In this document: positions 1 through 64,000 of the stretch, piece after piece
Layout: each line of letters begins with the position of its first letter
Position numbering within the stretch: position 1 is the stretch's first letter
Assembly: GCA_004321885.1 (NCBI GenBank)
Contig: SCQK01000013.1
Coordinates: forward strand, 1-64,000
Source of the DNA: Patescibacteria group bacterium
GTDB taxonomy: Bacteria > Patescibacteriota > Patescibacteriia > Magasanikbacterales > GWA2-37-8
Length of the DNA stretch: 64,000 nucleotides
Reading direction: 5' to 3'
Translations under genes and position numbers: made by a program
Notes under the pieces: generated by a model
Seen by the model: the letters and a program-made list of their open reading frames with translations, nothing else
Databases searched by the model: none
Told to the model about the DNA's origin: nothing

Positions 1-12
1 CATGGCGATTTC

Positions 13-39
13 TCGTGTAGTATGAACATACACGAGAAT
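13..39. promoter_or_regulatory. Perfect 9-bp inverted repeat (TCTCGTGTA-N9-TACACGAGA) upstream of the copper gene cluster; candidate operator
   Basis: Seen directly: tctcgtgta gtatgaaca tacacgaga. Sits about 85 bp upstream of the first ORF of a copper-handling cluster. Which regulator binds it is unknown. Confidence 0.3.
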
Positions 40-124
40 TATCCCAGAAAAAGGCGAAATAAGCTCTTACTTTAGCATAATTCACTGCCTAGCTTTCAAC
101 CGAATTAATTTAATCATCCCTAAT

Positions 125-628
125 ATGAGCAACAAAGCATTCCGCGCGAAAAAAATCAAAAGCGGGGCCTGGTTCGTGTTCGCCGGGCTGGTCTTGGCGG
201 CACTTATCTGGCTGGCCGCGTCTTCGGGTGGCGGTTCCGTGGCCTCGGGCAATCCGCGCGCGGAAATTACCCCGGCCGAAATTGACGCCGGTACAGTTTC
301 CATGGCCGCGGGCAAAATCACTAAGACATTCACGGTTAAAAATGCCGGCACCGGCGACCTGGTCATAGACAACGTCTGGACCTCTTGCCATTGCACCACC
401 GCCTATTTAATTATAGACGGCAAAAAAAGCTCGCGCTTTGGCATGGACAAAATGTCCACTTTCCAGAAAATCGGCGCCGGCAAAACCGCCGAACTGGAGG
501 TGGTGTTTGACCCGGCTTATCACGGGCGCGACGCCATCGGCGCGGTTAATCGCATAGTCTATTTATCCACTAACGATTCCACCAATAAAGTCGCGCAAGC
601 GGTTTTATTGGCCAACGTCACACGTTAA
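125..628 (+). CDS. DUF1573-like membrane-anchored protein (N-terminal TM helix, conserved TSCxCT motif)
   Basis: ORF track gives 167 aa. N-terminal hydrophobic helix. The 'WTSCHCTT' motif resembles the TSCGCT signature of DUF1573. Lies upstream of the copper module. Confidence 0.5.
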   Translation: MSNKAFRAKKIKSGAWFVFAGLVLAALIWLAASSGGGSVASGNPRAEITPAEIDAGTVSMAAGKITKTFTVKNAGTGDLVIDNVWTSCHCTTAYLIIDGKKSSRFGMDKMSTFQKIGAGKTAELEVVFDPAYHGRDAIGAVNRIVYLSTNDSTNKVAQAVLLANVTR

Positions 629-691
629 TCAGCTTGCCATTCCGGTCCCGCCTGCCCGCCTCTGGCGGGAGCCGGAATCCAGGTTCGTCTT

Positions 692-868
692 ATGTTCAAA
701 GATTGGTTCAGGCCAAAATGCCCTGTCTGCCAGATGAAAATCAGCAGCCAGTTTGTGGAGGATATGGGTCAAAAATTTTGTTCCACGGCCTGCCGCGACC
801 AGTACAAAGAGCAGATGCAAAAGGCGCGGCACGAGGGCGGGGGCGGCTGCTGCTCATCGCATCAATGA
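692..868 (+). CDS. Small YHS/TRASH-type metal-binding zinc-ribbon protein (58 aa), missing from the ORF track
   Basis: My own translation: [62 protein letters not shown]...FCSTAC is the TRASH/YHS pattern and there is a C-terminal CC tail. Its TGA stop overlaps the ATG of the next gene (ATGA). It lies in a different frame from the spurious N-terminus of ORF 634..1896. Confidence 0.55.
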   Translation: MFKDWFRPKCPVCQMKISSQFVEDMGQKFCSTACRDQYKEQMQKARHEGGGGCCSSHQ

Positions 869-1896
869 GATTTTTTAGCCGGCAAAAAAGGCATATCCTG
901 TGGGGCGTTCTCGGGGGCGTCTTGCTTTTAATTTTCTATTTCGCGGTTTTGTCCATAGCCAATGATTTTGCTCACGCGCTTGCCGAATTCCGGCGCCTGT
1001 GGCCGTGGATTTTCTCTCTGGCCGCGGGCTTTGGCGCCCAGGCCGGCCTTTATTCATTTATTAAAACCAGTCTGCGCGAATGCGCCCGCGGCCAAGCGAC
1101 CGGCGTGGCGGCCGGCGCCGGTATTTCGGGCCTATCCATGGCCGCGTGTTGCGCCCATCACCTAACCGACATATTGCCCGGGGTCTTTGGCCTTTCCATT
1201 GCCTCGTCTTTTCTGGTACAATACCAAATGCCCTTCATCTACCTCGGCGTTGGTTCAAACATCCTGGGCATTTTGCATTTTTTGAATTTAATCAAAAGAC
1301 ATTCGCTGTTCGGCGAAAATAAATACCCTTTCTCGTCCTCCCCCTTATTAAGGGGGAGGGAGGTAGGGGTAAATCCTATGCGAAAATTAGCCTACATAGC
1401 CGCCGCGGTTTTGCTGGCGGTTCTCGTTGTTTCTTTCGGCTGGATTAGGGTGAAAGGGCCTGTCGCCGAATACGTTAATGGTATTCGGCGACAGGCCATA
1501 AAATCAAAAAATAATTCAGGCGCGGCTCCGGTTGCGGCGCCGTCTGCGCCAGAGCAAAGCGAGACAGGCGCGCAGTTTGAAACAAAATCAAACGAGGGCG
1601 GGGGACTGTCGGTGGACGCCGCGCCCGTCAGCCTAAGTATGGGGTATCCAACACAAATCAAACTGACTTTTAACACGCATCAGGGCGATTTGAATTTTAA
1701 CCTGCTCATGCAGGCCGCGCTGTTTGACGACAGCGGACGCGTCTACCGTCCGGCGCGCTGGCTGGGAGAAGCAGGCGGCCATCACCTTGAAGGCAGTTTG
1801 GTTTTTCCCCCGCTTAATCCGGGCGTGAAAAAAATTATGCTCAAACTTTTTGACATTTACGACGTGAAAGAACGGGCGTTTGAGTGGAATATATAA
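865..1896 (+). CDS. Membrane protein (multi-TM N-terminal half with a CCAHH motif, then TM-anchored extracytoplasmic beta-rich half); possibly two fused genes
   Basis: ATG at 865 overlaps the stop of the YHS peptide. The ORF continues in frame to 1896. An in-frame GC-rich palindromic repeat (1336-1376) is followed by an SD-spaced ATG at 1378 that begins a new TM helix ([13 protein letters not shown]...). Coupled to copA. Confidence 0.45.
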
Positions 1897-1927
1897 AGTC
1901 TGGACCAAAGCTTACTTACTCCAAATT

Positions 1928-4324
1928 ATGAGAATCACGATTCTCAAAATTTCCGGAATGCACTGCGCCTCGTGCGCCAACACCATTGAACGCGCGTTGA
2001 AAAAAATGCCCGGCGTTAGTTTGGCGCAAGTCAACTTTGTGACCGAAAAGGTAAAAATTGAATTTGACCCAACGCGTTCCACAGAGGAAGATTTCGTCAG
2101 CGCCATTAAACGTTTGGGATACGGCGCCGAGATTGACCACGTTGCCATGGGCCACACAGCGCACGGCGAACAGGCGCCGGACCAGCACGTCGGCCATCGC
2201 GCCATGCCAGGTCCGGCGCATCATGACCATGGCGCCGCGCCTCAATGGCGGAATAAATTTTTTTGGAGCCTGGGCCTGTCTCTGCCCCTGTTCTATTTCA
2301 TGCTGATGCTGTTTTTTGAAATGCCCGCGTCCGGCTTCCTGCGGCCCTATGTGCCGCTCATCTCTTTTATTTTAACCACGCCGGTACAGTTTATTATCGG
2401 CGCCGGTTTTTATCGCAGCGCCTATTTTGCCCTGCGGCGCAAAGCATTTGACATGGACAGTCTCATCGCCATCGGCACCACGGCCGCTTATATCTACAGT
2501 GTGGTAAATTTTGTAAAATATATTTCCGTTTCCGGTTCAATATTGCTCAAAGACGTTCAACTTTCTGAATTATATTTTGAAACCGCCGCCTTTTTGATAA
2601 CCTTCGTTGCGCTGGGCAAGTGGCTGGAGGCCAGGGCCAAAGGCCGCACCTCGGACGCGATACGCAAACTAATCGGGCTAAAACCCAAGACAGCGCGCGT
2701 GAAAAGAAACGGGGAAACTGTTGATATCCCGGCGGACCAAGTGAGGGTCGGCGACATTATCATCGTGCGGCCGGGCGAAAAAATTCCCACTGACGGCCAG
2801 GTCACGAGCGGTTATTCGTCCGTGGACGAATCAATGGTGACGGGTGAGAGCATTCCGGTGGAAAAAAAAGACAATGACCAGGTCATCGGAGCGACCATAA
2901 ACAAAACCGGCAGTTTTGAATTTAAAGCCACTAAAGTCGGCAGTGAAACCGTGCTGGCCCAGATAATCAAATTCATAGAAGACGCGCAGAATTCCAAGGC
3001 GCCGATACAAGCGGTGGCCGATCGGATTTCGGCCTGGTTTGTGCCGGCGGTTATTTTAACCGCTGTGCTTACTTACGGAATTTGGTTTTTTGGTTTTGGC
3101 GCCGGTTGGTCATATAGCCTGATGGCGTTCACGGCCGTGCTGGTCATCGCCTGCCCGTGCGCCCTGGGACTGGCCACGCCCACGGCCATTATGGTGGGCA
3201 CGGGCAAGGGCGCCGAATATGGCATTTTAATAAAGGGCGGCGAACCATTGGAGGCGGCGCAAAAAATTCAGGCGATTGTTTTTGACAAAACCGGCACATT
3301 GACAAAAGGCCAGCCGGAAGTGACAGACATCATCGCCCTGCCAGATGTCAAACTATCAAATGACCAAATTCTTCAGCTGGCCGCGTCAATAGAATTTAAG
3401 TCAGAACATCCGCTGGCCGACGCTGTCGTTAAAAAAGCCAAAGAAAAAAATCTGCCGCTGTTGGAAATTCAAGAATTCAAAACAATCCCTGGGCATGGCG
3501 TAATAAGCGAAATCAGTGGACAAAAAATTCTTCTGGGAAATCGTAAGCTATTGACTGATAATAATTTAGCCGTTCAGCAAATAAACAATGATGCCGCGGA
3601 AAGACTGGAAAAAGACGGGAAAACAGTAATATTTTTAGCGGCCGGCAATGAGCTGGCCGGCCTCATCGCCGTGGCCGATACGTTAAAGGATGGCTCGGCC
3701 GAGGCCGTGGCGCGTCTCGCCAAAAAAGGCGTTGACATATATATGCTCACGGGCGACAATCAGCGCACGGCCGAGGCCATCGCCCGCCAAGCCGGCATAA
3801 AAAATATACTGGCTGAGGTCCTGCCACAAGACAAGGCCGAAGAGATAAAAAAATTACAGCAACGCGGGTTTAAGGTCGCCATGGTCGGCGACGGCATCAA
3901 CGACGCGCCGGCCCTGGCCCAGGCTGATTTGGGCATTGCCATGGGCAGTGGAACCGATATTGCTATGGAAACCGGCGGCATTGTCATGGTGAAAAATAAT
4001 TTGCAGGATGTTTTGACAGCCATTGATTTGAGCCGCCAGACCATGGCTAAAATCAGGCAGAACTTGTTTTTCGCCCTGTTTTATAATGTCGCTGGCATAC
4101 CCATCGCGGCGCGCGCTTTTGCCGCGTTCGGATTCGTGCTGCGGCCCGAGCTGGCCGGGCTGGCCATGGCGCTGTCTTCGGTTTCGGTGGTCGGCAATTC
4201 TCTGCTTCTGCGCCGCTTTAGGCCCGGCCGCTCAAATTGGCTGTCGTTGGTCGCGCCGATAGTTATGACAGCCGTCTTTATTCTATTATTCCTGCTGTTC
4301 GCCCGCTGGAGCGCCAAGATGTAA
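1928..4324 (+). CDS. copA: Copper-translocating P1B-type ATPase
   Basis: N-terminal HMA domain (GMHCASCA), His-rich linker, CPC motif (ACPCALG), DKTGTLT phosphorylation site, GDGINDAP hinge. The ATG at 1928 precedes the HMA domain. Confidence 0.9.
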
Positions 4325-4325
4325 T

Positions 4326-5462
4326 ATGGATTTGCTTTTACATTTGGATGAAATTTTTCTCAAGGGCAAAAATCAAAATTTTTTCATCAGAAAGCTGACG
4401 CAAAATTTGGAAAGCCTGTTCAAGAAAACAAAAGCCGCCCGCGTGGAGGGCGGCATTATTTTGCGTAATTTTTCAGAGGGCGAAATGGCCCGCTTGTCTT
4501 TGGTTCCTGGCATTGCCAATTTCGCGCCGGCGCTGGTGGTTGGTTCGGAGCCGGAGAATATACAAAAGGGAATTAATGAGTTGATTGGCTCATTGTCATT
4601 CAGCAAAAAAACAAAATTTCGCGTTTCGGCCGAGCGCTCGTTTAAGCAGTATCCGTTCACTTCGGCGCAGATGCAAGACAGACTCGGCGATTATATCAGA
4701 AAAAAAACCGGCTGGGGCGTTGCCCTTAAAAATTTTGACGTTGAAATTTGCGTTTCCGTCGGCAAGGACCGGGCGCTGATTTACGCCAACCCGCGGCCCG
4801 GAGCCGGGGGCCTGCCCACCGGTAGTTCGGGCAAAATTTTGTGCCTGCTTTCTGGCGGCTTGGACAGCCCGGTGGCGGCGTATAAGATGATGAAGCGAGG
4901 AGCCGAGGTCGTTCTCATTCATTTTCAAAATCAAACAGCGGCCGACAAAGAAGTAGGCCAAAAAATCATGGACCTCGCGAACGTTTTGTCGCGCTACCAG
5001 CCGCGGGTGAAACTTTTTATGGCGCCATTCGCGAATTTACAGAAAGAAGTGATTATGAAAGTGCCGAGCCAATACCGCATGCTGGCCACGCGGCGGCTAT
5101 TTAACAAAATAGCCGAGCGAATCGCCCGCCAGGAGGGTTGTCTGGCGCTGGCCACCGGCGACAGTCTGGGGCAGGTGGCCTCGCAAACATTGGAAAATCT
5201 TAATGTCATCAATTCAAGCCTAAATTTGCTTTCGCTCGCTCCGCTCATCGGCGAAAATAAATCGGAAATCACGGCCCTGGCGCGGAAAATCAGCACCTTT
5301 GATATTTCCATCCGGCCGTACGAGGATTGCTGTAGTTTATTCGTGGCCAAGCACCCGGAAACCAAGGCACGCTTGAAAGATATTTTACAATACGAGAAAG
5401 GCATAAACCTTGACGCGCTTGACACCAAACAAATTATATCATACTATATTGGTAAGAATTGA
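4326..5462 (+). CDS. thiI: tRNA 4-thiouridine synthase ThiI (THUMP + PP-loop)
   Basis: PP-loop 'LLSGGLDSPVAAY'. ThiI-like length and domain order. Confidence 0.8.
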   Translation: MDLLLHLDEIFLKGKNQNFFIRKLTQNLESLFKKTKAARVEGGIILRNFSEGEMARLSLVPGIANFAPALVVGSEPENIQKGINELIGSLSFSKKTKFRVSAERSFKQYPFTSAQMQDRLGDYIRKKTGWGVALKNFDVEICVSVGKDRALIYANPRPGAGGLPTGSSGKILCLLSGGLDSPVAAYKMMKRGAEVVLIHFQNQTAADKEVGQKIMDLANVLSRYQPRVKLFMAPFANLQKEVIMKVPSQYRMLATRRLFNKIAERIARQEGCLALATGDSLGQVASQTLENLNVINSSLNLLSLAPLIGENKSEITALARKISTFDISIRPYEDCCSLFVAKHPETKARLKDILQYEKGINLDALDTKQIISYYIGKN

Positions 5463-5463
5463 T

Positions 5464-6048
5464 ATGTCCAATGAAATAGTCTTTGACATAGAAACGCAAA
5501 ACATCTTCGCCGACGTGGACAATGATTTTAAGCGTCTGAAAATTTCGGTTGTATCCATTTACCGATACGACGGCGACAAATATCAGAGCTTCACCGAAAG
5601 CGAGCTGAAAGACTTGTGGCCGCTCCTGGAAAAAGCCGACCGCATTATCGGCTATAACAGCGAGCACTTTGACTTGCCGATTCTAAACAATTACTATTTG
5701 GGCGACCTGTCCAAACTGCCGCATCTGGATATTATGAAAAAAATAAAAGAGGCGGTGGGGGTGCGCCTGAAGCTGGCCGATGTGGCGCAAGCCACCCTTG
5801 ACAATATAGCCAAGAGCGCCGACGGGCTGGCGGCCATTCGCTGGTGGCGCGAGGGCAAAATTGACGAAATAAAAAAATATTGCGAGCAGGACGTACGGGT
5901 GACAAAAGAATTGTACGAATTTGGGAAAAACAACCGCCAGCTATTTTACAAAACATTAACCGGAGAGATTACGCCCTTCGCGGTGGATTTCTCGCCGACG
6001 AAGACGGTCGCGGCAAACAAGAATATTAATTTAACCCTGCCTCTATGA
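5464..6048 (+). CDS. DEDDy-type 3'-5' exonuclease (RNase H-like fold)
   Basis: Exo I 'FDIETQN', Exo II 'YNSEHFDLPIL', Exo III 'YCEQDVRVT'. ATG at 5464 directly follows the thiI stop. Confidence 0.65.
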   Translation: MSNEIVFDIETQNIFADVDNDFKRLKISVVSIYRYDGDKYQSFTESELKDLWPLLEKADRIIGYNSEHFDLPILNNYYLGDLSKLPHLDIMKKIKEAVGVRLKLADVAQATLDNIAKSADGLAAIRWWREGKIDEIKKYCEQDVRVTKELYEFGKNNRQLFYKTLTGEITPFAVDFSPTKTVAANKNINLTLPL

Positions 6049-6440
6049 TCGGTCTAAAAAGGGAAACGGACTACGCCATACAGCTACTCAATTTTTTGGC
6101 GGCAAAAAAAAAGGGCTTCAGCAGTCTAAAAAAGTTCGCCGACATTTCGGGGATTTCTTTTTGGTTTTTACAAAAAATAGCGCGTAAACTAAGCCTGGCC
6201 GGAATGATAACAGCCGGGCAGGGGATAAAGGGCGGCTACAAATTAAAGTCGGCCAAAAATCTAAACCTGCTGGAAGTGATTAAAGCGATGGAGGGCAGGG
6301 TGGTTTTTGCGCCCTGCCTATGTGAAGACGCGGTTGACTGCGCCGGTAAGAATCGAAAATGCTTCACGAAAGCCGTCTCGGCCAAAATCAATAAAGGTAT
6401 GGTAAAGATGCTGCGGGGAGTGAACATCTATGCTGCCTAA
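6045..6440 (+). CDS. Rrf2-family transcriptional regulator (IscR-like)
   Basis: N-terminal wHTH 'TDYAIQLLNFLA...FSSLKKFADISGISFWFLQKIARKLSLAGMITAGQGIKGGYKL' and a C-terminal Cys cluster. Heads the Fe-S assembly genes. Confidence 0.75.
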   Translation: MIGLKRETDYAIQLLNFLAAKKKGFSSLKKFADISGISFWFLQKIARKLSLAGMITAGQGIKGGYKLKSAKNLNLLEVIKAMEGRVVFAPCLCEDAVDCAGKNRKCFTKAVSAKINKGMVKMLRGVNIYAA

Positions 6441-7665
6441 ACCGAAAAAAAACCGCAACGTATATCTGGACCACGCCGCCACCACGGCTATGGACGAGCG
6501 CGTGCTAAAAGCCATGCGTCCGTATTTTTTGGAGCAATTTGGCAATCCTTCCTCGCTGTACAATCTGGGCAGAACAGCGAACCGCGCTTTGGCATCGGCG
6601 CGGGCAACCATCTCTGCGGCGCTTCACGCTTTGCCGGAAAATATTATTTTCACGAGCGGAGGCACCGAGTCGGACAACTTGGCCATTTACGGCATAGCCC
6701 GCGCGCATCAGAGCCGCGGCCAACACATTATCTCCACGCTGATTGAGCATCATGCTGTTTTAGGTCCGCTGGCAGATTTAAAAAAAGACGGCTGGGACAT
6801 AACCTATGCCGGCGTGAATAAAGAAGGGTTTGTAAGCGCCGATGAAATTATTAAAAAAATTCGCAAAGACACGACGTTGGTTTCCGTGATGTACGGCAAC
6901 AACGAAGTAGGTTCTATTCAGCCCATTGCCGAAATCGGACGCGCTATTTTGAAATACCGAAAGGAAAATAACACGGCTTACCCGTATTTTCACACCGATG
7001 CCTGCCAGGCCGCCGGCGCCCTAACTTTGGACGTGGAAAAATTACATGTTGACCTGATGACGATTAACGGCAGTAAAATTTACGGCCCAAAGGGGGCGGG
7101 GATTTTGTACTTGCGCCGCGGCGTAAAAATCAAACCCATGATTTTGGGCGGGGGCCAGGAAAAACGGACGCGCTCCGGCACTGAGAACGTGCCCGCCATT
7201 ATCGGACTGGCCGAGGCGCTGAAGCTGGCGCAAGCGGACCGGATTAAAGAAGGCGACAAACAAAAAAAATTATGCTCTATGCTTTGGAATGAAATTCAGA
7301 AAAAAATTCCCAAGGTGAAATTGAACGGGCCGGAAATAGGGGACGGGCGCCTGCCCAATAATTTGAACGTTACTTTTATGGATGTGGAGGGCGAAGCGCT
7401 TTTGCTGTACCTGGACGAATACGGCGTGATGTGCTCCACTGGTTCGGCCTGCACCTCGGAATCGCTGGAGCCATCGCATGTGCTGATGGCCATGGGACTG
7501 CCCTACGAGTATGCCCACGGCAGTTTGCGCTTTACTTTCGGGCGGGAAAACAGCCTGGCGGACGTGACGTATCTGATGAAATATCTGCCGGCGATTGTGG
7601 AGCAGTTGCGCGAGCTGTCGCCGGTGAGCATCGGGTTCAAACAGCACGCGAAATACAAGAAATAA
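6430..7665 (+). CDS. iscS: Cysteine desulfurase (IscS/NifS class)
   Basis: PLP-lysine region 'INGSKIYGPKGAGILY' and catalytic-Cys loop 'SACTSES'. Confidence 0.85.
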   Translation: MLPKPKKNRNVYLDHAATTAMDERVLKAMRPYFLEQFGNPSSLYNLGRTANRALASARATISAALHALPENIIFTSGGTESDNLAIYGIARAHQSRGQHIISTLIEHHAVLGPLADLKKDGWDITYAGVNKEGFVSADEIIKKIRKDTTLVSVMYGNNEVGSIQPIAEIGRAILKYRKENNTAYPYFHTDACQAAGALTLDVEKLHVDLMTINGSKIYGPKGAGILYLRRGVKIKPMILGGGQEKRTRSGTENVPAIIGLAEALKLAQADRIKEGDKQKKLCSMLWNEIQKKIPKVKLNGPEIGDGRLPNNLNVTFMDVEGEALLLYLDEYGVMCSTGSACTSESLEPSHVLMAMGLPYEYAHGSLRFTFGRENSLADVTYLMKYLPAIVEQLRELSPVSIGFKQHAKYKK

Positions 7666-7682
7666 ATGTTAAAATCCAAATT

Positions 7683-7765
7683 TCCAATGTCAAATCAATA
7701 TTAAATTTCCAATGTCCAATTTGGACATTGGACATTGATTGAAAATTGGTCATTGGGATTTGAAA
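7683..7765. promoter_or_regulatory. Array of five CAATGTC/GACATTG half-sites including a perfect palindrome CCAATGTCC-N5-GGACATTGG; putative operator upstream of nifU
   Basis: Seen directly: 'tttccaatgtcaaatcaat...tttccaatgtccaatttggacattggacattgattga...ggtcattgg'. Lies between iscS and the nifU-like gene, downstream of the Rrf2 regulator. Confidence 0.45.
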
Positions 7766-7777
7766 ATTTAAAATTTT

Positions 7778-8455
7778 ATGTCTAAAAAAGTAAAGAAAAC
7801 TGATGATTTATCTGAACCAGTAGATATCCGCTCAAGTAGTGGGGGTGGCTGGCTGTATTCCGATGTCGTGAAAGACCACTTTTTTAATCCGCGTAATTTT
7901 ATGCAATATGACGAGGAGGAAAAGTTTGAGTATAATGGTATGGGGCGGGTGGGTTCGCCGGCCTGCGGCGACGAGATGGTGATGTGGCTGAAAATAAACC
8001 CGCAAACGGAAAAAATCACAGACTGCCGCTGGCGTACGTTTGGCTGCGGCTCGGCCATCGCCTCCACCTCGGTACTCTCCGAGATGTTGGTGGAAAAAGG
8101 CGGTATGCCGATAGACGAGGCGCTCAAATTAAAACCCCAGGATATTTTGGCGCGTTTGGGCGGTTTGCCCGACCGCAAGGTGCACTGCTCGGTGCTTGGG
8201 GATAAAGCCCTGCAGGCGGCTGTCAATGATTATTTCCGCCGCACCGGCCAGCACGCGCGCGTGCTCACGGCCGGAGCCAAGGTGATTGACGCGGCTTTGA
8301 ATGTTACGGACAAAGATATAGAGGAAGCAGTTTTGGAGGGGGCGCGGGTTTTGGAAGATGTGCAGAAGAAATTAAAAGTGGGGGTGTTTAACAAAGAATC
8401 GGTGCCGCAGATAGAAGAGCTCTTACGGTTTTATACGGAGAAATATTACGGATAA
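7778..8455 (+). CDS. NifU/IscU-like Fe-S scaffold protein with C-terminal extension
   Basis: Scaffold cysteines in 'SPACGDEMVMWL', 'FGCGSAIASTS' and 'HCSVLGDKA'. Confidence 0.75.
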   Translation: MSKKVKKTDDLSEPVDIRSSSGGGWLYSDVVKDHFFNPRNFMQYDEEEKFEYNGMGRVGSPACGDEMVMWLKINPQTEKITDCRWRTFGCGSAIASTSVLSEMLVEKGGMPIDEALKLKPQDILARLGGLPDRKVHCSVLGDKALQAAVNDYFRRTGQHARVLTAGAKVIDAALNVTDKDIEEAVLEGARVLEDVQKKLKVGVFNKESVPQIEELLRFYTEKYYG

Positions 8456-8467
8456 AATCCTGCTGGC

Positions 8468-8674
8468 TTGATATTACATTATATGATTCCACAAATAGAC
8501 GAGGAAAAATGTATTGGCTGCGGCACGTGTCCGGCGCTGGCGCCCGGCACTTTTCGCATGCGTGACGATAACAAGGCCGAGGTGTATAATGAAAAAGGGG
8601 ACGAGGACGAGGCGATAAAAATGGCCGCCGAAGCCTGCCCCACCCAAGCAATTTTAATTCTCCCTCCACTTTAG
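8468..8674 (+). CDS. 4Fe-4S ferredoxin (single cluster)
   Basis: 'CIGCGTCPALAP...EACP'. The real start may be the internal Met at 8483. Confidence 0.65.
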   Translation: MILHYMIPQIDEEKCIGCGTCPALAPGTFRMRDDNKAEVYNEKGDEDEAIKMAAEACPTQAILILPPL

Positions 8675-8698
8675 AAGGGGAGGGATAAACATTATTAT

Positions 8699-9424
8699 AT
8701 GTCGGAAAATAAAAATCCCTTGTTATCGTTGGCTTTGATTTTAGGCGCCAGCTTAATCATCAGCGCCATTATCGGCGGCGTCAGTTTTTATAAGGTGCGT
8801 TCGCTGGACAACACCCTGGCCATGACCGGCTCGGCCAAAAAAGCCGTGCGTTCGGACAAGGTAAAATGGCGCGCCAATTTTACCCGCGTGGCCCTGGTGG
8901 ATAACCTGAAAACCGGTTACACCCAGATGAAAACCGACCAAGCCGCGGTGGCGAAATTTTTCAGAGACAGCGGTATTGCGGATAAAAATATCAGCATCTC
9001 GGCCGTGCTTATGGACCAGAATTACAAATACAATTACAGCGGGCCAGCCGAATACACCCTGCGCCAAAATGTTGACATAGAATCCGATGACGTGGATAAA
9101 ATTACCAAATTGACGAAAAACATCCAGAGCTTGATTGACCAGGGCGTAATTTTCTCCACCCTGAACGTGGAATATTATTATTCCAAACTGCCCGAACTGC
9201 GCGTGGAGCTTTTGGGCGAGGCGGTCAAAGACGCGCAGGCGCGGGGAAGTAAAATTGCCGAATCCAGCGGTAAGCGCTTGGGGGCTTTGAAGTCGGCCAG
9301 CGGGGGGGTGGTGCAGGTTTTAGCCCCAAATTCCACGGACGTATCCGACTACGGAGCCTATGACACGGCTACAATAGAAAAGGAAGTGATGGTAGCGGTC
9401 CGCGCGACATTTGTAATCAAATAA
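8699..9424 (+). CDS. SIMPL-domain (DUF541) protein with N-terminal TM anchor
   Basis: Length and pattern are typical of SIMPL/YggE-like proteins. Preceded by a repeat-element SD hairpin. Confidence 0.5.
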   Translation: MSENKNPLLSLALILGASLIISAIIGGVSFYKVRSLDNTLAMTGSAKKAVRSDKVKWRANFTRVALVDNLKTGYTQMKTDQAAVAKFFRDSGIADKNISISAVLMDQNYKYNYSGPAEYTLRQNVDIESDDVDKITKLTKNIQSLIDQGVIFSTLNVEYYYSKLPELRVELLGEAVKDAQARGSKIAESSGKRLGALKSASGGVVQVLAPNSTDVSDYGAYDTATIEKEVMVAVRATFVIK

Positions 9425-9425
9425 C

Positions 9426-10151
9426 ATGCTTTACATTGTCGCGACACCCATCGGCAACCTAGGCGACATCACTTTGCGCGCCTTAGAGACACTCAAAAAT
9501 GTTGATTTTATCTTGTGCGAGGACACGCGCGTGACAAAAAATTTGCTGGCGCATTATAAAATAGAAAAGCCGCTTATCAGTTATCACCAGCACACCGACG
9601 CTCGCAAGACGAAAGAGATCATCGGCCTGCTGGAAAGCGGCAAGAATTTGGCGCTCGTAACCGATGCGGGCACGCCGAGTATTTCCGACCCGGGGGCACA
9701 CAGTTTCCTCCCACTTTTAGGGGGAGGACAGGCCACCACACCAAAGAATTTGGTGTGGTGGCAGGGGAGGGGGTATTCGGTCGTTCCCATTCCAGGTCCA
9801 TCCGCGGTTGTCGCCGCTCTTTCCATTTCCAGCCTCCCCACCGACAAATTTGTGTTCATGGGTTTCCCGCCGCACAAAAACAAGCGACAAAAGTTTTTCA
9901 AAGAAGTGGCCGAGGCCAAACACACAGTCGTGTTCTACGAATCCAGCCACCGCATAAAAAAATGCCTGGCCGAACTGGCGCAGGTCTTGTCGCCAAACAG
10001 ACAAGTGGTTATCTGCCGCGAGCTGACCAAAAAATTTGAGAGCGTTTACCGCGGCACAATTTCCGAAATCGCGTCTCAAACCATTCCCGATAAAGGAGAG
10101 TTTGTGATAGTTATATCCCCCCTTTATAAGGGGAGGACTAAGGATGGGTAA
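9426..10151 (+). CDS. rsmI: 16S rRNA (cytidine1402-2'-O)-methyltransferase RsmI (tetrapyrrole-methylase fold), carrying an in-frame repeat insertion
   Basis: 'MLYIVATPIGNLGDITLRALETLKNVDFILCEDTRVT'. A GC-rich composite palindrome at 9704-9775 is in frame, encoding 'LPLLGGGQATTPKNLVWWQGRGYSVV'. Confidence 0.8.
   Translation: MLYIVATPIGNLGDITLRALETLKNVDFILCEDTRVTKNLLAHYKIEKPLISYHQHTDARKTKEIIGLLESGKNLALVTDAGTPSISDPGAHSFLPLLGGGQATTPKNLVWWQGRGYSVVPIPGPSAVVAALSISSLPTDKFVFMGFPPHKNKRQKFFKEVAEAKHTVVFYESSHRIKKCLAELAQVLSPNRQVVICRELTKKFESVYRGTISEIASQTIPDKGEFVIVISPLYKGRTKDG
9704..9775. repeat. Composite GC-rich repeat: C/G hairpin + 31-nt perfect palindrome GCCACCACACCAAAGAATTTGGTGTGGTGGC + GGGGAGGGGGTA (inside rsmI)
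   Basis: Seen directly. A near-identical 31-nt palindrome (1 mismatch) recurs at 59667-59697. Confidence 0.7.
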
Positions 10152-10160
10152 GATACTGTC

Positions 10161-11702
10161 ATGTTAAACAAATTCTACATCACCACCACCATACCTTACG
10201 CCAACGCGGACCCGCACATCGGGTTTGCTTTGGAAATTTTATACGCCGATATCATGGCGCGCTATAGGCGTCTCTTGGGTGATGACGTATATTTTCTCAC
10301 CGGCACCGACGAGCACGGACAGAAGATGTTGAAAACCGCCAAAGAAGCCGGCCAACCGGTGGAAAAGTTTGCCGCGGAAAAATCCGCCAAGTTCCAAAGT
10401 TTGGCGGACCAGTGCAATATCAGCAACAACGATTTTATCCGTACAACCGAGGAGCGGCATATTAAACGCGCGAAAAAGTTTTGGGAACTGGCGCAGAAAA
10501 ACGGCGACATTTACAAAAAACAATATTCCGGTTTGTATTGCGTGGGCTGCGAGTCGTTCAAGACCGAAAAAGACTTGATGGATGGCAAGTGTTCGCTCCA
10601 CAATACAGCGCCCGAAATACTTACCGAAGAAAATTATTTTTTCCGTTTGTCACGTTTTCAGAAATCGCTGGAAAAATTATTCAAAAAAAATAAAAGTTTC
10701 GTTTATCCGGCCAGCCGCTACAATGAGATGCAAAATGTTTTGCGAAGCGGGCTGGAAGACATAAGCATTTCCCGCGAAAAGAAAAAATTACCATGGGGGA
10801 TAGAAGTGCCCGGCGACGCGGAACAAGTGATGTACGTGTGGTTTGACGCGCTCACCAATTACATCACCGCTTTGGGCTGGGGTTCGGCGGACGAAAGTTT
10901 GTTCAAAAAATACTGGCCGGCCGACGCGCACGTCGTCGGCAAAGACGTCAACCGTTTTCACTCTTTGCTCTGGCCGGCGATGCTGTTATCGGTGGGAATT
11001 GATTTGCCCAAGCAAATCGCGGTGCACGGATTTATTTACGTAGACGGACAAAAGATGAGTAAGTCGCTGGGCAACGTGGTCAACCCCGATGAACTTTCGG
11101 CAAAATATCCGCTGGACAGCGTCCGCTATTTTTTCGCGCGCGAAATACCTTTTGACAACGACGGCGATTTTACCAATGAAAAATTCGTTGAAAGATATAA
11201 CGCCGACCTGGCCAACGGCATCGGCAATCTTACCAGTCGCGTGTTGACAATGGTGGAAAAAACCGGCGGTGTCGTGCCAGCCGCCGAAAAGAAAAACGCC
11301 AAATGGCAGAGTCTGGTTACAAAAACCTGGAAAGAATACGCGGGATTTTTGGCCCAGTGGCGTTTTGACCGCGCCTTGGAAACCGTCTGGAAGTTTGTGT
11401 CTTTTTGCGACCAGACCATTTCCGAAAAACAGCCGTGGAAAATGGTCAAACAACTGTCATTCCCGCGAAAGCGGGAATCCATGTCGGAATTGGAAGATTT
11501 ACTTTTTTATCTCTGCGAATCATTGCGCCAAATCGCGGTAATGCTCTTGCCGTTTATGCCCGACACGACGGACAAAATTTTTGTCCGGTTGGGTCTGGAC
11601 GCCGGCAAAGAACTGGCCAAATCGTTTTCCGAATTGCGGACCTGGACCGATATTTCTGGCAACAAAATTAGCAAAGGCGAACCATTGTTCCCAAGAATTT
11701 AA
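10161..11702 (+). CDS. metG: Methionyl-tRNA synthetase (core only, no C-terminal tRNA-binding domain)
   Basis: HIGH-class motif 'PYANADPHIGF', KMSKS 'KMSKSLGN', Zn knuckle 'CVGCESF...C'. A short in-frame hairpin insert at 11455-11480 encodes 'LSFPRKRESMS'. Confidence 0.9.
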   Translation: MLNKFYITTTIPYANADPHIGFALEILYADIMARYRRLLGDDVYFLTGTDEHGQKMLKTAKEAGQPVEKFAAEKSAKFQSLADQCNISNNDFIRTTEERHIKRAKKFWELAQKNGDIYKKQYSGLYCVGCESFKTEKDLMDGKCSLHNTAPEILTEENYFFRLSRFQKSLEKLFKKNKSFVYPASRYNEMQNVLRSGLEDISISREKKKLPWGIEVPGDAEQVMYVWFDALTNYITALGWGSADESLFKKYWPADAHVVGKDVNRFHSLLWPAMLLSVGIDLPKQIAVHGFIYVDGQKMSKSLGNVVNPDELSAKYPLDSVRYFFAREIPFDNDGDFTNEKFVERYNADLANGIGNLTSRVLTMVEKTGGVVPAAEKKNAKWQSLVTKTWKEYAGFLAQWRFDRALETVWKFVSFCDQTISEKQPWKMVKQLSFPRKRESMSELEDLLFYLCESLRQIAVMLLPFMPDTTDKIFVRLGLDAGKELAKSFSELRTWTDISGNKISKGEPLFPRI

Positions 11703-11754
11703 TAATGTCATTGCGACCCCCGACGTCACGTCGGGGGGAAGCAATCCCACGCGT

Positions 11755-12279
11755 ATGTCTTTATTTGATATTTTCCTCCTCATCATCATCGCCGGGTTCG
11801 GACTCTATGGCATGTGGTTCGGACTGGTGCGCGCCGTGGGCCGCCTTATCAGTTTGGTGGTCGGTTTGTATTTGGCCGGCAAATACTACGAACCCATGGC
11901 CAACTGGCTGATGAATTTCACCGGCTGGAAACCCAATTTTTCCAAGGTGCTTGTTTTTATTATCGCCTTTATCATTATTTCCCGGCTGGTAGGGCTGGTA
12001 TTTTGGTTTTTGGAAAAGGTGTTCAGTATTTTTACGCGCCTGCCGGTGATAAAAAGTTTGGACCGGCTTTTGGGTTTGGTTTTTGGTTTGTTGGAAGGAG
12101 CGATAATTCTGGGCGTGATTTTTTATTTCATCGCCCGTTTTCCGGTGAGCAAATGGCTGATGGATCAGCTCGTCGCGTCCGCGGTGGCGCCCTACACTGT
12201 TAAAATCGCGTCGTTTTTATGGCCGCTTCTGCCCGAAGCCCTGCGCGTGCTCCAAAGCGCGGTAAAAGGAATTTTGTGA
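11755..12279 (+). CDS. cvpA: CvpA-family membrane protein (colicin V production protein-like)
   Basis: ATG at 11755 follows the repeat element at 11706-11748. Four TM helices. The upstream part of ORF 11581..12279 overlaps metG and the repeat. Confidence 0.6.
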   Translation: MSLFDIFLLIIIAGFGLYGMWFGLVRAVGRLISLVVGLYLAGKYYEPMANWLMNFTGWKPNFSKVLVFIIAFIIISRLVGLVFWFLEKVFSIFTRLPVIKSLDRLLGLVFGLLEGAIILGVIFYFIARFPVSKWLMDQLVASAVAPYTVKIASFLWPLLPEALRVLQSAVKGIL

Positions 12280-13127
12280 TAGACACTCATTGCCACGTAC
12301 AATTTAAGGCGTTTGCCAAAGACAGCGATGAGGTGATAAAGCGATGCGCCGAGAAGGGCGTTGTTTTAAATGTGGTTGGCACGCAAAAAGACACCAGCGC
12401 TATGGCCGTGAAGTTCGCGGAAAAATACGATAATATTTTCGCCACGGTGGGCTTGCATCCCATTCATACCTGCTCCACCGAAGTTGACGAGGAGGAAATT
12501 ACTTTTAAGTCGCGAGAAGAAGAATTTGATTACGAATACTACAAAAAACTCGCCTCTCATCCGAAAGTTATCGCGATAGGGGAGTGTGGGCTGGAGCTTT
12601 TTCATTTACCAAAAAAAATAGACAAGGATGATTGCCTGAAAACACAAAAGAAAAATTTTATCGCGCAAATTGATTTGGCGCGAGAACTGGATTTGCCGCT
12701 GGTGATTCACGTGCGCGACGCGTACGAAGAGACATTGTCTGTCATTGCGAACGAAGTGAAGCAATCCCATCCGTTAAAGGGCGTCATTCATTGCTACTCG
12801 TCCGACTGGCCGACCGCCCAAAAATTTTTAAACCTTGGATTTTACATCGGTTTCACTTCCATCATCACCTTTCCGCCCCGCAAAACAAACCCCAAGCCGG
12901 ATTTTGACCTGGTGGAAGTGGTAAAAAATTGTCCGCTGGACAAAATTTTGATAGAAACCGACGCGCCCTACCTGGCTCCGCAGGCGTATAGGGGCAAACG
13001 GTGCGAACCGTGGATGGTGGAGGAAGTAGCCAAGAAAATCGCGGAAATAAAGGGTTTAAGCTTCAAAGAAGTGGTTGAAATCAGCGAAAATAACGCAAAA
13101 AAACTTTTCAACAAGCTAAAATCTTGA
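12219..13127 (+). CDS. tatD: TatD-family metal-dependent DNase/hydrolase
   Basis: Motifs 'IDTHCH', 'GECGLE', 'HVRDA', 'ETDAPY'. Start is uncertain: ATG 12219 overlaps cvpA, while GTG 12276 overlaps only the cvpA stop. Confidence 0.8.
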   Translation: MAASARSPARAPKRGKRNFVIDTHCHVQFKAFAKDSDEVIKRCAEKGVVLNVVGTQKDTSAMAVKFAEKYDNIFATVGLHPIHTCSTEVDEEEITFKSREEEFDYEYYKKLASHPKVIAIGECGLELFHLPKKIDKDDCLKTQKKNFIAQIDLARELDLPLVIHVRDAYEETLSVIANEVKQSHPLKGVIHCYSSDWPTAQKFLNLGFYIGFTSIITFPPRKTNPKPDFDLVEVVKNCPLDKILIETDAPYLAPQAYRGKRCEPWMVEEVAKKIAEIKGLSFKEVVEISENNAKKLFNKLKS

Positions 13128-13163
13128 CCTTTTCAAGGTTTTTTAGTAGAATATTGTCGCACT

Positions 13164-13394
13164 ATGAGCGACCGCAAGTATTACATGTTTGGTTTGAAAA
13201 TCGCCGGCGACTTCGGGATAAGCATTGCCGCGCCCGTGGTGTTGTTCGCTTTGTTGGGGCAATATCTGGATGAGAAATACAACACGGGTCCATGGCTCTT
13301 AATTGTCGGTTTTGTTTTGGCCGCGGCCATCTCGGCGAAACTTATTTACAAAAAAGCGAAAAGGTACGGAGATGAGTATCAGAAAATGAAATGA
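13164..13394 (+). CDS. AtpZ/AtpI-like small membrane protein preceding the atp operon
   Basis: 76 aa, two TM helices, immediately upstream of atpB. Confidence 0.5.
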   Translation: MSDRKYYMFGLKIAGDFGISIAAPVVLFALLGQYLDEKYNTGPWLLIVGFVLAAAISAKLIYKKAKRYGDEYQKMK

Positions 13395-13437
13395 CCCCTC
13401 CCTAACCCTCCCCTTAGCAAGGGGAGGGGAAACACTT
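13395..13437. repeat. GC-rich C-tract/G-tract hairpin repeat carrying the SD, immediately before the atpB ATG (family copy)
   Basis: 'cccctccctaaccctccccttagcaaggggaggggaaacactt|ATG'. Same architecture at 1336-1376, 8660-8686, 10116-10148, 17207-17249, 21164-21204, 38877-38933. Confidence 0.7.
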
Positions 13438-14211
13438 ATGCACATACCCACACTGGCTCCTGAAACACTATTTCACGTCGGTCAGTTCCCAGTCACGAAC
13501 ACGATAATAAATGTTTGGCTGGCCATAGTTATTTTTTTGATAATCGGTCTGTGCTTGCGCCGGCGTTTGGGCGTGCGGCCGGGCAAGATGCAAAACTTCA
13601 TTGAATATTTTTTGGAAATACTGCTGGGCTATTTTGACCAGGTTACCGGCGATCGGAAAAAAACCATGAAATTTCTTCCGCTGGCCGGTTCCATTTTTTT
13701 CTTCATCCTGCTTTCCAACTGGCTGGGCCTTATTCCCGGCACCGGCAGTATCACCTTTGGCGGCAAAATGCTTTTGCGCCCCGCCAACACCGATCTCAAC
13801 CTCACGGTTTCCATGGCTTTGGTTTCGGTTGTGGCCTCGCATTTGTTTGGTCTGATTACCGTGGGTGTTTTCACGCATTTGAACAAATTTGTCCAGATCG
13901 GCACTTTGATAAAAAGTTTTCGCAAAGGGCCGATGGCAATTTTTACCGCCATCATTGAAGTCGCGGTAGGTTTTATAGAAATAATCAGCGAGATGGCCAA
14001 GGTACTGTCGCTCTCACTCCGGTTGTTCGGTAATATTTTCGCCGGCGAGGTGCTGATGACCGTGATGAGCAGTTTGGTCGGCTTACTCGTGCCCACGCCC
14101 TTTATGTTGTTGGAACTGCTGGTCGGTTTGATACAAGCGGCGGTGTTTACCATGTTGACCTTGGTGTATTTGACGGTACTGACCACCGAACCGGCGCATG
14201 AAGAACATTAA
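13438..14211 (+). CDS. atpB: F0F1 ATP synthase subunit a
   Basis: Conserved 'LSLRLFGNIFAGE' helix carrying the essential Arg. 257 aa. Confidence 0.9.
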   Translation: MHIPTLAPETLFHVGQFPVTNTIINVWLAIVIFLIIGLCLRRRLGVRPGKMQNFIEYFLEILLGYFDQVTGDRKKTMKFLPLAGSIFFFILLSNWLGLIPGTGSITFGGKMLLRPANTDLNLTVSMALVSVVASHLFGLITVGVFTHLNKFVQIGTLIKSFRKGPMAIFTAIIEVAVGFIEIISEMAKVLSLSLRLFGNIFAGEVLMTVMSSLVGLLVPTPFMLLELLVGLIQAAVFTMLTLVYLTVLTTEPAHEEH

Positions 14212-14360
14212 AGTGTCATCCTGAACTTGTTTCAGGATCTCCAATCGCGAACGGAGATGCTGAAATAAATTCAGCATGACAATTAATAATTAATGCGGCG
14301 TTACGCGAGGTAAAATAATTCATTTCCTCCTCGACGTAAGTCGCAAGAAAGGTCCATAAT

Positions 14361-14582
14361 ATGGAACACGAATCAATCGTGGTGCTGGCCAAAGCCATGG
14401 CCATCGCTATCGGCGGTTTCGCCCCGGCTCTGGCCATCGGTCGTTTGGTGGCCAAGGCATTGGAATCAATCGGACGCAATCCCGAGGCCTCAGGCAAGGT
14501 ATTTGTTCCGATGTTGCTCGGCGCCGCTTTCGCCGAAGCCATCGCCATTTACGCGTTGGTGGTGGTATTCACTTTGAAGTAA
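14361..14582 (+). CDS. atpE: F0F1 ATP synthase subunit c
   Basis: 73-aa hairpin proteolipid: 'IGRNPEA', 'AFAEAIAIYALVV'. Confidence 0.85.
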   Translation: MEHESIVVLAKAMAIAIGGFAPALAIGRLVAKALESIGRNPEASGKVFVPMLLGAAFAEAIAIYALVVVFTLK

Positions 14583-14633
14583 TTTTATGCGGCCGGTTGC
14601 TTCGGGCGACCGGCTCAATAAAATTATTTACAT

Positions 14634-15203
14634 ATGTTTCTAATTGACATAGCGTACGCGTCAGAATCAGCCGAAGCGGCCGCCGAAACCGCCAGCGGCG
14701 GGGGAGTGCTGGCTTCGCTCGGCATAGACCCCGTTCTTTTGATTTTTCAGCTTATCAACTTCGCGGTGGTCGCCGCTATTTTGTGGTTTTTGATTTTGAA
14801 ACCCCTCACCAAAAAAATGGCGGAAAGGCAGAACATGATAGACGACAGTTTGCAAAACGTGAAAAAGATTGAAGACAATCTGGCCAGGAGCGAACAAAAA
14901 TATCAGGAAAGAATTGACCAGGCGAAAGTGGAAGCGAGCAAAATTTTGGAGAAGACCAATCAGGAAGCGGTTGAGCTCGGCGACAATTTGAAGAAAAAAG
15001 CGAAAAAAGAAATTGAACTTTTGGTGGACCAGGCCAAACGCAACATCAAGATAGAACACGACGAGATGGCCGCTCAAATCAGGGCCAGCGCCGCCGAATT
15101 GGTGGTCGCCGCGGTGGAAAAAGTTTTGGGCGAAAAATTAAAAGAGTCGGATGATAAAAAAGTAATCAGCCACGCCTTGAAGGATCTGGGCGAGAAATTA
15201 TAA
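14634..15203 (+). CDS. atpF: F0F1 ATP synthase subunit b
   Basis: N-terminal TM helix followed by a long charged coiled coil. Sits in the operon position. Confidence 0.8.
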   Translation: MFLIDIAYASESAEAAAETASGGGVLASLGIDPVLLIFQLINFAVVAAILWFLILKPLTKKMAERQNMIDDSLQNVKKIEDNLARSEQKYQERIDQAKVEASKILEKTNQEAVELGDNLKKKAKKEIELLVDQAKRNIKIEHDEMAAQIRASAAELVVAAVEKVLGEKLKESDDKKVISHALKDLGEKL

Positions 15204-15211
15204 TAATAGAT

Positions 15212-15598
15212 GTGAAAAGAACCAACAAACAATTTGCCGTGGCTTTGTACGAATTGACGCTGGAAGCGACAGCCAAAACATTGCCGGACATACTGCGCGC
15301 TTTCGCGGCCTTGCTGGCGCGTGAGCACAAATTGCGCCGCGCCGATGGCATTATCAAAGAGTTTGAAAAATATTCCAAAGCGAAATCCGGGGCGCGGGAA
15401 ATAGAGGTGGAAGCGGCCAGAGAATTGAGCGGAGCCGTGAAAAAAGAAATCAGCGCGCTTTTCGGAGGCAAGGCGGAGATAACCGAGAAAATAGATCCGT
15501 CACTGCTGGGCGGCGTGCGCGTCAAAATCGGAGACGAGATTTTCGACGCCAGTTTACGCAAACAATTACAAAGATTACAAACACAACTAACAATTTAA
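15212..15598 (+). CDS. atpH: F0F1 ATP synthase subunit delta (OSCP), short form
   Basis: C-terminal OSCP-like 'LLGGVRVKIGDEIFDASLRKQLQRL'. Operon position. Confidence 0.7.
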   Translation: MKRTNKQFAVALYELTLEATAKTLPDILRAFAALLAREHKLRRADGIIKEFEKYSKAKSGAREIEVEAARELSGAVKKEISALFGGKAEITEKIDPSLLGGVRVKIGDEIFDASLRKQLQRLQTQLTI

Positions 15599-15669
15599 TG
15601 TCATTGCGAGGAGCGAAGCGACGAAGCAATCCCATGAGATTGCTTCGACCCTGCGGGTCTCGCAATGAC
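15599..15669. repeat. Full-length copy of the 'TGTCATTGCGAGGAGCGAAGCGACGAAGCAATCC...CTCGCAATGACA' hairpin element (intergenic, atpH-atpA)
   Basis: Outer stem gtcattgcgag/ctcgcaatgac, inner stem gaagcaatc/gattgcttc. Shorter copies sit at 11706-11748, 11455-11480, 17904-17931, 21411-21447, 21679-21712, 21892-21974, 32910-32940, 55979-56027, 58629-58650 and 60107-60164. Confidence 0.7.
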
Positions 15670-15683
15670 AAACTAAAATTTAT

Positions 15684-17204
15684 ATGCACACAAACGCAAT
15701 CGTGGAAGAACTGAAAAAAAATATTACGCACTTTAAGCGTGAGATTGAAAAAGAAGAAGTCGGCGCCGTGCTCGAAGTCGGCGACGGCATCGCCAGAATC
15801 AGCGGGCTTTCCAAATGTCAGTCCAGCGAGATGTTGGAATTCCCCGCCTCCGCTAAAGCTGCGGCGGGCAAGCCGGGCGAGGTCGTTTATGGTGTAGCTC
15901 TCAATTTGGAAGAAGAAACAGTCGGCTGCGTGCTACTAGGCGAATACGAACATATTAAACAAGGCGACTTGGTGAAGCGCACCGGCCGCGTGTTGTCCGT
16001 GCCGGTGGGCGAGGGACTGGTCGGCCGCGTGGTCAACCCTTTGGGCCAGGCCATAGACGGCGGCAAGGAAATCAAGAGCGACAAATTTTATCCCATTGAA
16101 AAAATCGCGCCGGGCGTGATGTCGCGCGAACGCGTCAGCCAACCCGTGCAAACCGGCATCAAGGCGATTGACGCCATGATACCGATCGGTCGCGGCCAGC
16201 GCGAATTGATTATCGGCGACAGGCAGACAGGCAAGACCGCCGTGGCCATAGACGCCATCATCAACCAAAAAGGCAAAGACATGCTTTGCGTTTACGTGGC
16301 TATCGGCCAAAAAGAATCCAAAGTGGCGCGCATCGTGGCCAAGCTGGAAGAAACCGGCGCCATGGATTACACCATCGTGGTGGTGGCCGGCGCTTCCATG
16401 CCCGCCTCGCTGTCATATATCGCGCCATACGCCGGCGTGGCCATGGCCGAGTATTTTATGGACCAGGGCAAAGACGTTTTATGCGTCTACGACGATTTAT
16501 CCAAACAGGCCTGGGCTTATCGCGAAATTTCATTGCTATTACGCAGACCGCCGGGACGCGAGGCCTATCCGGGCGACGTGTTCTACTTGCACTCTCGTTT
16601 ATTGGAACGCGCTTGCCGCCGCAACAAAGAAGCGGGCGGCGGTTCCATCACCGCTTTGCCGATTATTGAAACGCAAGCCAGCGACGTCACCGCGTATATC
16701 CCCACCAACGTCATTTCCATCACCGACGGGCAGATATTTTTGGAAACCGATTTGTTCTATCGCGGCATTCGTCCGGCCTTGAACGTGGGTATTTCCGTGT
16801 CGCGCGTGGGCGGTGACGCTCAAATCAAACCAATGAAAAAAGTGGCGGGCAAATTGAAATTGGCCATGGCCCAATTTCGTGAGCTGGAGGCTTTTGCGCA
16901 ATTTGCCAGCGACCTTGACCCGGAAACCAAAAAACAAATAGACCGCGGTCAGCGCATTACCGAACTGCTTAAACAGCCGCAGTACAGGCCCTACGCCGTG
17001 GAAGATCAGGTGGCGGGCATTTACGCCGTTAACAATGGTTTCTTTGATGACGTCGCGGTACAAGATGTGCTGGAAACCGAACAAAAGTTTCTGACTTATC
17101 TGAACAAAACCAAGCGCGTTTTGTTGGATAAAATCGCGGCAAAAGAATGGGACGATAAAATAGAAAAAGAATTGAAAGAAGCGTGCGAAGGGTTTAAGCG
17201 ATAA
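15684..17204 (+). CDS. atpA: F0F1 ATP synthase subunit alpha
   Basis: P-loop 'GDRQTGKT'. Length 506 aa. Confidence 0.95.
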
Positions 17205-17249
17205 TTTTCTCCCCCTTTATAAGGGGGAGACGAAGAGGGGGTAAACATT

Positions 17250-18209
17250 ATGGCGGTTAACACCAAAGCAATTAAGCGCCGCATCAAATCCGTGGGCAGT
17301 ACGCGCAAGATCACGAAAGCCATGGAGATGGTAGCCGCGGCCAAAATGCGCAAAGCTGTGAACGCGGCTTTGGACACCCGCGCCTATGCCAAACTGGCCT
17401 GGGACTTGCTTGTTGATTTGGCGAAATCGCAAAAGGCAAAGATCCCGTTGTTGGACGTGCGGCCCGTGAAAAAACTTTTAGTGGTGCTTATCACTTCCAA
17501 CCGCGGGTTGTGCGGCAGTTTCAACGCCAATATTATCCGCAAAACCGCCGAGCAATTGAAAAATCCGGCCAACATCAGCCGACAGCGGGTAAAAGGCAAA
17601 CAAGTTGAGCCCGAGCAAAGCATTGAAGTGGATATTATCGGCATCGGCAAAAAAGGCGCGGATTTCGCGCGCAAAACCGGCCATCATTTGGAGGCGTCAT
17701 TTTCCGAATTCAGCGACACGCCCGCCATGGCCGACGCCCTGCCCATCAGCCGGATGATTATCGGCGATTACGAAAACAAAAAGTACGATAAAGTGGTGGT
17801 GGCTTACACTGATTTCAAATCCACCATCGCGCAAATAGCCAAGTTGCGACAAGTACTGCCGATTTCCGAACAGGATTTGGAGAAGATGATGATTGACAGT
17901 GAAGTCATTGCGAGCGAAGCGAAGCAATCCCAAACACAAACGCTGGAACTCTCTGAATACTTATTTGAACCGAACAAACTTGATGTTTTGAAAATAATTT
18001 TACCGCGTCTGGTGGAAGTGCAGATTTTTCAAGCCATGCTGGAATCGGCGGCTAGCGAACACAGCAGTCGCATGCTCGCTATGAGAAACGCCAGCGACGC
18101 GGCCGAGGACATGATTAAAGAATTAAATTTGAATTTTAACAAAGCGCGGCAGGCGGCGATCACGCAGGAAATCGCGGAAATCGCTGGCGGCGCCGCGGCA
18201 TTGGATTAA
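17250..18209 (+). CDS. atpG: F0F1 ATP synthase subunit gamma, carrying an in-frame 'GTCATTGCGAGCGAAGCGAAGCAATCC' element
   Basis: N-terminal 'IKRRIKSVGSTRKITKAMEMVAAAKMRKA' and C-terminal 'ITQEIAEI'. The repeat at 17904-17931 encodes 'EVIASEAKQSQ'. Confidence 0.9.
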   Translation: MAVNTKAIKRRIKSVGSTRKITKAMEMVAAAKMRKAVNAALDTRAYAKLAWDLLVDLAKSQKAKIPLLDVRPVKKLLVVLITSNRGLCGSFNANIIRKTAEQLKNPANISRQRVKGKQVEPEQSIEVDIIGIGKKGADFARKTGHHLEASFSEFSDTPAMADALPISRMIIGDYENKKYDKVVVAYTDFKSTIAQIAKLRQVLPISEQDLEKMMIDSEVIASEAKQSQTQTLELSEYLFEPNKLDVLKIILPRLVEVQIFQAMLESAASEHSSRMLAMRNASDAAEDMIKELNLNFNKARQAAITQEIAEIAGGAAALD

Positions 18210-18212
18210 TTT

Positions 18213-20664
<2,452 letters not shown>

Positions 20665-20666
20665 TT

Positions 20667-21101
20667 ATGGCCACGCTCAAATTCAAAATCGTGACGCCGG
20701 AAAAAACCGTTTACGAAAACGATATTTTTCAGGTTTCCATTCCGACCATGACCGGCGAAATCACGATTTTGCCGAACCACATTCCTTTGGTTTCTATTTT
20801 GAAATCCGGAGAAATGAAAGTTGTTGACAAACTCGGCGAACAATACATCGCCGTGGCCGGCGGATTTTTGGAAGTGAAAGGCAACAATGAAGTCGTGATT
20901 CTGGCCGACAACGCCGAGCGCGCTGAAGAAATTGACATTACCCGCGCCGAAGAAGCGCGCCAGCGAGCCGAAGAGCAGATGAAACAGGTCAAAACCGTGC
21001 AAGACATTGATTTCGCCAAACTGCAAGCGGTAATAGACCGTGAAATGAACCGCATCAGAGTGGGGAAGAAGTATAAAAAACTACCACAGCAGCATTCCTA
21101 A
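20667..21101 (+). CDS. atpC: F0F1 ATP synthase subunit epsilon
   Basis: N-terminal beta-sandwich 'KIVTPEKTVYENDIFQVSIPTMTGEITILPNHIPLVS' and C-terminal helical hairpin. Confidence 0.85.
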   Translation: MATLKFKIVTPEKTVYENDIFQVSIPTMTGEITILPNHIPLVSILKSGEMKVVDKLGEQYIAVAGGFLEVKGNNEVVILADNAERAEEIDITRAEEARQRAEEQMKQVKTVQDIDFAKLQAVIDREMNRIRVGKKYKKLPQQHS

Positions 21102-21103
21102 AC

Positions 21104-21137
21104 AAAGAAAAACCCGGCCTTGTGCCGGGTTTTTTAA
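21104..21137 (+). terminator. Rho-independent terminator of the atp operon
   Basis: 'aaacccggccttgtgccgggtttttt': GC stem plus T-run directly after the atpC stop. Confidence 0.8.
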
Positions 21138-21210
21138 TCTGGTATAGTAAGTAAAGCAAAGTTTTCCTCCCCTTGATAAGGGGAGGACTAAGGAGGGGTA
21201 ATAATGCGCT

Positions 21211-21342
21211 ATGGAAAAATGCGCCAAATGTAGCATGCCGCTGGAAGCCGAGGAGGTCACTTGCGCGTGCAATGACACGCTTTGCGTTCATTGTTGCGAT
21301 TGCGGGTCTGACTGCGGATGCGAATGCGCCCAGAAAAAGTAG
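21211..21342 (+). CDS. Unannotated 43-aa cysteine-rich peptide (11 Cys): metallothionein-like or zinc-ribbon mini-protein
   Basis: My own translation: MEKCAKCSMPLEAEEVTCACNDTLCVHCCDCGSDCGCECAQKK*. Preceded by the repeat-element SD (AGGAGGGGTAATA). A 9-codon uORF (ATG 21205) overlaps its start. Confidence 0.45.
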   Translation: MEKCAKCSMPLEAEEVTCACNDTLCVHCCDCGSDCGCECAQKK

Positions 21343-21344
21343 GT

Positions 21345-22037
21345 ATGAACGCGCGAAAGGTGTATAAGCACCTTTTCAAGAAATACGGACCACAAGGTTG
21401 GTGGCCACTTTGTCATTCCGACCGAGCGAAGCGAGTGGAGGAATCCCTTTTTGAAATAGCAGTCGGAGCGATACTTACCCAAAGCACCGCCTGGCGCAAT
21501 GTGGCCGTGGCGATTGCGAATCTGGACAAAGCCAAAGCCCTCACGCCCAAGGCGATAATAAAAATGCCGAAAGCACGACTCTGTAAGTTGATAAAGCCGG
21601 CCGGATATTTCAATCAAAAATGCAAGAAGTTGAAAATATTTGCCAAATGGCTGATGGAAAATTGCGGCGGCGACGTCCTGTCATTGCGAGGAGCGAAGCG
21701 ACGAAGCAATCCTTTGGAAATCAGGAATAAATTATTGTCTATCTGGGGCATCGGCAAAGAAACCGCTGATTCAATCATTCTTTACGCCCTGAACAAACCG
21801 ATTTTCGTGATTGACGCCTACACTCGCCGTCTCTGCGCAAAGTTTAGCATAAAATTCAAGGAATACGACGAGTATCGCGAGTTTTTTGAAATGTCATTGC
21901 GAGGAGCGCAGCGACGAAGCAACCCCAAACGTTTAAGCAGGGGATTGCTTCGGCCTGATGGCCTCGCAATGACATACCAAGAATACCACGCCCTTATCGT
22001 CGCCTCAGGCAAAGACAAACACAAGTACGTATTATGA
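21345..22037 (+). CDS. HhH-GPD superfamily DNA glycosylase (endonuclease III-like, no Fe-S cluster) carrying three in-frame repeat-element insertions
   Basis: 'YGPQGWWP', HhH 'IWGIGKETADSIILYAL', 'VIDAYTRRL'. Inserts at 21411-21447, 21679-21712 and 21892-21974 encode 'LCHSDRAKRVEES', 'SLRGAKRRSNP' and 'SLRGAQRRSNPKRLSRGLLRPDGLAMT'. Confidence 0.65.
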   Translation: MNARKVYKHLFKKYGPQGWWPLCHSDRAKRVEESLFEIAVGAILTQSTAWRNVAVAIANLDKAKALTPKAIIKMPKARLCKLIKPAGYFNQKCKKLKIFAKWLMENCGGDVLSLRGAKRRSNPLEIRNKLLSIWGIGKETADSIILYALNKPIFVIDAYTRRLCAKFSIKFKEYDEYREFFEMSLRGAQRRSNPKRLSRGLLRPDGLAMTYQEYHALIVASGKDKHKYVL

Positions 22038-23788
22038 AAACCCATACCAAATTAGCTCTAAAAATTTATTGGCAACACGCGAAGCGATACAGGCTTCTGC
22101 TTTTTATCGTATTTTTTTCTGCTGTCGGTGCCGCCTTGACCGGGGTTGTCATTCCTCTTTATCTTAAGAAATTCGTGGATATACTGGCGTCTCCGGGCGC
22201 TGATGCCTCCAGCCGAATAACATCCATATTAACGCTGTTTGCCGTTTGGCTGGTCGCGCAATGGGCTTTGTGGCGAATAAATACTTTTTCTTTCGCTTAT
22301 TGGCAGACAAAAATCGTGTCGGATTTATTTAACACTTGTTATCAATATTTACACAGGCATTCTTATTCGTTTTTCAACAATACTTTCGTCGGGTCGCTGG
22401 TGAAAAAAGTACAGTGGTTCAGCCGCGGCTTTGAAAACATCTCGGCCACCATTGTTTGGAATTTTTTACACATGGCGGTTCAACTGGTGTTTATCGTGGC
22501 TGTTTTGTTCGGCGTAAATACTGTCTTGGGATTGGGTATGATCGTTTGGCTGATTGTGTTTTTGGTTGTCGCCTGGATTTTCAGTTTGTATAAATTAAAA
22601 TTTGACATCAAACGCAGCGAATCGCAAACGGCCGTGTCGCGCCACTTGGCCGACACTATCACGAATCACAACACTGTTCGTCTATTTGGCGGTTTCGGCA
22701 AAGAAAAGCGTCGCTTTTGGCAATTGACGCAAGAGTATAGCAAGCGCAATATTTTTTCTTGGAATTTGAATAACTACTTTGAAATGGCGCAGGGTGTGTT
22801 GGTGGTGCTTTTGGAATTCGGTTCGCTTTTTATGGCCGCTTATTTGTGGAAGCGCGGTCAATTTACGGTGGGCGATTTTGTGTTGTTGCAAACATTTGTC
22901 TGGACGATTTTTGACCGCACCTGGGAGTTTGGTCGCAACGTGCGCCATTTTTATCAGGATTTGGCCGACGCCGAGGAGATGTCACAAATTTTTGACACAC
23001 CGCACGATATTCAAGACAAGCCCGGAGCCAAAGATTTGAAAGCGAGAGAAGGAAAAATTGAATTCGCGGATGTGACGTTTAATTATCACGAGACCAGAAA
23101 AGTGCTGGACAAATTTAATCTGGTGATCAATTCGCGCGAGCGCGTAGGGCTGGTGGGCCAGTCAGGCGCCGGCAAAACCACGATTGTCGGACTGTTGTTG
23201 CGTTTGTTTGACGTGGGCAGTGGCAAGATTTTGATTGATGGGCAAAATATCGCCGATGTTACGCAAGAAAGTTTGCGCCGCGCCACCAGCATGGTGCCGC
23301 AAGACCCGATATTATTCCATCGAACTTTGATGGAAAACATCCGCTACGGCCGAGCCGATGCCAGCGACGCCGAGGTGATGAAAGCGGCCAAATTGGCGCA
23401 CTGCCACGAGTTTATCAGCGACTTGCCGGATAAGTATGATACCTATGTGGGCGAGCGCGGGGTAAAATTGTCCGGCGGAGAACGCCAGCGCGTGGCCATC
23501 GCGCGCGCCATACTGCGCGACGCGCCGATTTTAGTGTTAGACGAAGCCACTTCCAGCTTGGATTCCGAGTCGGAAAAATTGATACAAGAAGCGATGCTGA
23601 ATTTGATGAAAGACAAGACCGTGATAATCATCGCGCATCGCTTGTCCACCCTCGCGCGTCTGGACAGAATTGTCGTGATAGAAGAGGGTGGGATTATTGA
23701 AGAGGGCTCGCACGAATCCTTGCTCAAAAACCAGCAGGGGATTTACAACAAACTTTGGAATTTGCAAGCCGGGGGATTTATTGTGTAA
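22034..23788 (+). CDS. ABC transporter, fused permease/ATPase (MsbA/exporter type)
   Basis: Six-TM N-terminal half. Walker A 'GQSGAGKTT', signature 'LSGGERQRVAIARA', Walker B 'ILVLDEATS'. Confidence 0.9.
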   Translation: MKTHTKLALKIYWQHAKRYRLLLFIVFFSAVGAALTGVVIPLYLKKFVDILASPGADASSRITSILTLFAVWLVAQWALWRINTFSFAYWQTKIVSDLFNTCYQYLHRHSYSFFNNTFVGSLVKKVQWFSRGFENISATIVWNFLHMAVQLVFIVAVLFGVNTVLGLGMIVWLIVFLVVAWIFSLYKLKFDIKRSESQTAVSRHLADTITNHNTVRLFGGFGKEKRRFWQLTQEYSKRNIFSWNLNNYFEMAQGVLVVLLEFGSLFMAAYLWKRGQFTVGDFVLLQTFVWTIFDRTWEFGRNVRHFYQDLADAEEMSQIFDTPHDIQDKPGAKDLKAREGKIEFADVTFNYHETRKVLDKFNLVINSRERVGLVGQSGAGKTTIVGLLLRLFDVGSGKILIDGQNIADVTQESLRRATSMVPQDPILFHRTLMENIRYGRADASDAEVMKAAKLAHCHEFISDLPDKYDTYVGERGVKLSGGERQRVAIARAILRDAPILVLDEATSSLDSESEKLIQEAMLNLMKDKTVIIIAHRLSTLARLDRIVVIEEGGIIEEGSHESLLKNQQGIYNKLWNLQAGGFIV

Positions 23789-23850
23789 TATGAAAAATAA
23801 AAGTTTTTTATATAGTATCCTTTTATAAATATTGTGGCTATCTTTTTATT

Positions 23851-24309
23851 ATGCCAAAAGAAAAAATGAGAAAAATTGACGAATTGTTTTCAAATGGAAA
23901 AATTTTTGAAGCAAAAAATAAAGAACTTGATAGTATTTTAACTGAATTTACAAGCGATCCAGACACGAATTTACCACAATATAAAAAATTAATACGCGCA
24001 ATTACAGTCCTAACAGTGAAAAATAATAGAAGTGCAAATAGAATCCAAATTTTATTAGTTTTACTCGCTATTTCCTCTGTTTATTTATCCATCATACAAA
24101 CTCGTTTATCTATACAACAGGCAGACTATACAGAAATATCAACAAGAGCTGCTCGTATAGATCAAAATATTTCACTAAGGCAGGGGGCTGATTATTGTAA
24201 ACAGAATCCTACTTCTACCGATTCAGGTTTGTTTTTCGATAATGGCAAATCAGCAACATGCGCTGAAGTTTTAAAATCAAGCAAAATAAAAAATTTGGAT
24301 AATAAATAA
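23851..24309 (+). CDS. Hypothetical single-TM protein in an AT-rich islet
   Basis: 152 aa, one central TM helix, strongly AT-rich codon usage compared with neighbours. Confidence 0.35.
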   Translation: MPKEKMRKIDELFSNGKIFEAKNKELDSILTEFTSDPDTNLPQYKKLIRAITVLTVKNNRSANRIQILLVLLAISSVYLSIIQTRLSIQQADYTEISTRAARIDQNISLRQGADYCKQNPTSTDSGLFFDNGKSATCAEVLKSSKIKNLDNK

Positions 24310-24322
24310 ATAGAACGTTTGT

Positions 24323-24796
24323 ATGGCTCAAATTTTTCAAACAGAAAATTTCATTGTTGAGGCGGCTGACTATCCGCACGTTACGCGCAAAGATGGCGGG
24401 CATATTAAAATTTATCCCAAAGTAAGAATTGTTGACCGGACACAATTATCACCCAAGTTAGCCATTGAACTTATGCGTTTAACGATGCTTATTGGCGAAG
24501 CGATGACTGTCGGACTCAATAATAGAGGCATAGATATAGGCAGGATAAACTATCACGATGATGGAAATTGGAGCGTTTTTAAGCCCGAAGGTCCATATCT
24601 GCACATTCACCTGTACGGCCGGGCTAAAAGTGCAAAAATTCAAAAATGGGGAGATGCACTTTATCAGCCGCAACGCGACACAGGATTTTATGAAAATTGT
24701 GAGCCGTTAAATAACGAGGATATTGTCGAAATTAAAAAAGAGATTGAAATTTTGTCGCGACAGAAAAAATATCAACTTACTGAGTGGGGACTTTGA
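24323..24796 (+). CDS. HIT-like superfamily protein with variant H-x-H-x-Y motif, in the AT-rich islet
   Basis: 'GGHIKIYPK' resembles the HIT 'GHxLVIPK' motif. 'PYLHIHLYGR' sits at the HIT histidine-triad position with the third His replaced by Tyr. Confidence 0.4.
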   Translation: MAQIFQTENFIVEAADYPHVTRKDGGHIKIYPKVRIVDRTQLSPKLAIELMRLTMLIGEAMTVGLNNRGIDIGRINYHDDGNWSVFKPEGPYLHIHLYGRAKSAKIQKWGDALYQPQRDTGFYENCEPLNNEDIVEIKKEIEILSRQKKYQLTEWGL

Positions 24797-24804
24797 TAAA
24801 TATT

Positions 24805-27800
24805 ATGGCGGAGCTAAACAAATCGCAAAAATCGGCGGTGGAGTATGTTGGCGGACCGCTACTGATAGTGGCGGGCGCTGGCACGGGCAAAACCACTGTC
24901 ATCACCAAAAAAATCGCCCACCTGATAGAGCAAAACCTGGCCAAGCCCGAGGGAATTTTGGCGTTGGCTTTTAACGACAAAGCGGCCGATGAAATCCAGA
25001 CCCGCGTTGACGCCGAACTGGAGCTGGGCTACGTCGAAACGCATATTTCCACGTTCCACGCTTTTTGCCAAAAACTTTTGGAAACATACGGGCTGGATAT
25101 TGGCATCTCCAATCAGTTCAAAGTACTCACGCAAACAGACGCCTGGATTTTGGTGCGCAAAAATCTGGATAAGTTCAATCTTGATTATTATCGTCCGCTC
25201 GGCAATCCCACGCGCCATATTCACGAACTCATCAAACATTTTTCCAAATGCAAAGACGAACTGATTACTCCGAATGAATATCTGGAATACGCCGAGAACG
25301 TGGAATTAGACAAAGACAACAAAAACACTGGCGAGCGCACGCGTCTGACAGAGGTGGCCAACGCTTATCACGCCTATAATCAGCTGTTGCTGGACAACAA
25401 CGTCTTGGATTTTGGCGATTTGATTTTTTACGCGAACAAACTATTGGCCGAACGGCCGAAAATTTTAGATGGTTTGCGCAAGCAATTCAAATATATTTTG
25501 GTGGATGAGTTTCAGGACGTGAATTACGCGCAGTATGAGCTCGTGCAAATGCTCTCCCACCCCCCCTCCGTCCCCCCCTCAGGCAGGGGGGGAGGACATG
25601 GAGCCCAACTCACGGCGGTAGGGGATGATGACCAGAGTATCTACGCTTTTCGCGGGGCCTCGGTGTCCAATATCTTGCGCTTCAAAGATGATTATCCGAA
25701 GTGCAAAGAAATCGTGCTGACCGAAAACTATCGCTCGGGACAAAAGATATTGGACATCTGTTACAAATCAATTCAAAACAATAATCCTGACCGGTTGGAA
25801 GCGAAATTAAAAATTGATAAAAAGTTGAAAGTGGCTACCCCCCCTTCGCCCCCCCCTTATCAAGGGGGGGAAGTAATCCATATCCACTGCGCCACCTTGG
25901 AGCAGGAGGCGAGCGCGGTGGCCCAAGAAATATCACGGCTTAAAAAAAGCGAGTCCGAAGCGAACTGGGACGATTTCGCGATTTTGGTGCGCGCCAACAG
26001 CCACGCTGATATTTTTGTAAACGCGCTTGCCAATGCCGGCATTCCCTGTGAGTTTTGGGCCGCCAGCGGCTTGTATCATCAGCCCATCGTATTGGATTGC
26101 TTTAATTTTTTCAAACTCATCACCAATTATCACGAATCAACGGCAATTTACCGCCTCCTGCGCCTGCCGTTTGTAAACTTCAAGGAAAACGACTTACAAA
26201 AAATCACGTATAACGCCCACAAAAAAACCGTTTCGTATTACGAGGCGCTTAAACGCGGCGCCGAGTTTGGTTTATCAACCGAAGGCGCCGTAATCGCGGA
26301 TAAAATCATTTCTCTTATTCACGACGGCATGAAATCCGGCCGCTTTGAAAAACCACACCGCGTGCTTTACGACTTTTTGGACAAGAGTGGCTATCTGAAA
26401 TATCTGGCGCACGAAGAAAACGAGGGCAACGCCAATGTTATCCGACAAATCTACCAGCTGACCGACTTTTTTGAGTTTATAAAAAAGTACGAGCAGGCTA
26501 GCCCCGACGCCAACGTTTACGGCCTGATGGAACACATGGAATATCTGCTTGACTCTGGCGAAGAAGGCGCCATGCGCCAACAAAACGATACGCCCGATTC
26601 GGTGAACATTTTTACCGTGCACAAGGCCAAGGGTTTGGAGTTCAAGTATGTTTTTATGGTCAATCTGGTGGAAGACCGTTTTCCCTCGCGCAAAAAATCC
26701 GAGCCTATTGAAATCCCTCTGCCGCTGGTGAAAGAAAAACTGCCCGAGGGAGACAGCCATCTGCAGGAAGAGCGCCGCTTGTTTTACGTGGCGGCTACGC
26801 GCGCCAAAGAGCGCTTGTATTTTACCAGCGCCGACGACTACGGCGGAGCGCGCAAGAAAAAAATCAGCCGCTTTTTGGATGAGTTGGGGTATAAAGCTGG
26901 CTCCATAGTCCCGCAGGGCTATGGAGCCAAGATGCAGTATGTCTCCATAGGATTGCCTGCGGCAACCACTATGGAGCCAGCGAAGGGTGAGTTTGTTTAC
27001 GCCCCGCCCAAGATTTTTTCCTTTTCGCAAATCAAATCGTACAATAATTGTCCGTATCAGTACAAACTCGCCAGCATTATTCACTTACCGCAAAAGCAAA
27101 GTCACTATTTCAGTTTTGGCAACAGCATGCATAACACCTTACTGGAGTTTTACAAGCGGGTACAGGCGTTAAATAACAGCCGGCAGGAAAGTTTGTTCGG
27201 AATTACAAATGGCTCCGCAGGCCGCGCGGCGGGCACTATCCGCCTACGCGGCACTATGGAGCCAACCGTGAACAGTGTAAACAACGAAGTAAAAGCCCCG
27301 CCCTTGGATGAACTTCTGGGAATTTATCAAAAAAATTGGATTGACGAGTGGTATTTGAGCAAAAAACAAAAAGATGAATACTTTAGCGAAGGCAAAAAAA
27401 TGCTGGCCGCTTTTTACGAATCCAATAAGGACAGGTGGACGGTGCCCGTGGCGCTGGAAGGCGCGTTCAAAATCAAAATAGGGGAGTACTTTTTGGCCGG
27501 ACGCATGGACAGGGTGGATAAACTGCCAGACGGTTCGTTGGAAATTATTGATTACAAAACCGGCGAAAGTAAAGAAACGGCCGCGGGCGAAGAAAAAGAG
27601 CAGTTGATGATTTACCAGATGGCGGCCGAGCAGTTGTCACGCTACAAAGAAATTGGCCGCGCCGGCAAACTCACCCTGTATTATTTACGCGATAATTTGC
27701 CGGTGTCTTTTATCGGCGAGGAAAAAGAACTGGAAAAAATAAAAACAAAACTGCTTGGGGTGATGGAAAAAATAATTGCCGGCGACTTTCGCGCCACGCC

Positions 27801-27858
27801 GGAAAAATTTGTCTGCAAAAATTGCCATTTCCGCGATATTTGCGAATTTCGCGTATGA
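24805..27858 (+). CDS. UvrD/PcrA-family SF1 helicase fused to a C-terminal PD-(D/E)xK (Cas4/AddB-like, Cys-cluster) nuclease, with two in-frame GC-rich repeat insertions
   Basis: Walker A 'AGAGTGKTT', 'LVDEFQD', 'GDDDQSIY'. C-terminal 'GRMDRVD...EIIDYKTG' and C...CKNCHFRDIC. Inserts at 25553-25602 ('HPPSVPPSGRGGGHGAQ') and 25838-25880 ('PPSPPPYQGGEV'). Confidence 0.85.
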   Translation: MAELNKSQKSAVEYVGGPLLIVAGAGTGKTTVITKKIAHLIEQNLAKPEGILALAFNDKAADEIQTRVDAELELGYVETHISTFHAFCQKLLETYGLDIGISNQFKVLTQTDAWILVRKNLDKFNLDYYRPLGNPTRHIHELIKHFSKCKDELITPNEYLEYAENVELDKDNKNTGERTRLTEVANAYHAYNQLLLDNNVLDFGDLIFYANKLLAERPKILDGLRKQFKYILVDEFQDVNYAQYELVQMLSHPPSVPPSGRGGGHGAQLTAVGDDDQSIYAFRGASVSNILRFKDDYPKCKEIVLTENYRSGQKILDICYKSIQNNNPDRLEAKLKIDKKLKVATPPSPPPYQGGEVIHIHCATLEQEASAVAQEISRLKKSESEANWDDFAILVRANSHADIFVNALANAGIPCEFWAASGLYHQPIVLDCFNFFKLITNYHESTAIYRLLRLPFVNFKENDLQKITYNAHKKTVSYYEALKRGAEFGLSTEGAVIADKIISLIHDGMKSGRFEKPHRVLYDFLDKSGYLKYLAHEENEGNANVIRQIYQLTDFFEFIKKYEQASPDANVYGLMEHMEYLLDSGEEGAMRQQNDTPDSVNIFTVHKAKGLEFKYVFMVNLVEDRFPSRKKSEPIEIPLPLVKEKLPEGDSHLQEERRLFYVAATRAKERLYFTSADDYGGARKKKISRFLDELGYKAGSIVPQGYGAKMQYVSIGLPAATTMEPAKGEFVYAPPKIFSFSQIKSYNNCPYQYKLASIIHLPQKQSHYFSFGNSMHNTLLEFYKRVQALNNSRQESLFGITNGSAGRAAGTIRLRGTMEPTVNSVNNEVKAPPLDELLGIYQKNWIDEWYLSKKQKDEYFSEGKKMLAAFYESNKDRWTVPVALEGAFKIKIGEYFLAGRMDRVDKLPDGSLEIIDYKTGESKETAAGEEKEQLMIYQMAAEQLSRYKEIGRAGKLTLYYLRDNLPVSFIGEEKELEKIKTKLLGVMEKIIAGDFRATPEKFVCKNCHFRDICEFRV

Positions 27859-28148
27859 TAGATTCCCTGGGCAACATCTTAAAACAACGCGCCAGTACCT
27901 CGCCTATATGGCGCGGGGTGCGGGCGGCGACCATTCTGGAGCAGGCCAACTTTGAAATAAAACGCCTCTTGGGCGAGGAAGCAGGCAAATACGCGAACGC
28001 CGCTTACGTTAAAAACAACGTTTTGACGGTGGCCTGCCTTAGCACCGTGGCCGCCCAAGCCATCCGCCTTAATGAAAAGGAAATAATCAAAACAATCAAC
28101 TCGCGGGCAGGCGAAAACGCAGTGCAAAAAATACGCTACTTGGCGTAA
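27855..28148 (+). CDS. DUF721/DciA-like small protein
   Basis: 97 aa. ATG overlaps the uvrD stop (ATGA). The pattern resembles DUF721. Weak call. Confidence 0.35.
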   Translation: MIDSLGNILKQRASTSPIWRGVRAATILEQANFEIKRLLGEEAGKYANAAYVKNNVLTVACLSTVAAQAIRLNEKEIIKTINSRAGENAVQKIRYLA

Positions 28149-28199
28149 TTTCAACGCCTTGACCGCTTGACTGAAAGGGGATAAAATACCTCCGCGCGT

Positions 28200-28565
28200 A
28201 TGTCTCTAAAAGCCTACTTAATTTTGATGTCCATTGCCACGGCGATTTGCTGGGCCGCCTGGCTCTTCGTGGTCACCAGCATGGACCCGGGTGAAGCCAA
28301 AACAGCTGGATTCTTTTTTTTCTATTCCAGCTTGTATCTGGCCCTGCTCGGCAGTTTTTCGGTTATCGGCTTCGCGCTCAAAGAGTGGCTTTTCGCCAAC
28401 CCTGCCACTGTGCTCTTTAACCAGGTCAAGCGCGCTTTTTGGCAGGGAGCGCTGGCGGCTGGCGCGGTAATTTTCGCCTTGCTCCTGCAGCAGTTCAGAA
28501 TTTTACGCTGGTGGAATGTAATCTTGCTTCTTTTTGTAATCGGAATATGTTTAAAAAAATACTAA
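28200..28565 (+). CDS. Small integral membrane protein (3-4 TM)
   Basis: 121 aa hydrophobic protein immediately upstream of mreB, overlapping its start. Confidence 0.4.
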   Translation: MSLKAYLILMSIATAICWAAWLFVVTSMDPGEAKTAGFFFFYSSLYLALLGSFSVIGFALKEWLFANPATVLFNQVKRAFWQGALAAGAVIFALLLQQFRILRWWNVILLLFVIGICLKKY

Positions 28566-29596
28566 ACCACTTCAAGCGCGATATCGGCATTGATTTGGGC
28601 ACGGCCAACACTTTGCTTTACGTGAAGGGCCGCGGCATCGTGATAAACGAGCCAAGCGTCGTAGCCATCAACACGCGCACCGAGCAAATTTTGGCCGTGG
28701 GCAACGAAGCCAAAGAAATGCTGGGCAAAACTCCGCCGCATATCGTTACTACGCGCCCGCTCACCGGCGGCATCATTTCCGATTTTGAAGTCACCGAAAA
28801 AATGCTGCACTATTTTATAGAAAAAATTTGCGAGGGCAGTATGAATTTTTTCAACCGTCCCCGCGTGGTCATCGGCGCCCCCTTGGAAATTACCGAGGTG
28901 GAACGAAAGGCCATCAGCGACGCGACCATGAGCGCCGGCGCCAAAGAAGTGTGGATTGTGGAAGAACCGATGGCGGCCGCTATCGGGTCGCGCATGCCCA
29001 TTCAAGAACCGATGGGTAACTTCATCGTGGAAATCGGCGGGGGCACCACTGAAATCGCGGTCATCTCTTTAAGCGGCATTGTCACATGGCGGTCGCTCAA
29101 AATAGCGGGCGACGAGTTGAACAAAAATATCGTCGCCTACGCGCGCGACATATTCAACCTACTGCTCGGGGAAAAACAGGCCGAGGAAATTAAAATCAAA
29201 ATCGGCTCGGCCATAGAGCTGTCCGAACCCATGCAGTTTCCCATGCGCGGCCGCGACATGATTACGGGCCTGCCCAAGGAAGTGATGATTTCCGACTCGC
29301 AGGTGCGCGAAGCCATGACCAAATCATTGCGCCATATCGTGGATAACATTAAAGAAACCTTGGAGAAAACCCCGCCCGAGCTGGTGGCCGACATTCACGA
29401 ACGGGGTATTCTTATCTCGGGCGGGGGAGCGCTCTTGCGCGGCGTAGACCAACTTATCGCGCGGGCCGCCGAAATCCCGGTGCGCGTCAGCGATGACCCG
29501 CTCACGTCAATGGTGCGCGGAGCCGGCGCTCTATTAGACGAAGACGACCTGTTAAAATCGGTCGCGGTAAATCCGACGAGTGCCAAATATGCCTAA
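28547..29596 (+). CDS. mreB: Rod-shape determining actin homologue MreB
   Basis: 'DIGIDLGTANTLLYVKGRGIV', 'EEPMAAAIG', 'IGGGTTEIAVIS'. ATG at 28547. Confidence 0.9.
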   Translation: MFKKILNHFKRDIGIDLGTANTLLYVKGRGIVINEPSVVAINTRTEQILAVGNEAKEMLGKTPPHIVTTRPLTGGIISDFEVTEKMLHYFIEKICEGSMNFFNRPRVVIGAPLEITEVERKAISDATMSAGAKEVWIVEEPMAAAIGSRMPIQEPMGNFIVEIGGGTTEIAVISLSGIVTWRSLKIAGDELNKNIVAYARDIFNLLLGEKQAEEIKIKIGSAIELSEPMQFPMRGRDMITGLPKEVMISDSQVREAMTKSLRHIVDNIKETLEKTPPELVADIHERGILISGGGALLRGVDQLIARAAEIPVRVSDDPLTSMVRGAGALLDEDDLLKSVAVNPTSAKYA

Positions 29597-30386
29597 GCAA
29601 TCACGCAAAAAAGTCATTCTTTTGGCCGGTTTTTTTGTTATTTATCTAACGGCCCACTATTTGGGTTTAACCGGGGCGATGGAAAGGGCCGCGCGCGGCG
29701 CGCTTATTCCATTTGCGGCGGCCGCTTATGGCTGGAGCAATAACCTCGTTTCCAAATATAATTTTTTCTCCAGCCGCGAAAAACTATCGGTCGAGCTCAA
29801 CCAATGCCTGGCCGACAGGGCCAAACGCGAATCAGCCGAAGCCCGTTTGAAAAATTTGGAAATGGAAAACGCCGAATTAAAAAAATTGGCCGCTTTTAAA
29901 TCAAAAAAAGGCCAAGGCATGCTCGCGACAAACGTCATTGGAAAAAATACCGACAACATTGAAAAAATGGTCATTATAGACGCCGGCGAAAAAGAAGGCG
30001 TGGTAGTCGGGCAGGCGGTTGTTGCCGGCGATGGGCTCTTCGTCGGAGTCGTCGCCAGAGCCAAGCCTGACATTTCTTTCGTCAGACTGATAAATGATAA
30101 CCAAAGCAAGATAGCCGCGACAGCGCTGAACAAGGATAAAAGCATCGGCGTGGTGGAAGGCGGCTTTGGTCTTAGCGTACGGATGAATTTTATTCCCCGC
30201 GGCGAAGAATTGCTGGTGGGAGATTTCGTTATTACCTCGGGACTGGACAAAGCTATTCCGCGCGGCCTCCTCATCGGCCAAGTAGCCGTCTCGGAAAACG
30301 AGGCCTACCAGCCTTTTCAGCAGGCTGTTTTAATCACGGCGGCCGATTTGGAAAAGCTCTCCATAGTGGGCGTGCTTAAATATTAA
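29580..30386 (+). CDS. mreC: Rod-shape determining protein MreC
   Basis: N-terminal TM, coiled coil, C-terminal beta domain. Position after mreB. Confidence 0.75.
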   Translation: MPNMPKQSRKKVILLAGFFVIYLTAHYLGLTGAMERAARGALIPFAAAAYGWSNNLVSKYNFFSSREKLSVELNQCLADRAKRESAEARLKNLEMENAELKKLAAFKSKKGQGMLATNVIGKNTDNIEKMVIIDAGEKEGVVVGQAVVAGDGLFVGVVARAKPDISFVRLINDNQSKIAATALNKDKSIGVVEGGFGLSVRMNFIPRGEELLVGDFVITSGLDKAIPRGLLIGQVAVSENEAYQPFQQAVLITAADLEKLSIVGVLKY

Positions 30387-30397
30387 AACCCAAGCGC

Positions 30398-30940
30398 ATG
30401 CCTTTTCTTCGCGCCTTAAAATTTTTAACGCTCGCCCTGACAATCTTCGTGATTCACATTTTTTTTATAAATTTTTTTCCCTTTCCGATAAACAGAGTCA
30501 ACATTATTTTTTTATTTCTGCTTTGGCTGATTCTCTTGGACCGGGGCGTCAAAATTTATTGGCTCGCGTTTTTGACGGTTTTTATGTCTGAACAATTCAT
30601 AAATTTGCCGTACGGGGCCAGCGCGGCGGCTACCCTCATCGCCTTCGTTGTCATCAATTGGTTTTTAACGAATATCCTCACGAATCGTAATGGCTATATC
30701 GTTTTCTTGTCGGCGGCCGGCGGTTTGCTGTTGTTTCGGTGCGTCTTCTTTTTCTTCTTGTTTCTGTTCAATTTGTTTGCGCGCCAAAAAACAGCCATCG
30801 GCCTTGACGCGCTGATAGATTTTGCCTGGGAAGCCGGTCTCACGGCGCCGCTTCTGACCATAATTTATTTTGGAGCGGCGCGCGTCATCAAGACGCTCAA
30901 TCCGATGTATGTCAGCGCCCGCAAACAAATCTATGAATAA
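30398..30940 (+). CDS. mreD: MreD-like polytopic membrane protein
   Basis: Highly hydrophobic 180-aa protein lying between mreC and mrdA. Confidence 0.55.
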   Translation: MPFLRALKFLTLALTIFVIHIFFINFFPFPINRVNIIFLFLLWLILLDRGVKIYWLAFLTVFMSEQFINLPYGASAAATLIAFVVINWFLTNILTNRNGYIVFLSAAGGLLLFRCVFFFFLFLFNLFARQKTAIGLDALIDFAWEAGLTAPLLTIIYFGAARVIKTLNPMYVSARKQIYE

Positions 30941-32834
30941 ATTCGCCCTGCGCGGAAAATACAAGCGGGCGTGGGTGGAAGAATCCTTTTCGGTTGACAA
31001 TGCCAACCGCGCTTATCTGGGTACGAGCGTCAAAAACGGGCGCGTCGCGATTTTGGCCCTCGTCGCTTTCGGCTTGCTGGCGCTGGCGCTGACAAAAATA
31101 TTTATCTTACAGGTAATAAAAGGCGGCGAATTTCGCGCCCAGGCCGAAGGCAACCGCGTGCGCCTGCGGCCCATTCCCTCGGAAAGGGGAATAATCTACG
31201 ACCGCTTTGGCCGCGAACTCGTGCGCAACACGCCCAATTTTTCCTTGGCGCTGGTGCCGCAAGATTTACCCAAAACATCCGAAGATAGAAAAAAAATCAT
31301 CAAGGAAGTGGTGGAGATAAGCGGCGCCGATGAAACCTTGATAAACGACCTCCTGAAAAAATACGGCTCATACAGCTACGCGTCGCTCATGATAAAAGAA
31401 AACTTAAATTATGAAACTGCCATCCGCCTGATTATACAGAGCGCGCACCTGCCCGGAGTGATTATAGAAAAAGGCAGCAAGAGAAAATATCTATTGCAAA
31501 CCACAACCACCACTTTAAGCCTGTCTCATATCCTGGGCTATGAAAGCAAACTGAATGAGGAAGAATACAAGCTGAACAAAAACGCCGGCTATCTGCTTTT
31601 TGACGACATCGGCAAAACCGGTTTGGAAAAAATTTATGAACCGGAATTGCGCGGCCAATACGGACGGAAAAAAATTGAGGTGGACGCCCTGGGACGCGAG
31701 CGGAACGTGCTGGCCGAGGAAGCGCCCCGGCCCGGCGACAATATTTATTTAACCATAGACATTGAAGCGCAAGCCAAGCTGGAACAACTTTTGCAGGCCG
31801 CTCTGGACAAGCAGGGCAAGAAAAAAGGGGCCGCCGTAGCCATGGATCCGCGCGACGGCTCTATTATAGCCCTCGTCAGCCTGCCGGCCTTTGACAATAA
31901 TTTATTTTCCGGAGGAATAGGCCAGGATGAGTACATGAAATACGCGAACGACGAAAACAATCCGCTTTTTGACAGGGCTATCAGCGGTCAATATCCCTCC
32001 GGGTCCATCGTAAAAATGCTGGTGGCCGCGGCCGCTTTGCAGGAAGGAATCATAAATTCAAAAACGACCGTGCTAAGCAAAGGCGGATTGCAGGTTGGTC
32101 GATGGTTTTTTAAGGATTGGAACGCCGGCGGACACGGCATCACCAATGTTGCCAAAGCAATTGCCTGGTCCGTGAATACCTTTTTTTATTACATCGGCGG
32201 CGGCTACGGAGACTTTTCCGGTCTGGGCGCCGACCTTTTAACCAAGTACCTGCGCGATTTTGGACTAGCCAAAAAAACAGCCGTTGATTTGCCGGGCGAG
32301 GCCGACGGTTTTGTGCCAAGCAAAGAATGGAAACTAACGACCAAAGGCGAAAAATGGTTTGTGGGTGACACATATAATCTGTCCATCGGCCAGGGCGACT
32401 TGTTGGTGACGCCGATTCAAGCAGCCGCCTGGACAGCGGCGGTGGCTAATGGGGGGTTTATCGTCACTCCTCATTTAGCCGCCAAAATTGAAAATACGCT
32501 CAAAAAAAAATCCGTGGAAATTGAGTACGAGAAGCGGCGCGGACCGGTTTCAGCATCCAATATGGCCGTCGTCAGGGCCGGCATGCGCGAATGTGTGACA
32601 TACGGCAGTTGTAAAATAATGCAGACATTACCGTTTGCCGCGGGCGGCAAAACCGGCACGGCCCAGTGGAGCAAATCAAGGGGCAATCACGCCTGGTTTA
32701 CCTCTTTCGCCCCCTACGACTCTCCCAAAATCGTCGTCACCGTGCTAGTGGAGGAGGGCGGCCAGGGCAGTTCGGTTTCCCAGCCAGTGGCGCGCGATTT
32801 TTTGGCCTGGTGGGGAAAAAAATACATCAGATAA
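30933..32834 (+). CDS. mrdA: Penicillin-binding protein 2 (elongasome transpeptidase)
   Basis: Active-site 'SGSIVK' (SxxK), 'SVN', 'KTGTA'. ATG at 30933 overlaps the mreD stop (ATGAATAA). Confidence 0.85.
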   Translation: MNKFALRGKYKRAWVEESFSVDNANRAYLGTSVKNGRVAILALVAFGLLALALTKIFILQVIKGGEFRAQAEGNRVRLRPIPSERGIIYDRFGRELVRNTPNFSLALVPQDLPKTSEDRKKIIKEVVEISGADETLINDLLKKYGSYSYASLMIKENLNYETAIRLIIQSAHLPGVIIEKGSKRKYLLQTTTTTLSLSHILGYESKLNEEEYKLNKNAGYLLFDDIGKTGLEKIYEPELRGQYGRKKIEVDALGRERNVLAEEAPRPGDNIYLTIDIEAQAKLEQLLQAALDKQGKKKGAAVAMDPRDGSIIALVSLPAFDNNLFSGGIGQDEYMKYANDENNPLFDRAISGQYPSGSIVKMLVAAAALQEGIINSKTTVLSKGGLQVGRWFFKDWNAGGHGITNVAKAIAWSVNTFFYYIGGGYGDFSGLGADLLTKYLRDFGLAKKTAVDLPGEADGFVPSKEWKLTTKGEKWFVGDTYNLSIGQGDLLVTPIQAAAWTAAVANGGFIVTPHLAAKIENTLKKKSVEIEYEKRRGPVSASNMAVVRAGMRECVTYGSCKIMQTLPFAAGGKTGTAQWSKSRGNHAWFTSFAPYDSPKIVVTVLVEEGGQGSSVSQPVARDFLAWWGKKYIR

Positions 32835-32854
32835 GGGATGCCCTTTCCGTGCGG

Positions 32855-32882
32855 TTGACTTTACTTTAATTCGTGCTATAAT
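32855..32882 (+). promoter_or_regulatory. Sigma70-like promoter (TTGACT-16-TATAAT) for greA
   Basis: Seen directly: 'ttgactttactttaattcgtgctataat'. A GTCATT...AATCC family hairpin (32910-32940) follows in the leader. Confidence 0.5.
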
Positions 32883-32947
32883 CTACTTCATTAAACAACA
32901 AAATAACATTGTCATTCTCCCGATTAAGTCGGGGGAATCCAGCATAT

Positions 32948-33418
32948 ATGACAGATGAAAAAGTTCACTATCTCACTCCGCAAGGATTGGACGCGCTGAA
33001 AAAAGAATACGACGAGCTGAAAAACATAAAAATTCCGGAAATCGCGAACCGGATAGACGAGGCCAAACAGCAGGGCGACCTATCGGAAAACGCCGAATAT
33101 CACCAGGCCAAAGAAGATATGGCCTGGGCCCAAGGCCGGCTGATGGAGGTGAGATACGTACTTGACCGCGCCCAAGTAATGGAGCCGGGCAGTAAAAAAA
33201 GCGAAGTGGTGAACGTGGGCAGTACCGTGAAGACAAAGGTGAATGGCAACGAGAGACAGTACACCATCGTGGGCCCCCAGGAGGCTGACCCGCTCGCAGG
33301 CAAAATTTCCAACGAGTCTCCGTTGGGCGCGGCGTTTTTGGGCGCCAAGGCCGGGGACAAGGTAGCTGTCAGAACTCCGGCCGGAGAGCAGATTTATAAA
33401 ATTATTGAAATTAATTAA
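32948..33418 (+). CDS. greA: Transcription elongation factor GreA (copy 1)
   Basis: 'DLSENAEYHQAKE' and C-terminal FKBP-like domain. ATG at 32948. Confidence 0.85.
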   Translation: MTDEKVHYLTPQGLDALKKEYDELKNIKIPEIANRIDEAKQQGDLSENAEYHQAKEDMAWAQGRLMEVRYVLDRAQVMEPGSKKSEVVNVGSTVKTKVNGNERQYTIVGPQEADPLAGKISNESPLGAAFLGAKAGDKVAVRTPAGEQIYKIIEIN

Positions 33419-33421
33419 CCT

Positions 33422-34567
33422 ATGTCTAATTTTTTAATTTCGTCAGAATCCGTAACCGAGGGTCATCCGGATAAAATTTGCGACCAAATTTCAGACGCGA
33501 TTTTGGATTCGCTTCTTACCCAGGACGCGAAATCGCACGTGGCCGTAGAAAGTTTTGTTACGACCGGTTTGGCCATAGTGGGAGGAGAAGTAAGCACGCG
33601 CGGCTACATTGACGTGCAAAAAACCGTGCGCGAGGTGTTGTGCGACATCGGCTACAACGACGCGGCTTACGGCATTGATTACGAACACGCCGGGGTTTTA
33701 GTTTCCATTCATGAACAGTCACCCGATATCGCGCAAGGCGTCAACAAGACGACCGTGGAAGAGCAGGGGGCCGGGGATCAGGGCTTGATGTTTGGCTATG
33801 CCTGCGATGAGACGCCCGAGCTGATGCCCCTGCCGATTACGTTGGCGCATAAGCTGGCGCGCCGGTTGGCCGAGGTGCGCAAAGACGGCACTCTGCCGTA
33901 CTTGCGGCCGGACGGCAAAACCCAGGTGGCCGTGGAATACAGCGATAACGGACCGGTGCGCGTGCACAATGTGGTGGTGGCGGCGCAGCATCATGAAACA
34001 GTGGCCTTGGAACAATTACGCGAGGATATAAAAAAGCACGTGATAATGCCGGTGTGCGAAAAATACGTTGACGAGCGCACGGAATATCACATCAACATGA
34101 CCGGCCGGTTCGTAGTCGGCGGTCCGCAGGGCGATACCGGACTGACCGGCAGAAAAATTATCGTTGACACTTACGGAGGCATTGGCAGGCACGGCGGCGG
34201 CTGTTTTTCAGGCAAAGACCCCTCCAAAGTTGACCGTTCCGCCGCGTACATGGCGAGATATGTCGCCAAAAATATTGTGGCAGCCGGATTGGCAAAGAAA
34301 TGCGAACTGCAGGTGGCGTATGTCATCGGCCGCGCCGAGCCGACCAGTTTGCATGTGGATACTTTTGGCACCGGCAAGGTGAGCGATGAAAAATTAGAAG
34401 AAGCGGTGAAAAAAATATTTGATTTCCGGCCGGGAAAAATTATTGAACACTTGGATTTAATGCGGCCGATATACCGTGCCACGGCCGTCTATGGTCACTT
34501 TGGCAGGCCGGAATTTCCCTGGGAGAAGACGGACAAGGCGGAAGAATTACAGAACGCGGTTTGCTAA
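33422..34567 (+). CDS. metK: S-adenosylmethionine synthetase
   Basis: '[19 protein letters not shown]', '[12 protein letters not shown]', 'GGGAFSGKD'-like 'GGGCFSGKD'. Confidence 0.95.
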
Positions 34568-34643
34568 TGTTCAAAAAAATAACTATACGAATTTCGTCTG
34601 ACTCACTTCGCATAGGCGCTAAATTTGTATAGTTATTTTATTT

Positions 34644-34672
34644 TTGACCATTTTAGCAAATTGAGGTATAAT
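34644..34672 (+). promoter_or_regulatory. Sigma70-like promoter (TTGACC-17-TATAAT) upstream of lysS
   Basis: Seen directly: 'ttgaccattttagcaaattgaggtataat'. Confidence 0.5.
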
Positions 34673-34701
34673 ATCTCTGCTTTTAAGCGTATTTTTGATA
34701 T

Positions 34702-36168
34702 ATGCTACAAAATATAAGCGAGGAAAAAATAAGATTGGAACGGCTGGAAAGTTTGCGCCAACAGGGGATTAACCCGTACCCGGCCAGAGTAGAGCGCGAG
34801 CAGACAACTAAAGAAGCCAAAGCAGAGAAAGAAGGGGCCAAAACATCCATTGCCGGCCGCCTTGTTTCCAAAAGGGAAATGGGCAAACTTTGTTTCTCGC
34901 ACATTAAAGACGAGAGCGGTTCTGTTCAAGTCGCTTTTTCGGAAAAAGAATTGGGCAAAGAAAAATACAAATTTTTCACCAAGAATTTTGACCTAGGCGA
35001 TTTTGTGGCTATCTCCGGAGAAATGTTTGTCACGCATAAGGGCGAGATAACGGTTTTGGTAAAAGATTTTCAGCTTATCAGCAAGGCGCTTCTGCCTTTG
35101 CCAGAAAAATTTCACGGCTTGTCAGACGTGGAGATCCGTTACCGCAAAAGATACCTGGATTTGTTGGCCAATGAGGAGGCGATGAAAATCGCCAAGACGC
35201 GGTCGCTTTTGGTGCGCGAGATACGCCGGTATTTTGACGACAAAGGGTTTTTTGAAGTGGAGACGCCGGAACTGCAGTCGCTCTACGGCGGCGCCTTGGC
35301 CAAACCGTTTGTCACGCATCACAACGCCCTGAACATGGATTTGTATCTGCGCATCGCGCCTGAATTGTATTTGAAACGCCTCATCGTGGGCGGATTTGAA
35401 AAGGTTTACGAAATCGCGCGCTGTTTTCGCAATGAGGGCATTGACCACAACCACAATCCGGAATTTACCCAGATAGAATTTTATTGGGCTTACGCGGATT
35501 ACAACAAATTGATGGATTTGATGGAGGATTTATTGCCGACGCTGATTAAAAAAATCGGCCTGCCTTTGCGGTTTACCGCCGAGGGGCAAGAAGTGGATTT
35601 TACACCGCCGTACCCGCGCGTCACCATGAGGGACTTGATAAAAAAACACGCCAAGATAGATATAGAGGATTTTCCGGACCAGAAATCGCTTTACAAAAAA
35701 GCGGTCGCGCTGAAGGTGGAGGGGATTGATAAAAACACCGGCCGGGGAAAATTGATAGACGAGATTTATAAAACTTTCGCCAGGCCGAAGATCACCGATC
35801 CGATTTTTGTGATTGACCATCCGGTGGAGCTGTCGCCTCTGGCCAAGGCCAAAGAAGACGACCCGCGCTACGTGGAACGCATGCAGCTGTTGTGCGTGGG
35901 CGGAAACGAGCTCTGTAACGCTTTTTCCGAGCTGAACGACCCGCTGGATCAGGAAGCGCGGTTTAAGGAGCAGGAGCGTTTGCAGAAAGAGGGCGACGAA
36001 GAGAGTATGCCCTATGACGCGGATTTTGTGGAAGCGCTAAGGCACGGCATGCCGCCGACCGCCGGGTTGGGCATGGGTATTGACCGGCTGGTGAAGCTTT
36101 TAGTCAATGCTGGCAATTTGAAGGAGGTAATTCTGTTCCCAACCCTCAAACCAGAGCAGAAATTATGA
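34702..36168 (+). CDS. lysS: Lysyl-tRNA synthetase, class II
   Basis: OB-fold N-terminus and class II motifs ('FRNEGID', 'GGNELCNAFSELND', 'GMGIDRL'). Confidence 0.9.
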   Translation: MLQNISEEKIRLERLESLRQQGINPYPARVEREQTTKEAKAEKEGAKTSIAGRLVSKREMGKLCFSHIKDESGSVQVAFSEKELGKEKYKFFTKNFDLGDFVAISGEMFVTHKGEITVLVKDFQLISKALLPLPEKFHGLSDVEIRYRKRYLDLLANEEAMKIAKTRSLLVREIRRYFDDKGFFEVETPELQSLYGGALAKPFVTHHNALNMDLYLRIAPELYLKRLIVGGFEKVYEIARCFRNEGIDHNHNPEFTQIEFYWAYADYNKLMDLMEDLLPTLIKKIGLPLRFTAEGQEVDFTPPYPRVTMRDLIKKHAKIDIEDFPDQKSLYKKAVALKVEGIDKNTGRGKLIDEIYKTFARPKITDPIFVIDHPVELSPLAKAKEDDPRYVERMQLLCVGGNELCNAFSELNDPLDQEARFKEQERLQKEGDEESMPYDADFVEALRHGMPPTAGLGMGIDRLVKLLVNAGNLKEVILFPTLKPEQKL

Positions 36169-36575
36169 AAAAAGTGATGGTGTTTGGAACTTTTGATATT
36201 TTACACCGGGGACATGAGTATGTGCTAAAGCAGGCGAAGAAATATGGGGATTATTTGGTGGCCGTGGCGGCGCGAGACACCAATGTGCGCAAAATTAAGG
36301 GTCGCGCGCCGTTAAACAACGAAAAAACCCGCGTCCGTAATTTGAAAAAACTCGGTTTGGCCGACAAGGCGCGCTTGGGGTATGTGCGCGATCCATATAA
36401 AGTGATAACTGAAGAAAAACCAAATGTAATCGCGCTGGGATACGACCAAAAAGAGTTTGTTGAGGGTTTGAAGAGGTTTAAAAATGTAAAAATAGTGCGG
36501 TTAAAAGCATTTAAGCCGAACATTTACAAAAGTTCAAAGATGCGAAATGAAAAAAATTCTTATTGCGACAAGTAA
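36165..36575 (+). CDS. Cytidylyltransferase-like nucleotidyltransferase (RibL/TagD-type HxGH)
   Basis: 'VFGTFDILHRGHEYVL' H-x-G-H motif. 136 aa. Confidence 0.6.
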   Translation: MKKVMVFGTFDILHRGHEYVLKQAKKYGDYLVAVAARDTNVRKIKGRAPLNNEKTRVRNLKKLGLADKARLGYVRDPYKVITEEKPNVIALGYDQKEFVEGLKRFKNVKIVRLKAFKPNIYKSSKMRNEKNSYCDK

Positions 36576-37581
36576 TCAAGGAAAATTTGAGGAAATGACG
36601 GCAGAATTCGCCGACCTGCCTTTTAAGTTTGTTTCTCTGCGTGATTTAAGATTGAACAAGCTTGAACCAACCGAAACAGCCAATACTACTTGGGAAAACG
36701 CGGTCAGTAAAGCGCGATTTTTTGCCAAAAAAAGCGGATTACTAACGATAGCTGAAGACACGGGATTTTTTGTGGATTATTTAAACGGCCGGCCGGGTGT
36801 GCACGCGCGCCGCTGGGCCACCACGCCACAGGAGCGCAACCGCAAAATAATTGATGGGTTAAAGGACGCGTCCAAAGGCAAACGCGGAGCGTACTTTGAA
36901 ACATCGGCCTGCGTCTACAATCCGGGAAACAATTCGTTTAGTGTGTTCAAGGGTCAGGCGAGGGGAGTGATAACGCGAAAATTGACCGGCGCTTCTCGGG
37001 GCGGTTTGCAGTATGATTCCATTTTTTATTATCCCCCGCTCAAAAAAACATTCGCCGAACTCCCGCTTTTGGAAAAAAACAAAGTCAGCCATCGGGGCAA
37101 AACGGTTAATCAAATAAAATATTTTCTCACTAAACAATTTGACACGCGGCAGTTTTCCGTGCCGGTCGCGCTTATAGTCAAAGACCACAGAATGCTGGTG
37201 CTCAAGAGGCGCGATTATCGTGAAGAGTTTAACGGCAAATGGGAATTCCCCGGCGGCGCCGTGGAGTATGGAGAAAGCATAGCCGATTGCTTGAAAAGAG
37301 AGACGCGTGAAGAATCGGGGTTTTCCGTGAAAATATTGGAACAATTGCCGGAAGTTATGACAACGGTCAGAAAACCGAAAGACGGCGGCTATCAAGTTCA
37401 TCTAGTCATCTTTATTTGCCGCGTGAAATCCGGTTCCCTGAAACTGGCTGACAACGAACATTACCAAAGCGGCTGGTTTAGTTATCGCGAGGCGTTAAAA
37501 AAGAAAATTATTCCCTTGAACAAAAAAAGTTTTCAAGCTCCCGCCAATAAAAAAGTACTATTAAAATACATTGATTTATAA
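36547..37581 (+). CDS. Fusion protein: RdgB/Ham1 non-canonical purine NTP pyrophosphatase + NUDIX hydrolase
   Basis: N-terminal 'ILIATSNQGKFEEM' and 'AEDTGFFVDYLNGRPG' (Ham1). C-terminal Nudix box 'GKWEFPGGAVEYGESIADCLKRETREESG'. Confidence 0.75.
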   Translation: MKKILIATSNQGKFEEMTAEFADLPFKFVSLRDLRLNKLEPTETANTTWENAVSKARFFAKKSGLLTIAEDTGFFVDYLNGRPGVHARRWATTPQERNRKIIDGLKDASKGKRGAYFETSACVYNPGNNSFSVFKGQARGVITRKLTGASRGGLQYDSIFYYPPLKKTFAELPLLEKNKVSHRGKTVNQIKYFLTKQFDTRQFSVPVALIVKDHRMLVLKRRDYREEFNGKWEFPGGAVEYGESIADCLKRETREESGFSVKILEQLPEVMTTVRKPKDGGYQVHLVIFICRVKSGSLKLADNEHYQSGWFSYREALKKKIIPLNKKSFQAPANKKVLLKYIDL

Positions 37582-37590
37582 TGAACACAT

Positions 37591-38874
37591 ATGTTGGACA
37601 TAAAATACATCCGGGAAAACGCAGAAGCCGTGAAAGAAAATTGCGCCAATAGGGGAGTGGCGGCTGACATTGACGCATTGTTAAGATTAGACGAGCAGAG
37701 GCGGCAAACCCTGCAACAAGTGGAGCAGATGCGGGCCCAACGCAAACAGAAATCAAAAAGTAAACCCTCGGACGAGGAAATCGCCAAAATGCGTGAAGCA
37801 GGGGAGGAAATAAAGGAGGTGGAAGCGGAGTTGGCAGCCATTATGGCTAAACTTGAAGAAATTGCCTACAAAGTTCCAAACATGGTTTATCCGGGCACGC
37901 CCATAGGCAAAGATGAAACCGAGAATAAAGTAGTTAGAAAATTCGCCAATCTGCCCAAGTTTAATTTTCAACCAAAAGAACATTGGGAATTGGGTGAAAA
38001 ATTGGGGATAATTGACACAATTACGGCCACAAAAGTATCTGGCTCAAGATTCGCGTACTTAAAAGGCGCGTTGGTGAAGCTGGAATTTGCTTTAGTCCAG
38101 TATGCACTGGACGTATTGACCGATGAAAAAATTCTTAAAAAAATAATAAAATACAATAAGCTCAAAGTGTCGTCCAAGCCATTTTTGCCGGTAGTACCAC
38201 CTATGTTAATCAAACCAGACGTAATGCATAAAATGGCTCGCCTGGAACCACGCGAAGAACGTTATCATATCTCCGGCGACGACCTTTATCTGGTGGGTAG
38301 CGCCGAACATACCTTGGGCCCGATGCACATGGATACTATTTTAAAAGAGGAAGACCTGCCCATAAGATACGTCGGCTTTTCCACTGCTTTTCGCCGCGAG
38401 GCCGGCTCTTACGGCAAGGACATGAAGGGCATTTTGCGCGTGCACCAATTTGATAAAGTGGAAATGGAATCATTTACTGCGCCGGAGCAAGGCGTGGCCG
38501 AACAGGATTTCATTGTCGCCATTCAAGAATATCTGATGCAATCACTTGGCATTCCTTATCAGGTGGTGCAAAAATGCACAGGCGACATGGGAGCGCCGGA
38601 TTATAGAGAGTTTGATATAGAGGCATGGTTGCCCGGACAAAATAGGTATCGCGAAACACATACGGCTGATTACATGGCCGACTATCAATCGCGAAGATTA
38701 AACACAAAAGTGAAATTAGATGACGGCACAATCCATTTTGCTCATATGAATGACGCGACGGCTTTTGCCATTTCCCGCACGCCCATTGCCATAATGGAAA
38801 ATTTTCAGCAAGCAGACGGCAGTATTCTGGTGCCGAAAGCGCTACAGAAATATACGGGATTTAAAAAAATTTAA
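37591..38874 (+). CDS. serS: Seryl-tRNA synthetase
   Basis: N-terminal coiled coil and class II core ('FRREAGSYGKD', 'GSRFAYLKG'). Confidence 0.9.
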   Translation: MLDIKYIRENAEAVKENCANRGVAADIDALLRLDEQRRQTLQQVEQMRAQRKQKSKSKPSDEEIAKMREAGEEIKEVEAELAAIMAKLEEIAYKVPNMVYPGTPIGKDETENKVVRKFANLPKFNFQPKEHWELGEKLGIIDTITATKVSGSRFAYLKGALVKLEFALVQYALDVLTDEKILKKIIKYNKLKVSSKPFLPVVPPMLIKPDVMHKMARLEPREERYHISGDDLYLVGSAEHTLGPMHMDTILKEEDLPIRYVGFSTAFRREAGSYGKDMKGILRVHQFDKVEMESFTAPEQGVAEQDFIVAIQEYLMQSLGIPYQVVQKCTGDMGAPDYREFDIEAWLPGQNRYRETHTADYMADYQSRRLNTKVKLDDGTIHFAHMNDATAFAISRTPIAIMENFQQADGSILVPKALQKYTGFKKI

Positions 38875-38933
38875 TACCCCTCCTATCCTCCACCTTAATT
38901 AAGGGGGGGTAAGGTAGGGGGGTAAATATTATT

Positions 38934-40049
38934 ATGTTTTCGTGGATGGAAATAAACTCCAAAGCCATAGAGCATAACCTGAAAGAATTTCGCCGCGTAA
39001 TTGGCCCCAAAATTTTACTCATGCCTGTCGTAAAATCAAACGCTTATGGGCATGGACTTTTGGAAGTGGCGAGGATTTGCGACAAAAGTAAAGAAACGGA
39101 CCGGCTTTGCGTGGTCAATTCGGATGAAGCCATGGAACTGGTAAAAAATAAAATAAAAAAACCGATAATGATACTGAGTTTCTATGATTTTGATGAAAAA
39201 AGTCTGCTAACCTTAGCCAAAAAAGACGTTATTTTCCCGCTTTTTTCACTGAAACAAGCTAAAATCCTGAACAAAGCAGGGGAGAGGGCGCGTAAAAAAA
39301 TCAAAGTCCACCTTAAAATTGACACCGGCGCCGCGCGCCTGGGAATCTTGCCGCAAAACGCGGTTTCTTTCTGTGAGCAAATTCGTAAATTTAAAAATCT
39401 GAAATTGGAAGGATTGTGGAGCCACTTCGCCTCCAGCGAGGAAGACGGGGAGTACACAGAAAAACAAATTGCCAAATTCAACGAAACAACGCTCGCGCTC
39501 AAAAAAGCGGGGATTGATCCGCCGCTTAAACACATGGCTTGTTCGGCCTCGTCTGTTTTATACGAAAAAGCCAACCTAAACGGCGTCAGGCTTGGTCTGG
39601 GCATGTATGGTTTGTATTCGGCCAACAGCGACATGAAACTTAAAGTCAAACTGCGGCCGGCCCTGGCCTGGCGGGCGCGCGTCATTCAAATTAAAAACAT
39701 ACCGGCCGGCTCCAAAATCGGCTACGGAGGCACAGCCACCGCCGGCCGCCCCACAAAATTAGCCGTCATACCGGTCGGATACTTTGACGGCTACGACCGC
39801 GGGCTGTCCAATAAAGCGTTTGCGCTTGTAAAAGGCGAAAAATGCCCTGTGCTGGGCCGCATCTGCATGAACCTGTTTATGATAGACGTCACTTCTATTC
39901 AAAACGTAAGGGAAGGTGACGCGGCCACGCTTATCGGCCGGGAAGGCGCGAATGAAATATCGGCCGAAAATTTGGCGGACTGGGCCCAAACGATAAATTA
40001 CGAGATTGTTTCCAGGCTCAACCCGCAATTACCGAGAATTTTCAGATGA
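38934..40049 (+). CDS. alr: Alanine racemase
   Basis: PLP-Lys motif 'VVKSNAYGHG'. Two-domain length. Preceded by the repeat-element SD hairpin at 38877-38933. Confidence 0.85.
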   Translation: MFSWMEINSKAIEHNLKEFRRVIGPKILLMPVVKSNAYGHGLLEVARICDKSKETDRLCVVNSDEAMELVKNKIKKPIMILSFYDFDEKSLLTLAKKDVIFPLFSLKQAKILNKAGERARKKIKVHLKIDTGAARLGILPQNAVSFCEQIRKFKNLKLEGLWSHFASSEEDGEYTEKQIAKFNETTLALKKAGIDPPLKHMACSASSVLYEKANLNGVRLGLGMYGLYSANSDMKLKVKLRPALAWRARVIQIKNIPAGSKIGYGGTATAGRPTKLAVIPVGYFDGYDRGLSNKAFALVKGEKCPVLGRICMNLFMIDVTSIQNVREGDAATLIGREGANEISAENLADWAQTINYEIVSRLNPQLPRIFR

Positions 40050-40939
40050 AAAAATTTTATCGCTCACAAACCAATTTCAAACAATACAAACCGTACATTA
40101 GTAGACGGAGGCGGACGGTTAATCATGGCGTAAAAAAAATATTTATCATCGCGGTAGTCGCGCTGGCGACCGCCGGATGGCTCTGGCTCTTGTTGCGCCC
40201 ACCTTATTTTCAGATTCAAACCGTTTCCATAGAGGGTTTGGAAATAATTGACAGCGAGGAAATTCATTTACTCGTCAGGAATGAATACTTGAGTAAAAAA
40301 AGCTGGCTGGGTCTGCTCGCCAATGATAATTATTTTTCCGCCAGCGCCGCAAAAATAGAAAGGTTGATTGCGGATAAATACCCGCTCAATTTTCTTTCGG
40401 TTAAAAAATTATTTCCGAGAAGCATTTCCATATCACTAAAAGAAAAAATTTCCACCGTCATTTTAGACAACGGCAAAGATTATCTCCTGCTTGACGCAGA
40501 CGGCGGGTTGCTCAAAAGCCTCGGCGCGGCCGCTGTTTCAAATTCTACGCCGGTCGCGACCACGAGCGCGAGTACGACTATTTCCGCGCGCGCGCCGGAT
40601 TACTCCAAATTCAAAATTTTATATCCAAAATTTCCGCTGCTACTGTATGAAATGGAAGGACAAATTTCAGCTGACGGAAAAAATTTTCTATCAAGCAAAA
40701 TAATCAGTTCAGTTCTTGAACTTTCCCAAAGGCTAACCGCGGAAGCGGTGGAGACCAGGTATTTTGAGATGAACAGCCCGACGCACATCACAGCGCACGC
40801 GGCTAGACCAAAACAAATTATATTTGCTCTTAACGCTGACTTGGAACCACAAATGGAAAAACTGCGCATAATCATGCGCGCGAAAAAACCAAAAGAATAC
40901 GTTGACCTGCGCTACGGGGAAAGGGTGTTTTGGAAGTGA
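40046..40939 (+). CDS. ftsQ: FtsQ/DivIB-like cell-division protein (TM + POTRA)
   Basis: N-terminal basic tail and TM. 'FQIQTVSIEGLEIIDSEEI' POTRA-like. Confidence 0.6.
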   Translation: MKKFYRSQTNFKQYKPYISRRRRTVNHGVKKIFIIAVVALATAGWLWLLLRPPYFQIQTVSIEGLEIIDSEEIHLLVRNEYLSKKSWLGLLANDNYFSASAAKIERLIADKYPLNFLSVKKLFPRSISISLKEKISTVILDNGKDYLLLDADGGLLKSLGAAAVSNSTPVATTSASTTISARAPDYSKFKILYPKFPLLLYEMEGQISADGKNFLSSKIISSVLELSQRLTAEAVETRYFEMNSPTHITAHAARPKQIIFALNADLEPQMEKLRIIMRAKKPKEYVDLRYGERVFWK

Positions 40940-41088
40940 GGGGAATAGAGGAGGGGGTGTGGACAAGTGCGTTTGACCATATTTATAAAGAGTTATATAA
41001 TTGAGTATAATATCTCTTACACTCAATTCCGTCGCAGTAAAACTGCTCCGGAAGTGTAAGAGTCGGTTAAGTTAGTATTCTATTACGT

Positions 41089-42042
41089 ATGTCTATAAAT
41101 GCACTTCCCTACCTGGATGATTTTATTTTGAACTTGAAAGCAAATAATTTTTCGGAAGAAACCGCGTATAATTACGAACGCGACCTCAATACTTTTGAGA
41201 TTTTTTTGAGTGAAGACCTAAAAAAAACATTTAACAAAGTAGATAAAACTGACCTGCTGAGATTTAAGGCCTATTTGATGTCTTCTGACCGTAAAACGGC
41301 TAAAACCGTCAAAACAAGCAAAAAATTAAGCAGTTATTCTATAAATCGCATACTATCTTCGTTGAGGTCGTATCTGAAATTTTTAGAAGATATGGACCAC
41401 AACCCTCCCGTCTCCCCTGCCGCGGTAAAATTAATCAAGAACATAAAAAAACACGCGCAGGTGCCGGAATTTGAAGAAATCATAAAAGTGATTGAGGCGC
41501 CGATGAAATACGAAGAAGACGAACGAATAGCTCTACGAAATCGGGCGATATTAGAGACACTGTTCGCTACAGGCATGCGTATTTCGGAACTTTTGTCGTT
41601 AAAAGTCGTTCAAATTGACCAAACCGGACGCATCTATATACTGGGAAAAGGCAAAAAACAACGTTTTGTCTACCTGACACCCAGAGCGCTCGCGCACCTA
41701 AAAAATTACCTGGCGAAACGAAACAGTACTTCTGAAATGCTATTTGTCCCCTACCGCGGCAGAAATAACAAAGAAAAAAATAAAAAAATATCGCCTAATT
41801 ATCTTCAATTTAAGATTAAGCGATACAGAGAGTTGCTTGATATCAATATTCCCATCAGCGCGCACACCTTGCGACACGGGTTTGCCACCTATCTGGCTGA
41901 AAACGGGGCAAACCCGGCCGCCATCCAGATATTGCTTGGCCACGAGTCGCTGGATACGACCACTCGCTATGTTCACGCTTCAGACAAATTCGCGGAGAAA
42001 ACTCACCACGATTTTCACCCTCTCTTTAAGGACAAAAACTAA
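41089..42042 (+). CDS. Tyrosine site-specific recombinase (XerC/XerD-like)
   Basis: 'ETLFATGMRISELLSL', catalytic 'HTLRHGFATYL' and 'LLGHESLDTTTRYVH' (R..HxxR..Y). Confidence 0.85.
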   Translation: MSINALPYLDDFILNLKANNFSEETAYNYERDLNTFEIFLSEDLKKTFNKVDKTDLLRFKAYLMSSDRKTAKTVKTSKKLSSYSINRILSSLRSYLKFLEDMDHNPPVSPAAVKLIKNIKKHAQVPEFEEIIKVIEAPMKYEEDERIALRNRAILETLFATGMRISELLSLKVVQIDQTGRIYILGKGKKQRFVYLTPRALAHLKNYLAKRNSTSEMLFVPYRGRNNKEKNKKISPNYLQFKIKRYRELLDINIPISAHTLRHGFATYLAENGANPAAIQILLGHESLDTTTRYVHASDKFAEKTHHDFHPLFKDKN

Positions 42043-43064
42043 ATACTCGCCTCAATTATTAAATCCAGCATCTCGGGAAAAGAGATTCCCATTTTTGCGG
42101 CCGCCTCGGGAAACAAGCTCGCCGGCGTCATACCGGGAATGGTGTTGGTCTCTATCACATAAATTTTTCCGTCGTCGGCCACAAACATATCGGTGCGCGA
42201 CATTCCCCTGCAATCCAAAATTTTGTGCGCCTTCTTTGCCAATTCCTGAATTTCTTTATTCACCTTTGCCGAAAAATCCGCCGGACAAATATGCGTGGAA
42301 CCGCCAGCCGCGTATTTTGACTTATAATCATAAAACTCGCCCAAATTAGGCAAAATATGAGTGGGCGGAAACGCAATCAGCTCTCCCCTCTTCTCTATTA
42401 TTCCGCAGGTGGCTTCCTTTCCTCTGATAAATTTCTGCGCCATTAACCACGGAAATTTTTTAATCGTTTTGTTCACGGCTTTTATCAATTCATTTTCATT
42501 TTTTACGATACTCACACCCACGGCCGAACCCTGGTCAACCGGTTTGAGCACGCACGGGTAGCTGATATTTTTTTTCACAACCGCGAGAAACTTTGGCTGA
42601 TTATTTTTCCACTCGTCTTTCTTAAAATGTTCAAACTTTGGGTGCGGCAGACCGTTGTGTTCATAAATCTGTCCGCTAAAAACTTTGTTCATGGCCAGGG
42701 CGCTGGCCAATACGCGCGAGCCTGTGTAAGGAATATCCAAACTTTCCAGCAACCCTTGTAAGCTGCCGTCTTCACCGAATGTGCCGTGAAGGGCAATAAA
42801 AACAACATCAATTTTTTTGTTTGCTTCCTCTCCGCTTTTCATCAATTTCGTTTCGTCGCTTAACTTTAGCGCGCCGACGGAATTCAATTGATGATAGAAT
42901 TTTTTATCAAACAAAATTTTGCGCTTTTGGTCTATTTCAAACGGCAGAATTTCATATTTTTTTTTGTCCAAACCCCTGCAAATCGCCTTGCCGGTAATAA
43001 GCGATATTTTTCTCTCGGCCGATGGGCCTCCCATCAGTACGCTAACGGATAATTTTTTTGGCAT
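42039..43064 (-). CDS. ddl: D-alanine--D-alanine ligase
   Basis: ATP-grasp motifs: 'MPKKLSVSVLMGGPSAERKISL', 'IALHGTFGEDGSLQGLLE', 'EINTIPGMT'. The 51 upstream codons in the ORF track have no Ddl-like sequence, so the start is set at the internal Met. Confidence 0.85.
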   Translation of the reverse strand: MPKKLSVSVLMGGPSAERKISLITGKAICRGLDKKKYEILPFEIDQKRKILFDKKFYHQLNSVGALKLSDETKLMKSGEEANKKIDVVFIALHGTFGEDGSLQGLLESLDIPYTGSRVLASALAMNKVFSGQIYEHNGLPHPKFEHFKKDEWKNNQPKFLAVVKKNISYPCVLKPVDQGSAVGVSIVKNENELIKAVNKTIKKFPWLMAQKFIRGKEATCGIIEKRGELIAFPPTHILPNLGEFYDYKSKYAAGGSTHICPADFSAKVNKEIQELAKKAHKILDCRGMSRTDMFVADDGKIYVIETNTIPGMTPASLFPEAAAKMGISFPEMLDLIIEASI

Positions 43065-43074
43065 AACTAAAACT

Positions 43075-44295
43075 TTAAGGCAAATACGGCTGCGGGTCAA
43101 CGGGAATGCCGCTCTGTCTAATTTCAAAATGCAAATGCGGACCCGTAACAAACGGCCCGGCGCCGGCTGTACCCGGGGTGCCGCCGCTGTAACCGATAAT
43201 ATCGCCTTTGGCCACAAACTGGTCTTCGGCCACGCTGATACTGCTCATGTGCCCGTATAAAGTGGACAAATTTCCGGGATGCACGATAAGTGTGTAGCTG
43301 TAACAGCTGGCGCTGGAACACCGCTTGGCCCGCGCCACATAACCCGAGGCCGAGGCCTGAATGGGCGTCCCCTGCTTGGCGCGAATATCAATGCCGCTGT
43401 GTTCAAAGACCTTGCGATAGGGGTATTCCGGATCGTGAAACAGGGCCGTGATAAACCGGCCCGGGACCGGCCAGTCAAAATCAGTACTGCCCGCCGATAA
43501 TTTGTTGCTGGCCGCCAATTTCTTTCGCACCTCGTTCTCAAAACCCTTGACCTCGTCTTCTATCTGCTGATACTGCCGCCGCAGGCTGGTAAGCAGGGTC
43601 TGGTATTGCATTTCCGAACTTTTTGTCTGAATAAGCAAACTCTGTTTGACAAAAGTATCTTCCAGCAAGTCTCCCTTCCTGCCTTCCAATTCTTCCTTCA
43701 AATTATCGTACATTTTTTTTCTGTTCTCCACCTGCTCTTTTTTTGACTGTAAATCTTCTTTGGCCAGTCTGATGGTTTTGGCCGAGCGTCCCAAATCAGT
43801 ATAAACATTTTCCAGATATTGAACTTGATTATAAAATTCGGAAAAACTTTTGTTCGTGAGCAAAATTTCCAAGTAGCCTTTTTGCTTATCGGCGTTGATT
43901 TCCCTCATCATTTTCGCTATTATTCTTTTTTCTTTCTCAATAGCCTGCTGTTTCGCCGTTATAGACAGCTCCAAGGCCTCAATTTCCAGCTTGGCCTGCT
44001 TGATTTTTTCTTCGGTAAGCTCAATTTCCGTTTTGAGCTGGTCCACATGATTGTCAAGGATGCTCAACTGATTGCGCAATGACACGGCCTCGGTCTGCTT
44101 TTGCCTGATACTGCGCTTGTAGCTTTCTATTGTCTTTTCCAATTCCTTAATCTTGTCTTTTCGCTCCTGAATTTTGCTGTTCAGCTCTTTTATCTCTTCG
44201 CTCGCCTGCCCCTCTTGCGCCAAAACAGAAAAATTTTGCCAAAGCGGCAAAGCAATAATAATCGCTCCCAAAATTACGACAAGCCTTAATCTCAT
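43075..44295 (-). CDS. M23 family metallopeptidase with N-terminal coiled coil (EnvC-like)
   Basis: Signal/TM, long coiled coil, C-terminal 'HSGIDIRA...GYSGGTPGTAGAGPFVTGPHLHFEIR' (HxxxD...HxH). Confidence 0.8.
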   Translation of the reverse strand: MRLRLVVILGAIIIALPLWQNFSVLAQEGQASEEIKELNSKIQERKDKIKELEKTIESYKRSIRQKQTEAVSLRNQLSILDNHVDQLKTEIELTEEKIKQAKLEIEALELSITAKQQAIEKEKRIIAKMMREINADKQKGYLEILLTNKSFSEFYNQVQYLENVYTDLGRSAKTIRLAKEDLQSKKEQVENRKKMYDNLKEELEGRKGDLLEDTFVKQSLLIQTKSSEMQYQTLLTSLRRQYQQIEDEVKGFENEVRKKLAASNKLSAGSTDFDWPVPGRFITALFHDPEYPYRKVFEHSGIDIRAKQGTPIQASASGYVARAKRCSSASCYSYTLIVHPGNLSTLYGHMSSISVAEDQFVAKGDIIGYSGGTPGTAGAGPFVTGPHLHFEIRQSGIPVDPQPYLP

Positions 44296-44313
44296 GGGAA
44301 TATTTTACAATTC

Positions 44314-45738
44314 TTAGATAATTTTTGCAATCGCTTTGTCAAGCCGGGCCAGGGATTCCGCTTTCCCCAAAACCTCGGCGATTTCAAACGGCCCGGGAGA
44401 ATTTTGCTGGCCGGAAAGCGCCACGCGCATGGGCCACAACGCCGCTCCAACAGAATATCCTTTTTCCGCGAGCCACTCCCCTATCCCCTGCTCCAACTTA
44501 CCCATATTCCAGGCTTGAACACTAAATGTGTTCAATAATTTGGCTAACTCTGGCAAAATTTTAGCAACTTCTTGCCTGTTACTCTTTTTCCAAACCAGCA
44601 AATCAGATGGGTAATCGGGCAAAACAAACACAAACTTCAAGGCCCCGGGCAACTCGGACAATGTCGTAATTCGTTCTCTTTCCAAACCGACAGCTCGCTC
44701 AATCAATTCCTTGTTCTCTATGCTATATTCTTTATTCGCGTTAAACCACGGCTCGGCGATTTTGGCCAGTTCTTTATCGGACAATTTTTTAATATACTCC
44801 TTATTATACCAATCAAGTTTATCTACATTAAACACCGCGCCGGCTCTGCCCGCCTTAGTGATGTCAAATTCTTTGACCAACTCTTTTAAAGAAAAAAATT
44901 CTTTATCCGTGCCCGGATTCCACCCCAAAAATGCCACAAAATTCACCAGGGCTTCGGGCAAGTACCCTTTCTGGCGATAGTCCTCCACCGACACATCACC
45001 CTGGCGCTTGCTCAACTTTGATTTATCAGGATTGAGCAAAAGCGGCAGGTGCGCCATCTGCGGAATATCCCAGCCAAAAAAATTATATAACTGAATATGC
45101 TTGGGCACGCTGGAAATCCATTCCTCGCCGCGAATAATGTGCGTTATTTTCATTTCGTGGTCATCGACCACCACGGCCAAATGATAAGTGGGATAGCCGT
45201 CGGATTTTATCAGCACCTGGTCGTCCACCAATTCATTCTTAAATCTCACTTCCCCGCGTATTAAATCATTAAAAACCGTCTCACCGCTAACGGGCATCTT
45301 CATTCTTATCACATGCCTCTCCCCTGCTTGCACGCGCTGGCCGGCTTCCTTCGGGTCTATGTCCCGACAGAGACCGTCGTAGCCAGTAGGTATTTTTTTG
45401 TCCTTCTGTTTTTGACGTAAGTTTTCCAGCCGCTCGGCCGAGCAAAAACAATAATACGCGTGGTCCTCTTTTATCAACTGCTCGACGTGCCGGTGATAAA
45501 TATCCAGACGCTTGGATTGCTCAAACGGCCCTTCGTCAAATTTTATCCCGGACCAAGCCAATGATTTTATAATATTCTCCACCCCGCCCTCCACATATCT
45601 TTCTCTGTCTGTATCTTCAATGCGCAACACAAACTTTCCGCCGTTTTGTTTGGCGAACAAATAATTATACAAAGCTGTCCGGAGTCCTCCGACATGCAAA
45701 AACCCTGTGGGACTGGGAGCAAAACGAGTTCTTACCAT
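44314..45738 (-). CDS. gltX: Glutamyl-tRNA synthetase
   Basis: 'RFAPSPTGFLHVGGLRTALYNY' (HIGH) and 'KLSKR' (KMSKS). Confidence 0.9.
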   Translation of the reverse strand: MVRTRFAPSPTGFLHVGGLRTALYNYLFAKQNGGKFVLRIEDTDRERYVEGGVENIIKSLAWSGIKFDEGPFEQSKRLDIYHRHVEQLIKEDHAYYCFCSAERLENLRQKQKDKKIPTGYDGLCRDIDPKEAGQRVQAGERHVIRMKMPVSGETVFNDLIRGEVRFKNELVDDQVLIKSDGYPTYHLAVVVDDHEMKITHIIRGEEWISSVPKHIQLYNFFGWDIPQMAHLPLLLNPDKSKLSKRQGDVSVEDYRQKGYLPEALVNFVAFLGWNPGTDKEFFSLKELVKEFDITKAGRAGAVFNVDKLDWYNKEYIKKLSDKELAKIAEPWFNANKEYSIENKELIERAVGLERERITTLSELPGALKFVFVLPDYPSDLLVWKKSNRQEVAKILPELAKLLNTFSVQAWNMGKLEQGIGEWLAEKGYSVGAALWPMRVALSGQQNSPGPFEIAEVLGKAESLARLDKAIAKII

Positions 45739-45759
45739 AAAATTTGCTGTAAAGCGCGG

Positions 45760-45835
45760 CTGAATGTGTTCGCAGCGCCTTATCCCGACTCAGTCGGGAT
45801 GGCCGAGGCCTCGCGGCCGAGGAAAGCGAGAACGC
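45760..45835. other. Highly structured intergenic element (nested imperfect palindromes) between gltX and wecG
   Basis: Outer pair 'cgcggctgaatgtgttcgc/gcgagaacgcattcagccgcg'. Inner 'cccgactcagtcggg' and 'ccgaggcctcgcggccgagg'. Confidence 0.3.
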
Positions 45836-45837
45836 AT

Positions 45838-46575
45838 TCAGCCGCGCGAACTTATCAATAAATATGTAAATCTTATAGTCGCGTTAAAGATACGTTCAAA
45901 CCGTCGCGGCTGCGTCAACAACCGGTACATCCATTCTAACCCAACTTTACGCATCAGTAAAGGCGCGCGCTTTACTTTTCCAGAAAGATAATCAAAGGCC
46001 CCGCCCACGCCCATGGCTATTTTTACCGACGGCATTTTTGACAAATTTTCGTGTATCCATTTTTCCTGTTTGCCCATCCCAAAAGCGACAAAGAGAATAT
46101 CCGGCCGTGATTGATTAATTAGTTGAATCGTTGAATTGTCAACTGATTGGAAATTCTCGCTAATAGCCGGTCCCTTATCGCACCCTGCTATTTTCAAATT
46201 CGGAAACTGTTGTTTCAAATTTTCCGCCGCTTTTCTGACAACTTCGTCCTCACCGGAGCCGAGCAAATACACGCTCCTCCCCTCTTCGGCCGCCACTTGA
46301 CACAACTCCAGCATAAAATTCGCGCCGGTGATGCGCGGCGCTTTTGTCCCTGCTAAACGGCAAGCCAACGCCAATCCAAACCCATCGCACAAGTTCAAAT
46401 CGCCAGCGTTCAAAATATTTTTAAAATTTTCATCTTTTTGCGCCTTCACCGCCATCTCGGGATTGGGCGTAAATATCTTGTGCTGCTTGCCTATCAAGTC
46501 ACGCAAAAACTCACGCGCCCTCTCGCGCGCTCCTTCCAAATCCATCTCATCAACTTTCACTCCCAAAATCATCAT
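45838..46575 (-). CDS. WecB/TagA/CpsF-family glycosyltransferase
   Basis: N-terminal 'ILGVKVDEMDLEGARERA' and overall TagA-like pattern. Confidence 0.7.
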   Translation of the reverse strand: MMILGVKVDEMDLEGARERAREFLRDLIGKQHKIFTPNPEMAVKAQKDENFKNILNAGDLNLCDGFGLALACRLAGTKAPRITGANFMLELCQVAAEEGRSVYLLGSGEDEVVRKAAENLKQQFPNLKIAGCDKGPAISENFQSVDNSTIQLINQSRPDILFVAFGMGKQEKWIHENLSKMPSVKIAMGVGGAFDYLSGKVKRAPLLMRKVGLEWMYRLLTQPRRFERIFNATIRFTYLLISSRG

Positions 46576-47126
46576 GGGGTCAGCTTAAAAGTTTGTAAAA
46601 TATTGTAAACCGGACCGGCCGGCGCGAGTTCGCTTTCTATCAGCTCTATTTTATCCGCGAGCCAGTTAATTTTTTCTATTGGCATGGCGGCAAGCCCGTT
46701 CGGATTATTCCATTCTCGCTTCACTCTGCCCAATGTAATGTGCGGCCGCCAAATATGGTCTTCAAATTCCAGCCCCAAGGCAAATAATTTTTCTTCCAGA
46801 TCTTTATGCAACTTCGCGCAGTCGCGTTTTTCCTCGGCCGCGGCGCAAACCAGCACTTTTGGCCGGTTCAAGTCGGGAAAACCGTCCAGTGAATCAAGCC
46901 AAATTGAAAATCCGGGGCGTTTGGCCGCCTCGTCCAGGACTTTTTTTACTTGTTCCGCCTGCCCGTCTGTGATATCGCCCAAAAAAGCCAGCGTGATATG
47001 CATATTCTGCCGTTCTGTCCATTTTATCGGTACGCGCTCATTCAGCCGTTTTATCTCATTCTGCGCCAATTCCAACTCATTTTTGGCCTCTTCCGGCACC
47101 GGCAAGGCAATGAAAATTCGCGGCAT
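46572..47126 (-). CDS. RNA 2',3'-cyclic phosphodiesterase / 2'-5' RNA ligase (LigT/ThpR, 2H family)
   Basis: Two H-x-T/S-x motifs 'HITLAF' and 'HITLGR'. Confidence 0.8.
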   Translation of the reverse strand: MPRIFIALPVPEEAKNELELAQNEIKRLNERVPIKWTERQNMHITLAFLGDITDGQAEQVKKVLDEAAKRPGFSIWLDSLDGFPDLNRPKVLVCAAAEEKRDCAKLHKDLEEKLFALGLEFEDHIWRPHITLGRVKREWNNPNGLAAMPIEKINWLADKIELIESELAPAGPVYNILQTFKLTP

Positions 47127-47149
47127 AATTATGGTAATGATACCATATC

Positions 47150-47203
47150 TTGACAGCCCAGGACAACCCGTGCTATTATCACTCTATTAAGGAGAGTGAT
47201 AAT
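47150..47203 (+). promoter_or_regulatory. clpB promoter (TTGACA-18-TATTAT) followed by a CIRCE-like inverted repeat TTATCACTC-N9-GAGTGATAA overlapping the RBS
   Basis: Seen directly: 'ttgacagcccaggacaacccgtgctattatcactctattaaggagagtgataatATG'. The CIRCE consensus TTAGCACTC-N9-GAGTGCTAA matches at 16/18 positions with identical 9-nt spacing. Confidence 0.5.
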
Positions 47204-49846
47204 ATGATTCCCCAAAACTTCACCAATAAAGCCCAGGAAGCCATCCAAAACGCGGCCCGCATCGCCTTTGAAAACAGCGGCCAGCAAGTAGAGCCGCCGC
47301 ATGTCTTTTTTTCGCTTTTAGAGGGCTCGGAAAGCATCATCAACTCGGTTTTTGCTAAAATCAACACCAACCTCATCGCCCTGAAAGCCGAAACCCAGTC
47401 GCTGATAGACCGCCTGCCCAAACAAACCTTAAATATTCTAAGCGGCGGCCTGGGGCAAATTTTGCTTGGCCAAGGGACGCTTTATTTATTTCAAACAGCC
47501 GGCGGCGAGGCCAAAAAAATGGGAGACGAGTATATTTCATTAGAGCATCTCTTGCTCGCCTTTACCACCACCAAAAATCCGGTCAGCGACCTCTTGGCGC
47601 GCCATGGAGTGAACTATGACAAAATTATCCAGGTGCTGGCGGGCATCCGCGGCTCGCAAAAAATAGACAGCCCTGAGCCAGAAAATAAATACAATGTTTT
47701 AGAAAAATACGGCAAAAATCTCACGGCCCTGGCGGCCAAAGAAAAACTTGACCCGGTCATCGGACGCGACATTGAAATCCGCCGCGTCATGCAGATACTT
47801 TCCCGCCGCACCAAAAACAACCCGGTGCTCATCGGCGAGCCGGGCACAGGCAAAACCGCCATTGTTGAAGGGTTGGCCCAACGCATTGTGAACGGCGACG
47901 TGCCCGAATCTTTGCACAATAAAGAAATCGTGTCCCTTGATATTGGCTCGCTTTTGGCCGGCACCAAATTCCGCGGCGAATTTGAAGAGCGCCTCAAGGC
48001 CGTACTTAAAGAAATAGACAGCTCGGCCGGCAAAATCATTCTATTTATTGATGAATTACACACCATCGTCGGCGCCGGCTCTTCCGAAGGCTCGGTGGAC
48101 GCCAGCAATATGTTAAAGCCCGCTTTGTCGCGCGGCACCCTGCACGCCATCGGCGCCACCACCCTCAAAGAATACCAAAAATACATAGAAAAAGACGCAG
48201 CCCTGGAGCGCCGCTTCCAGCCGGTGCTGGTATTGGAACCGTCGCGCGACGACGCCGTCGCGATACTTCGCGGCATCAAAGAAAAATACGAAGTACATCA
48301 CGGCGTGCGCATCACCGACGCCGCCATTATTTCGGCCGTAGACCTGTCCCAGCGCTACATCACCGACCGCTTTTTGCCCGACAAGGCCATAGACCTGATA
48401 GACGAAGCCACCTCGGCCCTGCGCATGCAGATAGACTCCATGCCCGACGAGCTGGATGCCATGAAGCGCAAAATGCTGAAACTGGAAATTGAAAAGCGCG
48501 CCCTGAAAAAAGAAACCGACGAAATTTCCAAAAAACGGCTCAATGATTTGGAAAAAGAACTGGCCAACCTGAAAGAAGAAAGCTCGGCTTTGGAAGGCCG
48601 CTGGAAAAACGAAAAAGAAATCATCGGCGTGATTCACGAAAGCAAAAAAGAAATTGAGCGCTTAAAATCACAAGCCGAAATAGAAGAGCGCAGGGGTGAT
48701 TTGCAAAAAGTCGCCGAAATTCGCTATGGCCGCATTCCCGAACTGGAAACCGCCATCAAAAACAGCGAGCGCAAGCTAGTGAAAATGCAAAAAGAGCGCG
48801 GCATCTTGAAAGAAGAAGTTACGGAACAAGACATCGCCGGCGCTGTCTCGCGCTGGACTGGCATTCCGGTTTCCAAAATGCTCATGACCGAAGCGGAAAA
48901 ATTGGTCAAAATGGAAAGTGAACTGGCCAAACGGGTGGTGGGACAGGAAGAAGCGGTGGAAACTATTTCCAACGCCATTCGCCGCTCGCGCGCCGGCATC
49001 AGCGAACCCAAGCGCCCCATCGGTTCGTTTATTTTTCTCGGCCCCACCGGCGTGGGCAAAACCGAATTGGCCAAGGCCCTGGCCGAATTTATGTTTGACA
49101 CCGATGAAGCCCTGGTGCGCGTGGATATGAGCGAATATATGGAAAAACACAGTGTGAGCAAAATTATCGGCTCGCCCCCGGGCTACGTGGGCTACGAAGA
49201 AGGCGGACAGCTGACCGAGGTCGTCCGCCGCCGCCCCTACGCCGTGGTCTTGTTTGACGAAATAGAAAAAGCCCACCCGGACGTATTTAATATTTTGTTG
49301 CAAATTTTGGATGACGGAAAAGTAACCGACTCCAAAGGCCGCGCCGTGAACTTCAAAAACACCATCATCATCATGACCAGCAATGTGGGCAGTGAAATGA
49401 TTTTAGACTTCAAGAAACGCGGGGAATTCGGCTTTGCCGAAGAAGCGAAGCCTGGTAAAAAAGACAAACAGGACGAAAAGAAAATTGAAGAAAAAGTGCT
49501 GGAAGCCCTACGCGGCCAATTCAAACCGGAATTTTTAAACCGCGTGGATGATATCGTGATTTTCCATTCCCTCGGGCAAAAACAAATCGCGAAAATAATT
49601 GAGATGCAATTGAATGAATTGCAGGAACGGCTAAGCGAACAACGTATCACTCTAAAAATAGATGAGGCGGCCAAAAAACATTTAGCGCAAAAGGGCTTTA
49701 ACCCCGACTATGGCGCCCGCCCCTTAAAGCGCGTGATTCAAACCGAACTGATGAATCTTTTATCTCTTCGCATTATTGAAGGAAAAATAAAAGACGGCCA
49801 AACCGTCAAAATCTCCGCCGACAAAGGCGCCATTGTCATCGCCTAA
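47204..49846 (+). CDS. clpB: Chaperone disaggregase ClpB
   Basis: N-domain '[13 protein letters not shown]', two AAA+ modules ('GEPGTGKTA', 'GPTGVGKTE'), long middle coiled coil. Confidence 0.95.
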
Positions 49847-49850
49847 ATTA

Positions 49851-49888
49851 CCCCCCCTCCTTTCGGAGGAGGGGGCGAGGGGGTGGTG
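49851..49888. repeat. GC-rich palindromic repeat-family copy after the clpB stop (likely bidirectional terminator between clpB and typA)
   Basis: 'ccccccctcctttcggaggagggggcgagggggtggtg'. Confidence 0.5.
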
Positions 49889-49916
49889 CAAAAAAACCGC
49901 GACATCAGGGAGGGAC

Positions 49917-51716
49917 TTATACGACTGCCGGTTTTTTACGGACCGCCCGCACCCTGCCGGTTTCCGTGAGTATTTGTTTTCGCAAACGAATGCTCTTGGG
50001 AGTAACTTCCAAATATTCGTCTTCGGCCATCATCTCCAAGCCGCGCTCCAGATTCAATTCCAGAGGCGGCGTAAGTTGAATAGCAATATCCGCGTTAGAA
50101 GATCGCATGTTGGTCAAATTTTTGCCTTTGATCGGATTTACCACCATATCCAGGCCTTTGGCCGTGGCGCCAATCACTTGCCCCTCGTAAACCTCCACGT
50201 TCGGACCCACGAACAGCGCCCCGCGCTCCTGCAAATTGGAAAGGGAATAGGCCAACGTTTTACCTGTCTCTCCGGAAATCATTGAACCGGTTTCTTTCTT
50301 TTCAATATCGCCGACATACGGCTTGAAGCCGATGACTTCACCGCACAGTATTCCTTCGCCGCGCGTATCCACGATAAATTCGCCGCGGTAGCCGAGCAGG
50401 CCGCGGGTGGGTATTTCGTAAACCATTCTGGTATGATTTTGCTCGGGGCGCATCTCCAGCATCTGTCCTTTTCTTTTGGCCATTTTTTCAATCACTGTTC
50501 CGCAAAATTCCGGCGGCACGTCAATGGTCACTTCTTCAAACGGCTCGCGCTTCACGCCGTCCACTTCTTTGATAATTACTTGCGGCTGGGAAACCTGCAC
50601 TTCAAAACCATCGCGCCGCATATTTTCCAAAAGAATGGCGATATGCAATTCGCCGCGGCCATAGACTTTGCAATAATCAACCGCGGAAAAATCAATCCTA
50701 AGCCCCACGTTTACCTCCAATTCCTTTTGCAAGCGCTCCCTTATCTGCCGGCTGGTCACATACTTGCCCTCGCGTCCGGCAAAAGATGAATTATTCACCA
50801 AAAAATTAAGCGAGATGGTCGGCTCGTCTATCTTTATCGCCGGCAAGGATTGCTGTTCTTTGTTCGCGCAAACCGTATCGCCGATATAAATGTCGGGCAG
50901 ACCGGCGAGCATCACAATATCCCCGGCTGTCGCTTCCGAAACTTCTTTTTTCGTCAGCCCTTCAAAGGTGTAAATTTTGGTAATGGCGCCCGAGACAATT
51001 TCGCCGGCTGGTTTTTTCACGAAAACATTATCGCCCAATTTCAAGGTGCCTTGATATATTCGGCCGATGCCCATGCGGCCCAAGTAATTGTCATAAGCCA
51101 GGTTAAACGGTTGAAAAGCGCAGGGCGCGTCAATGTCGGCCACAACCGGTGGCACATTTTCCAAAATTGCGTCCAAAAGAGGCGTCAGGTCTTTGCTCTC
51201 GTCAGTCAGTTTTATCTTGGCTATCCCCTCTTTGGCAATGGCGTAAATAGTTGTGAACTCCAGTTGCTCGGCGTTCGCGCCCAAATCCATGAATAGTTCC
51301 AGAATTTTTTCCTGCGTCCATTCGGGCCGAGCCGCGGCTTTATCAATTTTATTTATCACCACCATCGGCTTCAAGCCCAGCTCAAGCGATTTTTTCAAAA
51401 CGAACTTTGTCTGTGGCATGGGCCCTTCCTGCGCGTCCACCAGAAGCAAAACCGAATCAATGGAGCGCAAGACCCGCTCCACCTCGGAACCGAAATCAGC
51501 GTGCCCGGGGGTGTCCACGATATTTATTTTTGTGCCTTTATAAAAAACCGAGGTATTTTTTGAATAAATCGTAATGCCGCGCTCTTTTTCCAGCGCGTTG
51601 AAATCCATGGTCACGGAATCGTCGGTTACCATGCCGGTCTGGCGCATCAAAGCGTCGGTCAGCTTGGTCTTGCCGTGGTCCACGTGGGCGATAATGGCGA
51701 TGTTTCTAACTTCCAT
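49917..51716 (-). CDS. typA: Translational GTPase TypA/BipA
   Basis: 'NIAIIAHVDHGKTKLTDALM', 'DTPGHADF', EF-G-like domains. 599 aa. Confidence 0.9.
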   Translation of the reverse strand: MEVRNIAIIAHVDHGKTKLTDALMRQTGMVTDDSVTMDFNALEKERGITIYSKNTSVFYKGTKINIVDTPGHADFGSEVERVLRSIDSVLLLVDAQEGPMPQTKFVLKKSLELGLKPMVVINKIDKAAARPEWTQEKILELFMDLGANAEQLEFTTIYAIAKEGIAKIKLTDESKDLTPLLDAILENVPPVVADIDAPCAFQPFNLAYDNYLGRMGIGRIYQGTLKLGDNVFVKKPAGEIVSGAITKIYTFEGLTKKEVSEATAGDIVMLAGLPDIYIGDTVCANKEQQSLPAIKIDEPTISLNFLVNNSSFAGREGKYVTSRQIRERLQKELEVNVGLRIDFSAVDYCKVYGRGELHIAILLENMRRDGFEVQVSQPQVIIKEVDGVKREPFEEVTIDVPPEFCGTVIEKMAKRKGQMLEMRPEQNHTRMVYEIPTRGLLGYRGEFIVDTRGEGILCGEVIGFKPYVGDIEKKETGSMISGETGKTLAYSLSNLQERGALFVGPNVEVYEGQVIGATAKGLDMVVNPIKGKNLTNMRSSNADIAIQLTPPLELNLERGLEMMAEDEYLEVTPKSIRLRKQILTETGRVRAVRKKPAVV

Positions 51717-51718
51717 GT

Positions 51719-52228
51719 CTACTCCCTCTTCTTCGCCGCCGCCTTTTTGAGAACCGCTTTTGTCTTAGTTAAAACGTTTTTGCTCTTTTTCGTCTCTTTG
51801 ACTTCCTTTTTATCGGATTGTTCCGGAGCCGAAACCTTAAAAGCAGTGGCTGATAACGTGATTAAAATTTTGTCCAGCTTGACGTTTAGCGCTTCAAATT
51901 GCGCCTTAAATTGATTCTGATTCTGGCCGCCCTCCCTGTTACCGCCGCCAAAGGCCTGAAATGACGGCCCGTTGCCGCCAAAAGATTGGCGCTGTGGCCT
52001 GTTACCGCCGGCATTGTCGCCAAAACCTTTCCTGCCAAAACCACCCCTGGGTTTGTCAAAACCCGCGTCTCTTTGGCTTTTGAAACAATTACTGCAAAAA
52101 ACAGGCCGGTCGCCGGTTGGCTTGAAAGGCACTTCGCAATTGTTGCCGCATTTGCTGCAAACCGCCTGAAACATGGCCTGTCTTCCCTGGCCTCGATTAA
52201 ATCTATTGCCTCGGTTAAAATTGCCCAT
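51719..52228 (-). CDS. Zinc-ribbon (CxxC...CxxC) protein with RGG/Gly-Arg-rich middle and Lys-rich C-terminal tail
   Basis: 'CSKCGNNC...CSNC', then GGFGRKGFGDNAGGNRPQRQSFGGNG, then KKEVKETKKSKNVLTKTKAVLKKAAAKKRE. Confidence 0.45.
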   Translation of the reverse strand: MGNFNRGNRFNRGQGRQAMFQAVCSKCGNNCEVPFKPTGDRPVFCSNCFKSQRDAGFDKPRGGFGRKGFGDNAGGNRPQRQSFGGNGPSFQAFGGGNREGGQNQNQFKAQFEALNVKLDKILITLSATAFKVSAPEQSDKKEVKETKKSKNVLTKTKAVLKKAAAKKRE

Positions 52229-52325
52229 ACGCGAAATATTAGATTATTTAACTCAACCAAGCCAAGCATACCCCTTTTTCAGACAAATAGCAATACCTGG
52301 CCCTTTGTGGTATGATAAAAGTGGT

Positions 52326-52826
52326 ATGCGCTCCACTAACAGAAAATCAGAAAAAATTAGGCAAAACAAATTCGACCCACTTTTGACCGAAAAGAAGGCT
52401 TTTGAATTAAGCGAAAAATTAAAGCGATTAAAAGAAATCAGCCGGCCGCGGGCGGCGGAGGAGGTAAAACGACTCGCCGAATTGGGCGATTTTTCGGAAA
52501 ACGCGGAGTACCAGCTGGCCAAAGCACGGCTACGGGGCATCAATAACAACATTCTTTTATTGGAAACTCAGCTAAACCAGGCAGTTATCATCAAGCCGCA
52601 AAAAACCAACACCGTGCAAGTCGGCCATCTTGTGACCATAGAAGGTAAAAACGGACAAAAAACATATCAGATCCTCGGCTCGGTTGAAACCGACCCGCAA
52701 AAAAATATTATTTCGCGTAATTCCCCACTCGGCGCCGCGCTTTTAGGACGCAAGGTCAGGGATGTGATAAAAATCAAACTGGCGAACAAAGAGGTGAAAT
52801 ATAAAATACTAAAAATCACCTCATAA
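52326..52826 (+). CDS. greA: Transcription elongation factor GreA (copy 2)
   Basis: 'DFSENAEYQLAKARL' and C-terminal FKBP-like 'SPLGAALLGRKVRDVIKI'. Internal ATG at 52326 preceded by an extended -10 'TGGTATGAT'. Confidence 0.8.
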   Translation: MRSTNRKSEKIRQNKFDPLLTEKKAFELSEKLKRLKEISRPRAAEEVKRLAELGDFSENAEYQLAKARLRGINNNILLLETQLNQAVIIKPQKTNTVQVGHLVTIEGKNGQKTYQILGSVETDPQKNIISRNSPLGAALLGRKVRDVIKIKLANKEVKYKILKITS

Positions 52827-52912
52827 GGGTCTGTCGCCGAATACCATTTCTACTGCAATTTCAAAATTTTGACCTTGTTTGGTGTATTCAATTATGATAT
52901 AATTGATTTAGT

Positions 52913-55141
52913 ATGCTCAAAAAAATCGCTTGCCTTTTTTTGATTACGACCTGGATCCCAGTTTTCGCTGGAATGACAGTGTCCTTTTCCCCTGCCCTCG
53001 CCCAAACGGAATTTAATCCGCATTTTATTATCTCCGACGAAGAAATGCAGACCCTGGCGAACTGGACCCGCGACGACGTGCAAAAATTTCTGGACGGCAA
53101 GGGCAGTTATCTGCGCGCCTTTTCCACCGAAGATGTGTCCGGCGCCGTCAAACCAGCGGCCGATATTATCTACGACGCGGCGCGCGCCTACACCATCAAT
53201 CCAAAATATCTGCTCGTTACTTTACAAAAAGAGCAGTCGCTGATTACCGACGACGCGCCCAGCCAAAAACAGCTTGATTGGGCCACGGGCTACGCGGTCT
53301 GCGATTCCTGCGACCGCGGCGACCCGGCCGTGGCCAAACACAAGGGCTTTGGCAAGCAGGTAGACGACGCGGCCGGCATCATCCGCTGGTATTACGACAA
53401 TCGCGACCGCGGCATTGTCAAAAAAAAAGACCAGGCCGTCAGCATAGACAACCAATCGGTCATCCCGCAAAGCTGGGCCACGGCTTTTTTGTACACCTAT
53501 ACCCCGCACTTGCACGGCAATAAAAATTTTTGGAAAATCTGGCAGACCTGGTTTGCGCAAAACTACCCCAACGGCACCCTGCTGGTCGGCGAAACCACGG
53601 GCGACACCTATCTGATTCAAAACAACACTAAACGCAAATTCAAAAATAAATCCACCCTGCTGTCGCGCGCCGACCCGGAAATGATAATCACCGTGCCCGA
53701 AAGCGAACTCTCCAACTACGCCACTGGTCCGGAAATTTCTTTCCCAAATTTTTCGCTCTTGCGCTCTCCGGCGAGCGCCTATTACCTGCTTGACTACGAC
53801 ACCATCCGCCCGTTTGCCGGCGAAGAAGTCATCCGCTATCACGGCTACAATCCGCAAGAAATCATAGACGTTTCCGAAGCGGACCTGACCGGCCTGACTC
53901 TCGGTACCACCATTTACGCCACGTCCACTCCGGTGCAGGGCGTGGTCTATCAAATCACAGATCTAAAAAACGCCCTTTACATGCTCAAAGACGGCACGCT
54001 CTATCCGATTATAGATAAAAAAATGGTGGAGGCGAATTACAAAAATTTGAAACTGGAAAAAAAGAAGCTAACGGACATAAAAAATTATCCGGTCGCCAAC
54101 CAGCCTTTGCAGTTCAAAGACGGCACCCTTATCAGAATAAAAGACAGCGAAACGATTTACGTGATAGAAAACGGCAAAAAGCGCCGCCTGGCCGATGAAG
54201 ACACTTTCCTGGCCATGGGCTATAAATACGCCAACGTCATATCGGTGGAATTGCTGACTGCTTTGAATATCTTTGACGGCGAGCCGATATTCATCAACGG
54301 CAGTCTGCTTTCGGCCAAAGATAAATTTCTGGGCGACAACCAACAGGCTGTCATTGACAATTACGGCGCCAAGCTCCCCTCATATCTGGTGGCCGAGTAT
54401 CCCAGCGGCCGCATCTTATCCGGCAAAAATATAGACGCCAGGCGCCCCATTGCCTCGCTCACCAAAGCCATGGTCGCTTACGAAGCCATATACGAAAATT
54501 TAGCGCCCGCGAAAATCACGGCCTACAGCGCCAAGAAATACCGCTCCGAAGGCTATGCCCTAAAAGTGCGTGACGGAGCCAAATTCAAAAATGCCGACCT
54601 GCTGAGCGCCGCGCTCATCGGCTCTTACAACAATATTGCCAAAGCCGTCGTGGGCGCCACGGGCCTGGACGAAGACGCGTTTTTGGCCGCGCTCAATCGC
54701 CGTCTTAGCGACTGGGGGGCGGATAACACGAAAATCGCCGACCTCACCGGCTTGGATGAAAAAAACTTTTCCACGGCCCGCGACCTGCTTCGCGTTTACA
54801 CGAAAGTTTTGAAAAACGAAACCATCGCCAAGTCCCTGGGCACTAAAAAATTTATCCTGCGCAATGTCTCGGGCAAATCGTACGGTTCGCTCAAATACAC
54901 AGTGCAAAATCGCAATAAATTATTTTTCCAAAACAATAAAAATTATAAAATTATCGCCAGCAAAACCGGTTATACGGACGAGGCCGGCGCCGTGCTTTTT
55001 ATGGTAATAGAATCCAAAAAAACCAAAAAGAAATACACCATCATCACTCTCGGCGACAAAAATTATAATTATCGGTTCAAAGAGCCGGACAAAATCGCCA
55101 GCTGGATTTCTTCCGACAACGCGAATTTAGCCAGCAATTAA
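52913..55141 (+). CDS. Secreted protein with C-terminal D-alanyl-D-alanine carboxypeptidase (PBP5/S11-like) domain and large N-terminal domain of unknown function
   Basis: Signal peptide. Motifs 'SLTK' (SxxK), 'SYNN' (SxN), 'KTGYT' (KTG) in the last ~270 aa. Confidence 0.7.
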   Translation: MLKKIACLFLITTWIPVFAGMTVSFSPALAQTEFNPHFIISDEEMQTLANWTRDDVQKFLDGKGSYLRAFSTEDVSGAVKPAADIIYDAARAYTINPKYLLVTLQKEQSLITDDAPSQKQLDWATGYAVCDSCDRGDPAVAKHKGFGKQVDDAAGIIRWYYDNRDRGIVKKKDQAVSIDNQSVIPQSWATAFLYTYTPHLHGNKNFWKIWQTWFAQNYPNGTLLVGETTGDTYLIQNNTKRKFKNKSTLLSRADPEMIITVPESELSNYATGPEISFPNFSLLRSPASAYYLLDYDTIRPFAGEEVIRYHGYNPQEIIDVSEADLTGLTLGTTIYATSTPVQGVVYQITDLKNALYMLKDGTLYPIIDKKMVEANYKNLKLEKKKLTDIKNYPVANQPLQFKDGTLIRIKDSETIYVIENGKKRRLADEDTFLAMGYKYANVISVELLTALNIFDGEPIFINGSLLSAKDKFLGDNQQAVIDNYGAKLPSYLVAEYPSGRILSGKNIDARRPIASLTKAMVAYEAIYENLAPAKITAYSAKKYRSEGYALKVRDGAKFKNADLLSAALIGSYNNIAKAVVGATGLDEDAFLAALNRRLSDWGADNTKIADLTGLDEKNFSTARDLLRVYTKVLKNETIAKSLGTKKFILRNVSGKSYGSLKYTVQNRNKLFFQNNKNYKIIASKTGYTDEAGAVLFMVIESKKTKKKYTIITLGDKNYNYRFKEPDKIASWISSDNANLASN

Positions 55142-55180
55142 TTAGCGAACTGGAAATGCTGTTCGCTTTAAGAAAATTTT

Positions 55181-55969
55181 ATGCTTGTATTTGCCTGTAT
55201 CACGCCTCACCCCCCGCTGCTTTTGCCCACCATCGGAAAAAAGGTCGCCAAAAAAGTGGAAAAAACAAAAAGGGCCATGGAAAAATTGGAAGAGGATTTG
55301 TATTTGTCCAAGCCCGACATCCTGATTGTAATTTCTCCGCACGGCAGCTGTATGAACGACGCCTTCACGCTGAATCTGGCGCCCGAATACGAAACCGACT
55401 TGTCCGAATTCGGCGATATCACCACCAAGCTGAAATTCAACGGCGAGCAGGAACTGACGTCTCTGCTGCGCGAAGCGAGCAAAGAACAGGCTTTCGCCAC
55501 CGCGGTTATTAGCGAGCCAAAAATTGACCACGGCGCGGCCGTGCCGCTGTATTATCTGGCCGCGCATCTTCCCAAAATTCCGATTATCCCGGTCGGTTTT
55601 TGCGAACTGGACCCAAAACATCATCTTGATTTTGGCAAGATGCTGCAAGAGCAGATAAGCGAGCTCAACAAACGGGTGGCCGTGGTCGCTTCGGGCGATT
55701 TGTCGCACGCCCTTACCACCGACGCCCCGGCCGGATACAGCGAAGCCGGGGCCGGGTTTGACGCCAAAATTCAAGAACTGCTCGCGGCCGGCAACACGGC
55801 CGGCATGCTACAGCTGGACAAAAAATTAGTGGCCGACGCGGCCGAATGCGGCTTCCGCTCCTTTCTCATTTTGATGGGCGCTTTACGCGGCGTAAATTTC
55901 AACTATAAAGCTTACTCGTACGAAGCGCCGTTTGGCGTGGGCTATTTGGTCGCCAATTTCGCGATGTAA
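55181..55969 (+). CDS. Class III extradiol dioxygenase-like (LigB/DODA family) protein
   Basis: 'ISPHGS', 'DHGAAVPL', 'ASGDLSH' match LigB-family metal-ligand positions. Confidence 0.5.
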   Translation: MLVFACITPHPPLLLPTIGKKVAKKVEKTKRAMEKLEEDLYLSKPDILIVISPHGSCMNDAFTLNLAPEYETDLSEFGDITTKLKFNGEQELTSLLREASKEQAFATAVISEPKIDHGAAVPLYYLAAHLPKIPIIPVGFCELDPKHHLDFGKMLQEQISELNKRVAVVASGDLSHALTTDAPAGYSEAGAGFDAKIQELLAAGNTAGMLQLDKKLVADAAECGFRSFLILMGALRGVNFNYKAYSYEAPFGVGYLVANFAM

Positions 55970-56032
55970 TTCGTTCGCTGTCATTCTAGCCCCTGCCTAC
56001 CGGCAGGCAGGCGCGAGCAGGAATCCCACACT

Positions 56033-57922
56033 ATGCTTCTGCAAATTATCCCCGCACGGAGAATGCCTTTTTCTCTTCCGTTTTTGGATTACGCGGCTCC
56101 CGCTGAACTGGAAGCGCGCGTCAAAATCGGCCAGCTGGTGAAAATTCCGTTTCGCTCGCGCGAAGAATTTGGCATTATTAAATCAATCGGCGGCGATGCG
56201 CCGCCAAAAAAAGTCAGGCCCATTTTGGAAATTTTTTATGATACGCCTCTTCTGTCGCAGGCGCAATTAAATTTTTTAGAAGAGATATCGGCTTTTTACG
56301 GCACGCCCTTGTCTTTTCTGTTAAAAACCAATCTGCCGCCGCTCTCGGAAAAAAAATTAAAAAAAGAACTGGACAAAAAAAACTTCAGGTCCGGCGCGGC
56401 GGTCAGTAAAAAACCTAAAAAGCCAGGGGTGTTTTATTACGCCGACAAAGGAGAAAAACAAAAACTATTTATTGACGCGCCGGCTAAACGAGGACAAACT
56501 TTAATTATAGCGCCCGAATTGGAGCAAATTACCGAAATATGGAATCTTTTGTCCGAAGAGCGGCGCGCCAAGTGCGCGGCCATTTCAGGCCGACTAAGCG
56601 AAAAACAATTTTTCGCCGTCTGGATGGATATTTTTTTTGGACGCAAAAACATCGTCATCGGCACGCGCCGGGCACTGTTTTTGCCCTGGCGAAACTTGAC
56701 GCGCGTAATCATTGACGACGAAGCCAATGAAAGCCATAAAAGCTGGGACATGGCCCCGCGCTTTCACGCCAAAGACGCGGCCCTGTTTCTGGCCGCCAAG
56801 CACGGCGCGGCTCTCCAAATTATGTGCCACACGCCCTCGGTGGAAACGTATTTTTTCGCGCAAAAGAACGTTTACAAAACAAAAGACGCGCCCAAAACGT
56901 TCGCTGACTCTGCTACCATCGTGGATATGTGCGGGGAACGTAGGGCCGGCAATTACACGTTTATCAGCCAATACTTGCGCGACAAAATCACGGCTCTAAA
57001 CGGAGACGCCTTTATTTTTCTCAACCGCAAAGGCGCCGCCGCGGCCGTGGGTTGCCGCGATTGCGGCAATGTCATAAAATGTCCGTCTTGCGGCCGCTCG
57101 CTGGTGTATCACGAAACCGATAAATCATTGCGTTGCCATTTTTGTAAAACCCTGAGCCGCATGCCCCCGTCTTGCGCGGTTTGCCGTGGCGTAAATATGG
57201 CCTTATACGGCATTGGCACCCAGCTCGCCGAAAACACCCTGCGCAAGCTCGCCCCTGACAAGCGAGTTATCCGCATTGATTCGGACGACGGCGAGCTTAG
57301 CGAGTTAAAAGCGCCGGGAAATAAAATTATCATCGGCACGCAACTGGCCTGGAATAAAATTGACTGGTCAGCGCTCAAACTGGCCGCTTTTTTGGACGCT
57401 GACTCGTCTCTTTTTATTCCCGAATTTAAGATAGATGAAAATGTTTGGTATCTACTGCGAGACGCGCAGTTTCGTTTGGGCTGTCATTCCGGCCTTGTGC
57501 CGGAATCCACAATCAATCCGGAATTAATCATTCAAACAGGCCATCCGGAATATCCTGTTTTTTCCGGGCTGGCCAAGCCGGCCAATTTTTATGAACAGCA
57601 GATAAAAATCAGACAGCTCTTGGGCTTTCCGCCTTTTAATTTTTTGCTTAAAATATACAACAGCGAGCCGGGCGAAGCGCTGGCCAAAAGCCAGGCCGAG
57701 GCTTTTTTGGCCGAACTGCGCGCCTTGACAAGAGGCATGCCGCGGGTTAATATAACCGGCCCGCTGGCGGCGCCGTTTCGCCGCGGCAAAGATTACTCGC
57801 AAATAATTTTGCTAAAAATCGGGTTTGCCAACTACAAGCGCGACACGGCCAAAATTTCGTCTTTGGCGGCAACGCGCGGCTGGAAAGTAGACCCAAATCC
57901 AAATACCTTATTAGCCCTATGA
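56033..57922 (+). CDS. priA: PriA-like primosomal protein N' with degenerate helicase motifs
   Basis: N-terminal 3'-DNA-binding domain 'LDYAAPAELEARVKIGQLVKIPF'. Four-CxxC zinc module 'CPSCGRS...CHFCKT...CAVCRG'. Where Walker A would sit it reads 'DAPAKRGQT' (no GK[TS]) and motif II reads 'IIDDEANESH' (not DExH). Confidence 0.75.
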   Translation: MLLQIIPARRMPFSLPFLDYAAPAELEARVKIGQLVKIPFRSREEFGIIKSIGGDAPPKKVRPILEIFYDTPLLSQAQLNFLEEISAFYGTPLSFLLKTNLPPLSEKKLKKELDKKNFRSGAAVSKKPKKPGVFYYADKGEKQKLFIDAPAKRGQTLIIAPELEQITEIWNLLSEERRAKCAAISGRLSEKQFFAVWMDIFFGRKNIVIGTRRALFLPWRNLTRVIIDDEANESHKSWDMAPRFHAKDAALFLAAKHGAALQIMCHTPSVETYFFAQKNVYKTKDAPKTFADSATIVDMCGERRAGNYTFISQYLRDKITALNGDAFIFLNRKGAAAAVGCRDCGNVIKCPSCGRSLVYHETDKSLRCHFCKTLSRMPPSCAVCRGVNMALYGIGTQLAENTLRKLAPDKRVIRIDSDDGELSELKAPGNKIIIGTQLAWNKIDWSALKLAAFLDADSSLFIPEFKIDENVWYLLRDAQFRLGCHSGLVPESTINPELIIQTGHPEYPVFSGLAKPANFYEQQIKIRQLLGFPPFNFLLKIYNSEPGEALAKSQAEAFLAELRALTRGMPRVNITGPLAAPFRRGKDYSQIILLKIGFANYKRDTAKISSLAATRGWKVDPNPNTLLAL

Positions 57923-58413
57923 TTCTACCCATCTTAACCGAACCAAATCCCCTTTTGCACAAACAGGCAAAGCCGATTGCGGATGCGCGCATAATCTCTG
58001 CCGAGATGAAAAAACTCGCCACCGACCTTATTGAAACCATGCGCGCCAAAGACGGAGTGGGATTGGCCGCCACCCAAGCGGGACGCCTGGAACAAATTTG
58101 CGTAGTGGCGGTTGATTTAGAAAAACAGGAAAAACGCGAAATCGTTTTAATTAATCCGCGCTGGGAAAAAATCGGCCTAAGGAAAGAAACTGACGATGAA
58201 GGCTGTTTGTCCGTGCCTGAAATTTTCGGCAAAGTGAAGCGCTATAAAAAAATCCGCGTGTTCGCGAAAAATTTGCTCGGCAATAATTTGGAATTTGTCG
58301 CCGAGGACCTGCTCGCGCGAATCATCCAGCACGAGGTGGATCATTTGAACGGAATTTTATTCACAGAGAAAGCCAAGGGTTTGCATAAAATTGACAAAAG
58401 CGCCGGTAAATAG
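57919..58413 (+). CDS. def: Peptide deformylase
   Basis: 'GVGLAATQAG', 'EGCLSVP', 'HEVDHLNG'. Confidence 0.9.
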   Translation: MILPILTEPNPLLHKQAKPIADARIISAEMKKLATDLIETMRAKDGVGLAATQAGRLEQICVVAVDLEKQEKREIVLINPRWEKIGLRKETDDEGCLSVPEIFGKVKRYKKIRVFAKNLLGNNLEFVAEDLLARIIQHEVDHLNGILFTEKAKGLHKIDKSAGK

Positions 58414-58425
58414 CGCGACGAATTT

Positions 58426-59352
58426 ATGACTATTAGCACAATATTTTTTGGAACACATAATTTTGCGGCGAAAATTTTGGCAGAGCTTATCAAAAACGGC
58501 TCTTTTGACATTACACTGGCAGTCACCCAGCCGGACAGACCGGCGGGAAGAAAACAAGACCTGGAAATTCCGGCCGTGAAACTTTTAGCCGAAAAAAACA
58601 ATATTCCGGTCGCCCAACCGGCCGGTTTGTCATTGCGAGGAGTAATCCCTTTTCCTGATTTCTATGACCTGAACATCCTCTGCCAATACGGAAACATAAT
58701 CACCAAAGAAATTTTAGACAAATCAAAATACGGTTCAATCAATGTCCACCCTTCGCTATTGCCAAGATACCGCGGGGCCTCACCCATCCAATCCGCGCTC
58801 GTAAATGGCGAAACCGAAACCGGCGTTTCCATAATTTTGATGGATGAGGAGCTTGACCATGGCCCGATTTTGGCGCAAAAAAAAATGAACATTGGCGATG
58901 ATGATAATTTTGTTTCTTTGAGCGCGAAATTGTCGTATCTATCCGCCCCTCTTTTGGTAAATACGGCCCTTGATTTTGTAAACGGAAAAATTACTCCCGG
59001 GCCACAAAACCACGACCAAGCGACTTTTTGCAAACAACTCTCGCGCGAGGATGGTAAAATTGATTTTAATAAATCCGCCAAAGAAATTTACAATCAGTGG
59101 CGCGGCCTCGCGCCGTGGCCCGGGGTTTGGGCAAGCTGGGAAAACAAACGTCTCAAATTTATTAATATCAGCCCCCTTCCCCTTTATAAGGGGGATGTGG
59201 GGAGGGGGTATGTAAGGGGGCACAAACTCATCATCGCCTGCGCCCAAGGCGCTATTGAAATTTTAGAACTCCAACTTGAAGGAAAAAAGCCCATGGTCGC
59301 GGCCGCGTTTATAAACGGCTATGGCAAAATAAACGGCGCTATTTTACGCTAA
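58426..59352 (+). CDS. fmt: Methionyl-tRNA formyltransferase, with two in-frame repeat insertions
   Basis: 'IFFGTHNFA', 'NVHPSLLPRYRGASPIQ'. Inserts: 58629-58650 ('SLRGVIP') and 59171-59220 ('SPLPLYKGDVGRGYVRGH'). Confidence 0.85.
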   Translation: MTISTIFFGTHNFAAKILAELIKNGSFDITLAVTQPDRPAGRKQDLEIPAVKLLAEKNNIPVAQPAGLSLRGVIPFPDFYDLNILCQYGNIITKEILDKSKYGSINVHPSLLPRYRGASPIQSALVNGETETGVSIILMDEELDHGPILAQKKMNIGDDDNFVSLSAKLSYLSAPLLVNTALDFVNGKITPGPQNHDQATFCKQLSREDGKIDFNKSAKEIYNQWRGLAPWPGVWASWENKRLKFINISPLPLYKGDVGRGYVRGHKLIIACAQGAIEILELQLEGKKPMVAAAFINGYGKINGAILR

Positions 59353-59353
59353 T

Positions 59354-60769
59354 ATGCAGTCCAAAAAACTTTTTCTTGTTTTTTTAGGGCTCTACGCGCT
59401 CCTGCGCGTCTTTTCCTATTTCTTCAGCCCTGAAACCCCGCTTTACTCGGCCAATCCGGTTAATACTTTGGCCGCCGCGCTGGTTCTTTTCACGGCGATT
59501 TATTTTCTGCTCAAAAAAGACCAGCGCGGCTGGCTGATTGTGGCCGGTGAGCTAATTCTCGGCGGCGGTGGAAATTACCTGGCTGTCGGGCCATTATCCC
59601 TACGGACGTCGCTTCTTTTTGCTTCACTGCTAATTTACTTCGCTCAACTTAAAAGGGGAGGGGCAGGCCACCACACCAAAGATTTTGGTGTGGTGGCAGG
59701 GGGTGGGGTTTGGGCAATATTTTTACTGATTGTAGTCGCCATCATCGCGGCCGGCCGCGGCCTATATCTGGGCCACGCTACTCGCCAAATTTTTTCCGAC
59801 ACGCTTCCCTATTTTTTCCTGCTTTATTATTTTCCGCTTCGCGATTTAATTAAATCTGACAATTTCAAGTCCGTCTGTAAGCAAATGCTCTTCGCGGCTA
59901 TTGTTGGCAACGCGCTTTTTATGCTTCTTACCTATGCCGGCTTTTCCAGCGGCCTGTTCGCTTTGCAGGATGAGTATTACCATTGGTTCCGCGATGTGGC
60001 TCTGGGTAAAATTACCGACATCGGCTTTAATTCCTTTCGCATAATTTTAGACGAACATTTATTGCTCGTGCCGCTGCTGCTGGCGTTTCTTTCGTCTGTC
60101 ATTGCGACCCCCTCATCAAGTGTGGGGCTAAAGGCTGCCACGCTCGCAATGACATTCGTCCTCTCTATTAATATTACCCGCATTTACATTCTGGCGTTCG
60201 TTGTCGGTCTGCTGTTCTTATTTTCAAAAACAAACTGGAGGCGCTGGCTGGCAATTTCATCGGCTTCGCTGGTTTTATTTTTTATCTTTTTCACCTCGCT
60301 TCATCTTATTTCCAGCCGCGGCCAAAATTTGGGCTGGGAATATTTTGGCCTGCGCCTGCAAAGCGTAATGGCGCCGCAAATAGAAGAAAGTTCACTTTCG
60401 CGCGTATTGCTTTTGCCCAAAATTTGGGAAAAAATAAAAGCCCATCCCCTCTTGGGTAATGGACTGGGCGACACGGTCACTGTTTACAGCCCGGCGCTCA
60501 AACAAACCATTACCACTCCGCACTTTGATTGGGGCTATCTGGAAATCTGGGCGGAAGTGGGCTTACTCGGTTTGTTTATCTGGATATTATTGCTCACAAA
60601 AATAATTCCCTCCCCTATCAGGGGAGGGACAGAGGGTGGAGTAACGGTCGCGCCACTCGCCTCCCTTCTTGTCATCAATCTCACCTCACCTGCTATTTTC
60701 CACGCTTTCGGCGTTATCTTTCTTACTTTTTACTTCACTCATTATGGCTCAAATCAAAATTCTGATTGA
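59354..60769 (+). CDS. Polytopic membrane protein, O-antigen ligase/Wzy-like, with three in-frame repeat insertions
   Basis: About 12 TM helices. Inserts at 59654-59714, 60107-60164 and 60606-60640. Family assignment is weak. Confidence 0.45.
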   Translation: MQSKKLFLVFLGLYALLRVFSYFFSPETPLYSANPVNTLAAALVLFTAIYFLLKKDQRGWLIVAGELILGGGGNYLAVGPLSLRTSLLFASLLIYFAQLKRGGAGHHTKDFGVVAGGGVWAIFLLIVVAIIAAGRGLYLGHATRQIFSDTLPYFFLLYYFPLRDLIKSDNFKSVCKQMLFAAIVGNALFMLLTYAGFSSGLFALQDEYYHWFRDVALGKITDIGFNSFRIILDEHLLLVPLLLAFLSSVIATPSSSVGLKAATLAMTFVLSINITRIYILAFVVGLLFLFSKTNWRRWLAISSASLVLFFIFFTSLHLISSRGQNLGWEYFGLRLQSVMAPQIEESSLSRVLLLPKIWEKIKAHPLLGNGLGDTVTVYSPALKQTITTPHFDWGYLEIWAEVGLLGLFIWILLLTKIIPSPIRGGTEGGVTVAPLASLLVINLTSPAIFHAFGVIFLTFYFTHYGSNQNSD

Positions 60770-61307
60770 GGGTTATCTGTCCGCTGATTCCGGCGGAAAA
60801 ACCTGTCCCACTATCACTCTGGTGCGCGACGAGCGCTTAAATATCATCATTGACCCGGGCACCACGCCCACGGCCGAAACTATCGTTGAGGCGCTGGCCA
60901 AAGAGGGTCTATCTCCCGACGACATCAACATCGTTTTTCTCACGCACTCGCATTACGATCACTTCAAAAATATTTCCATTTTTTCCAAAGCGAAATTGCT
61001 GGATTATTGGGGGCTGTGGGACAACGACAAACTGGAAAGCGCGCCCGAAGACCTGACCGACGACATTAAAATCATCAAAACACCCGGCCACAGCGATGAC
61101 AATATCACCATGCTGGTTAAAACCGAAAAAGGAATTGTCGCCATCTGCGGCGATGTTTATTTCAAAGAAAATTTTCCGGAAATTGACCCGTACGCCAGCG
61201 ATAATGCCGCCCTTTTTCTCTCCAGAGAACTAATTAAAAAATCCGCGGACTTCATCATCCCCGGACACGGCCGCATGTTCGCGGCTAAACCGCAAAATTG
61301 CGGCTAA
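60744..61307 (+). CDS. MBL-fold metallo-hydrolase
   Basis: 'THSHYDH' (HxHxDH) and 'PGH'. The ATG at 60744 gives a typical length. The upstream part of ORF 60669..61307 overlaps the preceding gene. Confidence 0.75.
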   Translation: MAQIKILIEGYLSADSGGKTCPTITLVRDERLNIIIDPGTTPTAETIVEALAKEGLSPDDINIVFLTHSHYDHFKNISIFSKAKLLDYWGLWDNDKLESAPEDLTDDIKIIKTPGHSDDNITMLVKTEKGIVAICGDVYFKENFPEIDPYASDNAALFLSRELIKKSADFIIPGHGRMFAAKPQNCG

Positions 61308-61316
61308 ACCGCAAAA
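61280..61316. terminator. Tandem duplicated hairpin (GCGGCTAAACCGCAAAA x2) between convergent MBL and GT2 genes; likely bidirectional terminator
   Basis: Seen directly: 'gcggctaaaccgcaaaattgcggctaaaccgcaaaa'. Confidence 0.45.
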
Positions 61317-62075
61317 CTAAGACAGACCGTGTTTTTTCAGGATTATCTCTCTGGCGGCTTCAAATTCTTGCACTGCCCTTGTTTTCCAGAGTAATTTATA
61401 AAAAAATTTCGGAAACCAATGACTGTAGCCTTGTCTGCCGCGTGTAATTTTTTTGTATAAAACTTCCGGCACGAACACGCCGGTTTTATTTTGCTCCAGC
61501 ATGGTCAGCCACAAATCCCAGTCCTGAAAGCGCCTAAGAGATTCGTCCCAGCCAAAGGCTGGTCCGCCTTTGGCGGAAAAGCATTCTAAATAATCGGCTC
61601 TGCGTATCAACGAAGTGGTGTCAATATAATTATTTCTTTTCAATTTTTCGGCGTCAAAATTATGAGAGTTCATTTTTGTCCAGCCAAATTTGAACTGACA
61701 GTAGGCGTATGAAGCAGACGGATTTGCGCCCAGCGCCGCTAGCATTTTTTCCAGCATTTTTGGTTTGGCCACCGTGTCCGCGTCCCAAAAAATTACGTAT
61801 TCTCCCCTGCTTTCGGCCAATCCCCTGTTTCGCGCGGCCGCGGCGCCGCGATTTTCCTGCCGAACTACTTTGATATTCAGCGCCTCATAAACCGGCGTCA
61901 AAATTATTTCCTCCATCACCTTGGCAAAATTGTCCGTGCTGCCATCGTCCACCACAATCACCTCCGCCGGCTTTAGTGTCTGATTCGCAATACAATCAAA
62001 ACACCGCCCCAAAGTATGCGCGTGATTGTAAGCCGGAATAATAATGCTTATACCTTGCATAGCTGTTTCTCCCAC
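61317..62075 (-). CDS. Family 2 glycosyltransferase
   Basis: 'ISIIIPAYNHAHTLGRCFDCI...VIVVDDGSTD' and a DxD-like 'WDAD'. Confidence 0.85.
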   Translation of the reverse strand: MGETAMQGISIIIPAYNHAHTLGRCFDCIANQTLKPAEVIVVDDGSTDNFAKVMEEIILTPVYEALNIKVVRQENRGAAAARNRGLAESRGEYVIFWDADTVAKPKMLEKMLAALGANPSASYAYCQFKFGWTKMNSHNFDAEKLKRNNYIDTTSLIRRADYLECFSAKGGPAFGWDESLRRFQDWDLWLTMLEQNKTGVFVPEVLYKKITRGRQGYSHWFPKFFYKLLWKTRAVQEFEAAREIILKKHGLS

Positions 62076-63160
62076 TTAAATTCGGCCTCGGCGCGGGCGC
62101 GGCCGGCGGCGCCCATTTTTTTACCGTACTCGGCTTCGCGCAACAAGTCAACCACCGCGGCCACCACGCTCATATCCTGATACACATCCACCACCAACCC
62201 GGTTTCCAGGTGTTTCACGACTTCCTCCACTGCCCCGCTGCGGCCGGCCACCACCGGCAAGCCCGAAGCCGCGGCCTCCAAAAACACCGTGCCCCAGCCT
62301 TCTTCTCCCCTGGAGTCGTCGGGATGCGTAAGCAAAACAAACAAATCAGCTGTTTGATAATATTTGGGCAGCTCTTCGTACGAAATTTGCCCCACATAGC
62401 GCACCGTGTTTTGCAGGGAATTTTTCTGAATCTGTTCCATCAGCGCGGCCCGCTTGGGCCCGTCGCCGACAATAAGCCAAACTGCGTTGGGTATTTTTTC
62501 CAAAATTTGCGGCAGCAGGCGCGCCAGATGCGGGTAACCCTTGCCCTCGCCAATGCGGGACACGGTGAGGATTACTTTTTTGCCCGACAGCGCCAGCTGT
62601 GATTTGAGCGCGGTTAGTTTCTCGGGCGGCTCTTTGGCAAAAAAAATGTCAGCCGGACAGGGATAAATAATCTTGATTTTTTCCAAAGGGATTGCCTCAA
62701 ACGCGCCCGCGAATTTATTGCGCGTGAATTCGCTGTTTACAATAACGGCAGACGCCGCCCGGCACACACTTTCCAATTGCCGCCGCTTAAAGCGCGCGCC
62801 CAGTTCCAAATCCGCGCCATGAAAAAAAATCGTGTAGGGAATCTTTTTTCGCGACCAAAAATATCTCGCGACATAGCCCAGGGGCAAGGCGTGGTGCACG
62901 TGAATCGCTGAAATTTTTTCAGTTCTGATAATTTTTTTTATCTGCCAAATCAGGCGCAGCCAATGCGGCCACAAAAACCAATACGGTTTTCGGCGATAAA
63001 CCGGCCACGAATTTTTTTTGTCAAAATTCTCGCCTCCGGCCGTCTTTGGCGCGTAGACGATAATATCATTGGCCGGCGAATGCGCGCAATAATTATAAAC
63101 ATAAGAAGCAATGCCGCCGATCTGCGGTGGGTATTCCAGGGTGATAATCAAAATTTTCAT
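62048..63160 (-). CDS. Family 4 (GT-B) glycosyltransferase
   Basis: 'EGKGYPHLARL', 'EGWGTVFLEAAASGLPVV' (E-x7-E motif). Confidence 0.85.
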   Translation of the reverse strand: MKILIITLEYPPQIGGIASYVYNYCAHSPANDIIVYAPKTAGGENFDKKNSWPVYRRKPYWFLWPHWLRLIWQIKKIIRTEKISAIHVHHALPLGYVARYFWSRKKIPYTIFFHGADLELGARFKRRQLESVCRAASAVIVNSEFTRNKFAGAFEAIPLEKIKIIYPCPADIFFAKEPPEKLTALKSQLALSGKKVILTVSRIGEGKGYPHLARLLPQILEKIPNAVWLIVGDGPKRAALMEQIQKNSLQNTVRYVGQISYEELPKYYQTADLFVLLTHPDDSRGEEGWGTVFLEAAASGLPVVAGRSGAVEEVVKHLETGLVVDVYQDMSVVAAVVDLLREAEYGKKMGAAGRARAEAEFKWEKQLCKV

Positions 63161-64000
63161 ACCGGCTGTTTTTTTAATTTAGCTAAAAAGCCGAAGAGTA
63201 TTTGTTTGGTCAAACCGCCGCTCGCAAATAGTAGCGCGCCGTAAACAATCGCTCCAATGGGAATGGCGAGCAAAAAATGGACTCTTTGCGCCAAAAAATA
63301 AACCGCCATACCCATGACCAGGGCCGGCCATAAAGCGGCAAAGGCCTGCCGCGATATGTTTTTTATATTTAGCTCCGCGTACTTACGGGAAAAATAATAG
63401 CCCCCAACGCACAGCAAAATATTGCTGGCCAGCGCGGCAACGGCGGCGCCCGTAATTCCGATTCTCGGCAGCATTATAAGATTCAAAATCAAATTCAGCC
63501 CCAGGGCCGCGGCCAAAAGGCCGGTCTGGGTTCGCTGATGATTGGTGGCATTGATGAGCGCTCCGGTAATTAAAGACAAATAGCCGAATATCAAACTGAA
63601 CATTAAAATCTTTAATGGCCAAACAGACGGCGCGTACTCGGCTCCATAAATTAATTTAATGATCGGCTCGCCCAGCACAAACAAACCAATGGACAATGGG
63701 AAAACAGCATAGAATAAATAGCGCCACGATTTTTCAAACAGCGGCCCGATTAAGGCGCGCTCGCCCGTGTGCAAATTGGAAAAAACCGGATACACGCTGG
63801 CCGACAGGGCAATGGGAATAAATTGAAAAGCAAAGGTAATTTTGTATGGCACGCTCCACCAGCCCAACTCTTTGGCCGAAAGCATCTTGGACATCAGCAA
63901 AGAATCGCTGTATGAATACAGCCGCCCGATAATGCCGGCCAGGGCGAACGGCAGGGCCGCGATAATAAAAGTTTTGAAAACGGCTTTGTCAAAAGCGAAC
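63157..64000 (-). CDS. Wzx/MOP-family polysaccharide flippase (partial; continues beyond window end)
   Basis: Polytopic membrane protein. The reading frame stays open to position 64000, so the annotated TTG start at 63900 is probably not the true start. Confidence 0.6.
   Translation of the reverse strand, partial: FAFDKAVFKTFIIAALPFALAGIIGRLYSYSDSLLMSKMLSAKELGWWSVPYKITFAFQFIPIALSASVYPVFSNLHTGERALIGPLFEKSWRYLFYAVFPLSIGLFVLGEPIIKLIYGAEYAPSVWPLKILMFSLIFGYLSLITGALINATNHQRTQTGLLAAALGLNLILNLIMLPRIGITGAAVAALASNILLCVGGYYFSRKYAELNIKNISRQAFAALWPALVMGMAVYFLAQRVHFLLAIPIGAIVYGALLFASGGLTKQILFGFLAKLKKQPV

What the first reader, a model, noticed from the sequence alone, without database searches (positions are those of the whole stretch)
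21205..21342. Unannotated 43-aa peptide with 11 cysteines behind a repeat-element SD, with an overlapping 9-codon uORF
The peptide reads MEKCAKCSMPLEAEEVTCACNDTLCVHCCDCGSDCGCECAQKK. It is missed by the ORF track's 60-aa minimum. It begins 15 nt after AGGAGG of a GC-rich repeat copy. A 9-codon uORF (ATG 21205, MRYGKMRQM*) has canonical SD spacing and terminates inside the peptide's first codons, so the two may be translationally coupled. The 26% Cys content with CxxC/CxC/CC spacing suggests either a metallothionein-like metal buffer or a ranthipeptide/SCIFF-like RiPP precursor. No radical-SAM maturase is adjacent, so I favour a metal-binding role. A copper-handling cluster lies at the left end of the window, but no functional link is shown.
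Basis: seen in the sequence. Interest (0 to 1): 0.6.

Follow-up and report, generated by a model that had tools for sequence, protein, structure and literature searches.

The report
Conserved unannotated cysteine-rich mini-protein gene
The 43-codon reading frame is a real, conserved but often unannotated gene of Patescibacteria (CPR bacteria); its tiny protein has 11 near-invariant cysteines, matches no described family and most likely wraps around several metal ions, while the small upstream reading frame is an accident of a repeat insertion.

Summary
The ORF 21211..21342 (+) exists as described: 43 aa with 11 Cys, the most Cys-rich of 322 ATG-ORFs in the window. It is a real gene. About 30 distinct homologues of 41-77 aa, all from Patescibacteria, keep the pattern CxxC-x10-CxC-x4-CxxCCxC-x3-CxCxC. 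Against the closest relative dN/dS is 0.11. The other five frames are broken by stops in relatives. The gene usually has its own extended -10 promoter. In one clade it sits just after atpC, but the downstream gene varies, and in Paceibacterota it lies elsewhere. Gene callers miss it in about half of the loci, including the source NCBI record. The 9-codon uORF really starts at 21204. It is absent from the closest relative and was created by a genome-specific hairpin/SD repeat inserted into the 5' UTR, so coupling is not supported. No RiPP maturase is present in any locus. Pfam, NCBIfam and PDB give no match. An AlphaFold model is confident (pLDDT 84) but has almost no regular secondary structure, and its only fold hits are non-significant. 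Best reading: a new family of metallothionein-like or poly-zinc mini-proteins. Metal binding is inferred, not shown.

The parts
21108..21135 (+). Intrinsic terminator of the atp operon (AAAAACCCGGCC-TTGT-GCCGGGTTTTTT), 7 nt after the atpC stop
   Evidence: Read directly from the sequence. The terminator scan reports the hairpin. It is conserved in L002.
21140..21148 (+). Extended -10 promoter-like element TGGTATAGT, the predicted promoter of the peptide gene
   Evidence: Conserved as TGGTATACT in L002. An extended -10 lies within 90 nt upstream in 9 of 20 family loci, against 1.2 in shuffles with a maximum of 5 in 500. Function is inferred.
21166..21201 (+). Copy of a genome repeat in the 5' UTR: a 10-bp hairpin (21165-21174 with 21178-21187) followed by a G-rich SD-like block (AGGAGG 21191-21196) and TAA
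   Evidence: Repeat families D1/D2. Sister copies end 8-14 nt before the ATGs of ORFs at 8699, 10161, 13438 and 17250. The hairpin is predicted by folding. The copy is absent from the orthologous site in L002.
21204..21233 (+). 9-codon uORF MRYGKMRQM*, out of frame with the peptide; judged incidental
   Evidence: Present in the sequence. L002 has no ATG and no repeat at this site.
21211..21342 (+). Gene for a 43-aa Cys11 mini-protein of a new Patescibacteria family
   Evidence: ORF. Homologues P0122-P0140. Syntenic homologues in L002, L004 and L257. Cys conservation in alignments A1 and A4. dN 0.049 and dS 0.458 against L002. AF2 pLDDT 83.7.
21345..22037 (+). HhH-GPD DNA glycosylase (MagIII-like). 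Its true start is 2 nt after the peptide stop, so it is probably co-transcribed and translationally coupled
   Evidence: Pfam PF00730 and NCBIfam NF010494. The N-terminus aligns with orthologues at ATG 21345, not at NCBI's 21318. L002 has the same TAA-nn-ATG junction.
20667..21101 (+). atpC (ATP synthase epsilon), the conserved upstream neighbour in one clade
   Evidence: Pfam PF02823 and PF00401. The peptide follows atpC in the window, L002, L004, L257, L125, L128, L134 and L136.

Best explanation
The ORF is a genuine, independently transcribed small gene. Its product is a soluble protein of about 4.5 kDa, usually acidic, and its fold is dictated by 11 near-invariant cysteines. The protein has no signal peptide, no membrane segment and almost no conserved residues besides the cysteines and a CxxC(G)xPL knuckle. 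I infer that it folds only around metal ions. On this reading an N-terminal zinc-ribbon-like knuckle (C4, C7, C18, C20) joins a C-terminal CxxCCxCxxxCxCxC thiolate cluster, binding roughly 3-4 Zn(II), Cd(II) or Cu(I). It would then act as a metallothionein-like metal buffer, store or donor in Patescibacteria. In this genome a promoter (TGGTATAGT, 21140-21148) lies just after the atp terminator. A lineage-specific hairpin/SD repeat was inserted into the 5' UTR; it supplies AGGAGG and incidentally created the uORF. The peptide's stop lies 2 nt before the glycosylase start, so the downstream glycosylase and ABC exporter are probably co-expressed with it. What is shown: the gene is real, it is conserved and under purifying selection, it has promoter-like elements, and it has no maturase. 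What is inferred: metal binding, stoichiometry and physiological role.
For: Conservation: about 30 distinct homologues of 41-77 aa. Nine Cys are invariant and two are at least 90% conserved; the exceptions are one-residue shifts. Profile E-values reach 4.5e-14 in 5.8 billion sequences. Selection: dN/dS is 0.11 against L002, 9 of 14 differences fall at third codon positions, and two Cys codons differ only by TGT/TGC. The other frames carry stops in L257 and L004. Expression signals: 9 of 20 loci have an extended -10, against 1.2 expected. L136 shows a promoter (11 of 12 matches), the ORF and a terminator as a monocistronic unit. Composition: 20-27% Cys, 0-3 aromatic residues, and a net charge from -10 to +7, which argues against a conserved macromolecular partner. 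The C-terminal tails vary, and P0130's tail adds five more Cys and a His. The AF2 model is compact and confident (pLDDT 83.7) with almost no regular secondary structure. Some neighbours are metal- or redox-related: a ZnuB/MntB-type ABC-3 permease (L151), rubrerythrin (L131) and a weak, sub-threshold glutaredoxin-like membrane protein (L119).
Confidence: 0.5

Rival explanations
1. It is a structural poly-zinc 'micro-protein' (zinc-ribbon or cross-brace type). It would act by binding a partner, whether protein, RNA or DNA, as a small regulator or adaptor, and not as a metal buffer.
For: The Cys spacing is strictly conserved over deep divergence. A CxxCG-type knuckle is followed by P-L. The AF2 fold is confident. 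The only PDB hints, though non-significant, are RING, LIM, MYND, FYVE and ZZ zinc modules.
Against: Non-Cys residues are poorly conserved. Net charge swings from -10 to +7 between members and the tails are variable, so no conserved interaction surface is visible. Eleven Cys is more than two ordinary Zn sites need. All structural hits have E > 0.3.
Confidence: 0.27
2. It is an accessory or regulatory factor of the F1Fo ATP synthase, for example a redox- or metal-sensitive inhibitor, encoded as the last gene of the atp operon.
For: The gene directly follows atpC in 8 lineages, at 15-200 nt, while the downstream gene varies between glycosylase, ABC exporter, UvrD-like helicase and others. In L125 and L128 the gap is only 15-17 nt and no terminator lies between.
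Against: All atpC-linked cases belong to one clade that shares the whole atp...UvrD synteny, so they count as roughly one evolutionary event. In the window and L002 an intrinsic terminator and a separate promoter lie between atpC and the gene. L136 has its own near-consensus promoter. Paceibacterota members lie in unrelated contexts. Surface charge is not conserved.
Confidence: 0.06
3. It is an iron-binding or Fe-S redox mini-protein, rubredoxin-like or cluster-carrying, serving electron transfer or oxidative-stress defence.
For: A CxxCG knuckle as in rubredoxins. Adjacent to rubrerythrin in L131 and to a membrane protein with a weak, sub-threshold glutaredoxin-like Pfam match in L119. Eleven Cys could ligate Fe-S clusters.
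Against: There is no ferredoxin or rubredoxin family match: the best is Fer4 at E 0.93 in 1 of 30 members. No second CPxCG knuckle is present. The adjacency is seen once each. The L131 rubrerythrin already carries its own rubredoxin-like domain.
Confidence: 0.1
4. It is a RiPP precursor (SCIFF or ranthipeptide-like) matured by a radical-SAM enzyme.
For: It is a short Cys-rich peptide. One relative (L136) has a radical-SAM gene two genes downstream.
Against: The L136 enzyme is RlmN-like (CPMRCAFC motif, no SPASM match) and sits next to an RF-1-domain gene and an ABC-F gene. No maturase, protease or dedicated exporter recurs in about 20 loci. NCBIfam, which includes the SCIFF model TIGR03973, gives no hit at E <= 10 for 30 members. 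Conservation runs from residue 1 to the last Cys, with no leader/core division.
Confidence: 0.02
5. It is not a gene: a chance ORF in an intergenic spacer.
For: It is short. It was not called by NCBI, JGI or Logan gene callers in the window, L001, L002 and L257.
Against: dN/dS of 0.11, near-invariant Cys in about 30 homologues, promoters and terminators framing it, and stops in all other frames in relatives.
Confidence: 0.02

Closest known systems
Bacterial metallothioneins of the SmtA/BmtA family (Pfam PF02069; Synechococcus SmtA, Pseudomonas PflQ2MT)
   Same: Both are small cytoplasmic bacterial proteins of about 50 aa in which CxC and CxxC motifs dominate. SmtA and its relatives have a defined, zinc-finger-like metal-coupled fold and bind 3-4 Zn(II) in one cluster (PMC10612145). 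The present family likewise looks well folded rather than floppy (AF2 pLDDT 84).
   Different: There is no sequence match: 0 of 30 members hit PF02069. SmtA uses 9 Cys plus 2 His and has aromatic residues, whereas this family has 11 Cys and no conserved His. The Cys spacing and the taxon (Patescibacteria) differ.
Mammalian metallothionein alpha-domain (M4Cys11 cluster)
   Same: Both have exactly 11 cysteines in about 30-36 residues with CC, CxC and CxxC motifs. From my own knowledge of the family, this number ligates four divalent ions in the alpha-domain.
   Different: There is no homology, the order of motifs differs, and this family has an N-terminal ribbon-like knuckle. The stoichiometry here is untested.
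MymT, the copper metallothionein of Mycobacterium tuberculosis
   Same: It is a small bacterial Cys-rich protein outside the SmtA family, with CxC motifs of the kind favoured by Cu(I)-thiolate clusters (mentioned in PMC10612145).
   Different: The motif is different and there is no detectable similarity. This family shows no copper-responsive context.
Small zinc-finger micro-proteins and zinc ribbons with C(P)XCG knuckles; RING/LIM cross-brace modules
   Same: An N-terminal CxxC(G) is followed by a second Cys pair about 10 residues later. The weak PDB hits are to Hakai RING, LIM, MYND and ZZ modules.
SCIFF / ranthipeptide precursors (TIGR03973)
   Same: They are about 45 aa and Cys-rich.
   Different: There is no model match and no adjacent SPASM radical-SAM maturase. 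The Cys count and spacing differ, and there is no leader/core organisation.

Membership tests
Metallothionein (operational class) | Low molecular mass, 15-30% Cys, CxC/CxxC/CC motifs, few aromatic residues | tested here: met
   Members are 41-77 aa with 20-27% Cys and 0-3 aromatic residues. CxxC, CxC and CC motifs are all present.
Metallothionein (operational class) | Binds several d10 metal ions in thiolate clusters | not testable with these tools
   This needs metal titration with ESI-MS or 113Cd NMR of the peptide.
SmtA/BmtA bacterial metallothionein (PF02069) | Match to the family profile, with the Cys9His2 pattern | tested here: not met
   No Pfam hit for the window peptide at E <= 1. None of 30 members hit PF02069 at E <= 10.
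Other Pfam metallothionein families | Match to any Metallothio* profile above threshold | tested here: not met
   The only hit is Metallothio_5 at E 3.3 in 1 of 30 members.
SCIFF / ranthipeptide RiPP precursor | Match to TIGR03973-type precursor models | tested here: not met
   NCBIfam gives 0 families for the peptide. For 30 members it gives one irrelevant hit at E 7.4.
SCIFF / ranthipeptide RiPP precursor | Adjacent SPASM-domain radical-SAM maturase | tested here: not met
   About 20 loci were inspected. The only radical-SAM gene, in L136, is RlmN-like and has no SPASM domain.
Zinc ribbon / RING-LIM type zinc finger | Significant sequence or fold match to a solved zinc module | tested here: not met
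F-type ATP synthase operon gene | Consistent co-transcription and co-occurrence with atp genes across lineages | tested here: inconclusive
   The gene follows atpC in 8 related lineages. It is separated from atpC by a terminator and promoter in the window and L002, has its own promoter in L136, and is unlinked in at least 8 Paceibacterota-type loci.
Translationally coupled uORF leader | uORF conserved with the main ORF in relatives | tested here: not met
   L002 lacks the ATG and the repeat. The other relatives have unrelated upstream sequences, mostly without an SD.

The most novel reading that the evidence does not exclude
The mini-protein is not a passive metal buffer. Instead it is a metal- or thiol-redox-sensing regulator of the F1Fo ATP synthase in ultra-small CPR bacteria. 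On this reading it is kept at the 3' end of the atp operon because it docks on epsilon or F1, and so ties energy conservation to zinc or redox status.
Probability: 0.06. Interest if true: 0.85.

Novelty: new variant of a known kind. Interest (0 to 1): 0.55.

Why it matters
Only two sequence families of bacterial metallothioneins are established: SmtA/BmtA and MymT. A third Cys11 family confined to Patescibacteria would show how organisms with minimal genomes and few regulators handle zinc, copper or thiol stress. It would also add a compact 40-residue metal-cluster scaffold. On the practical side, the gene is missed by gene callers in about half of the loci examined, and once the antisense strand was called instead. 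It also led NCBI to over-extend the start of the neighbouring glycosylase. An HMM built from the alignment here could fix the annotation of many CPR genomes.

Tried and rejected
- A word-index protein search with the single peptide found nothing. An exhaustive phmmer search was needed.
- The all-TGY codon patterns scanned against genome and metagenome contigs returned mostly TGY-repeat junk (poly-Cys frames of trinucleotide repeats). 
- Rfam found no RNA family in 20000-23000; only sub-threshold hits on the terminator.
- The top phmmer hit, P0121 (2899 aa, 15 matched stretches), was not examined further. Its size and many matched stretches suggest a repetitive Cys-rich protein rather than a family member.
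- Rejected ideas: RiPP precursor, uORF coupling, a link to the copper ATPase at 1880..4324, and a chance ORF. The reasons are given under the rival explanations.
- I considered a functional link to the HhH-GPD glycosylase, because a Cys-rich ORF precedes it in 5 of 5 orthologous loci, including a different peptide type in L003. The family also occurs without the glycosylase in L125, L128, L134 and L136.

Full report
OBSERVATION. The ORF 21211..21342 (+) reads MEKCAKCSMPLEAEEVTCACNDTLCVHCCDCGSDCGCECAQKK, with 11 Cys in 43 aa. An in-frame TAA at 21199-21201 makes ATG 21211 the only possible start. AGGAGG lies at 21191-21196, 14 nt upstream. It ends at TAG 21231-21233 (MRYGKMRQM*), inside codons 7-8 of the peptide frame. 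Among 322 ATG-ORFs of at least 30 aa in all six frames of the window, this ORF has by far the highest Cys content: 26%, against a mean of 2.6% (sd 3.0%), with the runner-up at 17%.

CONTEXT. The peptide lies downstream of an atp operon: atpA 15684, atpG 17250, an inserted Fic gene 18213, atpD 19297 and atpC 20667..21101. An intrinsic terminator follows at 21108-21135, then TGGTATAGT (21140-21148), then a repeat copy (21166-21201), then the peptide.

Two nucleotides after the peptide's TAG comes the ATG (21345) of an HhH-GPD glycosylase. This enzyme matches PF00730 and is closest to MagIII-type NF010494. Its stop overlaps the start of an ABC exporter at 22034. Alignment with orthologues places the glycosylase start at 21345, not at the 21318 used in NCBI's record TAN32948.1. 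The peptide and the glycosylase therefore do not really overlap. The organism is a Patescibacteria (CPR) MAG. An identical 1.5-kb contig exists in SRR8426592, and the ORF was not called there either.

IS IT A GENE? Yes. An exhaustive phmmer search of 1.84 billion representatives gave 11 small proteins (42-76 aa) that align end to end at about 50-60% identity. A profile search added more, with E-values down to 4.5e-14. Reading the neighbourhoods of glycosylase orthologues revealed syntenic copies that no gene caller had reported:
- L002 445..582 has 5 amino-acid changes relative to the window peptide.
- L257 2837..2965 lies in a 963-kb Patescibacteria contig.
- L004 carries a called 54-aa gene.
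DNA-pattern scans added L005, L069, L119, L151, L159, L202, L217, L242 and L255.

In the 30-sequence alignment A4, nine Cys are invariant. The other two are at least 90% conserved, and their exceptions are one-residue shifts. The pattern is CxxC-x10-CxC-x4-CxxCCxC-x3-CxCxC.

Against L002 there are 14 nucleotide differences, 9 of them at third codon positions. dN is 0.049 and dS is 0.458, so dN/dS is 0.11, and two Cys codons differ only by TGT/TGC. The other five frames contain stops in L257 and L004.

EXPRESSION SIGNALS. The repeat at 21166-21201 belongs to a family found elsewhere in the window: a CCCCTTnATAAGGGG hairpin followed by a G-rich block. Other copies end 8-14 nt before the ATGs of long ORFs at 8699, 10161, 13438 and 17250. 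The peptide ATG is thus placed like those of bona fide genes. The hairpin is predicted to leave AGGAGG single-stranded.

The closest relative, L002, lacks the repeat, the AGGAGG and the uORF ATG, but keeps the terminator and the TGGTATACT element. The repeat is therefore a lineage-specific insertion into the 5' UTR, and the uORF is its by-product. Two ATGs 7 nt apart would compete for the same ribosome rather than couple.

Across the family, 9 of 20 loci have an extended -10 (TGnTAnnnT, at least 5 of 6 matches) within 90 nt upstream. Shuffles give 1.2 on average, with a maximum of 5 in 500. In three loci the hexamer ends exactly 8 nt before the ATG, which suggests leaderless mRNAs. L136 shows TTGACA-17-TATAGT, the ORF and a terminator, a monocistronic unit. 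Most relatives have no SD at all.

SYNTENY. The gene follows atpC in the window, L002, L004, L257, L125-127, L128-130, L134-135 and L136, at gaps of 15-200 nt. L005 has one gene in between. The downstream gene varies: glycosylase, ABC exporter, UvrD/AddA-like helicase, or a 114-aa ORF followed by an RlmN-like radical-SAM gene. These genomes share the whole atp...UvrD arrangement, so they amount to roughly one evolutionary observation.

Members of the Paceibacterota type lie elsewhere:
- L131: NUDIX, GNAT, the peptide, then rubrerythrin.
- L132: YceG upstream and a P-type ATPase downstream.
- L151: after a ZnuB/MntB-type ABC-3 permease.
- L119: before a membrane protein with a weak, sub-threshold glutaredoxin-like Pfam match (E 0.0096, 16.7 bits against a 26-bit cut-off).
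- L069: before a PF20603 hydrolase.
- L255: after a 337-aa ORF that I read as GAPDH from its sequence; this was not checked with a tool.

No maturase, protease or dedicated transporter recurs.

The composition is metallothionein-like: 20-27% Cys and 0-3 aromatic residues. Identity outside the cysteines is low. Net charge ranges from -10 to +7, and the C-terminal tails vary, one of them (P0130) carrying five extra Cys and a His. The lack of a conserved surface argues against a fixed macromolecular partner. It favours the view that metal binding is itself the function.

Known bacterial metallothioneins are the SmtA/BmtA family, which has a zinc-finger-like fold and binds 3-4 Zn, and MymT, which binds Cu (PMC10612145). 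This family matches neither. No paper describing Cys-rich small proteins of CPR bacteria was found.

MECHANISM (inferred). The mRNA is transcribed from its own promoter. Translation starts at ATG 21211, helped in this genome by the repeat-borne SD. The apo-peptide folds on binding several metal ions through 11 thiolates: an N-terminal ribbon-like site plus a C-terminal cluster. By analogy with the 11-Cys alpha-domain of mammalian metallothionein (my own knowledge), up to four divalent ions are plausible. The protein would buffer, store or donate Zn or Cu, or scavenge oxidants. Ribosomes terminating at TAG 21340-21342 could reinitiate at ATG 21345, which would couple glycosylase synthesis to the peptide. 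L002 has the same junction, while L257 and L004 have gaps of 35 and 15 nt.

RIVALS. A structural poly-zinc micro-protein with a partner (0.27). An Fe or Fe-S redox protein (0.10). An ATP-synthase accessory factor (0.06). A RiPP precursor (0.02). A chance ORF (0.02).

VERDICT. The HMA P-type ATPase at 1880..4324 is 17 kb away and is never adjacent in relatives. The finding is a new, taxon-restricted and frequently unannotated family of Cys11 mini-proteins. I rate it a new variant of a known kind and of moderate interest (0.55).

Noticed in passing
window 18213-19289 (+): A Fic/DOC-domain gene (PF02661) sits between atpG and atpD inside the atp operon. In relatives (L125, L128, L136) atpG is followed directly by atpD, so this is a lineage-specific insertion into a core operon.
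   Followed up: partly
window 21409-21445, 21677-21714, 21890-21960 (within glycosylase 21345-22037): Three in-frame insertions built from genome repeats (encoding CHSDRAKRVEES, SLRGAKRRSNP and RGAQRRSNPKRLSRGLLRPDGL) lengthen the glycosylase to 230 aa, against 202-207 aa in L002 and L257. Orthologues P0003 and P0004 carry other insertions at the same positions.
   Followed up: partly
window 1338-1372, 8666-8698, 10116-10151, 13410-13437, 17209-17244, 21166-21201, 59176-59210: A hairpin repeat family (CCCCTTnATAAGGGG plus a G-rich block) lies 8-14 nt upstream of the ATGs at 8699, 10161, 13438, 17250 and 21211 (the 1338 and 59176 copies were not checked against a gene start). It may act as a mobile RBS or 5'-UTR module. 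Related G/C-rich motifs also occur inside coding regions, for example in the UvrD-like gene at 25572 and 25849.
   Followed up: partly
L003 2831-2968 (+): A different acidic 45-aa ORF with 10 Cys and 2 His (MDDDKQCSCGPDCHCDEEKCDCCDGNDETCSCDCHLKEKKDEVEE) lies behind TGATATAAT, directly upstream of the orthologous glycosylase. The gene caller annotated the antisense ORF instead. It has no Pfam match. A Cys-rich ORF therefore precedes this glycosylase in 5 of 5 loci examined.
   Followed up: partly
window 692-868 (+): A 58-aa ORF, MFKDWFRPKCPVCQMK...FCSTAC...[10 protein letters not shown], gives only sub-threshold treble-clef and zf-FCS-like Pfam hits. It lies upstream of the HMA-domain P-type ATPase (1880-4324) and overlaps a dubious 420-aa TTG ORF. 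It may be another unannotated small metal-binding gene.
   Followed up: partly
window 21318-21344: The NCBI annotation (TAN32948.1, 239 aa) starts the glycosylase at ATG 21318, inside the peptide ORF. Orthologue alignment supports ATG 21345 instead.
   Followed up: yes
L136 3945-4189: In this relative the peptide gene is a clean monocistronic unit: TTGACA-17-TATAGT overlapping the atpC stop, the ORF at 4001-4153, and a 10-bp terminator at 4166-4189.
   Followed up: yes

What the first reader, a model, noticed from the sequence alone, without database searches (positions are those of the whole stretch)
21345..22037. HhH-GPD DNA glycosylase riddled with three in-frame repeat insertions. Is it still an enzyme?
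The 231-aa EndoIII-like protein lacks the Fe-S loop, and roughly 25% of its length is repeat-derived: 'LCHSDRAKRVEES' after the WWP motif, 'SLRGAKRRSNP' before the HhH, and a 28-aa hairpin-encoded segment near the C-terminus. The catalytic region (GIGKETA...VIDAYTRRL) looks intact. This is the densest case of element insertion into one gene in the window. It is a natural test of whether these elements are tolerated as surface loops or mark a decaying gene.
Basis: partly seen in the sequence, partly recalled or inferred. Interest (0 to 1): 0.5.

Follow-up and report, generated by a model that had tools for sequence, protein, structure and literature searches.

The report
DNA-repair enzyme carrying translated palindromic repeats
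A small DNA-repair gene of an ultra-small (Patescibacteria) bacterium has had three of its surface loops overwritten by copies of a short, widespread palindromic DNA repeat, yet it still looks like a working enzyme; this is a dense new example of a phenomenon already known from Rickettsia.

Summary
ORF 21345-22037 (230 aa) is an HhH-GPD glycosylase. It carries two solo repeat units (21411-21447, 21679-21713) and one head-to-head dimer (21892-21974), all in frame, coding about 52 residues (23%). The repeats are real. Insert 2 equals the extragenic copy at 15600 exactly. Its 32-mer occurs in at least 120 genome loci across several phyla, and the insert-1 33-mer occurs in 77 metagenome contigs.

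The repeats are TGTC/CGTC-tagged REPs (Di Nocera 2013), the superfamily that includes Rickettsia RPE-4/-6. The protein is MagIII-like (1PU6, E 1.5e-38), so the missing Fe-S loop is normal for the family.

The gene does not look decayed:
- All 16 columns invariant in 117 homologues are kept.
- dN/dS is 0.07 against the syntenic, insert-free orthologue, the same as the neighbouring ABC gene.
- A relative-rate test shows no acceleration.
- AlphaFold (pLDDT 91) places all inserts in inter-helix turns.

The same loops were colonised independently in another lineage. This is a new member of a known kind and of moderate interest. Two things remain unexplained: the repeats replace loop sequence rather than simply adding to it, and identical 32-mers occur across phyla.

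The parts
21345..22037 (+). MagIII-like HhH-GPD DNA glycosylase gene (230 aa). Its stop overlaps the start of the downstream ABC transporter gene (ATGA at 22034).
   Evidence: ORF. Pfam HhH-GPD. Profile against PDB: 1PU6 MagIII, E 1.5e-38. Foldseek: 1PU7, TM 0.79. Syntenic orthologue in L001.
21411..21447 (+). REP unit 1 (solo arm): TGTC-ATTCC-GACCGAGCGAAGCGAGTGGA-GGAAT-CCC. It codes C23-S34 in the loop after the WWP motif.
   Evidence: The exact 33-mer occurs in 77 metagenome contigs, mostly as the left arm of head-to-head dimers. Absent from orthologue P0002. Lies in coil 15-30, running into the N-terminus of helix 31-44.
21679..21713 (+). REP unit 2 (solo arm): TGTC-ATTGC-GAGGAGCGAAGCGACGAA-GCAAT-CCT. 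It codes L112-P123, before the helix-hairpin-helix motif.
   Evidence: 33/33 identical to 15600-15632. The exact 32-mer occurs in at least 120 genome loci. This loop is 20 aa in 95 of 117 homologues and 24 aa here. It widens a 2-residue turn of the P0002 model.
21892..21974 (.). REP head-to-head dimer: left unit 21892-21926 (+), right unit about 21941-21974 (-). It codes M183-T210.
   Evidence: Inverted repeat. DNA fold -30 kcal/mol, z -7.5. It replaces the 'LPKS' turn of P0002. The flanking helices are extended and the tip has pLDDT below 50. This loop is 12 aa in 61 of 117 homologues and 31 aa here.
15599..15670 (.). Extragenic reference copy of the same REP dimer. It starts 1 nt after the atpH stop codon and lies upstream of atpA.
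   Evidence: (-25.6 kcal/mol, z -6.8).
11455..11481 (+). Canonical CGTC-1-type unit, TGTC-ATTCCCGC-GAAA-GCGGGAAT-CCA, inside metG. It codes 'SFPRKRES'.
   Evidence: (z -4.35). Rickettsia conorii CGTC-1 units code the same peptide.
12740..12769 (+). REP unit inside tatD, coding 'VIANEVKQS'.
   Evidence: Net +2 aa against PDB TatD homologues.
17903..17932 (+). REP unit inside atpG, coding 'VIASEAKQS'. It lies in a hypervariable loop.
   Evidence: No net length change against 15 CPR (Patescibacteria) homologues.
57482..57509 (+). REP unit inside priA, coding 'CHSGLVPES'.
52952..52978 (-). REP unit in antisense orientation, in the N-terminal (signal-peptide-like) region of a D-Ala-D-Ala carboxypeptidase gene. 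It codes 'WIPVFAGMT'.
   Evidence: (I4). Compare R. conorii 'WIPAFTGMT'.
60097..60154 (.). REP dimer inside a Wzy_C (O-antigen-ligase-like) gene.
   Evidence: (z -4.0).
11706..11749 (+). Extragenic REP unit just downstream of metG.
58628..58649 (+). Internally deleted REP unit, TGTCATTGCGAGGAGTAATCCC, inside fmt. It codes 'SLRGVIP'.

Best explanation
The gene encodes a MagIII-type, Fe-S-less, probably monofunctional alkylpurine DNA glycosylase of the HhH-GPD superfamily. After this lineage split from its closest sampled relative, three of the gene's variable inter-helix loops were colonised by TGTC-tagged members of the CGTC REP superfamily. These are short palindromic repeats of the kind that includes Rickettsia RPE-4 and RPE-6.

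Two of the insertions are single arms and one is a head-to-head dimer. They lie in the sense orientation and carry no stop codon in the frame used, so they are read through and translated as loop residues.

Shown here:
- the identity of the repeats;
- their absence from the syntenic orthologue;
- their position in loops of a confident model;
- the intact catalytic residues;
- purifying selection, with no rate acceleration.

Inferred:
- The protein is still an active glycosylase.
- The inserts are neutral or nearly neutral passengers that survive because only in-frame hits in permissive loops escape selection.
- In a genome that is about 94% coding, REPs have little intergenic space to occupy.

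How REPs of this superfamily move is unknown; no transposase is associated with them. The pattern here, in which the repeat replaces native loop sequence with only a small net length change, fits two routes: insertion followed by trimming, or a one-step templated replacement.
For: Repeat identity:
- establish the matches.
- The tag, stem, loop and tail anatomy, and the coded peptides 'SFPRKRES' and 'WIP.F.GMT', match CGTC-1 of Di Nocera et al. 2013 (PMC3733652).

Insertion status:
- L001 is syntenic (AtpC 98% identical, ABC transporter 89%) and lacks all three inserts.

Enzyme family:
- Profile against 1PU6 MagIII gives E 1.5e-38.
- Foldseek gives TM 0.79.
- The catalytic Asp and the WWP motif align.
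- The position of the EndoIII catalytic Lys holds an invariant Glu.

Integrity:
- All 16 columns invariant across 117 homologues are kept.
- dN/dS is 0.068, against 0.071 for the ABC gene and 0.019 for atpC.
- Unique substitutions number 2-6 in the window lineage against 3-9 in P0002, tested with 11 outgroups.

Structure:
- The model has pLDDT 90.9; dips occur only at residues 21-30, 111-120 and 191-210.
- In the P0002 model (pLDDT 95.4) the same sites are a coil, a 2-residue turn and a 4-residue turn.

Permissive sites:
- Site 1 varies from 7 to 61 aa.
- Site 2 ranges from 8 to 59 aa, although it is 20 aa in 95 of 117 homologues.
- Site 3 carries repeat-like inserts in P0003, P0004 and P0010.
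- MagIII itself is only 7 aa shorter than this protein at site 3.

Parallel gains:
- P0003 carries REPs at sites 1 and 3, while its 92%-identical relative P0011 does not; dN/dS for that pair is 0.095.

Genome-wide habit:
- REP units also lie in frame in metG, tatD, atpG, priA and fmt.
Against: - There is no direct evidence of translation or of enzyme activity.
- The selection measures average over the whole divergence (dS about 1.3). They cannot isolate the period after insertion, so a very recent inactivation would be invisible.
- Insert 1 directly follows the WWP motif. From memory of the MagIII structure paper, this motif lines the base-binding pocket, so an effect on substrate binding is possible.
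- The 83-nt hairpin inside the mRNA could impede translation.
- No other strain is available to check for polymorphism or frameshifts.
Confidence: 0.8

Rival explanations
1. The gene is a young pseudogene. The REP insertions have already destroyed folding or activity, and the reading frame is still open only because too little time has passed for stop codons or frameshifts to accumulate.
For: - Insert 2 is identical to the consensus copy, which could mean a recent insertion.
- 23% of the protein is foreign sequence.
- Insert 1 abuts the WWP motif.
- The gene is probably not essential.
Against: - Three separate events all preserved the frame and avoided stops. The chance of this without selection is roughly (1/3 x 5/6)^3, about 0.02 (own estimate from the element's six frames).
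- There is no excess of amino-acid changes against the insert-free orthologue.
- dN/dS is 0.068.
- All invariant residues are intact.
- The model is confident outside the loops.
- The same loops carry REPs in P0003, which is also under purifying selection.
- REP identity is not a clock, because the same 32-mer is conserved across phyla.
Confidence: 0.1
2. The REP-coded loops are adaptive. The basic peptides (SLRGAKRRSNP, net +4; SLRGAQRRSNPKRLSRGLLRPDG) add DNA-contacting or regulatory surface to a DNA-binding enzyme. Alternatively, REP hits in repair genes tune the mutation rate, as Di Nocera et al. speculated.
For: - Inserts 2 and 3, and the P0003 insert, all use the same basic reading frame of the element.
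- Di Nocera et al. report that intragenic REPs are often in replication and repair genes.
- Sites 1 and 3 were hit in parallel in two lineages.
Against: - In the same window the REPs also sit in metG, atpG, tatD, priA and fmt, in all three frames, which argues for indiscriminate insertion filtered by tolerance.
- Three observations of one frame are not statistics.
- The closest orthologue does without the inserts.
- The tip of insert 3 is predicted to be disordered.
Confidence: 0.07
3. This is a rival on origin only. The segments did not arise by transposition-like insertion. They arose by one-step templated replacement: a template switch or gene-conversion patch copied from another REP during replication or repair and overwrote unconstrained loop-coding DNA.
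For: - The units are 35-37 nt, not a multiple of 3, and the dimer is 83 nt, yet the net change is +12, +12 and +57 nt.
- In P0003 against P0011, about 94 nt came in and 31 nt went out.
- The tatD unit gives a net +2 aa.
- The atpG unit gives no net change against 15 homologues.
- There are no target-site duplications (read directly from the sequence).
- No transposase is known for CGTC REPs, and no Y1 transposase is present in the window.
Against: - The nearest relative is at dS of about 1, so insertion followed by later loop trimming cannot be excluded.
- A truncated unit at 58628 shows that REPs do suffer internal deletions.
- Loop alignments are unreliable at this divergence.
Confidence: 0.25
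4. The pattern is an assembly or binning artefact. Repeats caused a chimeric join, or the contig is not from Patescibacteria.
For: The window comes from a metagenome-assembled genome. The same 32-mers occur in many other taxa.
Against: - The units are 35-83 nt, shorter than sequencing reads.
- The reading frame and the homology continue seamlessly across each unit.
- Gene order matches an independent assembly, L001.
- The neighbouring genes have Patescibacteria best hits.
Confidence: 0.02

Closest known systems
CGTC-tagged REPs (Di Nocera, De Gregorio & Rocco 2013, BMC Genomics 14:522; PMC3733652)
   Same: - A 5' tag of CGTC, or TGTC 'in many repeats'.
- A stem that begins with AT.
- A GAAA-type loop.
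- A tail of CCA or CCC.
- Head-to-head dimers predominate.
- No linked transposase.
- Units occur inside genes and are translated; the peptides SFPRKRES and WIP.F.GMT are identical to those listed for R. conorii CGTC-1.
- Intragenic copies were noted especially in replication and repair genes.
   Different: - The host phylum: Patescibacteria is not among the five phyla reported.
- All tags here are TGTC.
- The units in the glycosylase are long-loop variants with only a 5-bp self-stem. They pair well only as dimers. The paper mentions such atypical loops only for Bradyrhizobium CGTC-1.
- Most elements in this window are intragenic (about 10 of 12), whereas the paper finds most REPs intergenic.
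Rickettsia palindromic elements (RPE; Ogata et al. 2000, as summarised in PMC10969869)
   Same: - Palindromic repeats inserted in frame in many unrelated housekeeping genes of a reduced genome.
- They are thought to be compatible with protein fold and function.
- RPE-4 and RPE-6 are themselves CGTC REPs.
   Different: - The classical RPE-1 is about 150 bp and adds 30-50 aa; the units here are 27-37 nt, and the dimer is 83 nt.
- The host is unrelated to Rickettsia.
- Here the net length change is small, which looks like replacement rather than addition.
Helicobacter pylori MagIII, 3-methyladenine DNA glycosylase III (PDB 1PU6/1PU7/1PU8)
   Same: - The HhH-GPD fold without an Fe-S cluster.
- The WWP motif.
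- GIGKE(S/T)AD in the hairpin.
- The catalytic Asp about 20 residues downstream.
- The C-terminal His.
   Different: - Only about 25% sequence identity.
- The Patescibacteria family has a longer, variable loop after WWP and a shorter segment at site 3.
- Substrate specificity is untested.
Endonuclease III (Nth)
   Same: The HhH-GPD fold and the helix-hairpin-helix plus Asp arrangement.
   Different: There is no 4Cys Fe-S loop, and the catalytic Lys position holds an invariant Glu. The protein is therefore not an Nth-type bifunctional glycosylase/lyase.
GTAG REPs / REPINs mobilised by RAYT transposases
   Same: Short hairpin repeats, often as inverted dimers, that are dispersed genome-wide.
   Different: The tag is TGTC/CGTC, not GTAG. 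No RAYT or IS200-like gene is in the window, and none is associated with CGTC REPs in the literature.

Membership tests
HhH-GPD superfamily | Significant match to Pfam PF00730 and the two-domain all-helical fold | tested here: met
   Pfam E 1.6e-12, 48.2 bits against a cut-off of 26.2. The AlphaFold model matches MagIII, EndoIII, MutY and OGG structures.
HhH-GPD superfamily | A helix-hairpin-helix with a Gly-rich hairpin, followed about 20 residues later by the catalytic Asp | tested here: met
   G135-I-G137-K-E139-T-A-D142 and D157 are invariant in 117 homologues and align with the MagIII GIGKESAD...D motif.
MagIII-like Fe-S-less alkylpurine glycosylases | Closest solved relative is MagIII, and the WWP motif and C-terminal His are shared | tested here: met
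   Profile E 1.5e-38 against 1PU6, compared with 4.7e-11 for the best EndoIII. TM 0.79. Pairwise alignment.
MagIII-like Fe-S-less alkylpurine glycosylases | 3-methyladenine (alkylpurine) excision activity | not testable with these tools
   This needs a biochemical assay or complementation of E. coli tag alkA.
Endonuclease III (Nth) | A C-terminal Cys-X6-Cys-X2-Cys-X5-Cys [4Fe-4S] loop | tested here: not met
   The C-terminus is ...YQEYHALIVASGKDKHKYVL, with no Cys cluster.
Endonuclease III (Nth) | The catalytic Lys in the HhH motif, needed for bifunctional glycosylase/lyase activity | tested here: not met
   In the profile alignment, the Lys of EndoIII 'GVGRKTAN' aligns with the invariant E139.
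CGTC-tagged REP superfamily | An unpaired 5' tag of CGTC, or the variant TGTC or CCTC | tested here: met
   All four units in the gene, and most other TGTC-tag hits in the window, begin with TGTC (the atpG unit begins AGTC). The Bradyrhizobium copies of the same 32-mer begin with CGTC.
CGTC-tagged REP superfamily | A stem of 8-9 bp starting with A-T, T-A, and a loop of 4-5 nt | tested here: inconclusive
   The feature is met exactly by the metG unit, ATTCCCGC-GAAA-GCGGGAAT. The units inside the glycosylase have only a 5-bp self-stem (ATTGC/GCAAT or ATTCC/GGAAT) and loops of 19-21 nt. They resemble the atypical 'Bradyrhizobium CGTC-1' loops mentioned in the paper, but the paper's figure could not be read.
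CGTC-tagged REP superfamily | A 3-nt unpaired tail, consensus CCA | tested here: met
   The tails are CCC (insert 1), CCT (insert 2), CCC (insert 3 left arm) and CCA (metG, tatD, atpG and priA units).
CGTC-tagged REP superfamily | Head-to-head dimers predominate | tested here: met
   Dimers lie at 15599-15670, 21892-21974 and 60097-60154. Most external copies are head-to-head dimers.
CGTC-tagged REP superfamily | No associated transposase gene | tested here: inconclusive
   No Y1/IS200 domain occurs in any window ORF; the only recombinase is XerC/D-like. However, only 64 kb of the genome was seen.
Rickettsia palindromic elements (RPE) | A palindromic repeat inserted in frame in housekeeping genes and translated | tested here: met
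   In-frame units occur in the glycosylase, metG, tatD, atpG, priA and fmt. Translation itself is inferred, not shown.
Rickettsia palindromic elements (RPE) | Sequence membership in RPE-1 to RPE-10 of Rickettsia | tested here: inconclusive
   The canonical units code the same peptides as R. conorii CGTC-1, which equals RPE-6. The glycosylase units (the SLRGAKRRSNP and CHSDRAKRVEES types) are not in that paper's list.

The most novel reading that the evidence does not exclude
In these reduced genomes, intragenic REPs may not arise by insertion at all. Instead, a one-step, REP-templated overwriting of unconstrained loop-coding DNA (template switching at stable ssDNA hairpins) would be at work. 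This would be a recurrent, sequence-specific mechanism of protein-loop turnover. It would explain three observations: the repeat replaces native sequence with little net length change, the same loops are hit in parallel in separate lineages, and identical 32-mers persist across phyla without any known transposase.
Probability: 0.12. Interest if true: 0.65.

Novelty: new member of a known kind. Interest (0 to 1): 0.4.

Why it matters
- It extends translated CGTC/RPE-type palindromic repeats from Rickettsia and a few other bacteria to Patescibacteria, a second and unrelated lineage with a very compact genome. This supports the idea that, when intergenic space is scarce, selfish hairpin repeats survive inside permissive protein loops.
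- The glycosylase is a compact natural map of the insertion-tolerant sites of the HhH-GPD fold. Three loops are involved, and two of them were hit independently in another lineage.
- There is a practical warning. REP-coded peptides such as SLRGAKRRSNP or SFPRKRES create spurious similarity between unrelated proteins. They also inflate apparent protein novelty in metagenome catalogues.
- The replacement-like footprint and the cross-phylum identity of the 32-mer bear on how CGTC REPs spread, which is still unsolved.

Tried and rejected
- **Rfam.** No family matched in the window at gathering thresholds. Only noise appeared around the extragenic dimer (MIR1515, 20.8 bits against a threshold of 140).
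- **Full-text search for the repeat sequence.** It returned only unrelated primer hits.
- **Literature search on Patescibacteria or CPR with palindromic or REP insertions.** Nothing relevant was found.
- **An 'RPE' literature search.** It was swamped by papers on retinal pigment epithelium.
- **A fuzzy-regex scan of the fetched loci.** It timed out and was replaced by blastn-short.
- **A census of whether external copies lie inside genes.** It used open frames spanning each copy and was confounded by the high GC content of the proteobacterial loci. It is not used as evidence beyond the observation that 7 of 46 insert-1-type copies have a spanning frame.
- **Terminator scan.** None of the REP units looks like an intrinsic terminator. 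The real terminator-like hairpin is at 21108-21134, after atpC.
- **Hypothesis that the missing Fe-S loop indicates degeneration.** Rejected, because the whole family and MagIII lack it.
- **Hypothesis of a single ancestral REP at site 3 shared with P0003.** Rejected, because the nearest relatives of both proteins keep the family-consensus 'LPKS.KL' loop and the two dimers belong to different sub-variants.
Full report
**1. What is in the sequence**

The + strand ORF 21345-22037 codes 230 aa. NCBI's annotation of the same contig (P0001, 'endonuclease [Patescibacteria group bacterium]', contig 175,928 bp) starts 27 nt earlier, but all homologues begin at the 21345 Met. Pfam assigns HhH-GPD (E 1.6e-12).

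Three segments match dispersed repeats:
- 21411-21447 codes C23-S34.
- 21679-21713 codes L112-P123.
- The 83-nt inverted repeat 21892-21974 codes M183-T210.

Insert 2 is 33/33 identical to a copy at 15600-15632, and the left arm of insert 3 is 31/33 identical; none was expected by chance. The 15599-15670 copy is a hairpin dimer that lies directly after the atpH stop codon, so it is extragenic.

Folded as single-stranded DNA, the insert-3 dimer reaches -30 kcal/mol (z -7.5) and the extragenic dimer -25.6 kcal/mol (z -6.8). The solo arms of inserts 1 and 2 do not fold significantly. About 52 of 230 residues (23%) are repeat-coded.

**2. What the repeats are**

A scan for the tag-plus-stem signature TGTCAT[TC][CG]C finds 19 sites in the window, against 3.8 expected. 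Four of them are in this gene, more than in any other ORF.

The cleanest unit lies in metG: TGTC-ATTCCCGC-GAAA-GCGGGAAT-CCA (z -4.35). This is exactly the anatomy of the CGTC-tagged REPs of Di Nocera et al. 2013:
- the stem is 8-9 bp and starts with AT;
- the loop is 4-5 nt;
- the tail is CCA;
- head-to-head dimers predominate;
- no transposase is associated.

That paper equates CGTC-1 and CGTC-4 with Rickettsia RPE-6 and RPE-4. Its supplementary list of intragenic R. conorii units gives the peptides SFPRKRES, VIPAKAGI, CHSRESGNP and WIPAFTGMT. The window's metG unit codes SFPRKRES, and its carboxypeptidase unit codes WIPVFAGMT.

The units in the glycosylase are long-loop variants. Their 32-mer occurs exactly in at least 120 loci of Bradyrhizobium, Rhodopseudomonas, other Alpha- and Gammaproteobacteria, and Opitutaceae, Spirochaetaceae, Bacteroidales and Clostridiales MAGs. 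It is nearly always preceded by CG, giving a CGTC tag, and is usually the left arm of a head-to-head dimer. It also occurs in 27 IMG/VR contigs.

The insert-1 33-mer is single-copy in the window. It occurs exactly in 77 metagenome contigs with unrelated flanks, again mostly as a left arm. Rfam has no model for any of these. I found no paper reporting such elements in Patescibacteria.

**3. They are insertions relative to the orthologue**

P0002 (202 aa) is encoded on contig L001 between atpC (98% identical to the window's) and the same ABC-transporter gene (89% identical). It has the same 4-nt stop/start overlap and the same upstream 43-aa Cys-rich ORF. It lacks all three segments.

Across 117 homologues:
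- Site 1 ranges from 7 to 61 aa.
- Site 2 is 20 aa in 95 sequences and 24 aa here.
- Site 3 is 12 aa in 61 sequences and 31 aa here. Only P0003, P0004 and P0010 are similarly long, and all three carry repeat-like peptides.

P0003 carries REPs at sites 1 and 3. At site 3 its insert has the same orientation and frame as in the window ('SLRAPKGRSNP...LLAMT'). Its 92%-identical relative P0011 has the consensus loops. The closest relatives of both REP-bearing proteins keep the family-consensus 'LPKS.KL' turn, and the two dimers differ in their inner arms. The gains were therefore independent.

**4. What the protein is**

A profile of the family matches H. pylori MagIII (1PU6) at E 1.5e-38. The best EndoIII scores 4.7e-11. 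The AlphaFold model's best structural match is MagIII (TM 0.79).

MagIII is an HhH-GPD enzyme without an Fe-S cluster, so the missing cluster is a family trait. The EndoIII catalytic Lys position holds an invariant Glu, which predicts a monofunctional glycosylase. The WWP motif, GIGKETAD, D157 and H215 align with their MagIII counterparts. That WWP lines the base pocket is from my memory of the MagIII structure paper and was not checked here.

**5. Is it still an enzyme?**

- *Conservation.* All 16 columns that are invariant in 117 homologues are intact.
- *Selection.* Over 143 codons away from the gaps, dN/dS against P0002 is 0.068 (dS 1.26). Between the same two genomes, the ABC gene gives 0.071 and atpC gives 0.019.
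- *Relative rate.* With 11 different outgroups, the window protein has 2-6 unique substitutions outside the inserts and P0002 has 3-9. The lineage has not accelerated.
- *Structure.* The model has pLDDT 90.9 and pTM 0.88. Confidence dips only at residues 21-30 (66), 111-120 (84) and 191-210 (54-75).

In the insert-free P0002 model (pLDDT 95.4), the corresponding places are the 15-29 coil, the 2-residue turn 113-114 and the 4-residue turn 177-180:
- Insert 1 lies in the coil and adds a turn to the N-terminus of the next helix.
- Insert 2 widens the turn into a 7-residue loop.
- Insert 3 lengthens the two antiparallel flanking helices into a protruding hairpin with a disordered tip.

At site 3, MagIII itself is only 7 aa shorter than this protein. 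EndoIII lacks 8 aa of the site-2 loop.

The other criterion, frameshifts in other strains, cannot be tested, because the 90% cluster has one member. Direct activity or translation data do not exist, and a very recent inactivation cannot be excluded.

**6. Genome context**

Within the 64-kb window, about 10 of 12 TGTC elements lie inside ORFs. Roughly 94% of the window is coding. The hosts include essential genes: metG, atpG, priA and fmt, plus tatD.

In atpG the unit sits in a hypervariable loop with no net length change against 15 relatives. In tatD the net change against solved homologues is +2 aa, and in metG it is +7 aa.

Two further palindromic families are also read through in frame in other genes. 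No IS200/RAYT-type transposase is present in the window. None of the REP units resembles an intrinsic terminator.

**7. Unexplained footprint**

The solo units are 35-37 nt and the dimer is 83 nt, yet the net gains are +12, +12 and +57 nt. In P0003 about 94 nt replace 31 nt. The repeats therefore substitute for native loop-coding DNA rather than simply adding to it.

Insertion followed by trimming is plausible. A unit with an internal deletion exists at 58628, and the nearest relative is at dS of about 1. A one-step templated replacement is an alternative that the data do not exclude.

**8. Verdict**

The phenomenon is the known CGTC-REP/RPE colonisation of coding sequence. Here it occurs in a new phylum and at unusual density: three elements comprising four units in 693 nt, in a DNA-repair gene, a class in which such insertions have been noted before. 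The novelty rating is 'new member of a known kind', and the interest is moderate.

Noticed in passing
window 1340-1372, 10118-10151, 13410-13427, 17211-17244, 21164-21202: A second palindromic repeat family, TCCTCCCCTT[GT]ATAAGGGGAGGA followed by C[TG]AAGGAGGGGTAA. It sits 3-12 nt upstream of start codons: an ATG at 1389, metG, atpB, atpG and the small ORF at 21211. It looks like a mobile hairpin-plus-Shine-Dalgarno cassette. It is absent at the orthologous position of L001.
   Followed up: partly
window 25836-25872 and ~25560-25600 (UvrD/AddA-like helicase gene 24784-27858); 59154-59207 (fmt): Copies of that second family lie inside genes and are read in frame ('PPSPPPYQGGE', 'PPSVPPSGRGGG', 'SPLPLYKGDVGRG'). 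Homologues P0004, P0010, P0078 and P0117 of the glycosylase carry similar peptides at sites 2 and 3.
   Followed up: partly
window 9719-9774 and 59654-59709: A third repeat: a 56-nt hairpin (AGGGGGAGGACAGGCCACCACACCAAAGAATTTGGTGTGGTGGCAGGGGAGGGGGT, 89% identical copies). It is translated in frame inside an RsmI-like methyltransferase gene and a Wzy_C gene.
   Followed up: partly
window 21211-21342; L001 451-582: A 43-aa ORF with 12 cysteines (MEKCAKCSMPLEAEEVTCACNDTLCVHCCDCGSDCGCECAQKK) lies directly upstream of the glycosylase gene. It is 88% conserved in the syntenic relative and has no Pfam match. It is probably a real small metal-binding protein.
   Followed up: partly
loci L005-L124 (genome contigs), L202-L228 (viral contigs): The exact 32-mer TCATTGCGAGGAGCG[AC]AGCGACGAAGCAA[CT]CC is shared by this Patescibacteria contig, many Bradyrhizobium/Rhodopseudomonas and other proteobacterial genomes, MAGs of Verrucomicrobia, Spirochaetes, Bacteroidota and Clostridia, and 27 IMG/VR viral contigs. 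This conservation across phyla, without a known mobilising enzyme, is unexplained. Mis-binning of some MAG contigs cannot be excluded.
   Followed up: partly
L003 1838-1933 (and L004 1270-1365): The tatD gene of another Patescibacteria genome (the one encoding P0011) carries a REP dimer of the insert-1 family. The window's tatD also carries a REP unit, at another position.
   Followed up: no
L002 3001-3786 (P0003): Besides REPs at sites 1 and 3, P0003 has a 20-aa C-terminal extension ('TLLNAASRQSAKGGLFNRVNP'). It is coded by another small palindrome (GCCGCTTCGCGGC / AATCCGCCAAAGGCGGATT) that is absent from P0011.
   Followed up: no
window 58628-58649: A TGTC unit with an internal deletion (TGTCATTGCGAGGAGTAATCCC), read as 'SLRGVIP' inside fmt. 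It is evidence that intragenic REPs erode by deletion.
   Followed up: partly
window 7664-7776: An AT-rich palindrome with 56-nt arms (71% complementary, 1-nt spacer) fills the spacer between the cysteine desulfurase and NifU genes (I1).
   Followed up: no
window 634-1896: This 420-aa ORF is probably two genes joined by read-through of a family-2 repeat. An SD-like GGAGG and an ATG at 1389 follow the repeat, and the Pfam match (DUF5643) covers only residues 339-413.
   Followed up: no
window, solo TGTC units: Seven of eight solo intragenic units are in the sense orientation of their host gene, and all three codon phases are used. The bias is not significant, given that one antisense frame contains TGA. 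It is also confounded with replication direction, because nearly all genes in 1-42 kb are on the + strand.
   Followed up: partly

What the first reader, a model, noticed from the sequence alone, without database searches (positions are those of the whole stretch)
23789..24800. A 1-kb AT-rich islet between the ABC exporter and the UvrD-nuclease, carrying a single-TM protein and a HIT-like protein with an H-x-H-x-Y triad variant
Composition drops sharply versus flanks (long A/T runs, AT-rich codons). The two genes have no obvious housekeeping role. The second protein has HIT-like landmarks ('GGHIKIYPK', 'LHIHLYGR'), but the third histidine of the triad is replaced by Tyr. That would alter or abolish nucleotide hydrolase or transferase chemistry. 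Together with the Fic gene, it marks this region as a recipient of small foreign cargo genes.
Basis: partly seen in the sequence, partly recalled or inferred. Interest (0 to 1): 0.5.

Follow-up and report, generated by a model that had tools for sequence, protein, structure and literature searches.

The report
Inserted islet with intact HIT enzyme
A 1-kb AT-rich stretch in a Patescibacteria genome is a lineage-specific insertion of two unrelated small genes, an orphan membrane protein and a histidine-triad (HIT) nucleotide hydrolase whose catalytic histidines are intact, so it is an ordinary piece of acquired cargo rather than a chemically altered enzyme.

Summary
ORF1 (23851-24309) has GC 0.30 and GC3 0.18. 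ORF2 (24323-24796) has GC 0.40 and GC3 0.36. The 60 window genes average GC 0.48 and GC3 0.56.

**The islet is an insertion.**
- Eighty related genomes keep atpD-atpC-(endoIII)-(ABC)-UvrD-DciA-MreB, and none carries ORF1 or ORF2 there.
- In six of them the ABC gene abuts UvrD.
- A 19-nt imperfect direct repeat brackets the islet (0 of 5000 shuffles match it).

**The "H-x-H-x-Y" reading is off by two residues.** Every alignment to HINT1, FHIT and solved HIT proteins puts Y92-x-H94-x-H96 on the canonical triad.
- The first, least conserved His is the one replaced.
- The nucleophile H94, the proton donor H96 and the helper H27 are all kept.
- Y98 sits at a hydrophobic position (Y, F or L across the family).

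**The family is compact (335 clusters), under strong purifying selection, and stands alone in variable contexts.** ORF1 has only three homologues, and none sits next to a HIT gene, so this is not a two-gene module.

**A possible route exists.** The homologues most similar to ORF2 by identity, and one ORF1 homologue, are cassettes in integron-like arrays. The window itself holds no attC-like site.

**Verdict:** a new member of a known kind, of modest interest.

The parts
23789..23850 (.). AT-rich spacer between the ABC exporter stop and ORF1. It holds the left junction of the insertion.
   Evidence: Sequence read; GC 0.28-0.30; no attC-like hairpin (z = -0.19).
23820..23838 (+). Left copy of the 19-nt imperfect direct repeat, CTTTTATAAATATTGTGGC. 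It reads like a decayed copy of the UvrD start region (GTGGC in place of ATGGC).
   Evidence: only two copies in the 64 kb; 17/19 match between the two junction windows, reached by 0 of 5000 Markov and 0 of 5000 mononucleotide shuffles.
23851..24309 (+). ORF1, 152 aa: an orphan single-pass membrane protein. An alternative start lies at 23866. The N-terminal ~60 aa are probably cytoplasmic. The C-terminal ~65 aa carry two conserved Cys (C116, C137).
   Evidence: GC 0.298, GC3 0.183; no Pfam or NCBIfam match; three homologues; invariant DELFSNGKIFEA and two Cys. AF2 pLDDT 71, long helix 43-118.
24043..24099 (+). Codons of the single transmembrane segment of ORF1 (residues 65-83, IQILLVLLAISSVYLSIIQ).
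   Evidence: Kyte-Doolittle 19-residue mean 2.16. Basic residues K57, R60 and R64 lie on the N-terminal side.
24310..24322 (+). 13-nt spacer between ORF1 and ORF2, ATAGAACGTTTGT. It contains AAC|GTT, which resembles the cassette boundary (A)AAC|GTTRYNN seen in integron-like arrays of relatives. This may be a relic of such a boundary or may be chance.
   Evidence: Sequence. Boundary motif in L005-L007 and L098/99. No hairpin here (z = 0.60).
24323..24796 (+). ORF2, 157 aa: a HIT-superfamily nucleotide hydrolase/transferase belonging to a compact, uncharacterised subfamily.
24401..24403 (+). Codon of His27, in DGGH-I-K-I-Y-P-K. It is equivalent to HINT1 His51 / E. coli HinT His39, which supports the third triad histidine.
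   Evidence: Alignments. His in 61 of 64 relatives. Role taken from PMC7157772.
24596..24622 (+). Triad strand Y92-L-H94-I-H96-L-Y98-G-R100. H94 is the predicted nucleophile and H96 the predicted proton donor. Y92 replaces the first His. Y98 is a hydrophobic position. R100 is invariant.
   Evidence: Register. Column counts.
24791..24809 (+). Right copy of the 19-nt direct repeat, CTTTGATAAATATTATGGC. It spans the last codon and stop of ORF2 and the ATG of UvrD (24805).

Best explanation
**What the islet is.** It is a lineage-specific insertion of about 0.95-1.0 kb into the short spacer in front of the UvrD-type helicase-nuclease gene of a Magasanikbacteria-like Patescibacterium. It carries two unrelated accessory genes.

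**ORF2.** It belongs to a compact, strongly conserved, so far uncharacterised subfamily of the HIT superfamily, and its catalytic apparatus is intact.
- His94 (the central triad His) would attack the alpha-phosphate of a nucleoside-5'-monophosphate-X substrate and form a covalent NMP-His intermediate.
- His96 (the third triad His) would protonate the leaving group, helped by His27.
- Asn76 lies on the strand that aligns with the phosphate-binding Asn of Hint.
- Only the first, least conserved triad position is Tyr (Y92).
- The substrate is unknown. Dinucleoside polyphosphates and nucleotide phosphoramidates or acyl-adenylates are the usual substrates of this fold.

**ORF1.** It is an orphan single-pass membrane protein of unknown role. 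It was acquired with ORF2 or next to it, and is not a conserved partner.

**What is shown and what is inferred.**
- Shown: the insertion, the fold, the triad register, residue conservation and purifying selection.
- Inferred: enzymatic activity and the mechanistic roles of residues (by homology), and the route of acquisition.
- The 19-nt direct repeats suggest a circular piece of DNA joined the chromosome at a short shared sequence, leaving one copy at each end. Cassette-borne relatives suggest an integron-like gene pool as the source.
For: **Insertion.**
- 80 related loci keep the backbone. None has an ORF1, ORF2 or Fic match.
- in L015, L016, L021, L035, L057 and L092 the ABC gene ends 85-135 nt before UvrD.
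- GC3 z-scores are -4.5 and -2.4.
- HIT homologues normally track host GC (r = 0.86, mean difference -0.001, sd 0.039, n = 64). The window copy is 0.084 below its flanks, tied for second-lowest of the 64.
- the bracketing 19-nt repeat.
- an independent assembly (L173) is 100% identical across both junctions.

**Fold.**

**Register.**
- Searches (3imi; FHIT; HINT1) give the same register.
- five solved HIT proteins, E = 7.6e-6 to 4e-4, all align ...H-x-H-x-H-phi-phi-P-R with x-L-H94-x-H96-L-Y98-G-R100.

**Conservation.** H27 61/64, N76 61/64, H94 58/64, H96 57/64 plus 5 Gln, Y98 Y49/F13/L2, R100 64/64.

**Selection.** dN 0.12-0.17 with saturated dS, so dN/dS is below 0.1.

**Residue roles.** PMC7157772.
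Against: - The window protein itself scores below the Pfam HIT gathering threshold (16.2 versus 21.5 bits) and matches no NCBIfam model.
- No residue-level structural superposition could be obtained. The register rests on sequence and profile alignments, and the single-sequence hhalign probabilities were low.
- No substrate can be named, because context is not conserved.
- Synonymous sites are saturated against every sampled relative, so no donor is identified and the transfer cannot be dated.
- The junction windows for the repeat test were chosen after the repeat had been seen.
Confidence: 0.72

Rival explanations
1. ORF2 is a HIT-like protein whose triad is H-x-H-x-Y, with the third histidine replaced by tyrosine. 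The usual hydrolase/transferase chemistry would then be altered or lost.
For: The letters H94-I-H96-L-Y98 are in the sequence, and Y98 is invariant among close relatives. Variants at the third position do exist in real HIT enzymes: Lys in the MccH clade (PMC7157772), and Gln in the GalT branch (from established knowledge of that branch).
Against: All alignments to canonical HIT proteins place H94 and H96 on the second and third triad histidines, and Y98 on a hydrophobic position followed by G/P-R. In diverse relatives position 98 is Phe in 13 and Leu in 2 of 64. That rules out a hydroxyl-dependent catalytic role. Position 96 shows the H/Q alternation typical of the third triad position, and position 92 is most often His.
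Confidence: 0.04
2. The two genes are old residents of this lineage that were lost from relatives. Their low GC would reflect small size, low expression or amino-acid content rather than foreign origin.
For: The nearest genome in the species-level collection is distant (65% identity for UvrD), so recent history is unsampled. dS is saturated against all sampled relatives. The slot upstream of UvrD is variable in relatives.
Against: None of 80 relatives has either gene there. A GC3 of 0.18 and 0.36 cannot come from amino-acid content. HIT homologues elsewhere match their host's GC. A direct repeat brackets the islet. A second AT-rich gene (Fic) interrupts the atp operon only in this genome.
Confidence: 0.07
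3. ORF1 and ORF2 form a functional two-gene module, such as a membrane sensor or anchor plus a HIT enzyme, that moves as a unit.
For: They are 13 nt apart on the same strand and lie inside the same bracketing repeat. Both have relatives in integron-like arrays.
Against: ORF1 has only three homologues against more than 1000 for ORF2. The ORF1 homologues sit next to PheT, or next to a recombinase and a membrane protein, never next to a HIT gene. A tblastn search with ORF1 found nothing in 83 HIT loci. No neighbour family recurs in more than 5 of 83 loci. The two genes differ strongly in GC3 (0.18 versus 0.36), which hints at separate histories.
Confidence: 0.06
4. The islet descends from integron-type gene cassettes. 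ORF1 and ORF2 were separate cassettes in an array. They fused by loss of the recombination site between them, then landed in front of UvrD and lost their remaining attC-like sites.
For: - Seven of the ten homologues most similar to ORF2 (76-80% identity) are flanked by the cassette-type inverted repeats. In all, 8 of 70 loci reach 17/20 or better against 0 shuffled controls.
- L005 shows a divergent recombinase followed by at least four cassettes, separated by sites that fold into attC-like hairpins (z = -2.8 to -4.8).
- The ORF1 homologue P0123 is the first cassette next to such a recombinase in L010.
- The recombinases score 207-233 bits on the integron-integrase/XerA models.
- The ORF1/ORF2 spacer contains AAC|GTT, like the cassette boundaries.
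Against: - No attC-like block or hairpin exists in the islet or anywhere in the 64 kb.
- The only recombinase found in the window (41089-42042, about 16 kb away) is XerC/D-like, not IntI-like.
- In a neighbour-joining tree the window protein falls just outside the tight cassette clade, beside a chromosomal copy next to GatB.
- Tyrosine-recombinase insertion at a secondary site would not by itself make a 19-nt direct repeat.
- A single AACGTT in 13 nt can be chance.
Confidence: 0.3
5. ORF2 is a detoxifying or immunity enzyme against nucleotide-type antibiotics, working like the MccH HIT phosphoramidases. That would explain why close relatives travel as cassettes, sometimes beside RimL-type GNAT acetyltransferases.
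For: HIT phosphoramidases give resistance to peptide-nucleotide antibiotics (PMC7157772). In L005-L007 the HIT cassette is followed by an Acetyltransf_3 cassette. In L010 an Acetyltransf_3 gene lies beyond the recombinase.
Against: The MccH signature is absent: third His to Lys, loss of the N-terminal His, and an added Glu. ORF2 keeps H96 and H27. GNAT adjacency is confined to a few near-identical contigs. Most family members are ordinary chromosomal genes whose GC matches the host.
Confidence: 0.12

Closest known systems
Fhit/Hint-type HIT proteins, e.g. human FHIT (7p8p, 1fit), C. elegans NitFhit (1ems) and uncharacterised bacterial HIT proteins 2oik (Mfla_2506), 7mqw, 2eo4, 3l7x, 3o0m
   Same: - Same G-H-phi-phi-phi-phi-P-K element with the helper His (H27).
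- Same strand x-phi-H-phi-H-phi-phi-(G/P)-R, with the nucleophile and third His.
- A C-terminal extension after the triad, as in the Fhit-like branch.
   Different: - Only 12-21% identity.
- The first triad His is Tyr here. It is variable in the family, with His in 15 of 64.
- A 5-7 residue insertion with a short helix (N82-W83...) lies between the Asn strand and the triad.
- Family-specific invariants are D-G-G-H, N-Y-Q-x-N-G-N-W, Y/F98, R100 and Q107.
- A family profile finds only 335 clusters among 1.84 billion representatives and does not run into the bulk of HIT proteins.
- The window protein is below the Pfam gathering score.
MccH-clade HIT phosphoramidases (resistance to microcin C-like antibiotics; PMC7157772)
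   Same: A small stand-alone HIT enzyme with a C-terminal extension. It can be an accessory, horizontally moving gene. It carries a variant triad.
   Different: MccH has H-x-H-x-K, has lost the N-terminal His (Phe instead) and has gained a Glu. ORF2 keeps H-x-H and the N-terminal His, and varies only at the first triad position.
Integron gene cassettes and chromosomal cassette arrays
   Same: The homologues most similar to ORF2 by identity, and one ORF1 homologue, lie in arrays of single ORFs. The ORFs are separated by sites with ...YAAC / GTTRY... boxes that fold into R-box/L-box hairpins with bulged bases. The arrays sit beside a divergent IntI/XerA-like tyrosine recombinase. Each cassette's first 7 nt are complementary to its own R'' box.
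   Different: - The window islet has no such site and no such recombinase.
- In the arrays the recombinases (269-308 aa) lack the stretch aligned to the IntI-specific additional domain. That alignment used an IntI1 sequence recalled from memory.
- The recombinases fall below the TIGR02249 cut-off.
- Complementarity between the two ends of each cassette runs 20-50 nt beyond the R box.
Small genomic islets integrated at short att-like direct repeats
   Same: Anomalous composition, absence from relatives, and a short direct repeat at both junctions.
   Different: The islet is only about 1 kb, carries no integrase or mobility gene, and is not next to a tRNA gene. The repeat overlaps the stop codon of the incoming gene and the start codon of the resident gene.

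Membership tests
HIT superfamily (histidine triad nucleotide hydrolases/transferases) | HIT alpha+beta fold | tested here: met
   [not shown]
HIT superfamily (histidine triad nucleotide hydrolases/transferases) | Central triad histidine (nucleophile) in the H-phi-H-phi-H-phi-phi strand | tested here: met
   H94 aligns with FHIT H96 / HINT1 H112 and with the central His of 3l7x, 2oik, 1ems, 2eo4 and 3lb5. His in 58 of 64 relatives.
HIT superfamily (histidine triad nucleotide hydrolases/transferases) | Third triad histidine (proton donor) | tested here: met
   H96 aligns with FHIT H98 / HINT1 H114. His in 57 and Gln in 5 of 64 relatives.
HIT superfamily (histidine triad nucleotide hydrolases/transferases) | First triad histidine | tested here: not met
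   Y92 occupies this position. In the family it is H15/S9/R7/K5/Y4 and others. As I recall it, the PROSITE HIT signature allows other residues here; this was not checked with a tool.
HIT superfamily (histidine triad nucleotide hydrolases/transferases) | Score above the curated Pfam PF01230 gathering threshold | tested here: not met
   16.2 bits against a 21.5 cut-off for the window protein. 25 of 64 diverse relatives match PF01230 at E < 0.01, best 3e-9.
HIT superfamily (histidine triad nucleotide hydrolases/transferases) | Nucleotide hydrolase/transferase activity through a covalent NMP-His intermediate | not testable with these tools
   Needs enzymology.
MccH clade of HIT phosphoramidases | H-x-H-x-K triad, N-terminal His replaced by Phe, and a Glu five residues before the triad (PMC7157772) | tested here: not met
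   ORF2 has H96, not Lys, and keeps H27.
GalT-type HIT branch | H-x-H-x-Q motif in a duplicated (two half-barrel) protein of about 350 aa | tested here: not met
   ORF2 is a single domain of 157 aa with H-x-H at positions 94 and 96. GalT chains rank below the single-domain HIT proteins.
Integron gene cassette (for the window islet) | attC recombination site 3' of the ORF | tested here: not met
   No attC-like hairpin at either end of, or between, the two ORFs (z = -0.19 to 0.60). No match to the conserved array blocks anywhere in the 64 kb.
Integron (for the arrays that hold the closest homologues, e.g. L005) | Array of ORFs separated by attC sites (R''-L''-loop-L'-R', with conserved AAC/GTT) that fold as hairpins on one strand | tested here: met
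   (repeated sites and boundaries); bottom-strand hairpins, z = -2.8 to -4.8. No published attC covariance model was available here.
Integron (for the arrays that hold the closest homologues, e.g. L005) | Integron integrase with the IntI-specific additional domain around patch III | tested here: not met
   The recombinases are 269-308 aa. They score 207-221 bits on TIGR02249 (cut-off 265), matched in two stretches. Aligned to IntI1 (sequence recalled from memory), about 45 residues of the additional domain are missing. The best model is NF040815, 'XerA / integron integrase'.

The most novel reading that the evidence does not exclude
The HIT subfamily could be a widely shared accessory enzyme of ultra-small groundwater bacteria. 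It would circulate through an undescribed kind of integron-like cassette system, with XerA/IntI-like recombinases that lack the IntI extra domain and cassettes whose two ends pair over 20-50 nt. It would confer a selectable trait, such as breakdown of a nucleotide-type toxin or removal of protein or DNA adenylylation. The window islet would then be a snapshot of two such cassettes becoming fixed in a chromosome.
Probability: 0.15. Interest if true: 0.6.

Novelty: new member of a known kind. Interest (0 to 1): 0.32.

Why it matters
**For the finding itself.** It corrects an attractive but wrong reading. The enzyme is not a triad-defective HIT protein, so there is no case for unusual chemistry. 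What remains is a clean, well-delimited example of a 1-kb gene insertion into a conserved backbone of a reduced Patescibacteria genome. A second insertion (Fic, inside the atp operon) lies 4.5 kb away.

**Two things may deserve more work.**
- A compact HIT subfamily is kept at 65-80% identity across very different hosts, and its substrate is unknown.
- The homologues most similar to ORF2 by identity ride in integron-like arrays whose recombinase and recombination sites depart from textbook integrons.

Tried and rejected
1. Single-sequence and 25-sequence profile searches of the PDB gave only E = 0.3-0.9 to HIT proteins, with chance hits to P22 coat protein. They became significant only with the 64-sequence profile.
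2. NCBIfam: no match for either ORF.
3. Viral contigs: no relative of ORF2.
4. Conserved-neighbour search around 83 HIT loci: nothing recurrent.
5. Promoter and terminator scan of the islet: no more sites than in shuffles.
6. attC-like hairpins or conserved array blocks in the window: none.
7. Comparison of the sequence upstream of UvrD in relatives, to reconstruct the empty site: too diverged to align.
8. ORF1 structure prediction: low confidence (pLDDT 71, pTM 0.35). It shows only a long helix, so no fold search was run.
9. Direct repeats around the Fic gene: none.
10. A link between Fic (AMPylation) and HIT (possible de-AMPylation): there is no co-occurrence. The only Fic match among HIT loci is a weak one in L149.
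11. dS-based dating: synonymous sites are saturated.
12. Literature search for integrons in Patescibacteria/CPR: nothing specific in the held library.
Full report
**What is there.**
- The window comes from a Patescibacteria-group MAG. ORF2 is identical to NCBI protein EPN28_03035.
- Two plus-strand ORFs lie between an ABC exporter (22034-23788; ABC_membrane + ABC_tran) and a UvrD/PD-(D/E)XK helicase-nuclease. ORF1 is 23851-24309 (152 aa). ORF2 is 24323-24796 (157 aa).
- The longest reading frame of the helicase starts at GTG 24784 and would overlap ORF2. The in-frame ATG at 24805 is the likely start and leaves an 8-nt gap.
- An independent assembly (L173, 2585 nt) is 100% identical across both junctions, so the arrangement is not a binning artefact.

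**Composition.**
- Sixty window genes average GC 0.481 (sd 0.043) and GC3 0.559 (sd 0.083).
- ORF1 has GC 0.298 and GC3 0.183 (z = -4.5). ORF2 has GC 0.403 and GC3 0.361 (z = -2.4).
- Only three places in the 64 kb fall below GC 0.36 in 460-nt windows: this islet, the Fic gene at 18213-19289, and the start of a Xer-like recombinase gene near 41000.
- The compositional observation is confirmed.

**The islet is an insertion.**
- A scan of one genome per species with the helicase protein returned 80 loci, mostly Magasanikbacteria and other Patescibacteria, at 42-65% identity.
- They keep the backbone atpD-atpC-(endoIII)-(ABC)-UvrD-DciA-membrane protein-MreB. None has a tblastn match to ORF1, ORF2 or the Fic protein.
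- In six loci (L015, L016, L021, L035, L057, L092) the ABC gene ends 85-135 nt before the helicase start.
- In other relatives the same slot holds assorted small genes. These include a NUDIX hydrolase (L013, the closest relative), a radical-SAM enzyme, a TrmB regulator, an MvaI/BcnI restriction-modification pair, an HD-domain protein, DUF5671 and a carbonic-anhydrase-like protein. The position in front of the helicase gene is thus a variable slot in this lineage.
- Across 64 loci that carry a homologue of ORF2, the gene's GC follows that of its flanks (r = 0.86, mean difference -0.001, sd 0.039). The window copy is 0.084 below its flanks, tied for second-lowest of the 64.

**Junctions.**
- An imperfect 19-nt direct repeat brackets the islet. 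CTTTTATAAATATTGTGGC is at 23820-23838, 12 nt before ORF1. CTTTGATAAATATTATGGC is at 24791-24809, spanning the last codon and stop of ORF2 and the ATG of the helicase gene.
- It occurs nowhere else in the window with up to 3 mismatches.
- A 17/19 match between the two junction windows was reached in 0 of 5000 first-order Markov shuffles and 0 of 5000 mononucleotide shuffles. The windows were chosen after the repeat was seen.
- The two mismatches flank an identical 9-nt core. The outer bases fit a crossover inside the core between a chromosomal site (CTTTT...ATGGC) and a site on a circular incoming DNA (CTTTG...GTGGC). This reading is inference.

**ORF2 is a HIT-fold protein.**
- Pfam HIT matches below threshold (16.2 versus 21.5 bits). 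NCBIfam has nothing.
- An AlphaFold2 model built on 25 homologues has pLDDT 90.5 and pTM 0.87.
- Foldseek against the PDB gives only HIT proteins at the top (2oik E = 4e-6, 2eo4, 3o0m, 3lb5, Fhit).

**The triad register.** Every alignment disagrees.
- phmmer to 3imi pairs Y92-L-H94-I-H96 with H-F-H-L-H.
- hhalign to FHIT pairs P-Y-L-H-I-H-L-Y-G-R with K-H-V-H-V-H-V-L-P-R. hhalign to HINT1 pairs Y-L-H-I-H-L-Y-G with H-V-H-L-H-V-L-G.
- A profile of 64 diverse relatives hits five solved HIT proteins at E = 7.6e-6 to 4e-4, always in this register.
- Column counts in those 64 relatives (at most about 57% identical to the query) agree with it:
  - position 92 is variable, with His commonest (15);
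  - position 94 is His in 58;
  - position 96 is His in 57 and Gln in 5;
  - position 98 is Tyr 49, Phe 13, Leu 2;
  - position 99 is Gly in 57;
  - position 100 is Arg in all 64.
- A position that accepts Phe and Leu is a packing residue, not a catalytic tyrosine. H/Q alternation is what the third triad position shows in GalT-type enzymes.
- The upstream helper histidine (H27 in DGGH-IKIYPK) is equivalent to HinT H39 / HINT1 H51. It is His in 61 of 64.
- According to PMC7157772, the central His is the nucleophile, the C-terminal His donates the proton, and the N-terminal His stabilises it. All three are present in ORF2. The claim that chemistry is altered or abolished is not supported.

**The family.**
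- The word-indexed search found more than 1000 homologues at 67-80% identity. They come from Moran-, Wolfe-, Parcu- and Paceibacteria-type genomes and some Ignavibacteria. JGI labels them 'Ap4A HIT family hydrolase' and NCBI mostly labels them 'hypothetical'.
- An exhaustive profile search of 1.84 billion representatives found only 335 clusters at E <= 1e-3. The family is compact and does not merge into the mass of ordinary HIT proteins.
- dN is 0.12-0.17 with saturated dS against eight relatives, so dN/dS is below 0.1. That means strong purifying selection and no recently shared ancestor with any sampled copy.
- The gene is stand-alone. Neighbours differ in every well-sampled context (acetate kinase/MurJ, L9/methyltransferase, GatB, and others). 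The commonest neighbour family occurs in 5 of 83 loci.
- Occasional fusions join it to SAM methyltransferases (twice), to a His-phosphatase+GDPD protein, and to a Ham1 fragment.
- No relative was found in viral contigs.

**ORF1.**
- It has no family match and three homologues in 5.8 billion clusters. One is the same gene from the same organism. The others are 48-56% identical.
- It has one transmembrane segment (residues 65-83) with basic residues on the N-terminal side.
- It has an invariant DELFSNGKIFEA near the N-terminus and two invariant Cys in the C-terminal part.
- The AF2 model is poor (pLDDT 71) and mostly one long helix.
- Its homologues sit before PheT (L008), or beside a tyrosine recombinase and a membrane protein (L010). 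They never sit beside a HIT gene. A tblastn search with ORF1 finds nothing in the 83 HIT loci. So this is not a two-gene module.

**Where such genes travel.**
- The homologues most similar to ORF2 (L005/6/7, L093, L095, L096, L098/99, L100; 76-80% identity) share conserved non-coding flanks. These form roughly 30-nt inverted repeats around the gene.
- Eight of 70 testable loci reach at least 17/20 complementarity, against none of the shuffled controls.
- L005 shows the full layout:
  - a divergently oriented tyrosine recombinase;
  - then at least four single-ORF units;
  - the units are separated by sites of the form ...ACATCNNRYAAC - stem - loop - stem - AAAC|GTTRYNNGAAAT;
  - each unit's first 7 nt are complementary to the ...YAAC box at its own 3' end.
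- The bottom strands fold into hairpins with an R-box stem, an unpaired spacer, an L-box stem with a bulged base, and a variable loop (z = -2.8 to -4.8).
- The recombinases match NF040815 ('XerA / integron integrase', 211-233 bits) and TIGR02249 (207-221 bits, below the 265 cut-off).
- Aligned with IntI1 (sequence from memory), they lack about 45 residues of the IntI-specific additional domain. That domain is a defining trait of integron integrases (PMC9668308). I therefore call these arrays integron-like, not integrons.
- The ORF1 homologue P0123 is the first unit next to such a recombinase in L010.
- This gives a plausible gene pool for both genes of the islet. The link is not proven, for four reasons:
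  - the window has no attC-like hairpin or block;
  - its only recombinase is XerC/D-like and about 16 kb away;
  - in a neighbour-joining tree the window protein lies just outside the tight cassette clade, beside a chromosomal copy that follows GatB;
  - the AAC|GTT in the 13-nt ORF1/ORF2 spacer resembles a cassette boundary but may be chance.

**The Fic gene.**
- The 358-aa Fic-domain gene at 18213-19289 has GC 0.35 and GC3 0.295. It sits between atpG and atpD with 3- and 7-nt spacers.
- In 22 of 24 relatives atpG effectively abuts atpD. L070 and L089 leave about 0.3-0.5 kb. None has a Fic match.
- No direct repeat flanks it.

**Verdict.**
- The enzymological hook (H-x-H-x-Y) is a two-residue register error.
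- ORF2 is a new member of a known kind: an uncharacterised but conventional-looking HIT subfamily with nucleophile, proton donor and helper histidine in place.
- ORF1 is an orphan membrane protein.
- Interest is modest. The most promising loose ends are the unknown substrate of this tightly conserved HIT subfamily and the unusual integron-like arrays in which its closest sampled relatives reside.

Noticed in passing
window 18213-19289: A 358-aa Fic-domain gene (GC 0.35, GC3 0.295) is wedged between atpG and atpD with 3- and 7-nt spacers. In 22 of 24 related genomes atpG effectively abuts atpD (two leave about 0.3-0.5 kb), and none has a Fic match. No flanking direct repeat was found.
   Followed up: partly
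L005 1016-6359; also L098/L099, L093, L095, L096, L100, L010: These are integron-like cassette arrays. A divergent XerA/IntI-like tyrosine recombinase (269-308 aa) appears to lack the IntI-specific additional domain. Single-ORF units follow, separated by attC-like hairpin sites with AAC|GTT boundaries. Unusually, each unit's 5' end (GTTRYNNGAAAT plus 12-40 nt) is complementary to its own 3' end, far beyond the 7-nt R box.
   Followed up: partly
L010 2620-3260: A 162-aa membrane-protein ORF with its own 25-nt inverted repeats sits between the L'' and L' arms of the attC-like site of the ORF1-homologue cassette. A GTTCCAC direct repeat flanks it, as if one cassette had been inserted into the recombination site of another.
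   Followed up: no
L013 5282-5758, L058 5413-5943, L063 4045-5621, L022, L029, L046, L061 (the slot just upstream of the UvrD homologue): The position in front of the helicase-nuclease gene is a variable slot in relatives. It holds a NUDIX hydrolase (closest relative), an HD-domain protein, an MvaI/BcnI restriction-modification pair, a radical-SAM enzyme, a TrmB regulator, DUF5671 or a carbonic-anhydrase-like protein. Three different small nucleotide-hydrolase folds (HIT, NUDIX, HD) occupy it in different genomes.
   Followed up: partly
window 21211-21342; L018 5649-5837: A Cys-rich mini-ORF (43 aa, ...CVHCCDCGSDCGCECAQKK) lies between atpC and the endonuclease III-like gene. A similar 62-aa ORF (...CVRCCGCDESCGCECIDK) lies between atpC and UvrD in a Magasanikbacteria relative.
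   Followed up: no
P0191, P0194 (fusions); L001/L101 4366-4959: Members of the ORF2 HIT family are fused to class I SAM methyltransferase domains in two representative proteins. One lies directly downstream of such a methyltransferase in a Wolfebacteria contig. Other fusions join the family to His_Phos_1+GDPD (P0128) and to a Ham1 fragment (P0133).
   Followed up: no
window 41089-42042: A XerC/XerD-like tyrosine recombinase gene is low in GC (0.41), with an AT-rich stretch at 40921-41451. It scores far lower on the integron-integrase model than the array-linked recombinases do.
   Followed up: partly
window 24784-24809: The longest ORF of the helicase-nuclease starts at GTG 24784 and overlaps ORF2 by 13 nt. 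The in-frame ATG at 24805 (MAELNKSQ...) is the likelier start and lies inside the right copy of the 19-nt repeat.
   Followed up: yes

Follow-up and report, generated by a model that had tools for sequence, protein, structure and literature searches.

What controls clpB in this Patescibacteria group bacterium, in which an inverted repeat lies immediately before the start codon? The initial annotation had read the repeat as CIRCE-like and had suggested either repression of the HrcA type or control by an mRNA hairpin. CIRCE, TTAGCACTC-N9-GAGTGCTAA, is the bacterial heat-shock operator of the HrcA repressor, and in Bacillus subtilis, as in most other bacteria, CIRCE sites are found at hrcA-grpE-dnaK-dnaJ and at groESL. 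The window (the whole stretch of 64,000 nt that was analyzed) was searched for the repeat, for promoters and for heat-shock genes, and the repeat was then followed in relatives. From these comparisons of sequence, the repeat is very probably a CIRCE operator to which HrcA would bind, repressing clpB by promoter occlusion and releasing it on heating.

Promoter and inverted repeat upstream of clpB

The features of the locus, with strand and basis, are as follows.

46572-47126, minus strand, divergent from clpB: LigT-like phosphoesterase gene upstream of clpB (ATG at 47126)
47150-47155, plus strand: -35 hexamer TTGACA of the clpB promoter (sequence read and promoter scan; also conserved in relatives)
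47171-47179, plus strand: TG-extended -10 element, TGcTATTAT (promoter scan 11/12, TG present)
47174-47179, plus strand: -10 hexamer TATTAT, its last 4 nt being the first 4 nt of the putative operator
47176-47184, no strand: left half-site of the putative CIRCE, TTATCACTC (canonical TTAGCACTC; sequence and pattern search)
47185-47193, no strand: 9-nt spacer tattaagga between the half-sites (sequence read)
47189-47194, plus strand: Shine-Dalgarno sequence AAGGAG, 9 nt before the clpB ATG (read directly from sequence)
47194-47202, no strand: right half-site of the putative CIRCE, GAGTGATAA (canonical GAGTGCTAA; sequence and pattern search)
47204-49846, plus strand: clpB coding sequence, 880 aa, the putatively regulated gene (TIGR03346, 1277.6 bits against a cutoff of 1232.1; Pfam)

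The clpB promoter has an 18-nt spacer between TTGACA and TATTAT, with a TG at 47171-47172 inside the spacer. The near-consensus promoter TTGACA-18-TATTAT of the initial annotation was borne out both by the sequence and by the 11/12 score in the promoter scan, which returned 5 promoter-like sites in a 500-nt region against 0.6 expected. Given the position of the -10 hexamer and the usual -10-to-start distance of ~7 nt, transcription of clpB is predicted to start at ~47185-47187, within the operator spacer and thus inside the repeat.

The repeat TTATCACTC-N9-GAGTGATAA spans 47176-47202, and the clpB ATG at 47204 lies 1 nt beyond its right arm. Compared with canonical CIRCE, it is identical at 16/18 positions with the same 9-nt spacing, as originally claimed, and its two deviations are symmetric (G4T and C24A). 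Pattern search of the 64 kb agreed: the clpB repeat had 0 mismatches to the variant and 2 to canonical CIRCE, and it was the sole site at ≤3 mismatches to either (0.01 and 0.03 sites expected by chance). Two details of placement stood in part. The repeat had been put directly after the promoter, and it does lie downstream of the -35 hexamer, but its first 4 nt are the last 4 nt of the -10 hexamer. Likewise, the ribosome-binding site had been assigned to the downstream arm; the overlap is real, but AAGGAG is not wholly inside the arm, since most of it falls in the operator spacer and only its final base is the first base of the right arm.

ClpB of the window carries the Pfam domains Clp_N, AAA, AAA_lid_9, AAA_2 and ClpB_D2-small, and from residue 1 onward its N-terminus lines up with those of 80 relatives. 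A TTG at 47150 as the start of an 898-aa open reading frame was rejected; these bases belong to the -35 hexamer, and the alignment with relatives begins at the ATG at 47204. Because the LigT-like gene is divergent, the 77-nt intergenic region contains all of the clpB control elements seen. Candidate promoters of the LigT-like gene stand back-to-back with the clpB promoter (47128-47166, minus strand), either TTGTCC-18-TATCAT with TG or CTGTCA-17-CATAAT; either would leave the mRNA almost without a leader (roughly 4-10 nt), and a 6-4-6 palindrome, ATGGTAatgaTACCAT (47131-47146), coincides with them. The promoter scan placed a candidate -35 hexamer of the divergent LigT-WecG-gltX promoter at 47161-47166 (minus strand). 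HrcA at 47176-47202 might also affect this divergent promoter, which we regard as a minor possibility.

Searches of the window by tblastn with 22 HrcA homologues, GroES, DnaK, Hsp20 and ClpP gave no significant match, and no hrcA was seen by Pfam annotation of ~50 open reading frames, in agreement with the initial annotation, which had reported no hrcA gene in the window. Neither a second CIRCE-like site (≤3 mismatches) nor another chaperone gene was found in the 64 kb. Apart from clpB, the Pfam-annotated frames were housekeeping genes only (ATP synthase, aminoacyl-tRNA synthetases, MreBC/PBP2, cell-wall enzymes, PriA, Def/Fmt and others). Rfam (gathering threshold) and tRNA scans of the whole 64-kb window gave no Rfam family and no tRNA gene. 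A 358-aa open reading frame with no Pfam match at E ≤ 1e-8 (18213-19289, plus strand) was observed between the genes for ATP synthase gamma (17250-18209) and beta (19297-20664), two genes that are normally adjacent.

Conservation and spread of the repeat in relatives

Relatives' clpB loci (80 metagenome-contig loci, 51-73% identity) were fetched with the N-terminal 200 aa of window ClpB only, the repeat not being used in choosing them, and the 76/80 loci with ≥200 nt of upstream sequence were analyzed. A perfect TTA[G/T]CACTC-N9-GAGTG[A/C]TAA was present ≤200 nt from the ATG in 71/76. Among the 5/76 loci without a perfect repeat, three had 1-2 mismatches (L171, L189 and L190) and two had none (L137 and L157); CIRCE control of clpB is therefore not universal in the clade. 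The repeats of L171, L189 and L190 look decayed, and at L137 (5900-5940) and L157 a GC-rich hairpin (tctccctc-tcgggcag-agggaga) was observed ~60 nt before the clpB ATG, with no obvious promoter.

Statistics of arms and promoters were taken over n = 71 sites (70 relatives and the window). With the clpB sites aligned on the repeat, the arms held 1.93 bit/position of information, compared with 0.35 for the spacer and 0.26 for the flanks. The arms were near-invariant except at position 4 (G/T) and its mirror, position 24 (C/A), and the spacer was fixed at 9 nt in length and free in sequence. A near-consensus TTGACA was found ~25-36 nt upstream of the repeat across the 71 sites. In 43/71, the distance to the repeat is 29 nt from the first base of TTGACA and 7 nt from that of a TG-extended -10 element, so that the hexamer (-7 to -2) abuts the repeat; at the remaining sites, the window included, the -10 element starts 13 to 2 nt before the repeat. 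A -10 element overlapping the repeat as in the window (start at -2) occurred at 9/71 sites. The predicted transcription start thus falls in the left arm in most relatives, compared with the spacer in the window.

The distance from repeat to ATG is 8-167 nt in relatives as against 1 nt in the window. This distance is extreme, and the overlap with the ribosome-binding site is therefore particular to this locus rather than conserved. The clpB leaders of L123-L148 mostly have no recognizable Shine-Dalgarno sequence, compared with the strong AAGGAG embedded in the operator of the window; L122 has the same 'aagga' at the spacer end, with the ATG 31 nt further on.

The spellings of positions 4/24 (n = 71) were T/A in 51, T/C in 10, G/A in 8 and G/C in 2, against 50.7, 10.3, 8.3 and 1.7 expected under independence (Fisher p = 0.67). 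The lineage consensus at clpB sites has T at position 4 in 86% and A at the mirror position in 83%; L123 and L201 have a fully canonical G/C CIRCE at clpB. Variant and canonical CIRCE are interchangeable in the clade, mixed sites included. The operator before clpB in the window carries the lineage-typical variant of one base per arm and is a real but ordinary CIRCE.

The exact 18-nt repeat was scanned in one genome per species (185,579 species), giving at least 120 loci against ~9 estimated by chance under uniform composition (596 Gb / 4^18). The first open reading frame on either side of each repeat was extracted, these were clustered, and cluster identities were then checked. Chaperone, protease or hrcA genes adjoin the repeat in 108/120 of the loci listed (groES 48, clpB 24, hrcA 22, hsp20 8, dnaK 4, clpP 2). 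Most of the loci listed are from Patescibacteria/CPR MAGs (Magasanikbacteria, Peribacteria, Saccharibacteria, Nomurabacteria, Komeilibacteria and others), and a minority are from Rhodobacteraceae, Salinibacter/Salinivenus and Peptoniphilaceae/Helcococcus.

The same MAG carried the repeat at two heat-shock genes in several cases: at clpB and hrcA in CAZHYG01 and JAZDMW01, at clpB and groES in JABIGQ01 and CAZEYR01, at hrcA and groES in LBTN01, JACKFN01, CAZTEU01 and CAZMEW01, and at clpB and hsp20 in JAAYXY01. For CAZHYG01, both copies are on a single contig (CAZHYG010000001.1), at clpB (L008) and at hrcA (L028); the clpB of L008 is among the closest to window clpB in the matches listed (73% nucleotide identity). 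The repeat also stands before hsp20 (PF00011) at 8 loci (L016, L029, L031, L060, L063, L078, L081 and L092) and before clpP at L051 (2-28) and L066 (2593-2619; PF00574, E = 3e-80), so that the CIRCE regulon in these lineages seems wider than groE and dnaK. The initial annotation had proposed that hrcA, and the same repeat at groE and dnaK, be sought in the genome; in relatives, both were found, the repeat lying at groES, hrcA-grpE-dnaK, hsp20, dnaK and clpP.

Several further observations were made on these loci. The T/A spelling was seen upstream of groES in Rhodobacteraceae (L003, L056, L058, L087, L102, L105, L108, L112 and L114), Salinibacter/Salinivenus (L012, L024, L050 and L113) and Helcococcus (L069 and L080). 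Being found in a few non-CPR lineages, the T/A variant is not exclusive to genomes with the short HrcA described below. In TPA MAG records titled 'uncultured Gammaproteobacteria' (L001, L002, L008, L019, L030 and others) and in one titled 'Candidatus Udaeobacter', clpB, hrcA or groES is nearest to the Magasanikbacteria type, and the titles of those records look taxonomically wrong. The gltX-WecG-clpB synteny of the window is shared by L005. Judged from the naming of the nearest ClpB and HrcA loci and from synteny, the DNA of the window probably comes from a Patescibacteria lineage resembling Magasanikbacteria.

The HrcA homologue of relatives

At the 22 of 120 listed loci with hrcA, the homologue lies directly behind the repeat and is ~226 aa long (e.g., L028:6959-7639, minus strand; L064, L038 and L097); it is referred to here as mini-HrcA. 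On CAZHYG010000001.1 (L028), the order is repeat, hrcA (226 aa), grpE, a 335-aa open reading frame and dnaK. The 335-aa frame (L028:5410-6417, minus strand), which separates grpE from dnaK in this operon, has no Pfam match.

Mini-HrcA has a winged helix and a GAF-like domain. Against TIGR00331 it scored E = 2e-48 and 165 bits, compared with an equivalog cutoff of 197, the score being below the cutoff because the proteins are short; against PF01628 it scored 60 bits (gathering threshold 22). A phmmer search of the PDB returned only Thermotoga maritima HrcA (1STZ, E = 1.8e-17), aligned over residues 2-77 in the winged helix, the alignment including the conserved ATxRNE...PHTSAGRIPT motif. An AlphaFold2 model of mini-HrcA was built from 50 homologues (pLDDT 92.5, pTM 0.88). 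Its top PDB match was 1stz_A (E = 4.8e-13; TM 0.81 by query, 0.58 by target), with 327 alignment columns for 226 versus 323 residues. From the TM scores and alignment columns, ~100 residues of canonical HrcA are absent from mini-HrcA, and these we take to be most likely the inserted dimerizing domain of 1STZ. This insert reportedly mediates dimerization in HrcA. On its profile matches and predicted fold, mini-HrcA is best described as an HrcA homologue with a truncated architecture, and its dimerization on the inverted repeat is put forward only as a proposal.

The mini-HrcA family had at least 7,958 database matches at E ≤ 1e-5. Among the 120 matches listed (P0001-P0120), length was 219-244 aa and hosts were typically Magasanikbacteria or Patescibacteria; NCBI names these proteins mostly 'hypothetical protein' and JGI 'heat-inducible transcriptional repressor'. 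That the organism of the window would have such an HrcA repressor is deduced from relatives at ≤73% identity.

Mode of control, known systems and implications

Control of clpB by an HrcA-type repressor, as had been suggested initially, was supported by the 71/76 conservation at clpB, by the same repeat at heat-shock genes and by the adjacent hrcA homologue. Three other readings of the repeat were weighed against it. In the mRNA hairpin also named in the initial annotation, the repeat would act as an RNA thermometer or stability element that sequesters the Shine-Dalgarno sequence and start region and melts when hot, allowing clpB to be translated. A 46-nt stretch indeed folds to a 12-bp stem (-13.8 kcal/mol, z = -4.2) with the Shine-Dalgarno sequence in the loop and 3' arm, and in the window only 1 nt separates the repeat from the ATG. 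However, the only good promoter puts the start at ~47185-47187, in the spacer, and the left arm would then be untranscribed; a read-through transcript over the repeat is unlikely because the upstream gene is divergent. Nor do relatives fit a hairpin, in that their repeats lie 8-167 nt from the ATG, usually touching no Shine-Dalgarno sequence, and U·C or G·A mismatches occur at 18/71 sites, exactly the frequency expected without selection for pairing (p = 0.67). No Rfam match was found anywhere in the window. G/T on the left and C/A on the right vary independently, and two protein half-sites are therefore favored over an RNA hairpin; independent drift of half-sites is as expected if a dimeric protein that accepts either G or T binds the DNA. 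With the predicted start inside the repeat and no compensatory covariation (Fisher p = 0.67), hairpin control of clpB was not borne out and is very unlikely. The 1-nt distance between operator and ATG in the window leaves an additional local effect on translation as a minor possibility.

It is also very unlikely that the repeat is the operator of another regulator (HspR, CtsR or an uncharacterized CPR factor) and merely resembles CIRCE. This reading would accord with a window that has no hrcA, and clpB of Campylobacter/Helicobacter is under HspR, not HrcA (PMC8533110). Against it, the HAIR sequence CTTGAGT-N7-ACTCAAG had 0 matches in the window at ≤3 mismatches, and the 17 weak matches of the CtsR direct repeat RGTCAAANANRGTCAAA in the window included none in 47100-47210. 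In sequence the half-sites are CIRCE half-sites, and among relatives there is a gradation up to the fully canonical form (L123 and L201); besides chaperones, the gene most common behind the repeat is the HrcA homologue heading hrcA-grpE-dnaK, the classic autoregulated layout. A functionless palindrome, produced by the chance overlap of an AT-rich -10 box with a purine-rich ribosome-binding site, would draw on the fact that the -10 hexamer supplies part of the left arm and the Shine-Dalgarno sequence part of the spacer and right arm anyway. Only 0.01-0.03 such sites are expected per window, however, the arms hold 1.93 bit/position in relatives whose -10 hexamer and Shine-Dalgarno sequence lie clear of them, and 108/120 of the exact copies listed flank chaperone, protease or hrcA genes. 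Chance was refuted by these comparative data, and its probability is negligible.

The repeat lies on a vegetative promoter of the sigma-70 type, and for the repression of clpB by HrcA from this operator the following course is proposed. At normal temperature, an HrcA dimer, in this lineage of the ~226-aa mini form, would sit on the two half-sites, thereby covering the -10 hexamer and the start of transcription as well as ~17 nt at the beginning of the transcribed region. RNA polymerase would then form no productive complex at the covered promoter, and clpB would be kept low. Since a protein on the repeat would cover the -10 hexamer, the start and the initial transcribed region, the geometry is that of classical promoter occlusion. 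Under heat or protein-folding stress, HrcA would lose DNA binding and clpB would be transcribed, induced together with groESL, hrcA-grpE-dnaK, hsp20 and others carrying the same operator. Loss of DNA binding by HrcA has been described when unfolded proteins titrate GroEL/ES, or when HrcA itself unfolds or is thermolabile (PMC8533110 and Mogk et al., 1997, cited there).

The system shares with CIRCE/HrcA of B. subtilis the 9-bp arms, the 9-nt spacer and 16/18 bases, a location on a vegetative promoter or immediately downstream of one and, in relatives, sites before groES and before an autoregulated hrcA-grpE-dnaK operon. It differs in that position 4 and its mirror have other consensus bases in this lineage, the repeat extends in relatives to clpB, hsp20 and clpP, HrcA of relatives is ~226 aa compared with ~340 aa for canonical HrcA, and the window operator overlaps both the -10 hexamer and the Shine-Dalgarno sequence. 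As in Mollicutes, the genome is reduced and HrcA/CIRCE is extended to clpB, apparently as the main or only dedicated heat-shock regulator (PMC4245973); unlike Mollicutes, the lineage of the window belongs to a different phylum. In Mycoplasma gallisepticum, CIRCE was reported upstream of clpB, lon and dnaK, from a scan with the canonical G/C spelling that allowed ≤2 mismatches (PMC4245973).

Mini-HrcA resembles T. maritima HrcA (1STZ) in the winged helix and predicted overall fold, whereas ~100 residues of 1STZ have no counterpart. The short HrcA of Helicobacter/Campylobacter (NF003033, a 264-position profile) is, like mini-HrcA, shorter than the canonical form; the winged helix of mini-HrcA matches this profile (E = 6e-19 to 7e-22), over the N-terminal ~95 residues only. 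HAIR/HspR and the CtsR box are likewise repressor operators on chaperone and Clp promoters, but differ from the clpB repeat in sequence and geometry.

In the open-access literature, no paper was found that linked HrcA/CIRCE to CPR or described a streamlined HrcA system of Patescibacteria. Open-access matches to HrcA with Patescibacteria or Saccharibacteria were only passing mentions on unrelated topics. For TTATCACTC in the same literature, none were found together with HrcA, and for the sequence alone no heat-shock paper was among the matches listed. The inference of CIRCE for CPR is straightforward, and some annotation pipelines already name the protein HrcA.

The clpB operator itself poses no challenge to current understanding. 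With it, clpB receives a confident regulatory annotation in a lineage that is uncultured and genome-reduced and in which regulation has hardly been studied. Throughout Patescibacteria, the heat-shock regulon is recovered by one simple pattern, TTAKCACTC-N9-GAGTGMTAA. A broader proposal, which we hold to be evenly balanced between true and false, is that the entire protein-quality-control response of Patescibacteria is governed by a streamlined HrcA system combining mini-HrcA, a shifted CIRCE and a widened regulon. Such a system may consist of a ~226-aa mini-HrcA without the inserted dimerizing domain, acting on the CIRCE consensus TTATCACTC-N9-GAGTGATAA, and its regulon may take in clpB, hsp20 and clpP besides groESL and hrcA-grpE-dnaK. 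If this is true, dimerization on the operator, and possibly sensing of GroEL, would differ from the Bacillus/Thermotoga model. Mini-HrcA is the more useful lead, as a natural minimal HrcA with which to ask what parts a repressor of this family needs in order to dimerize and to sense the chaperonin.
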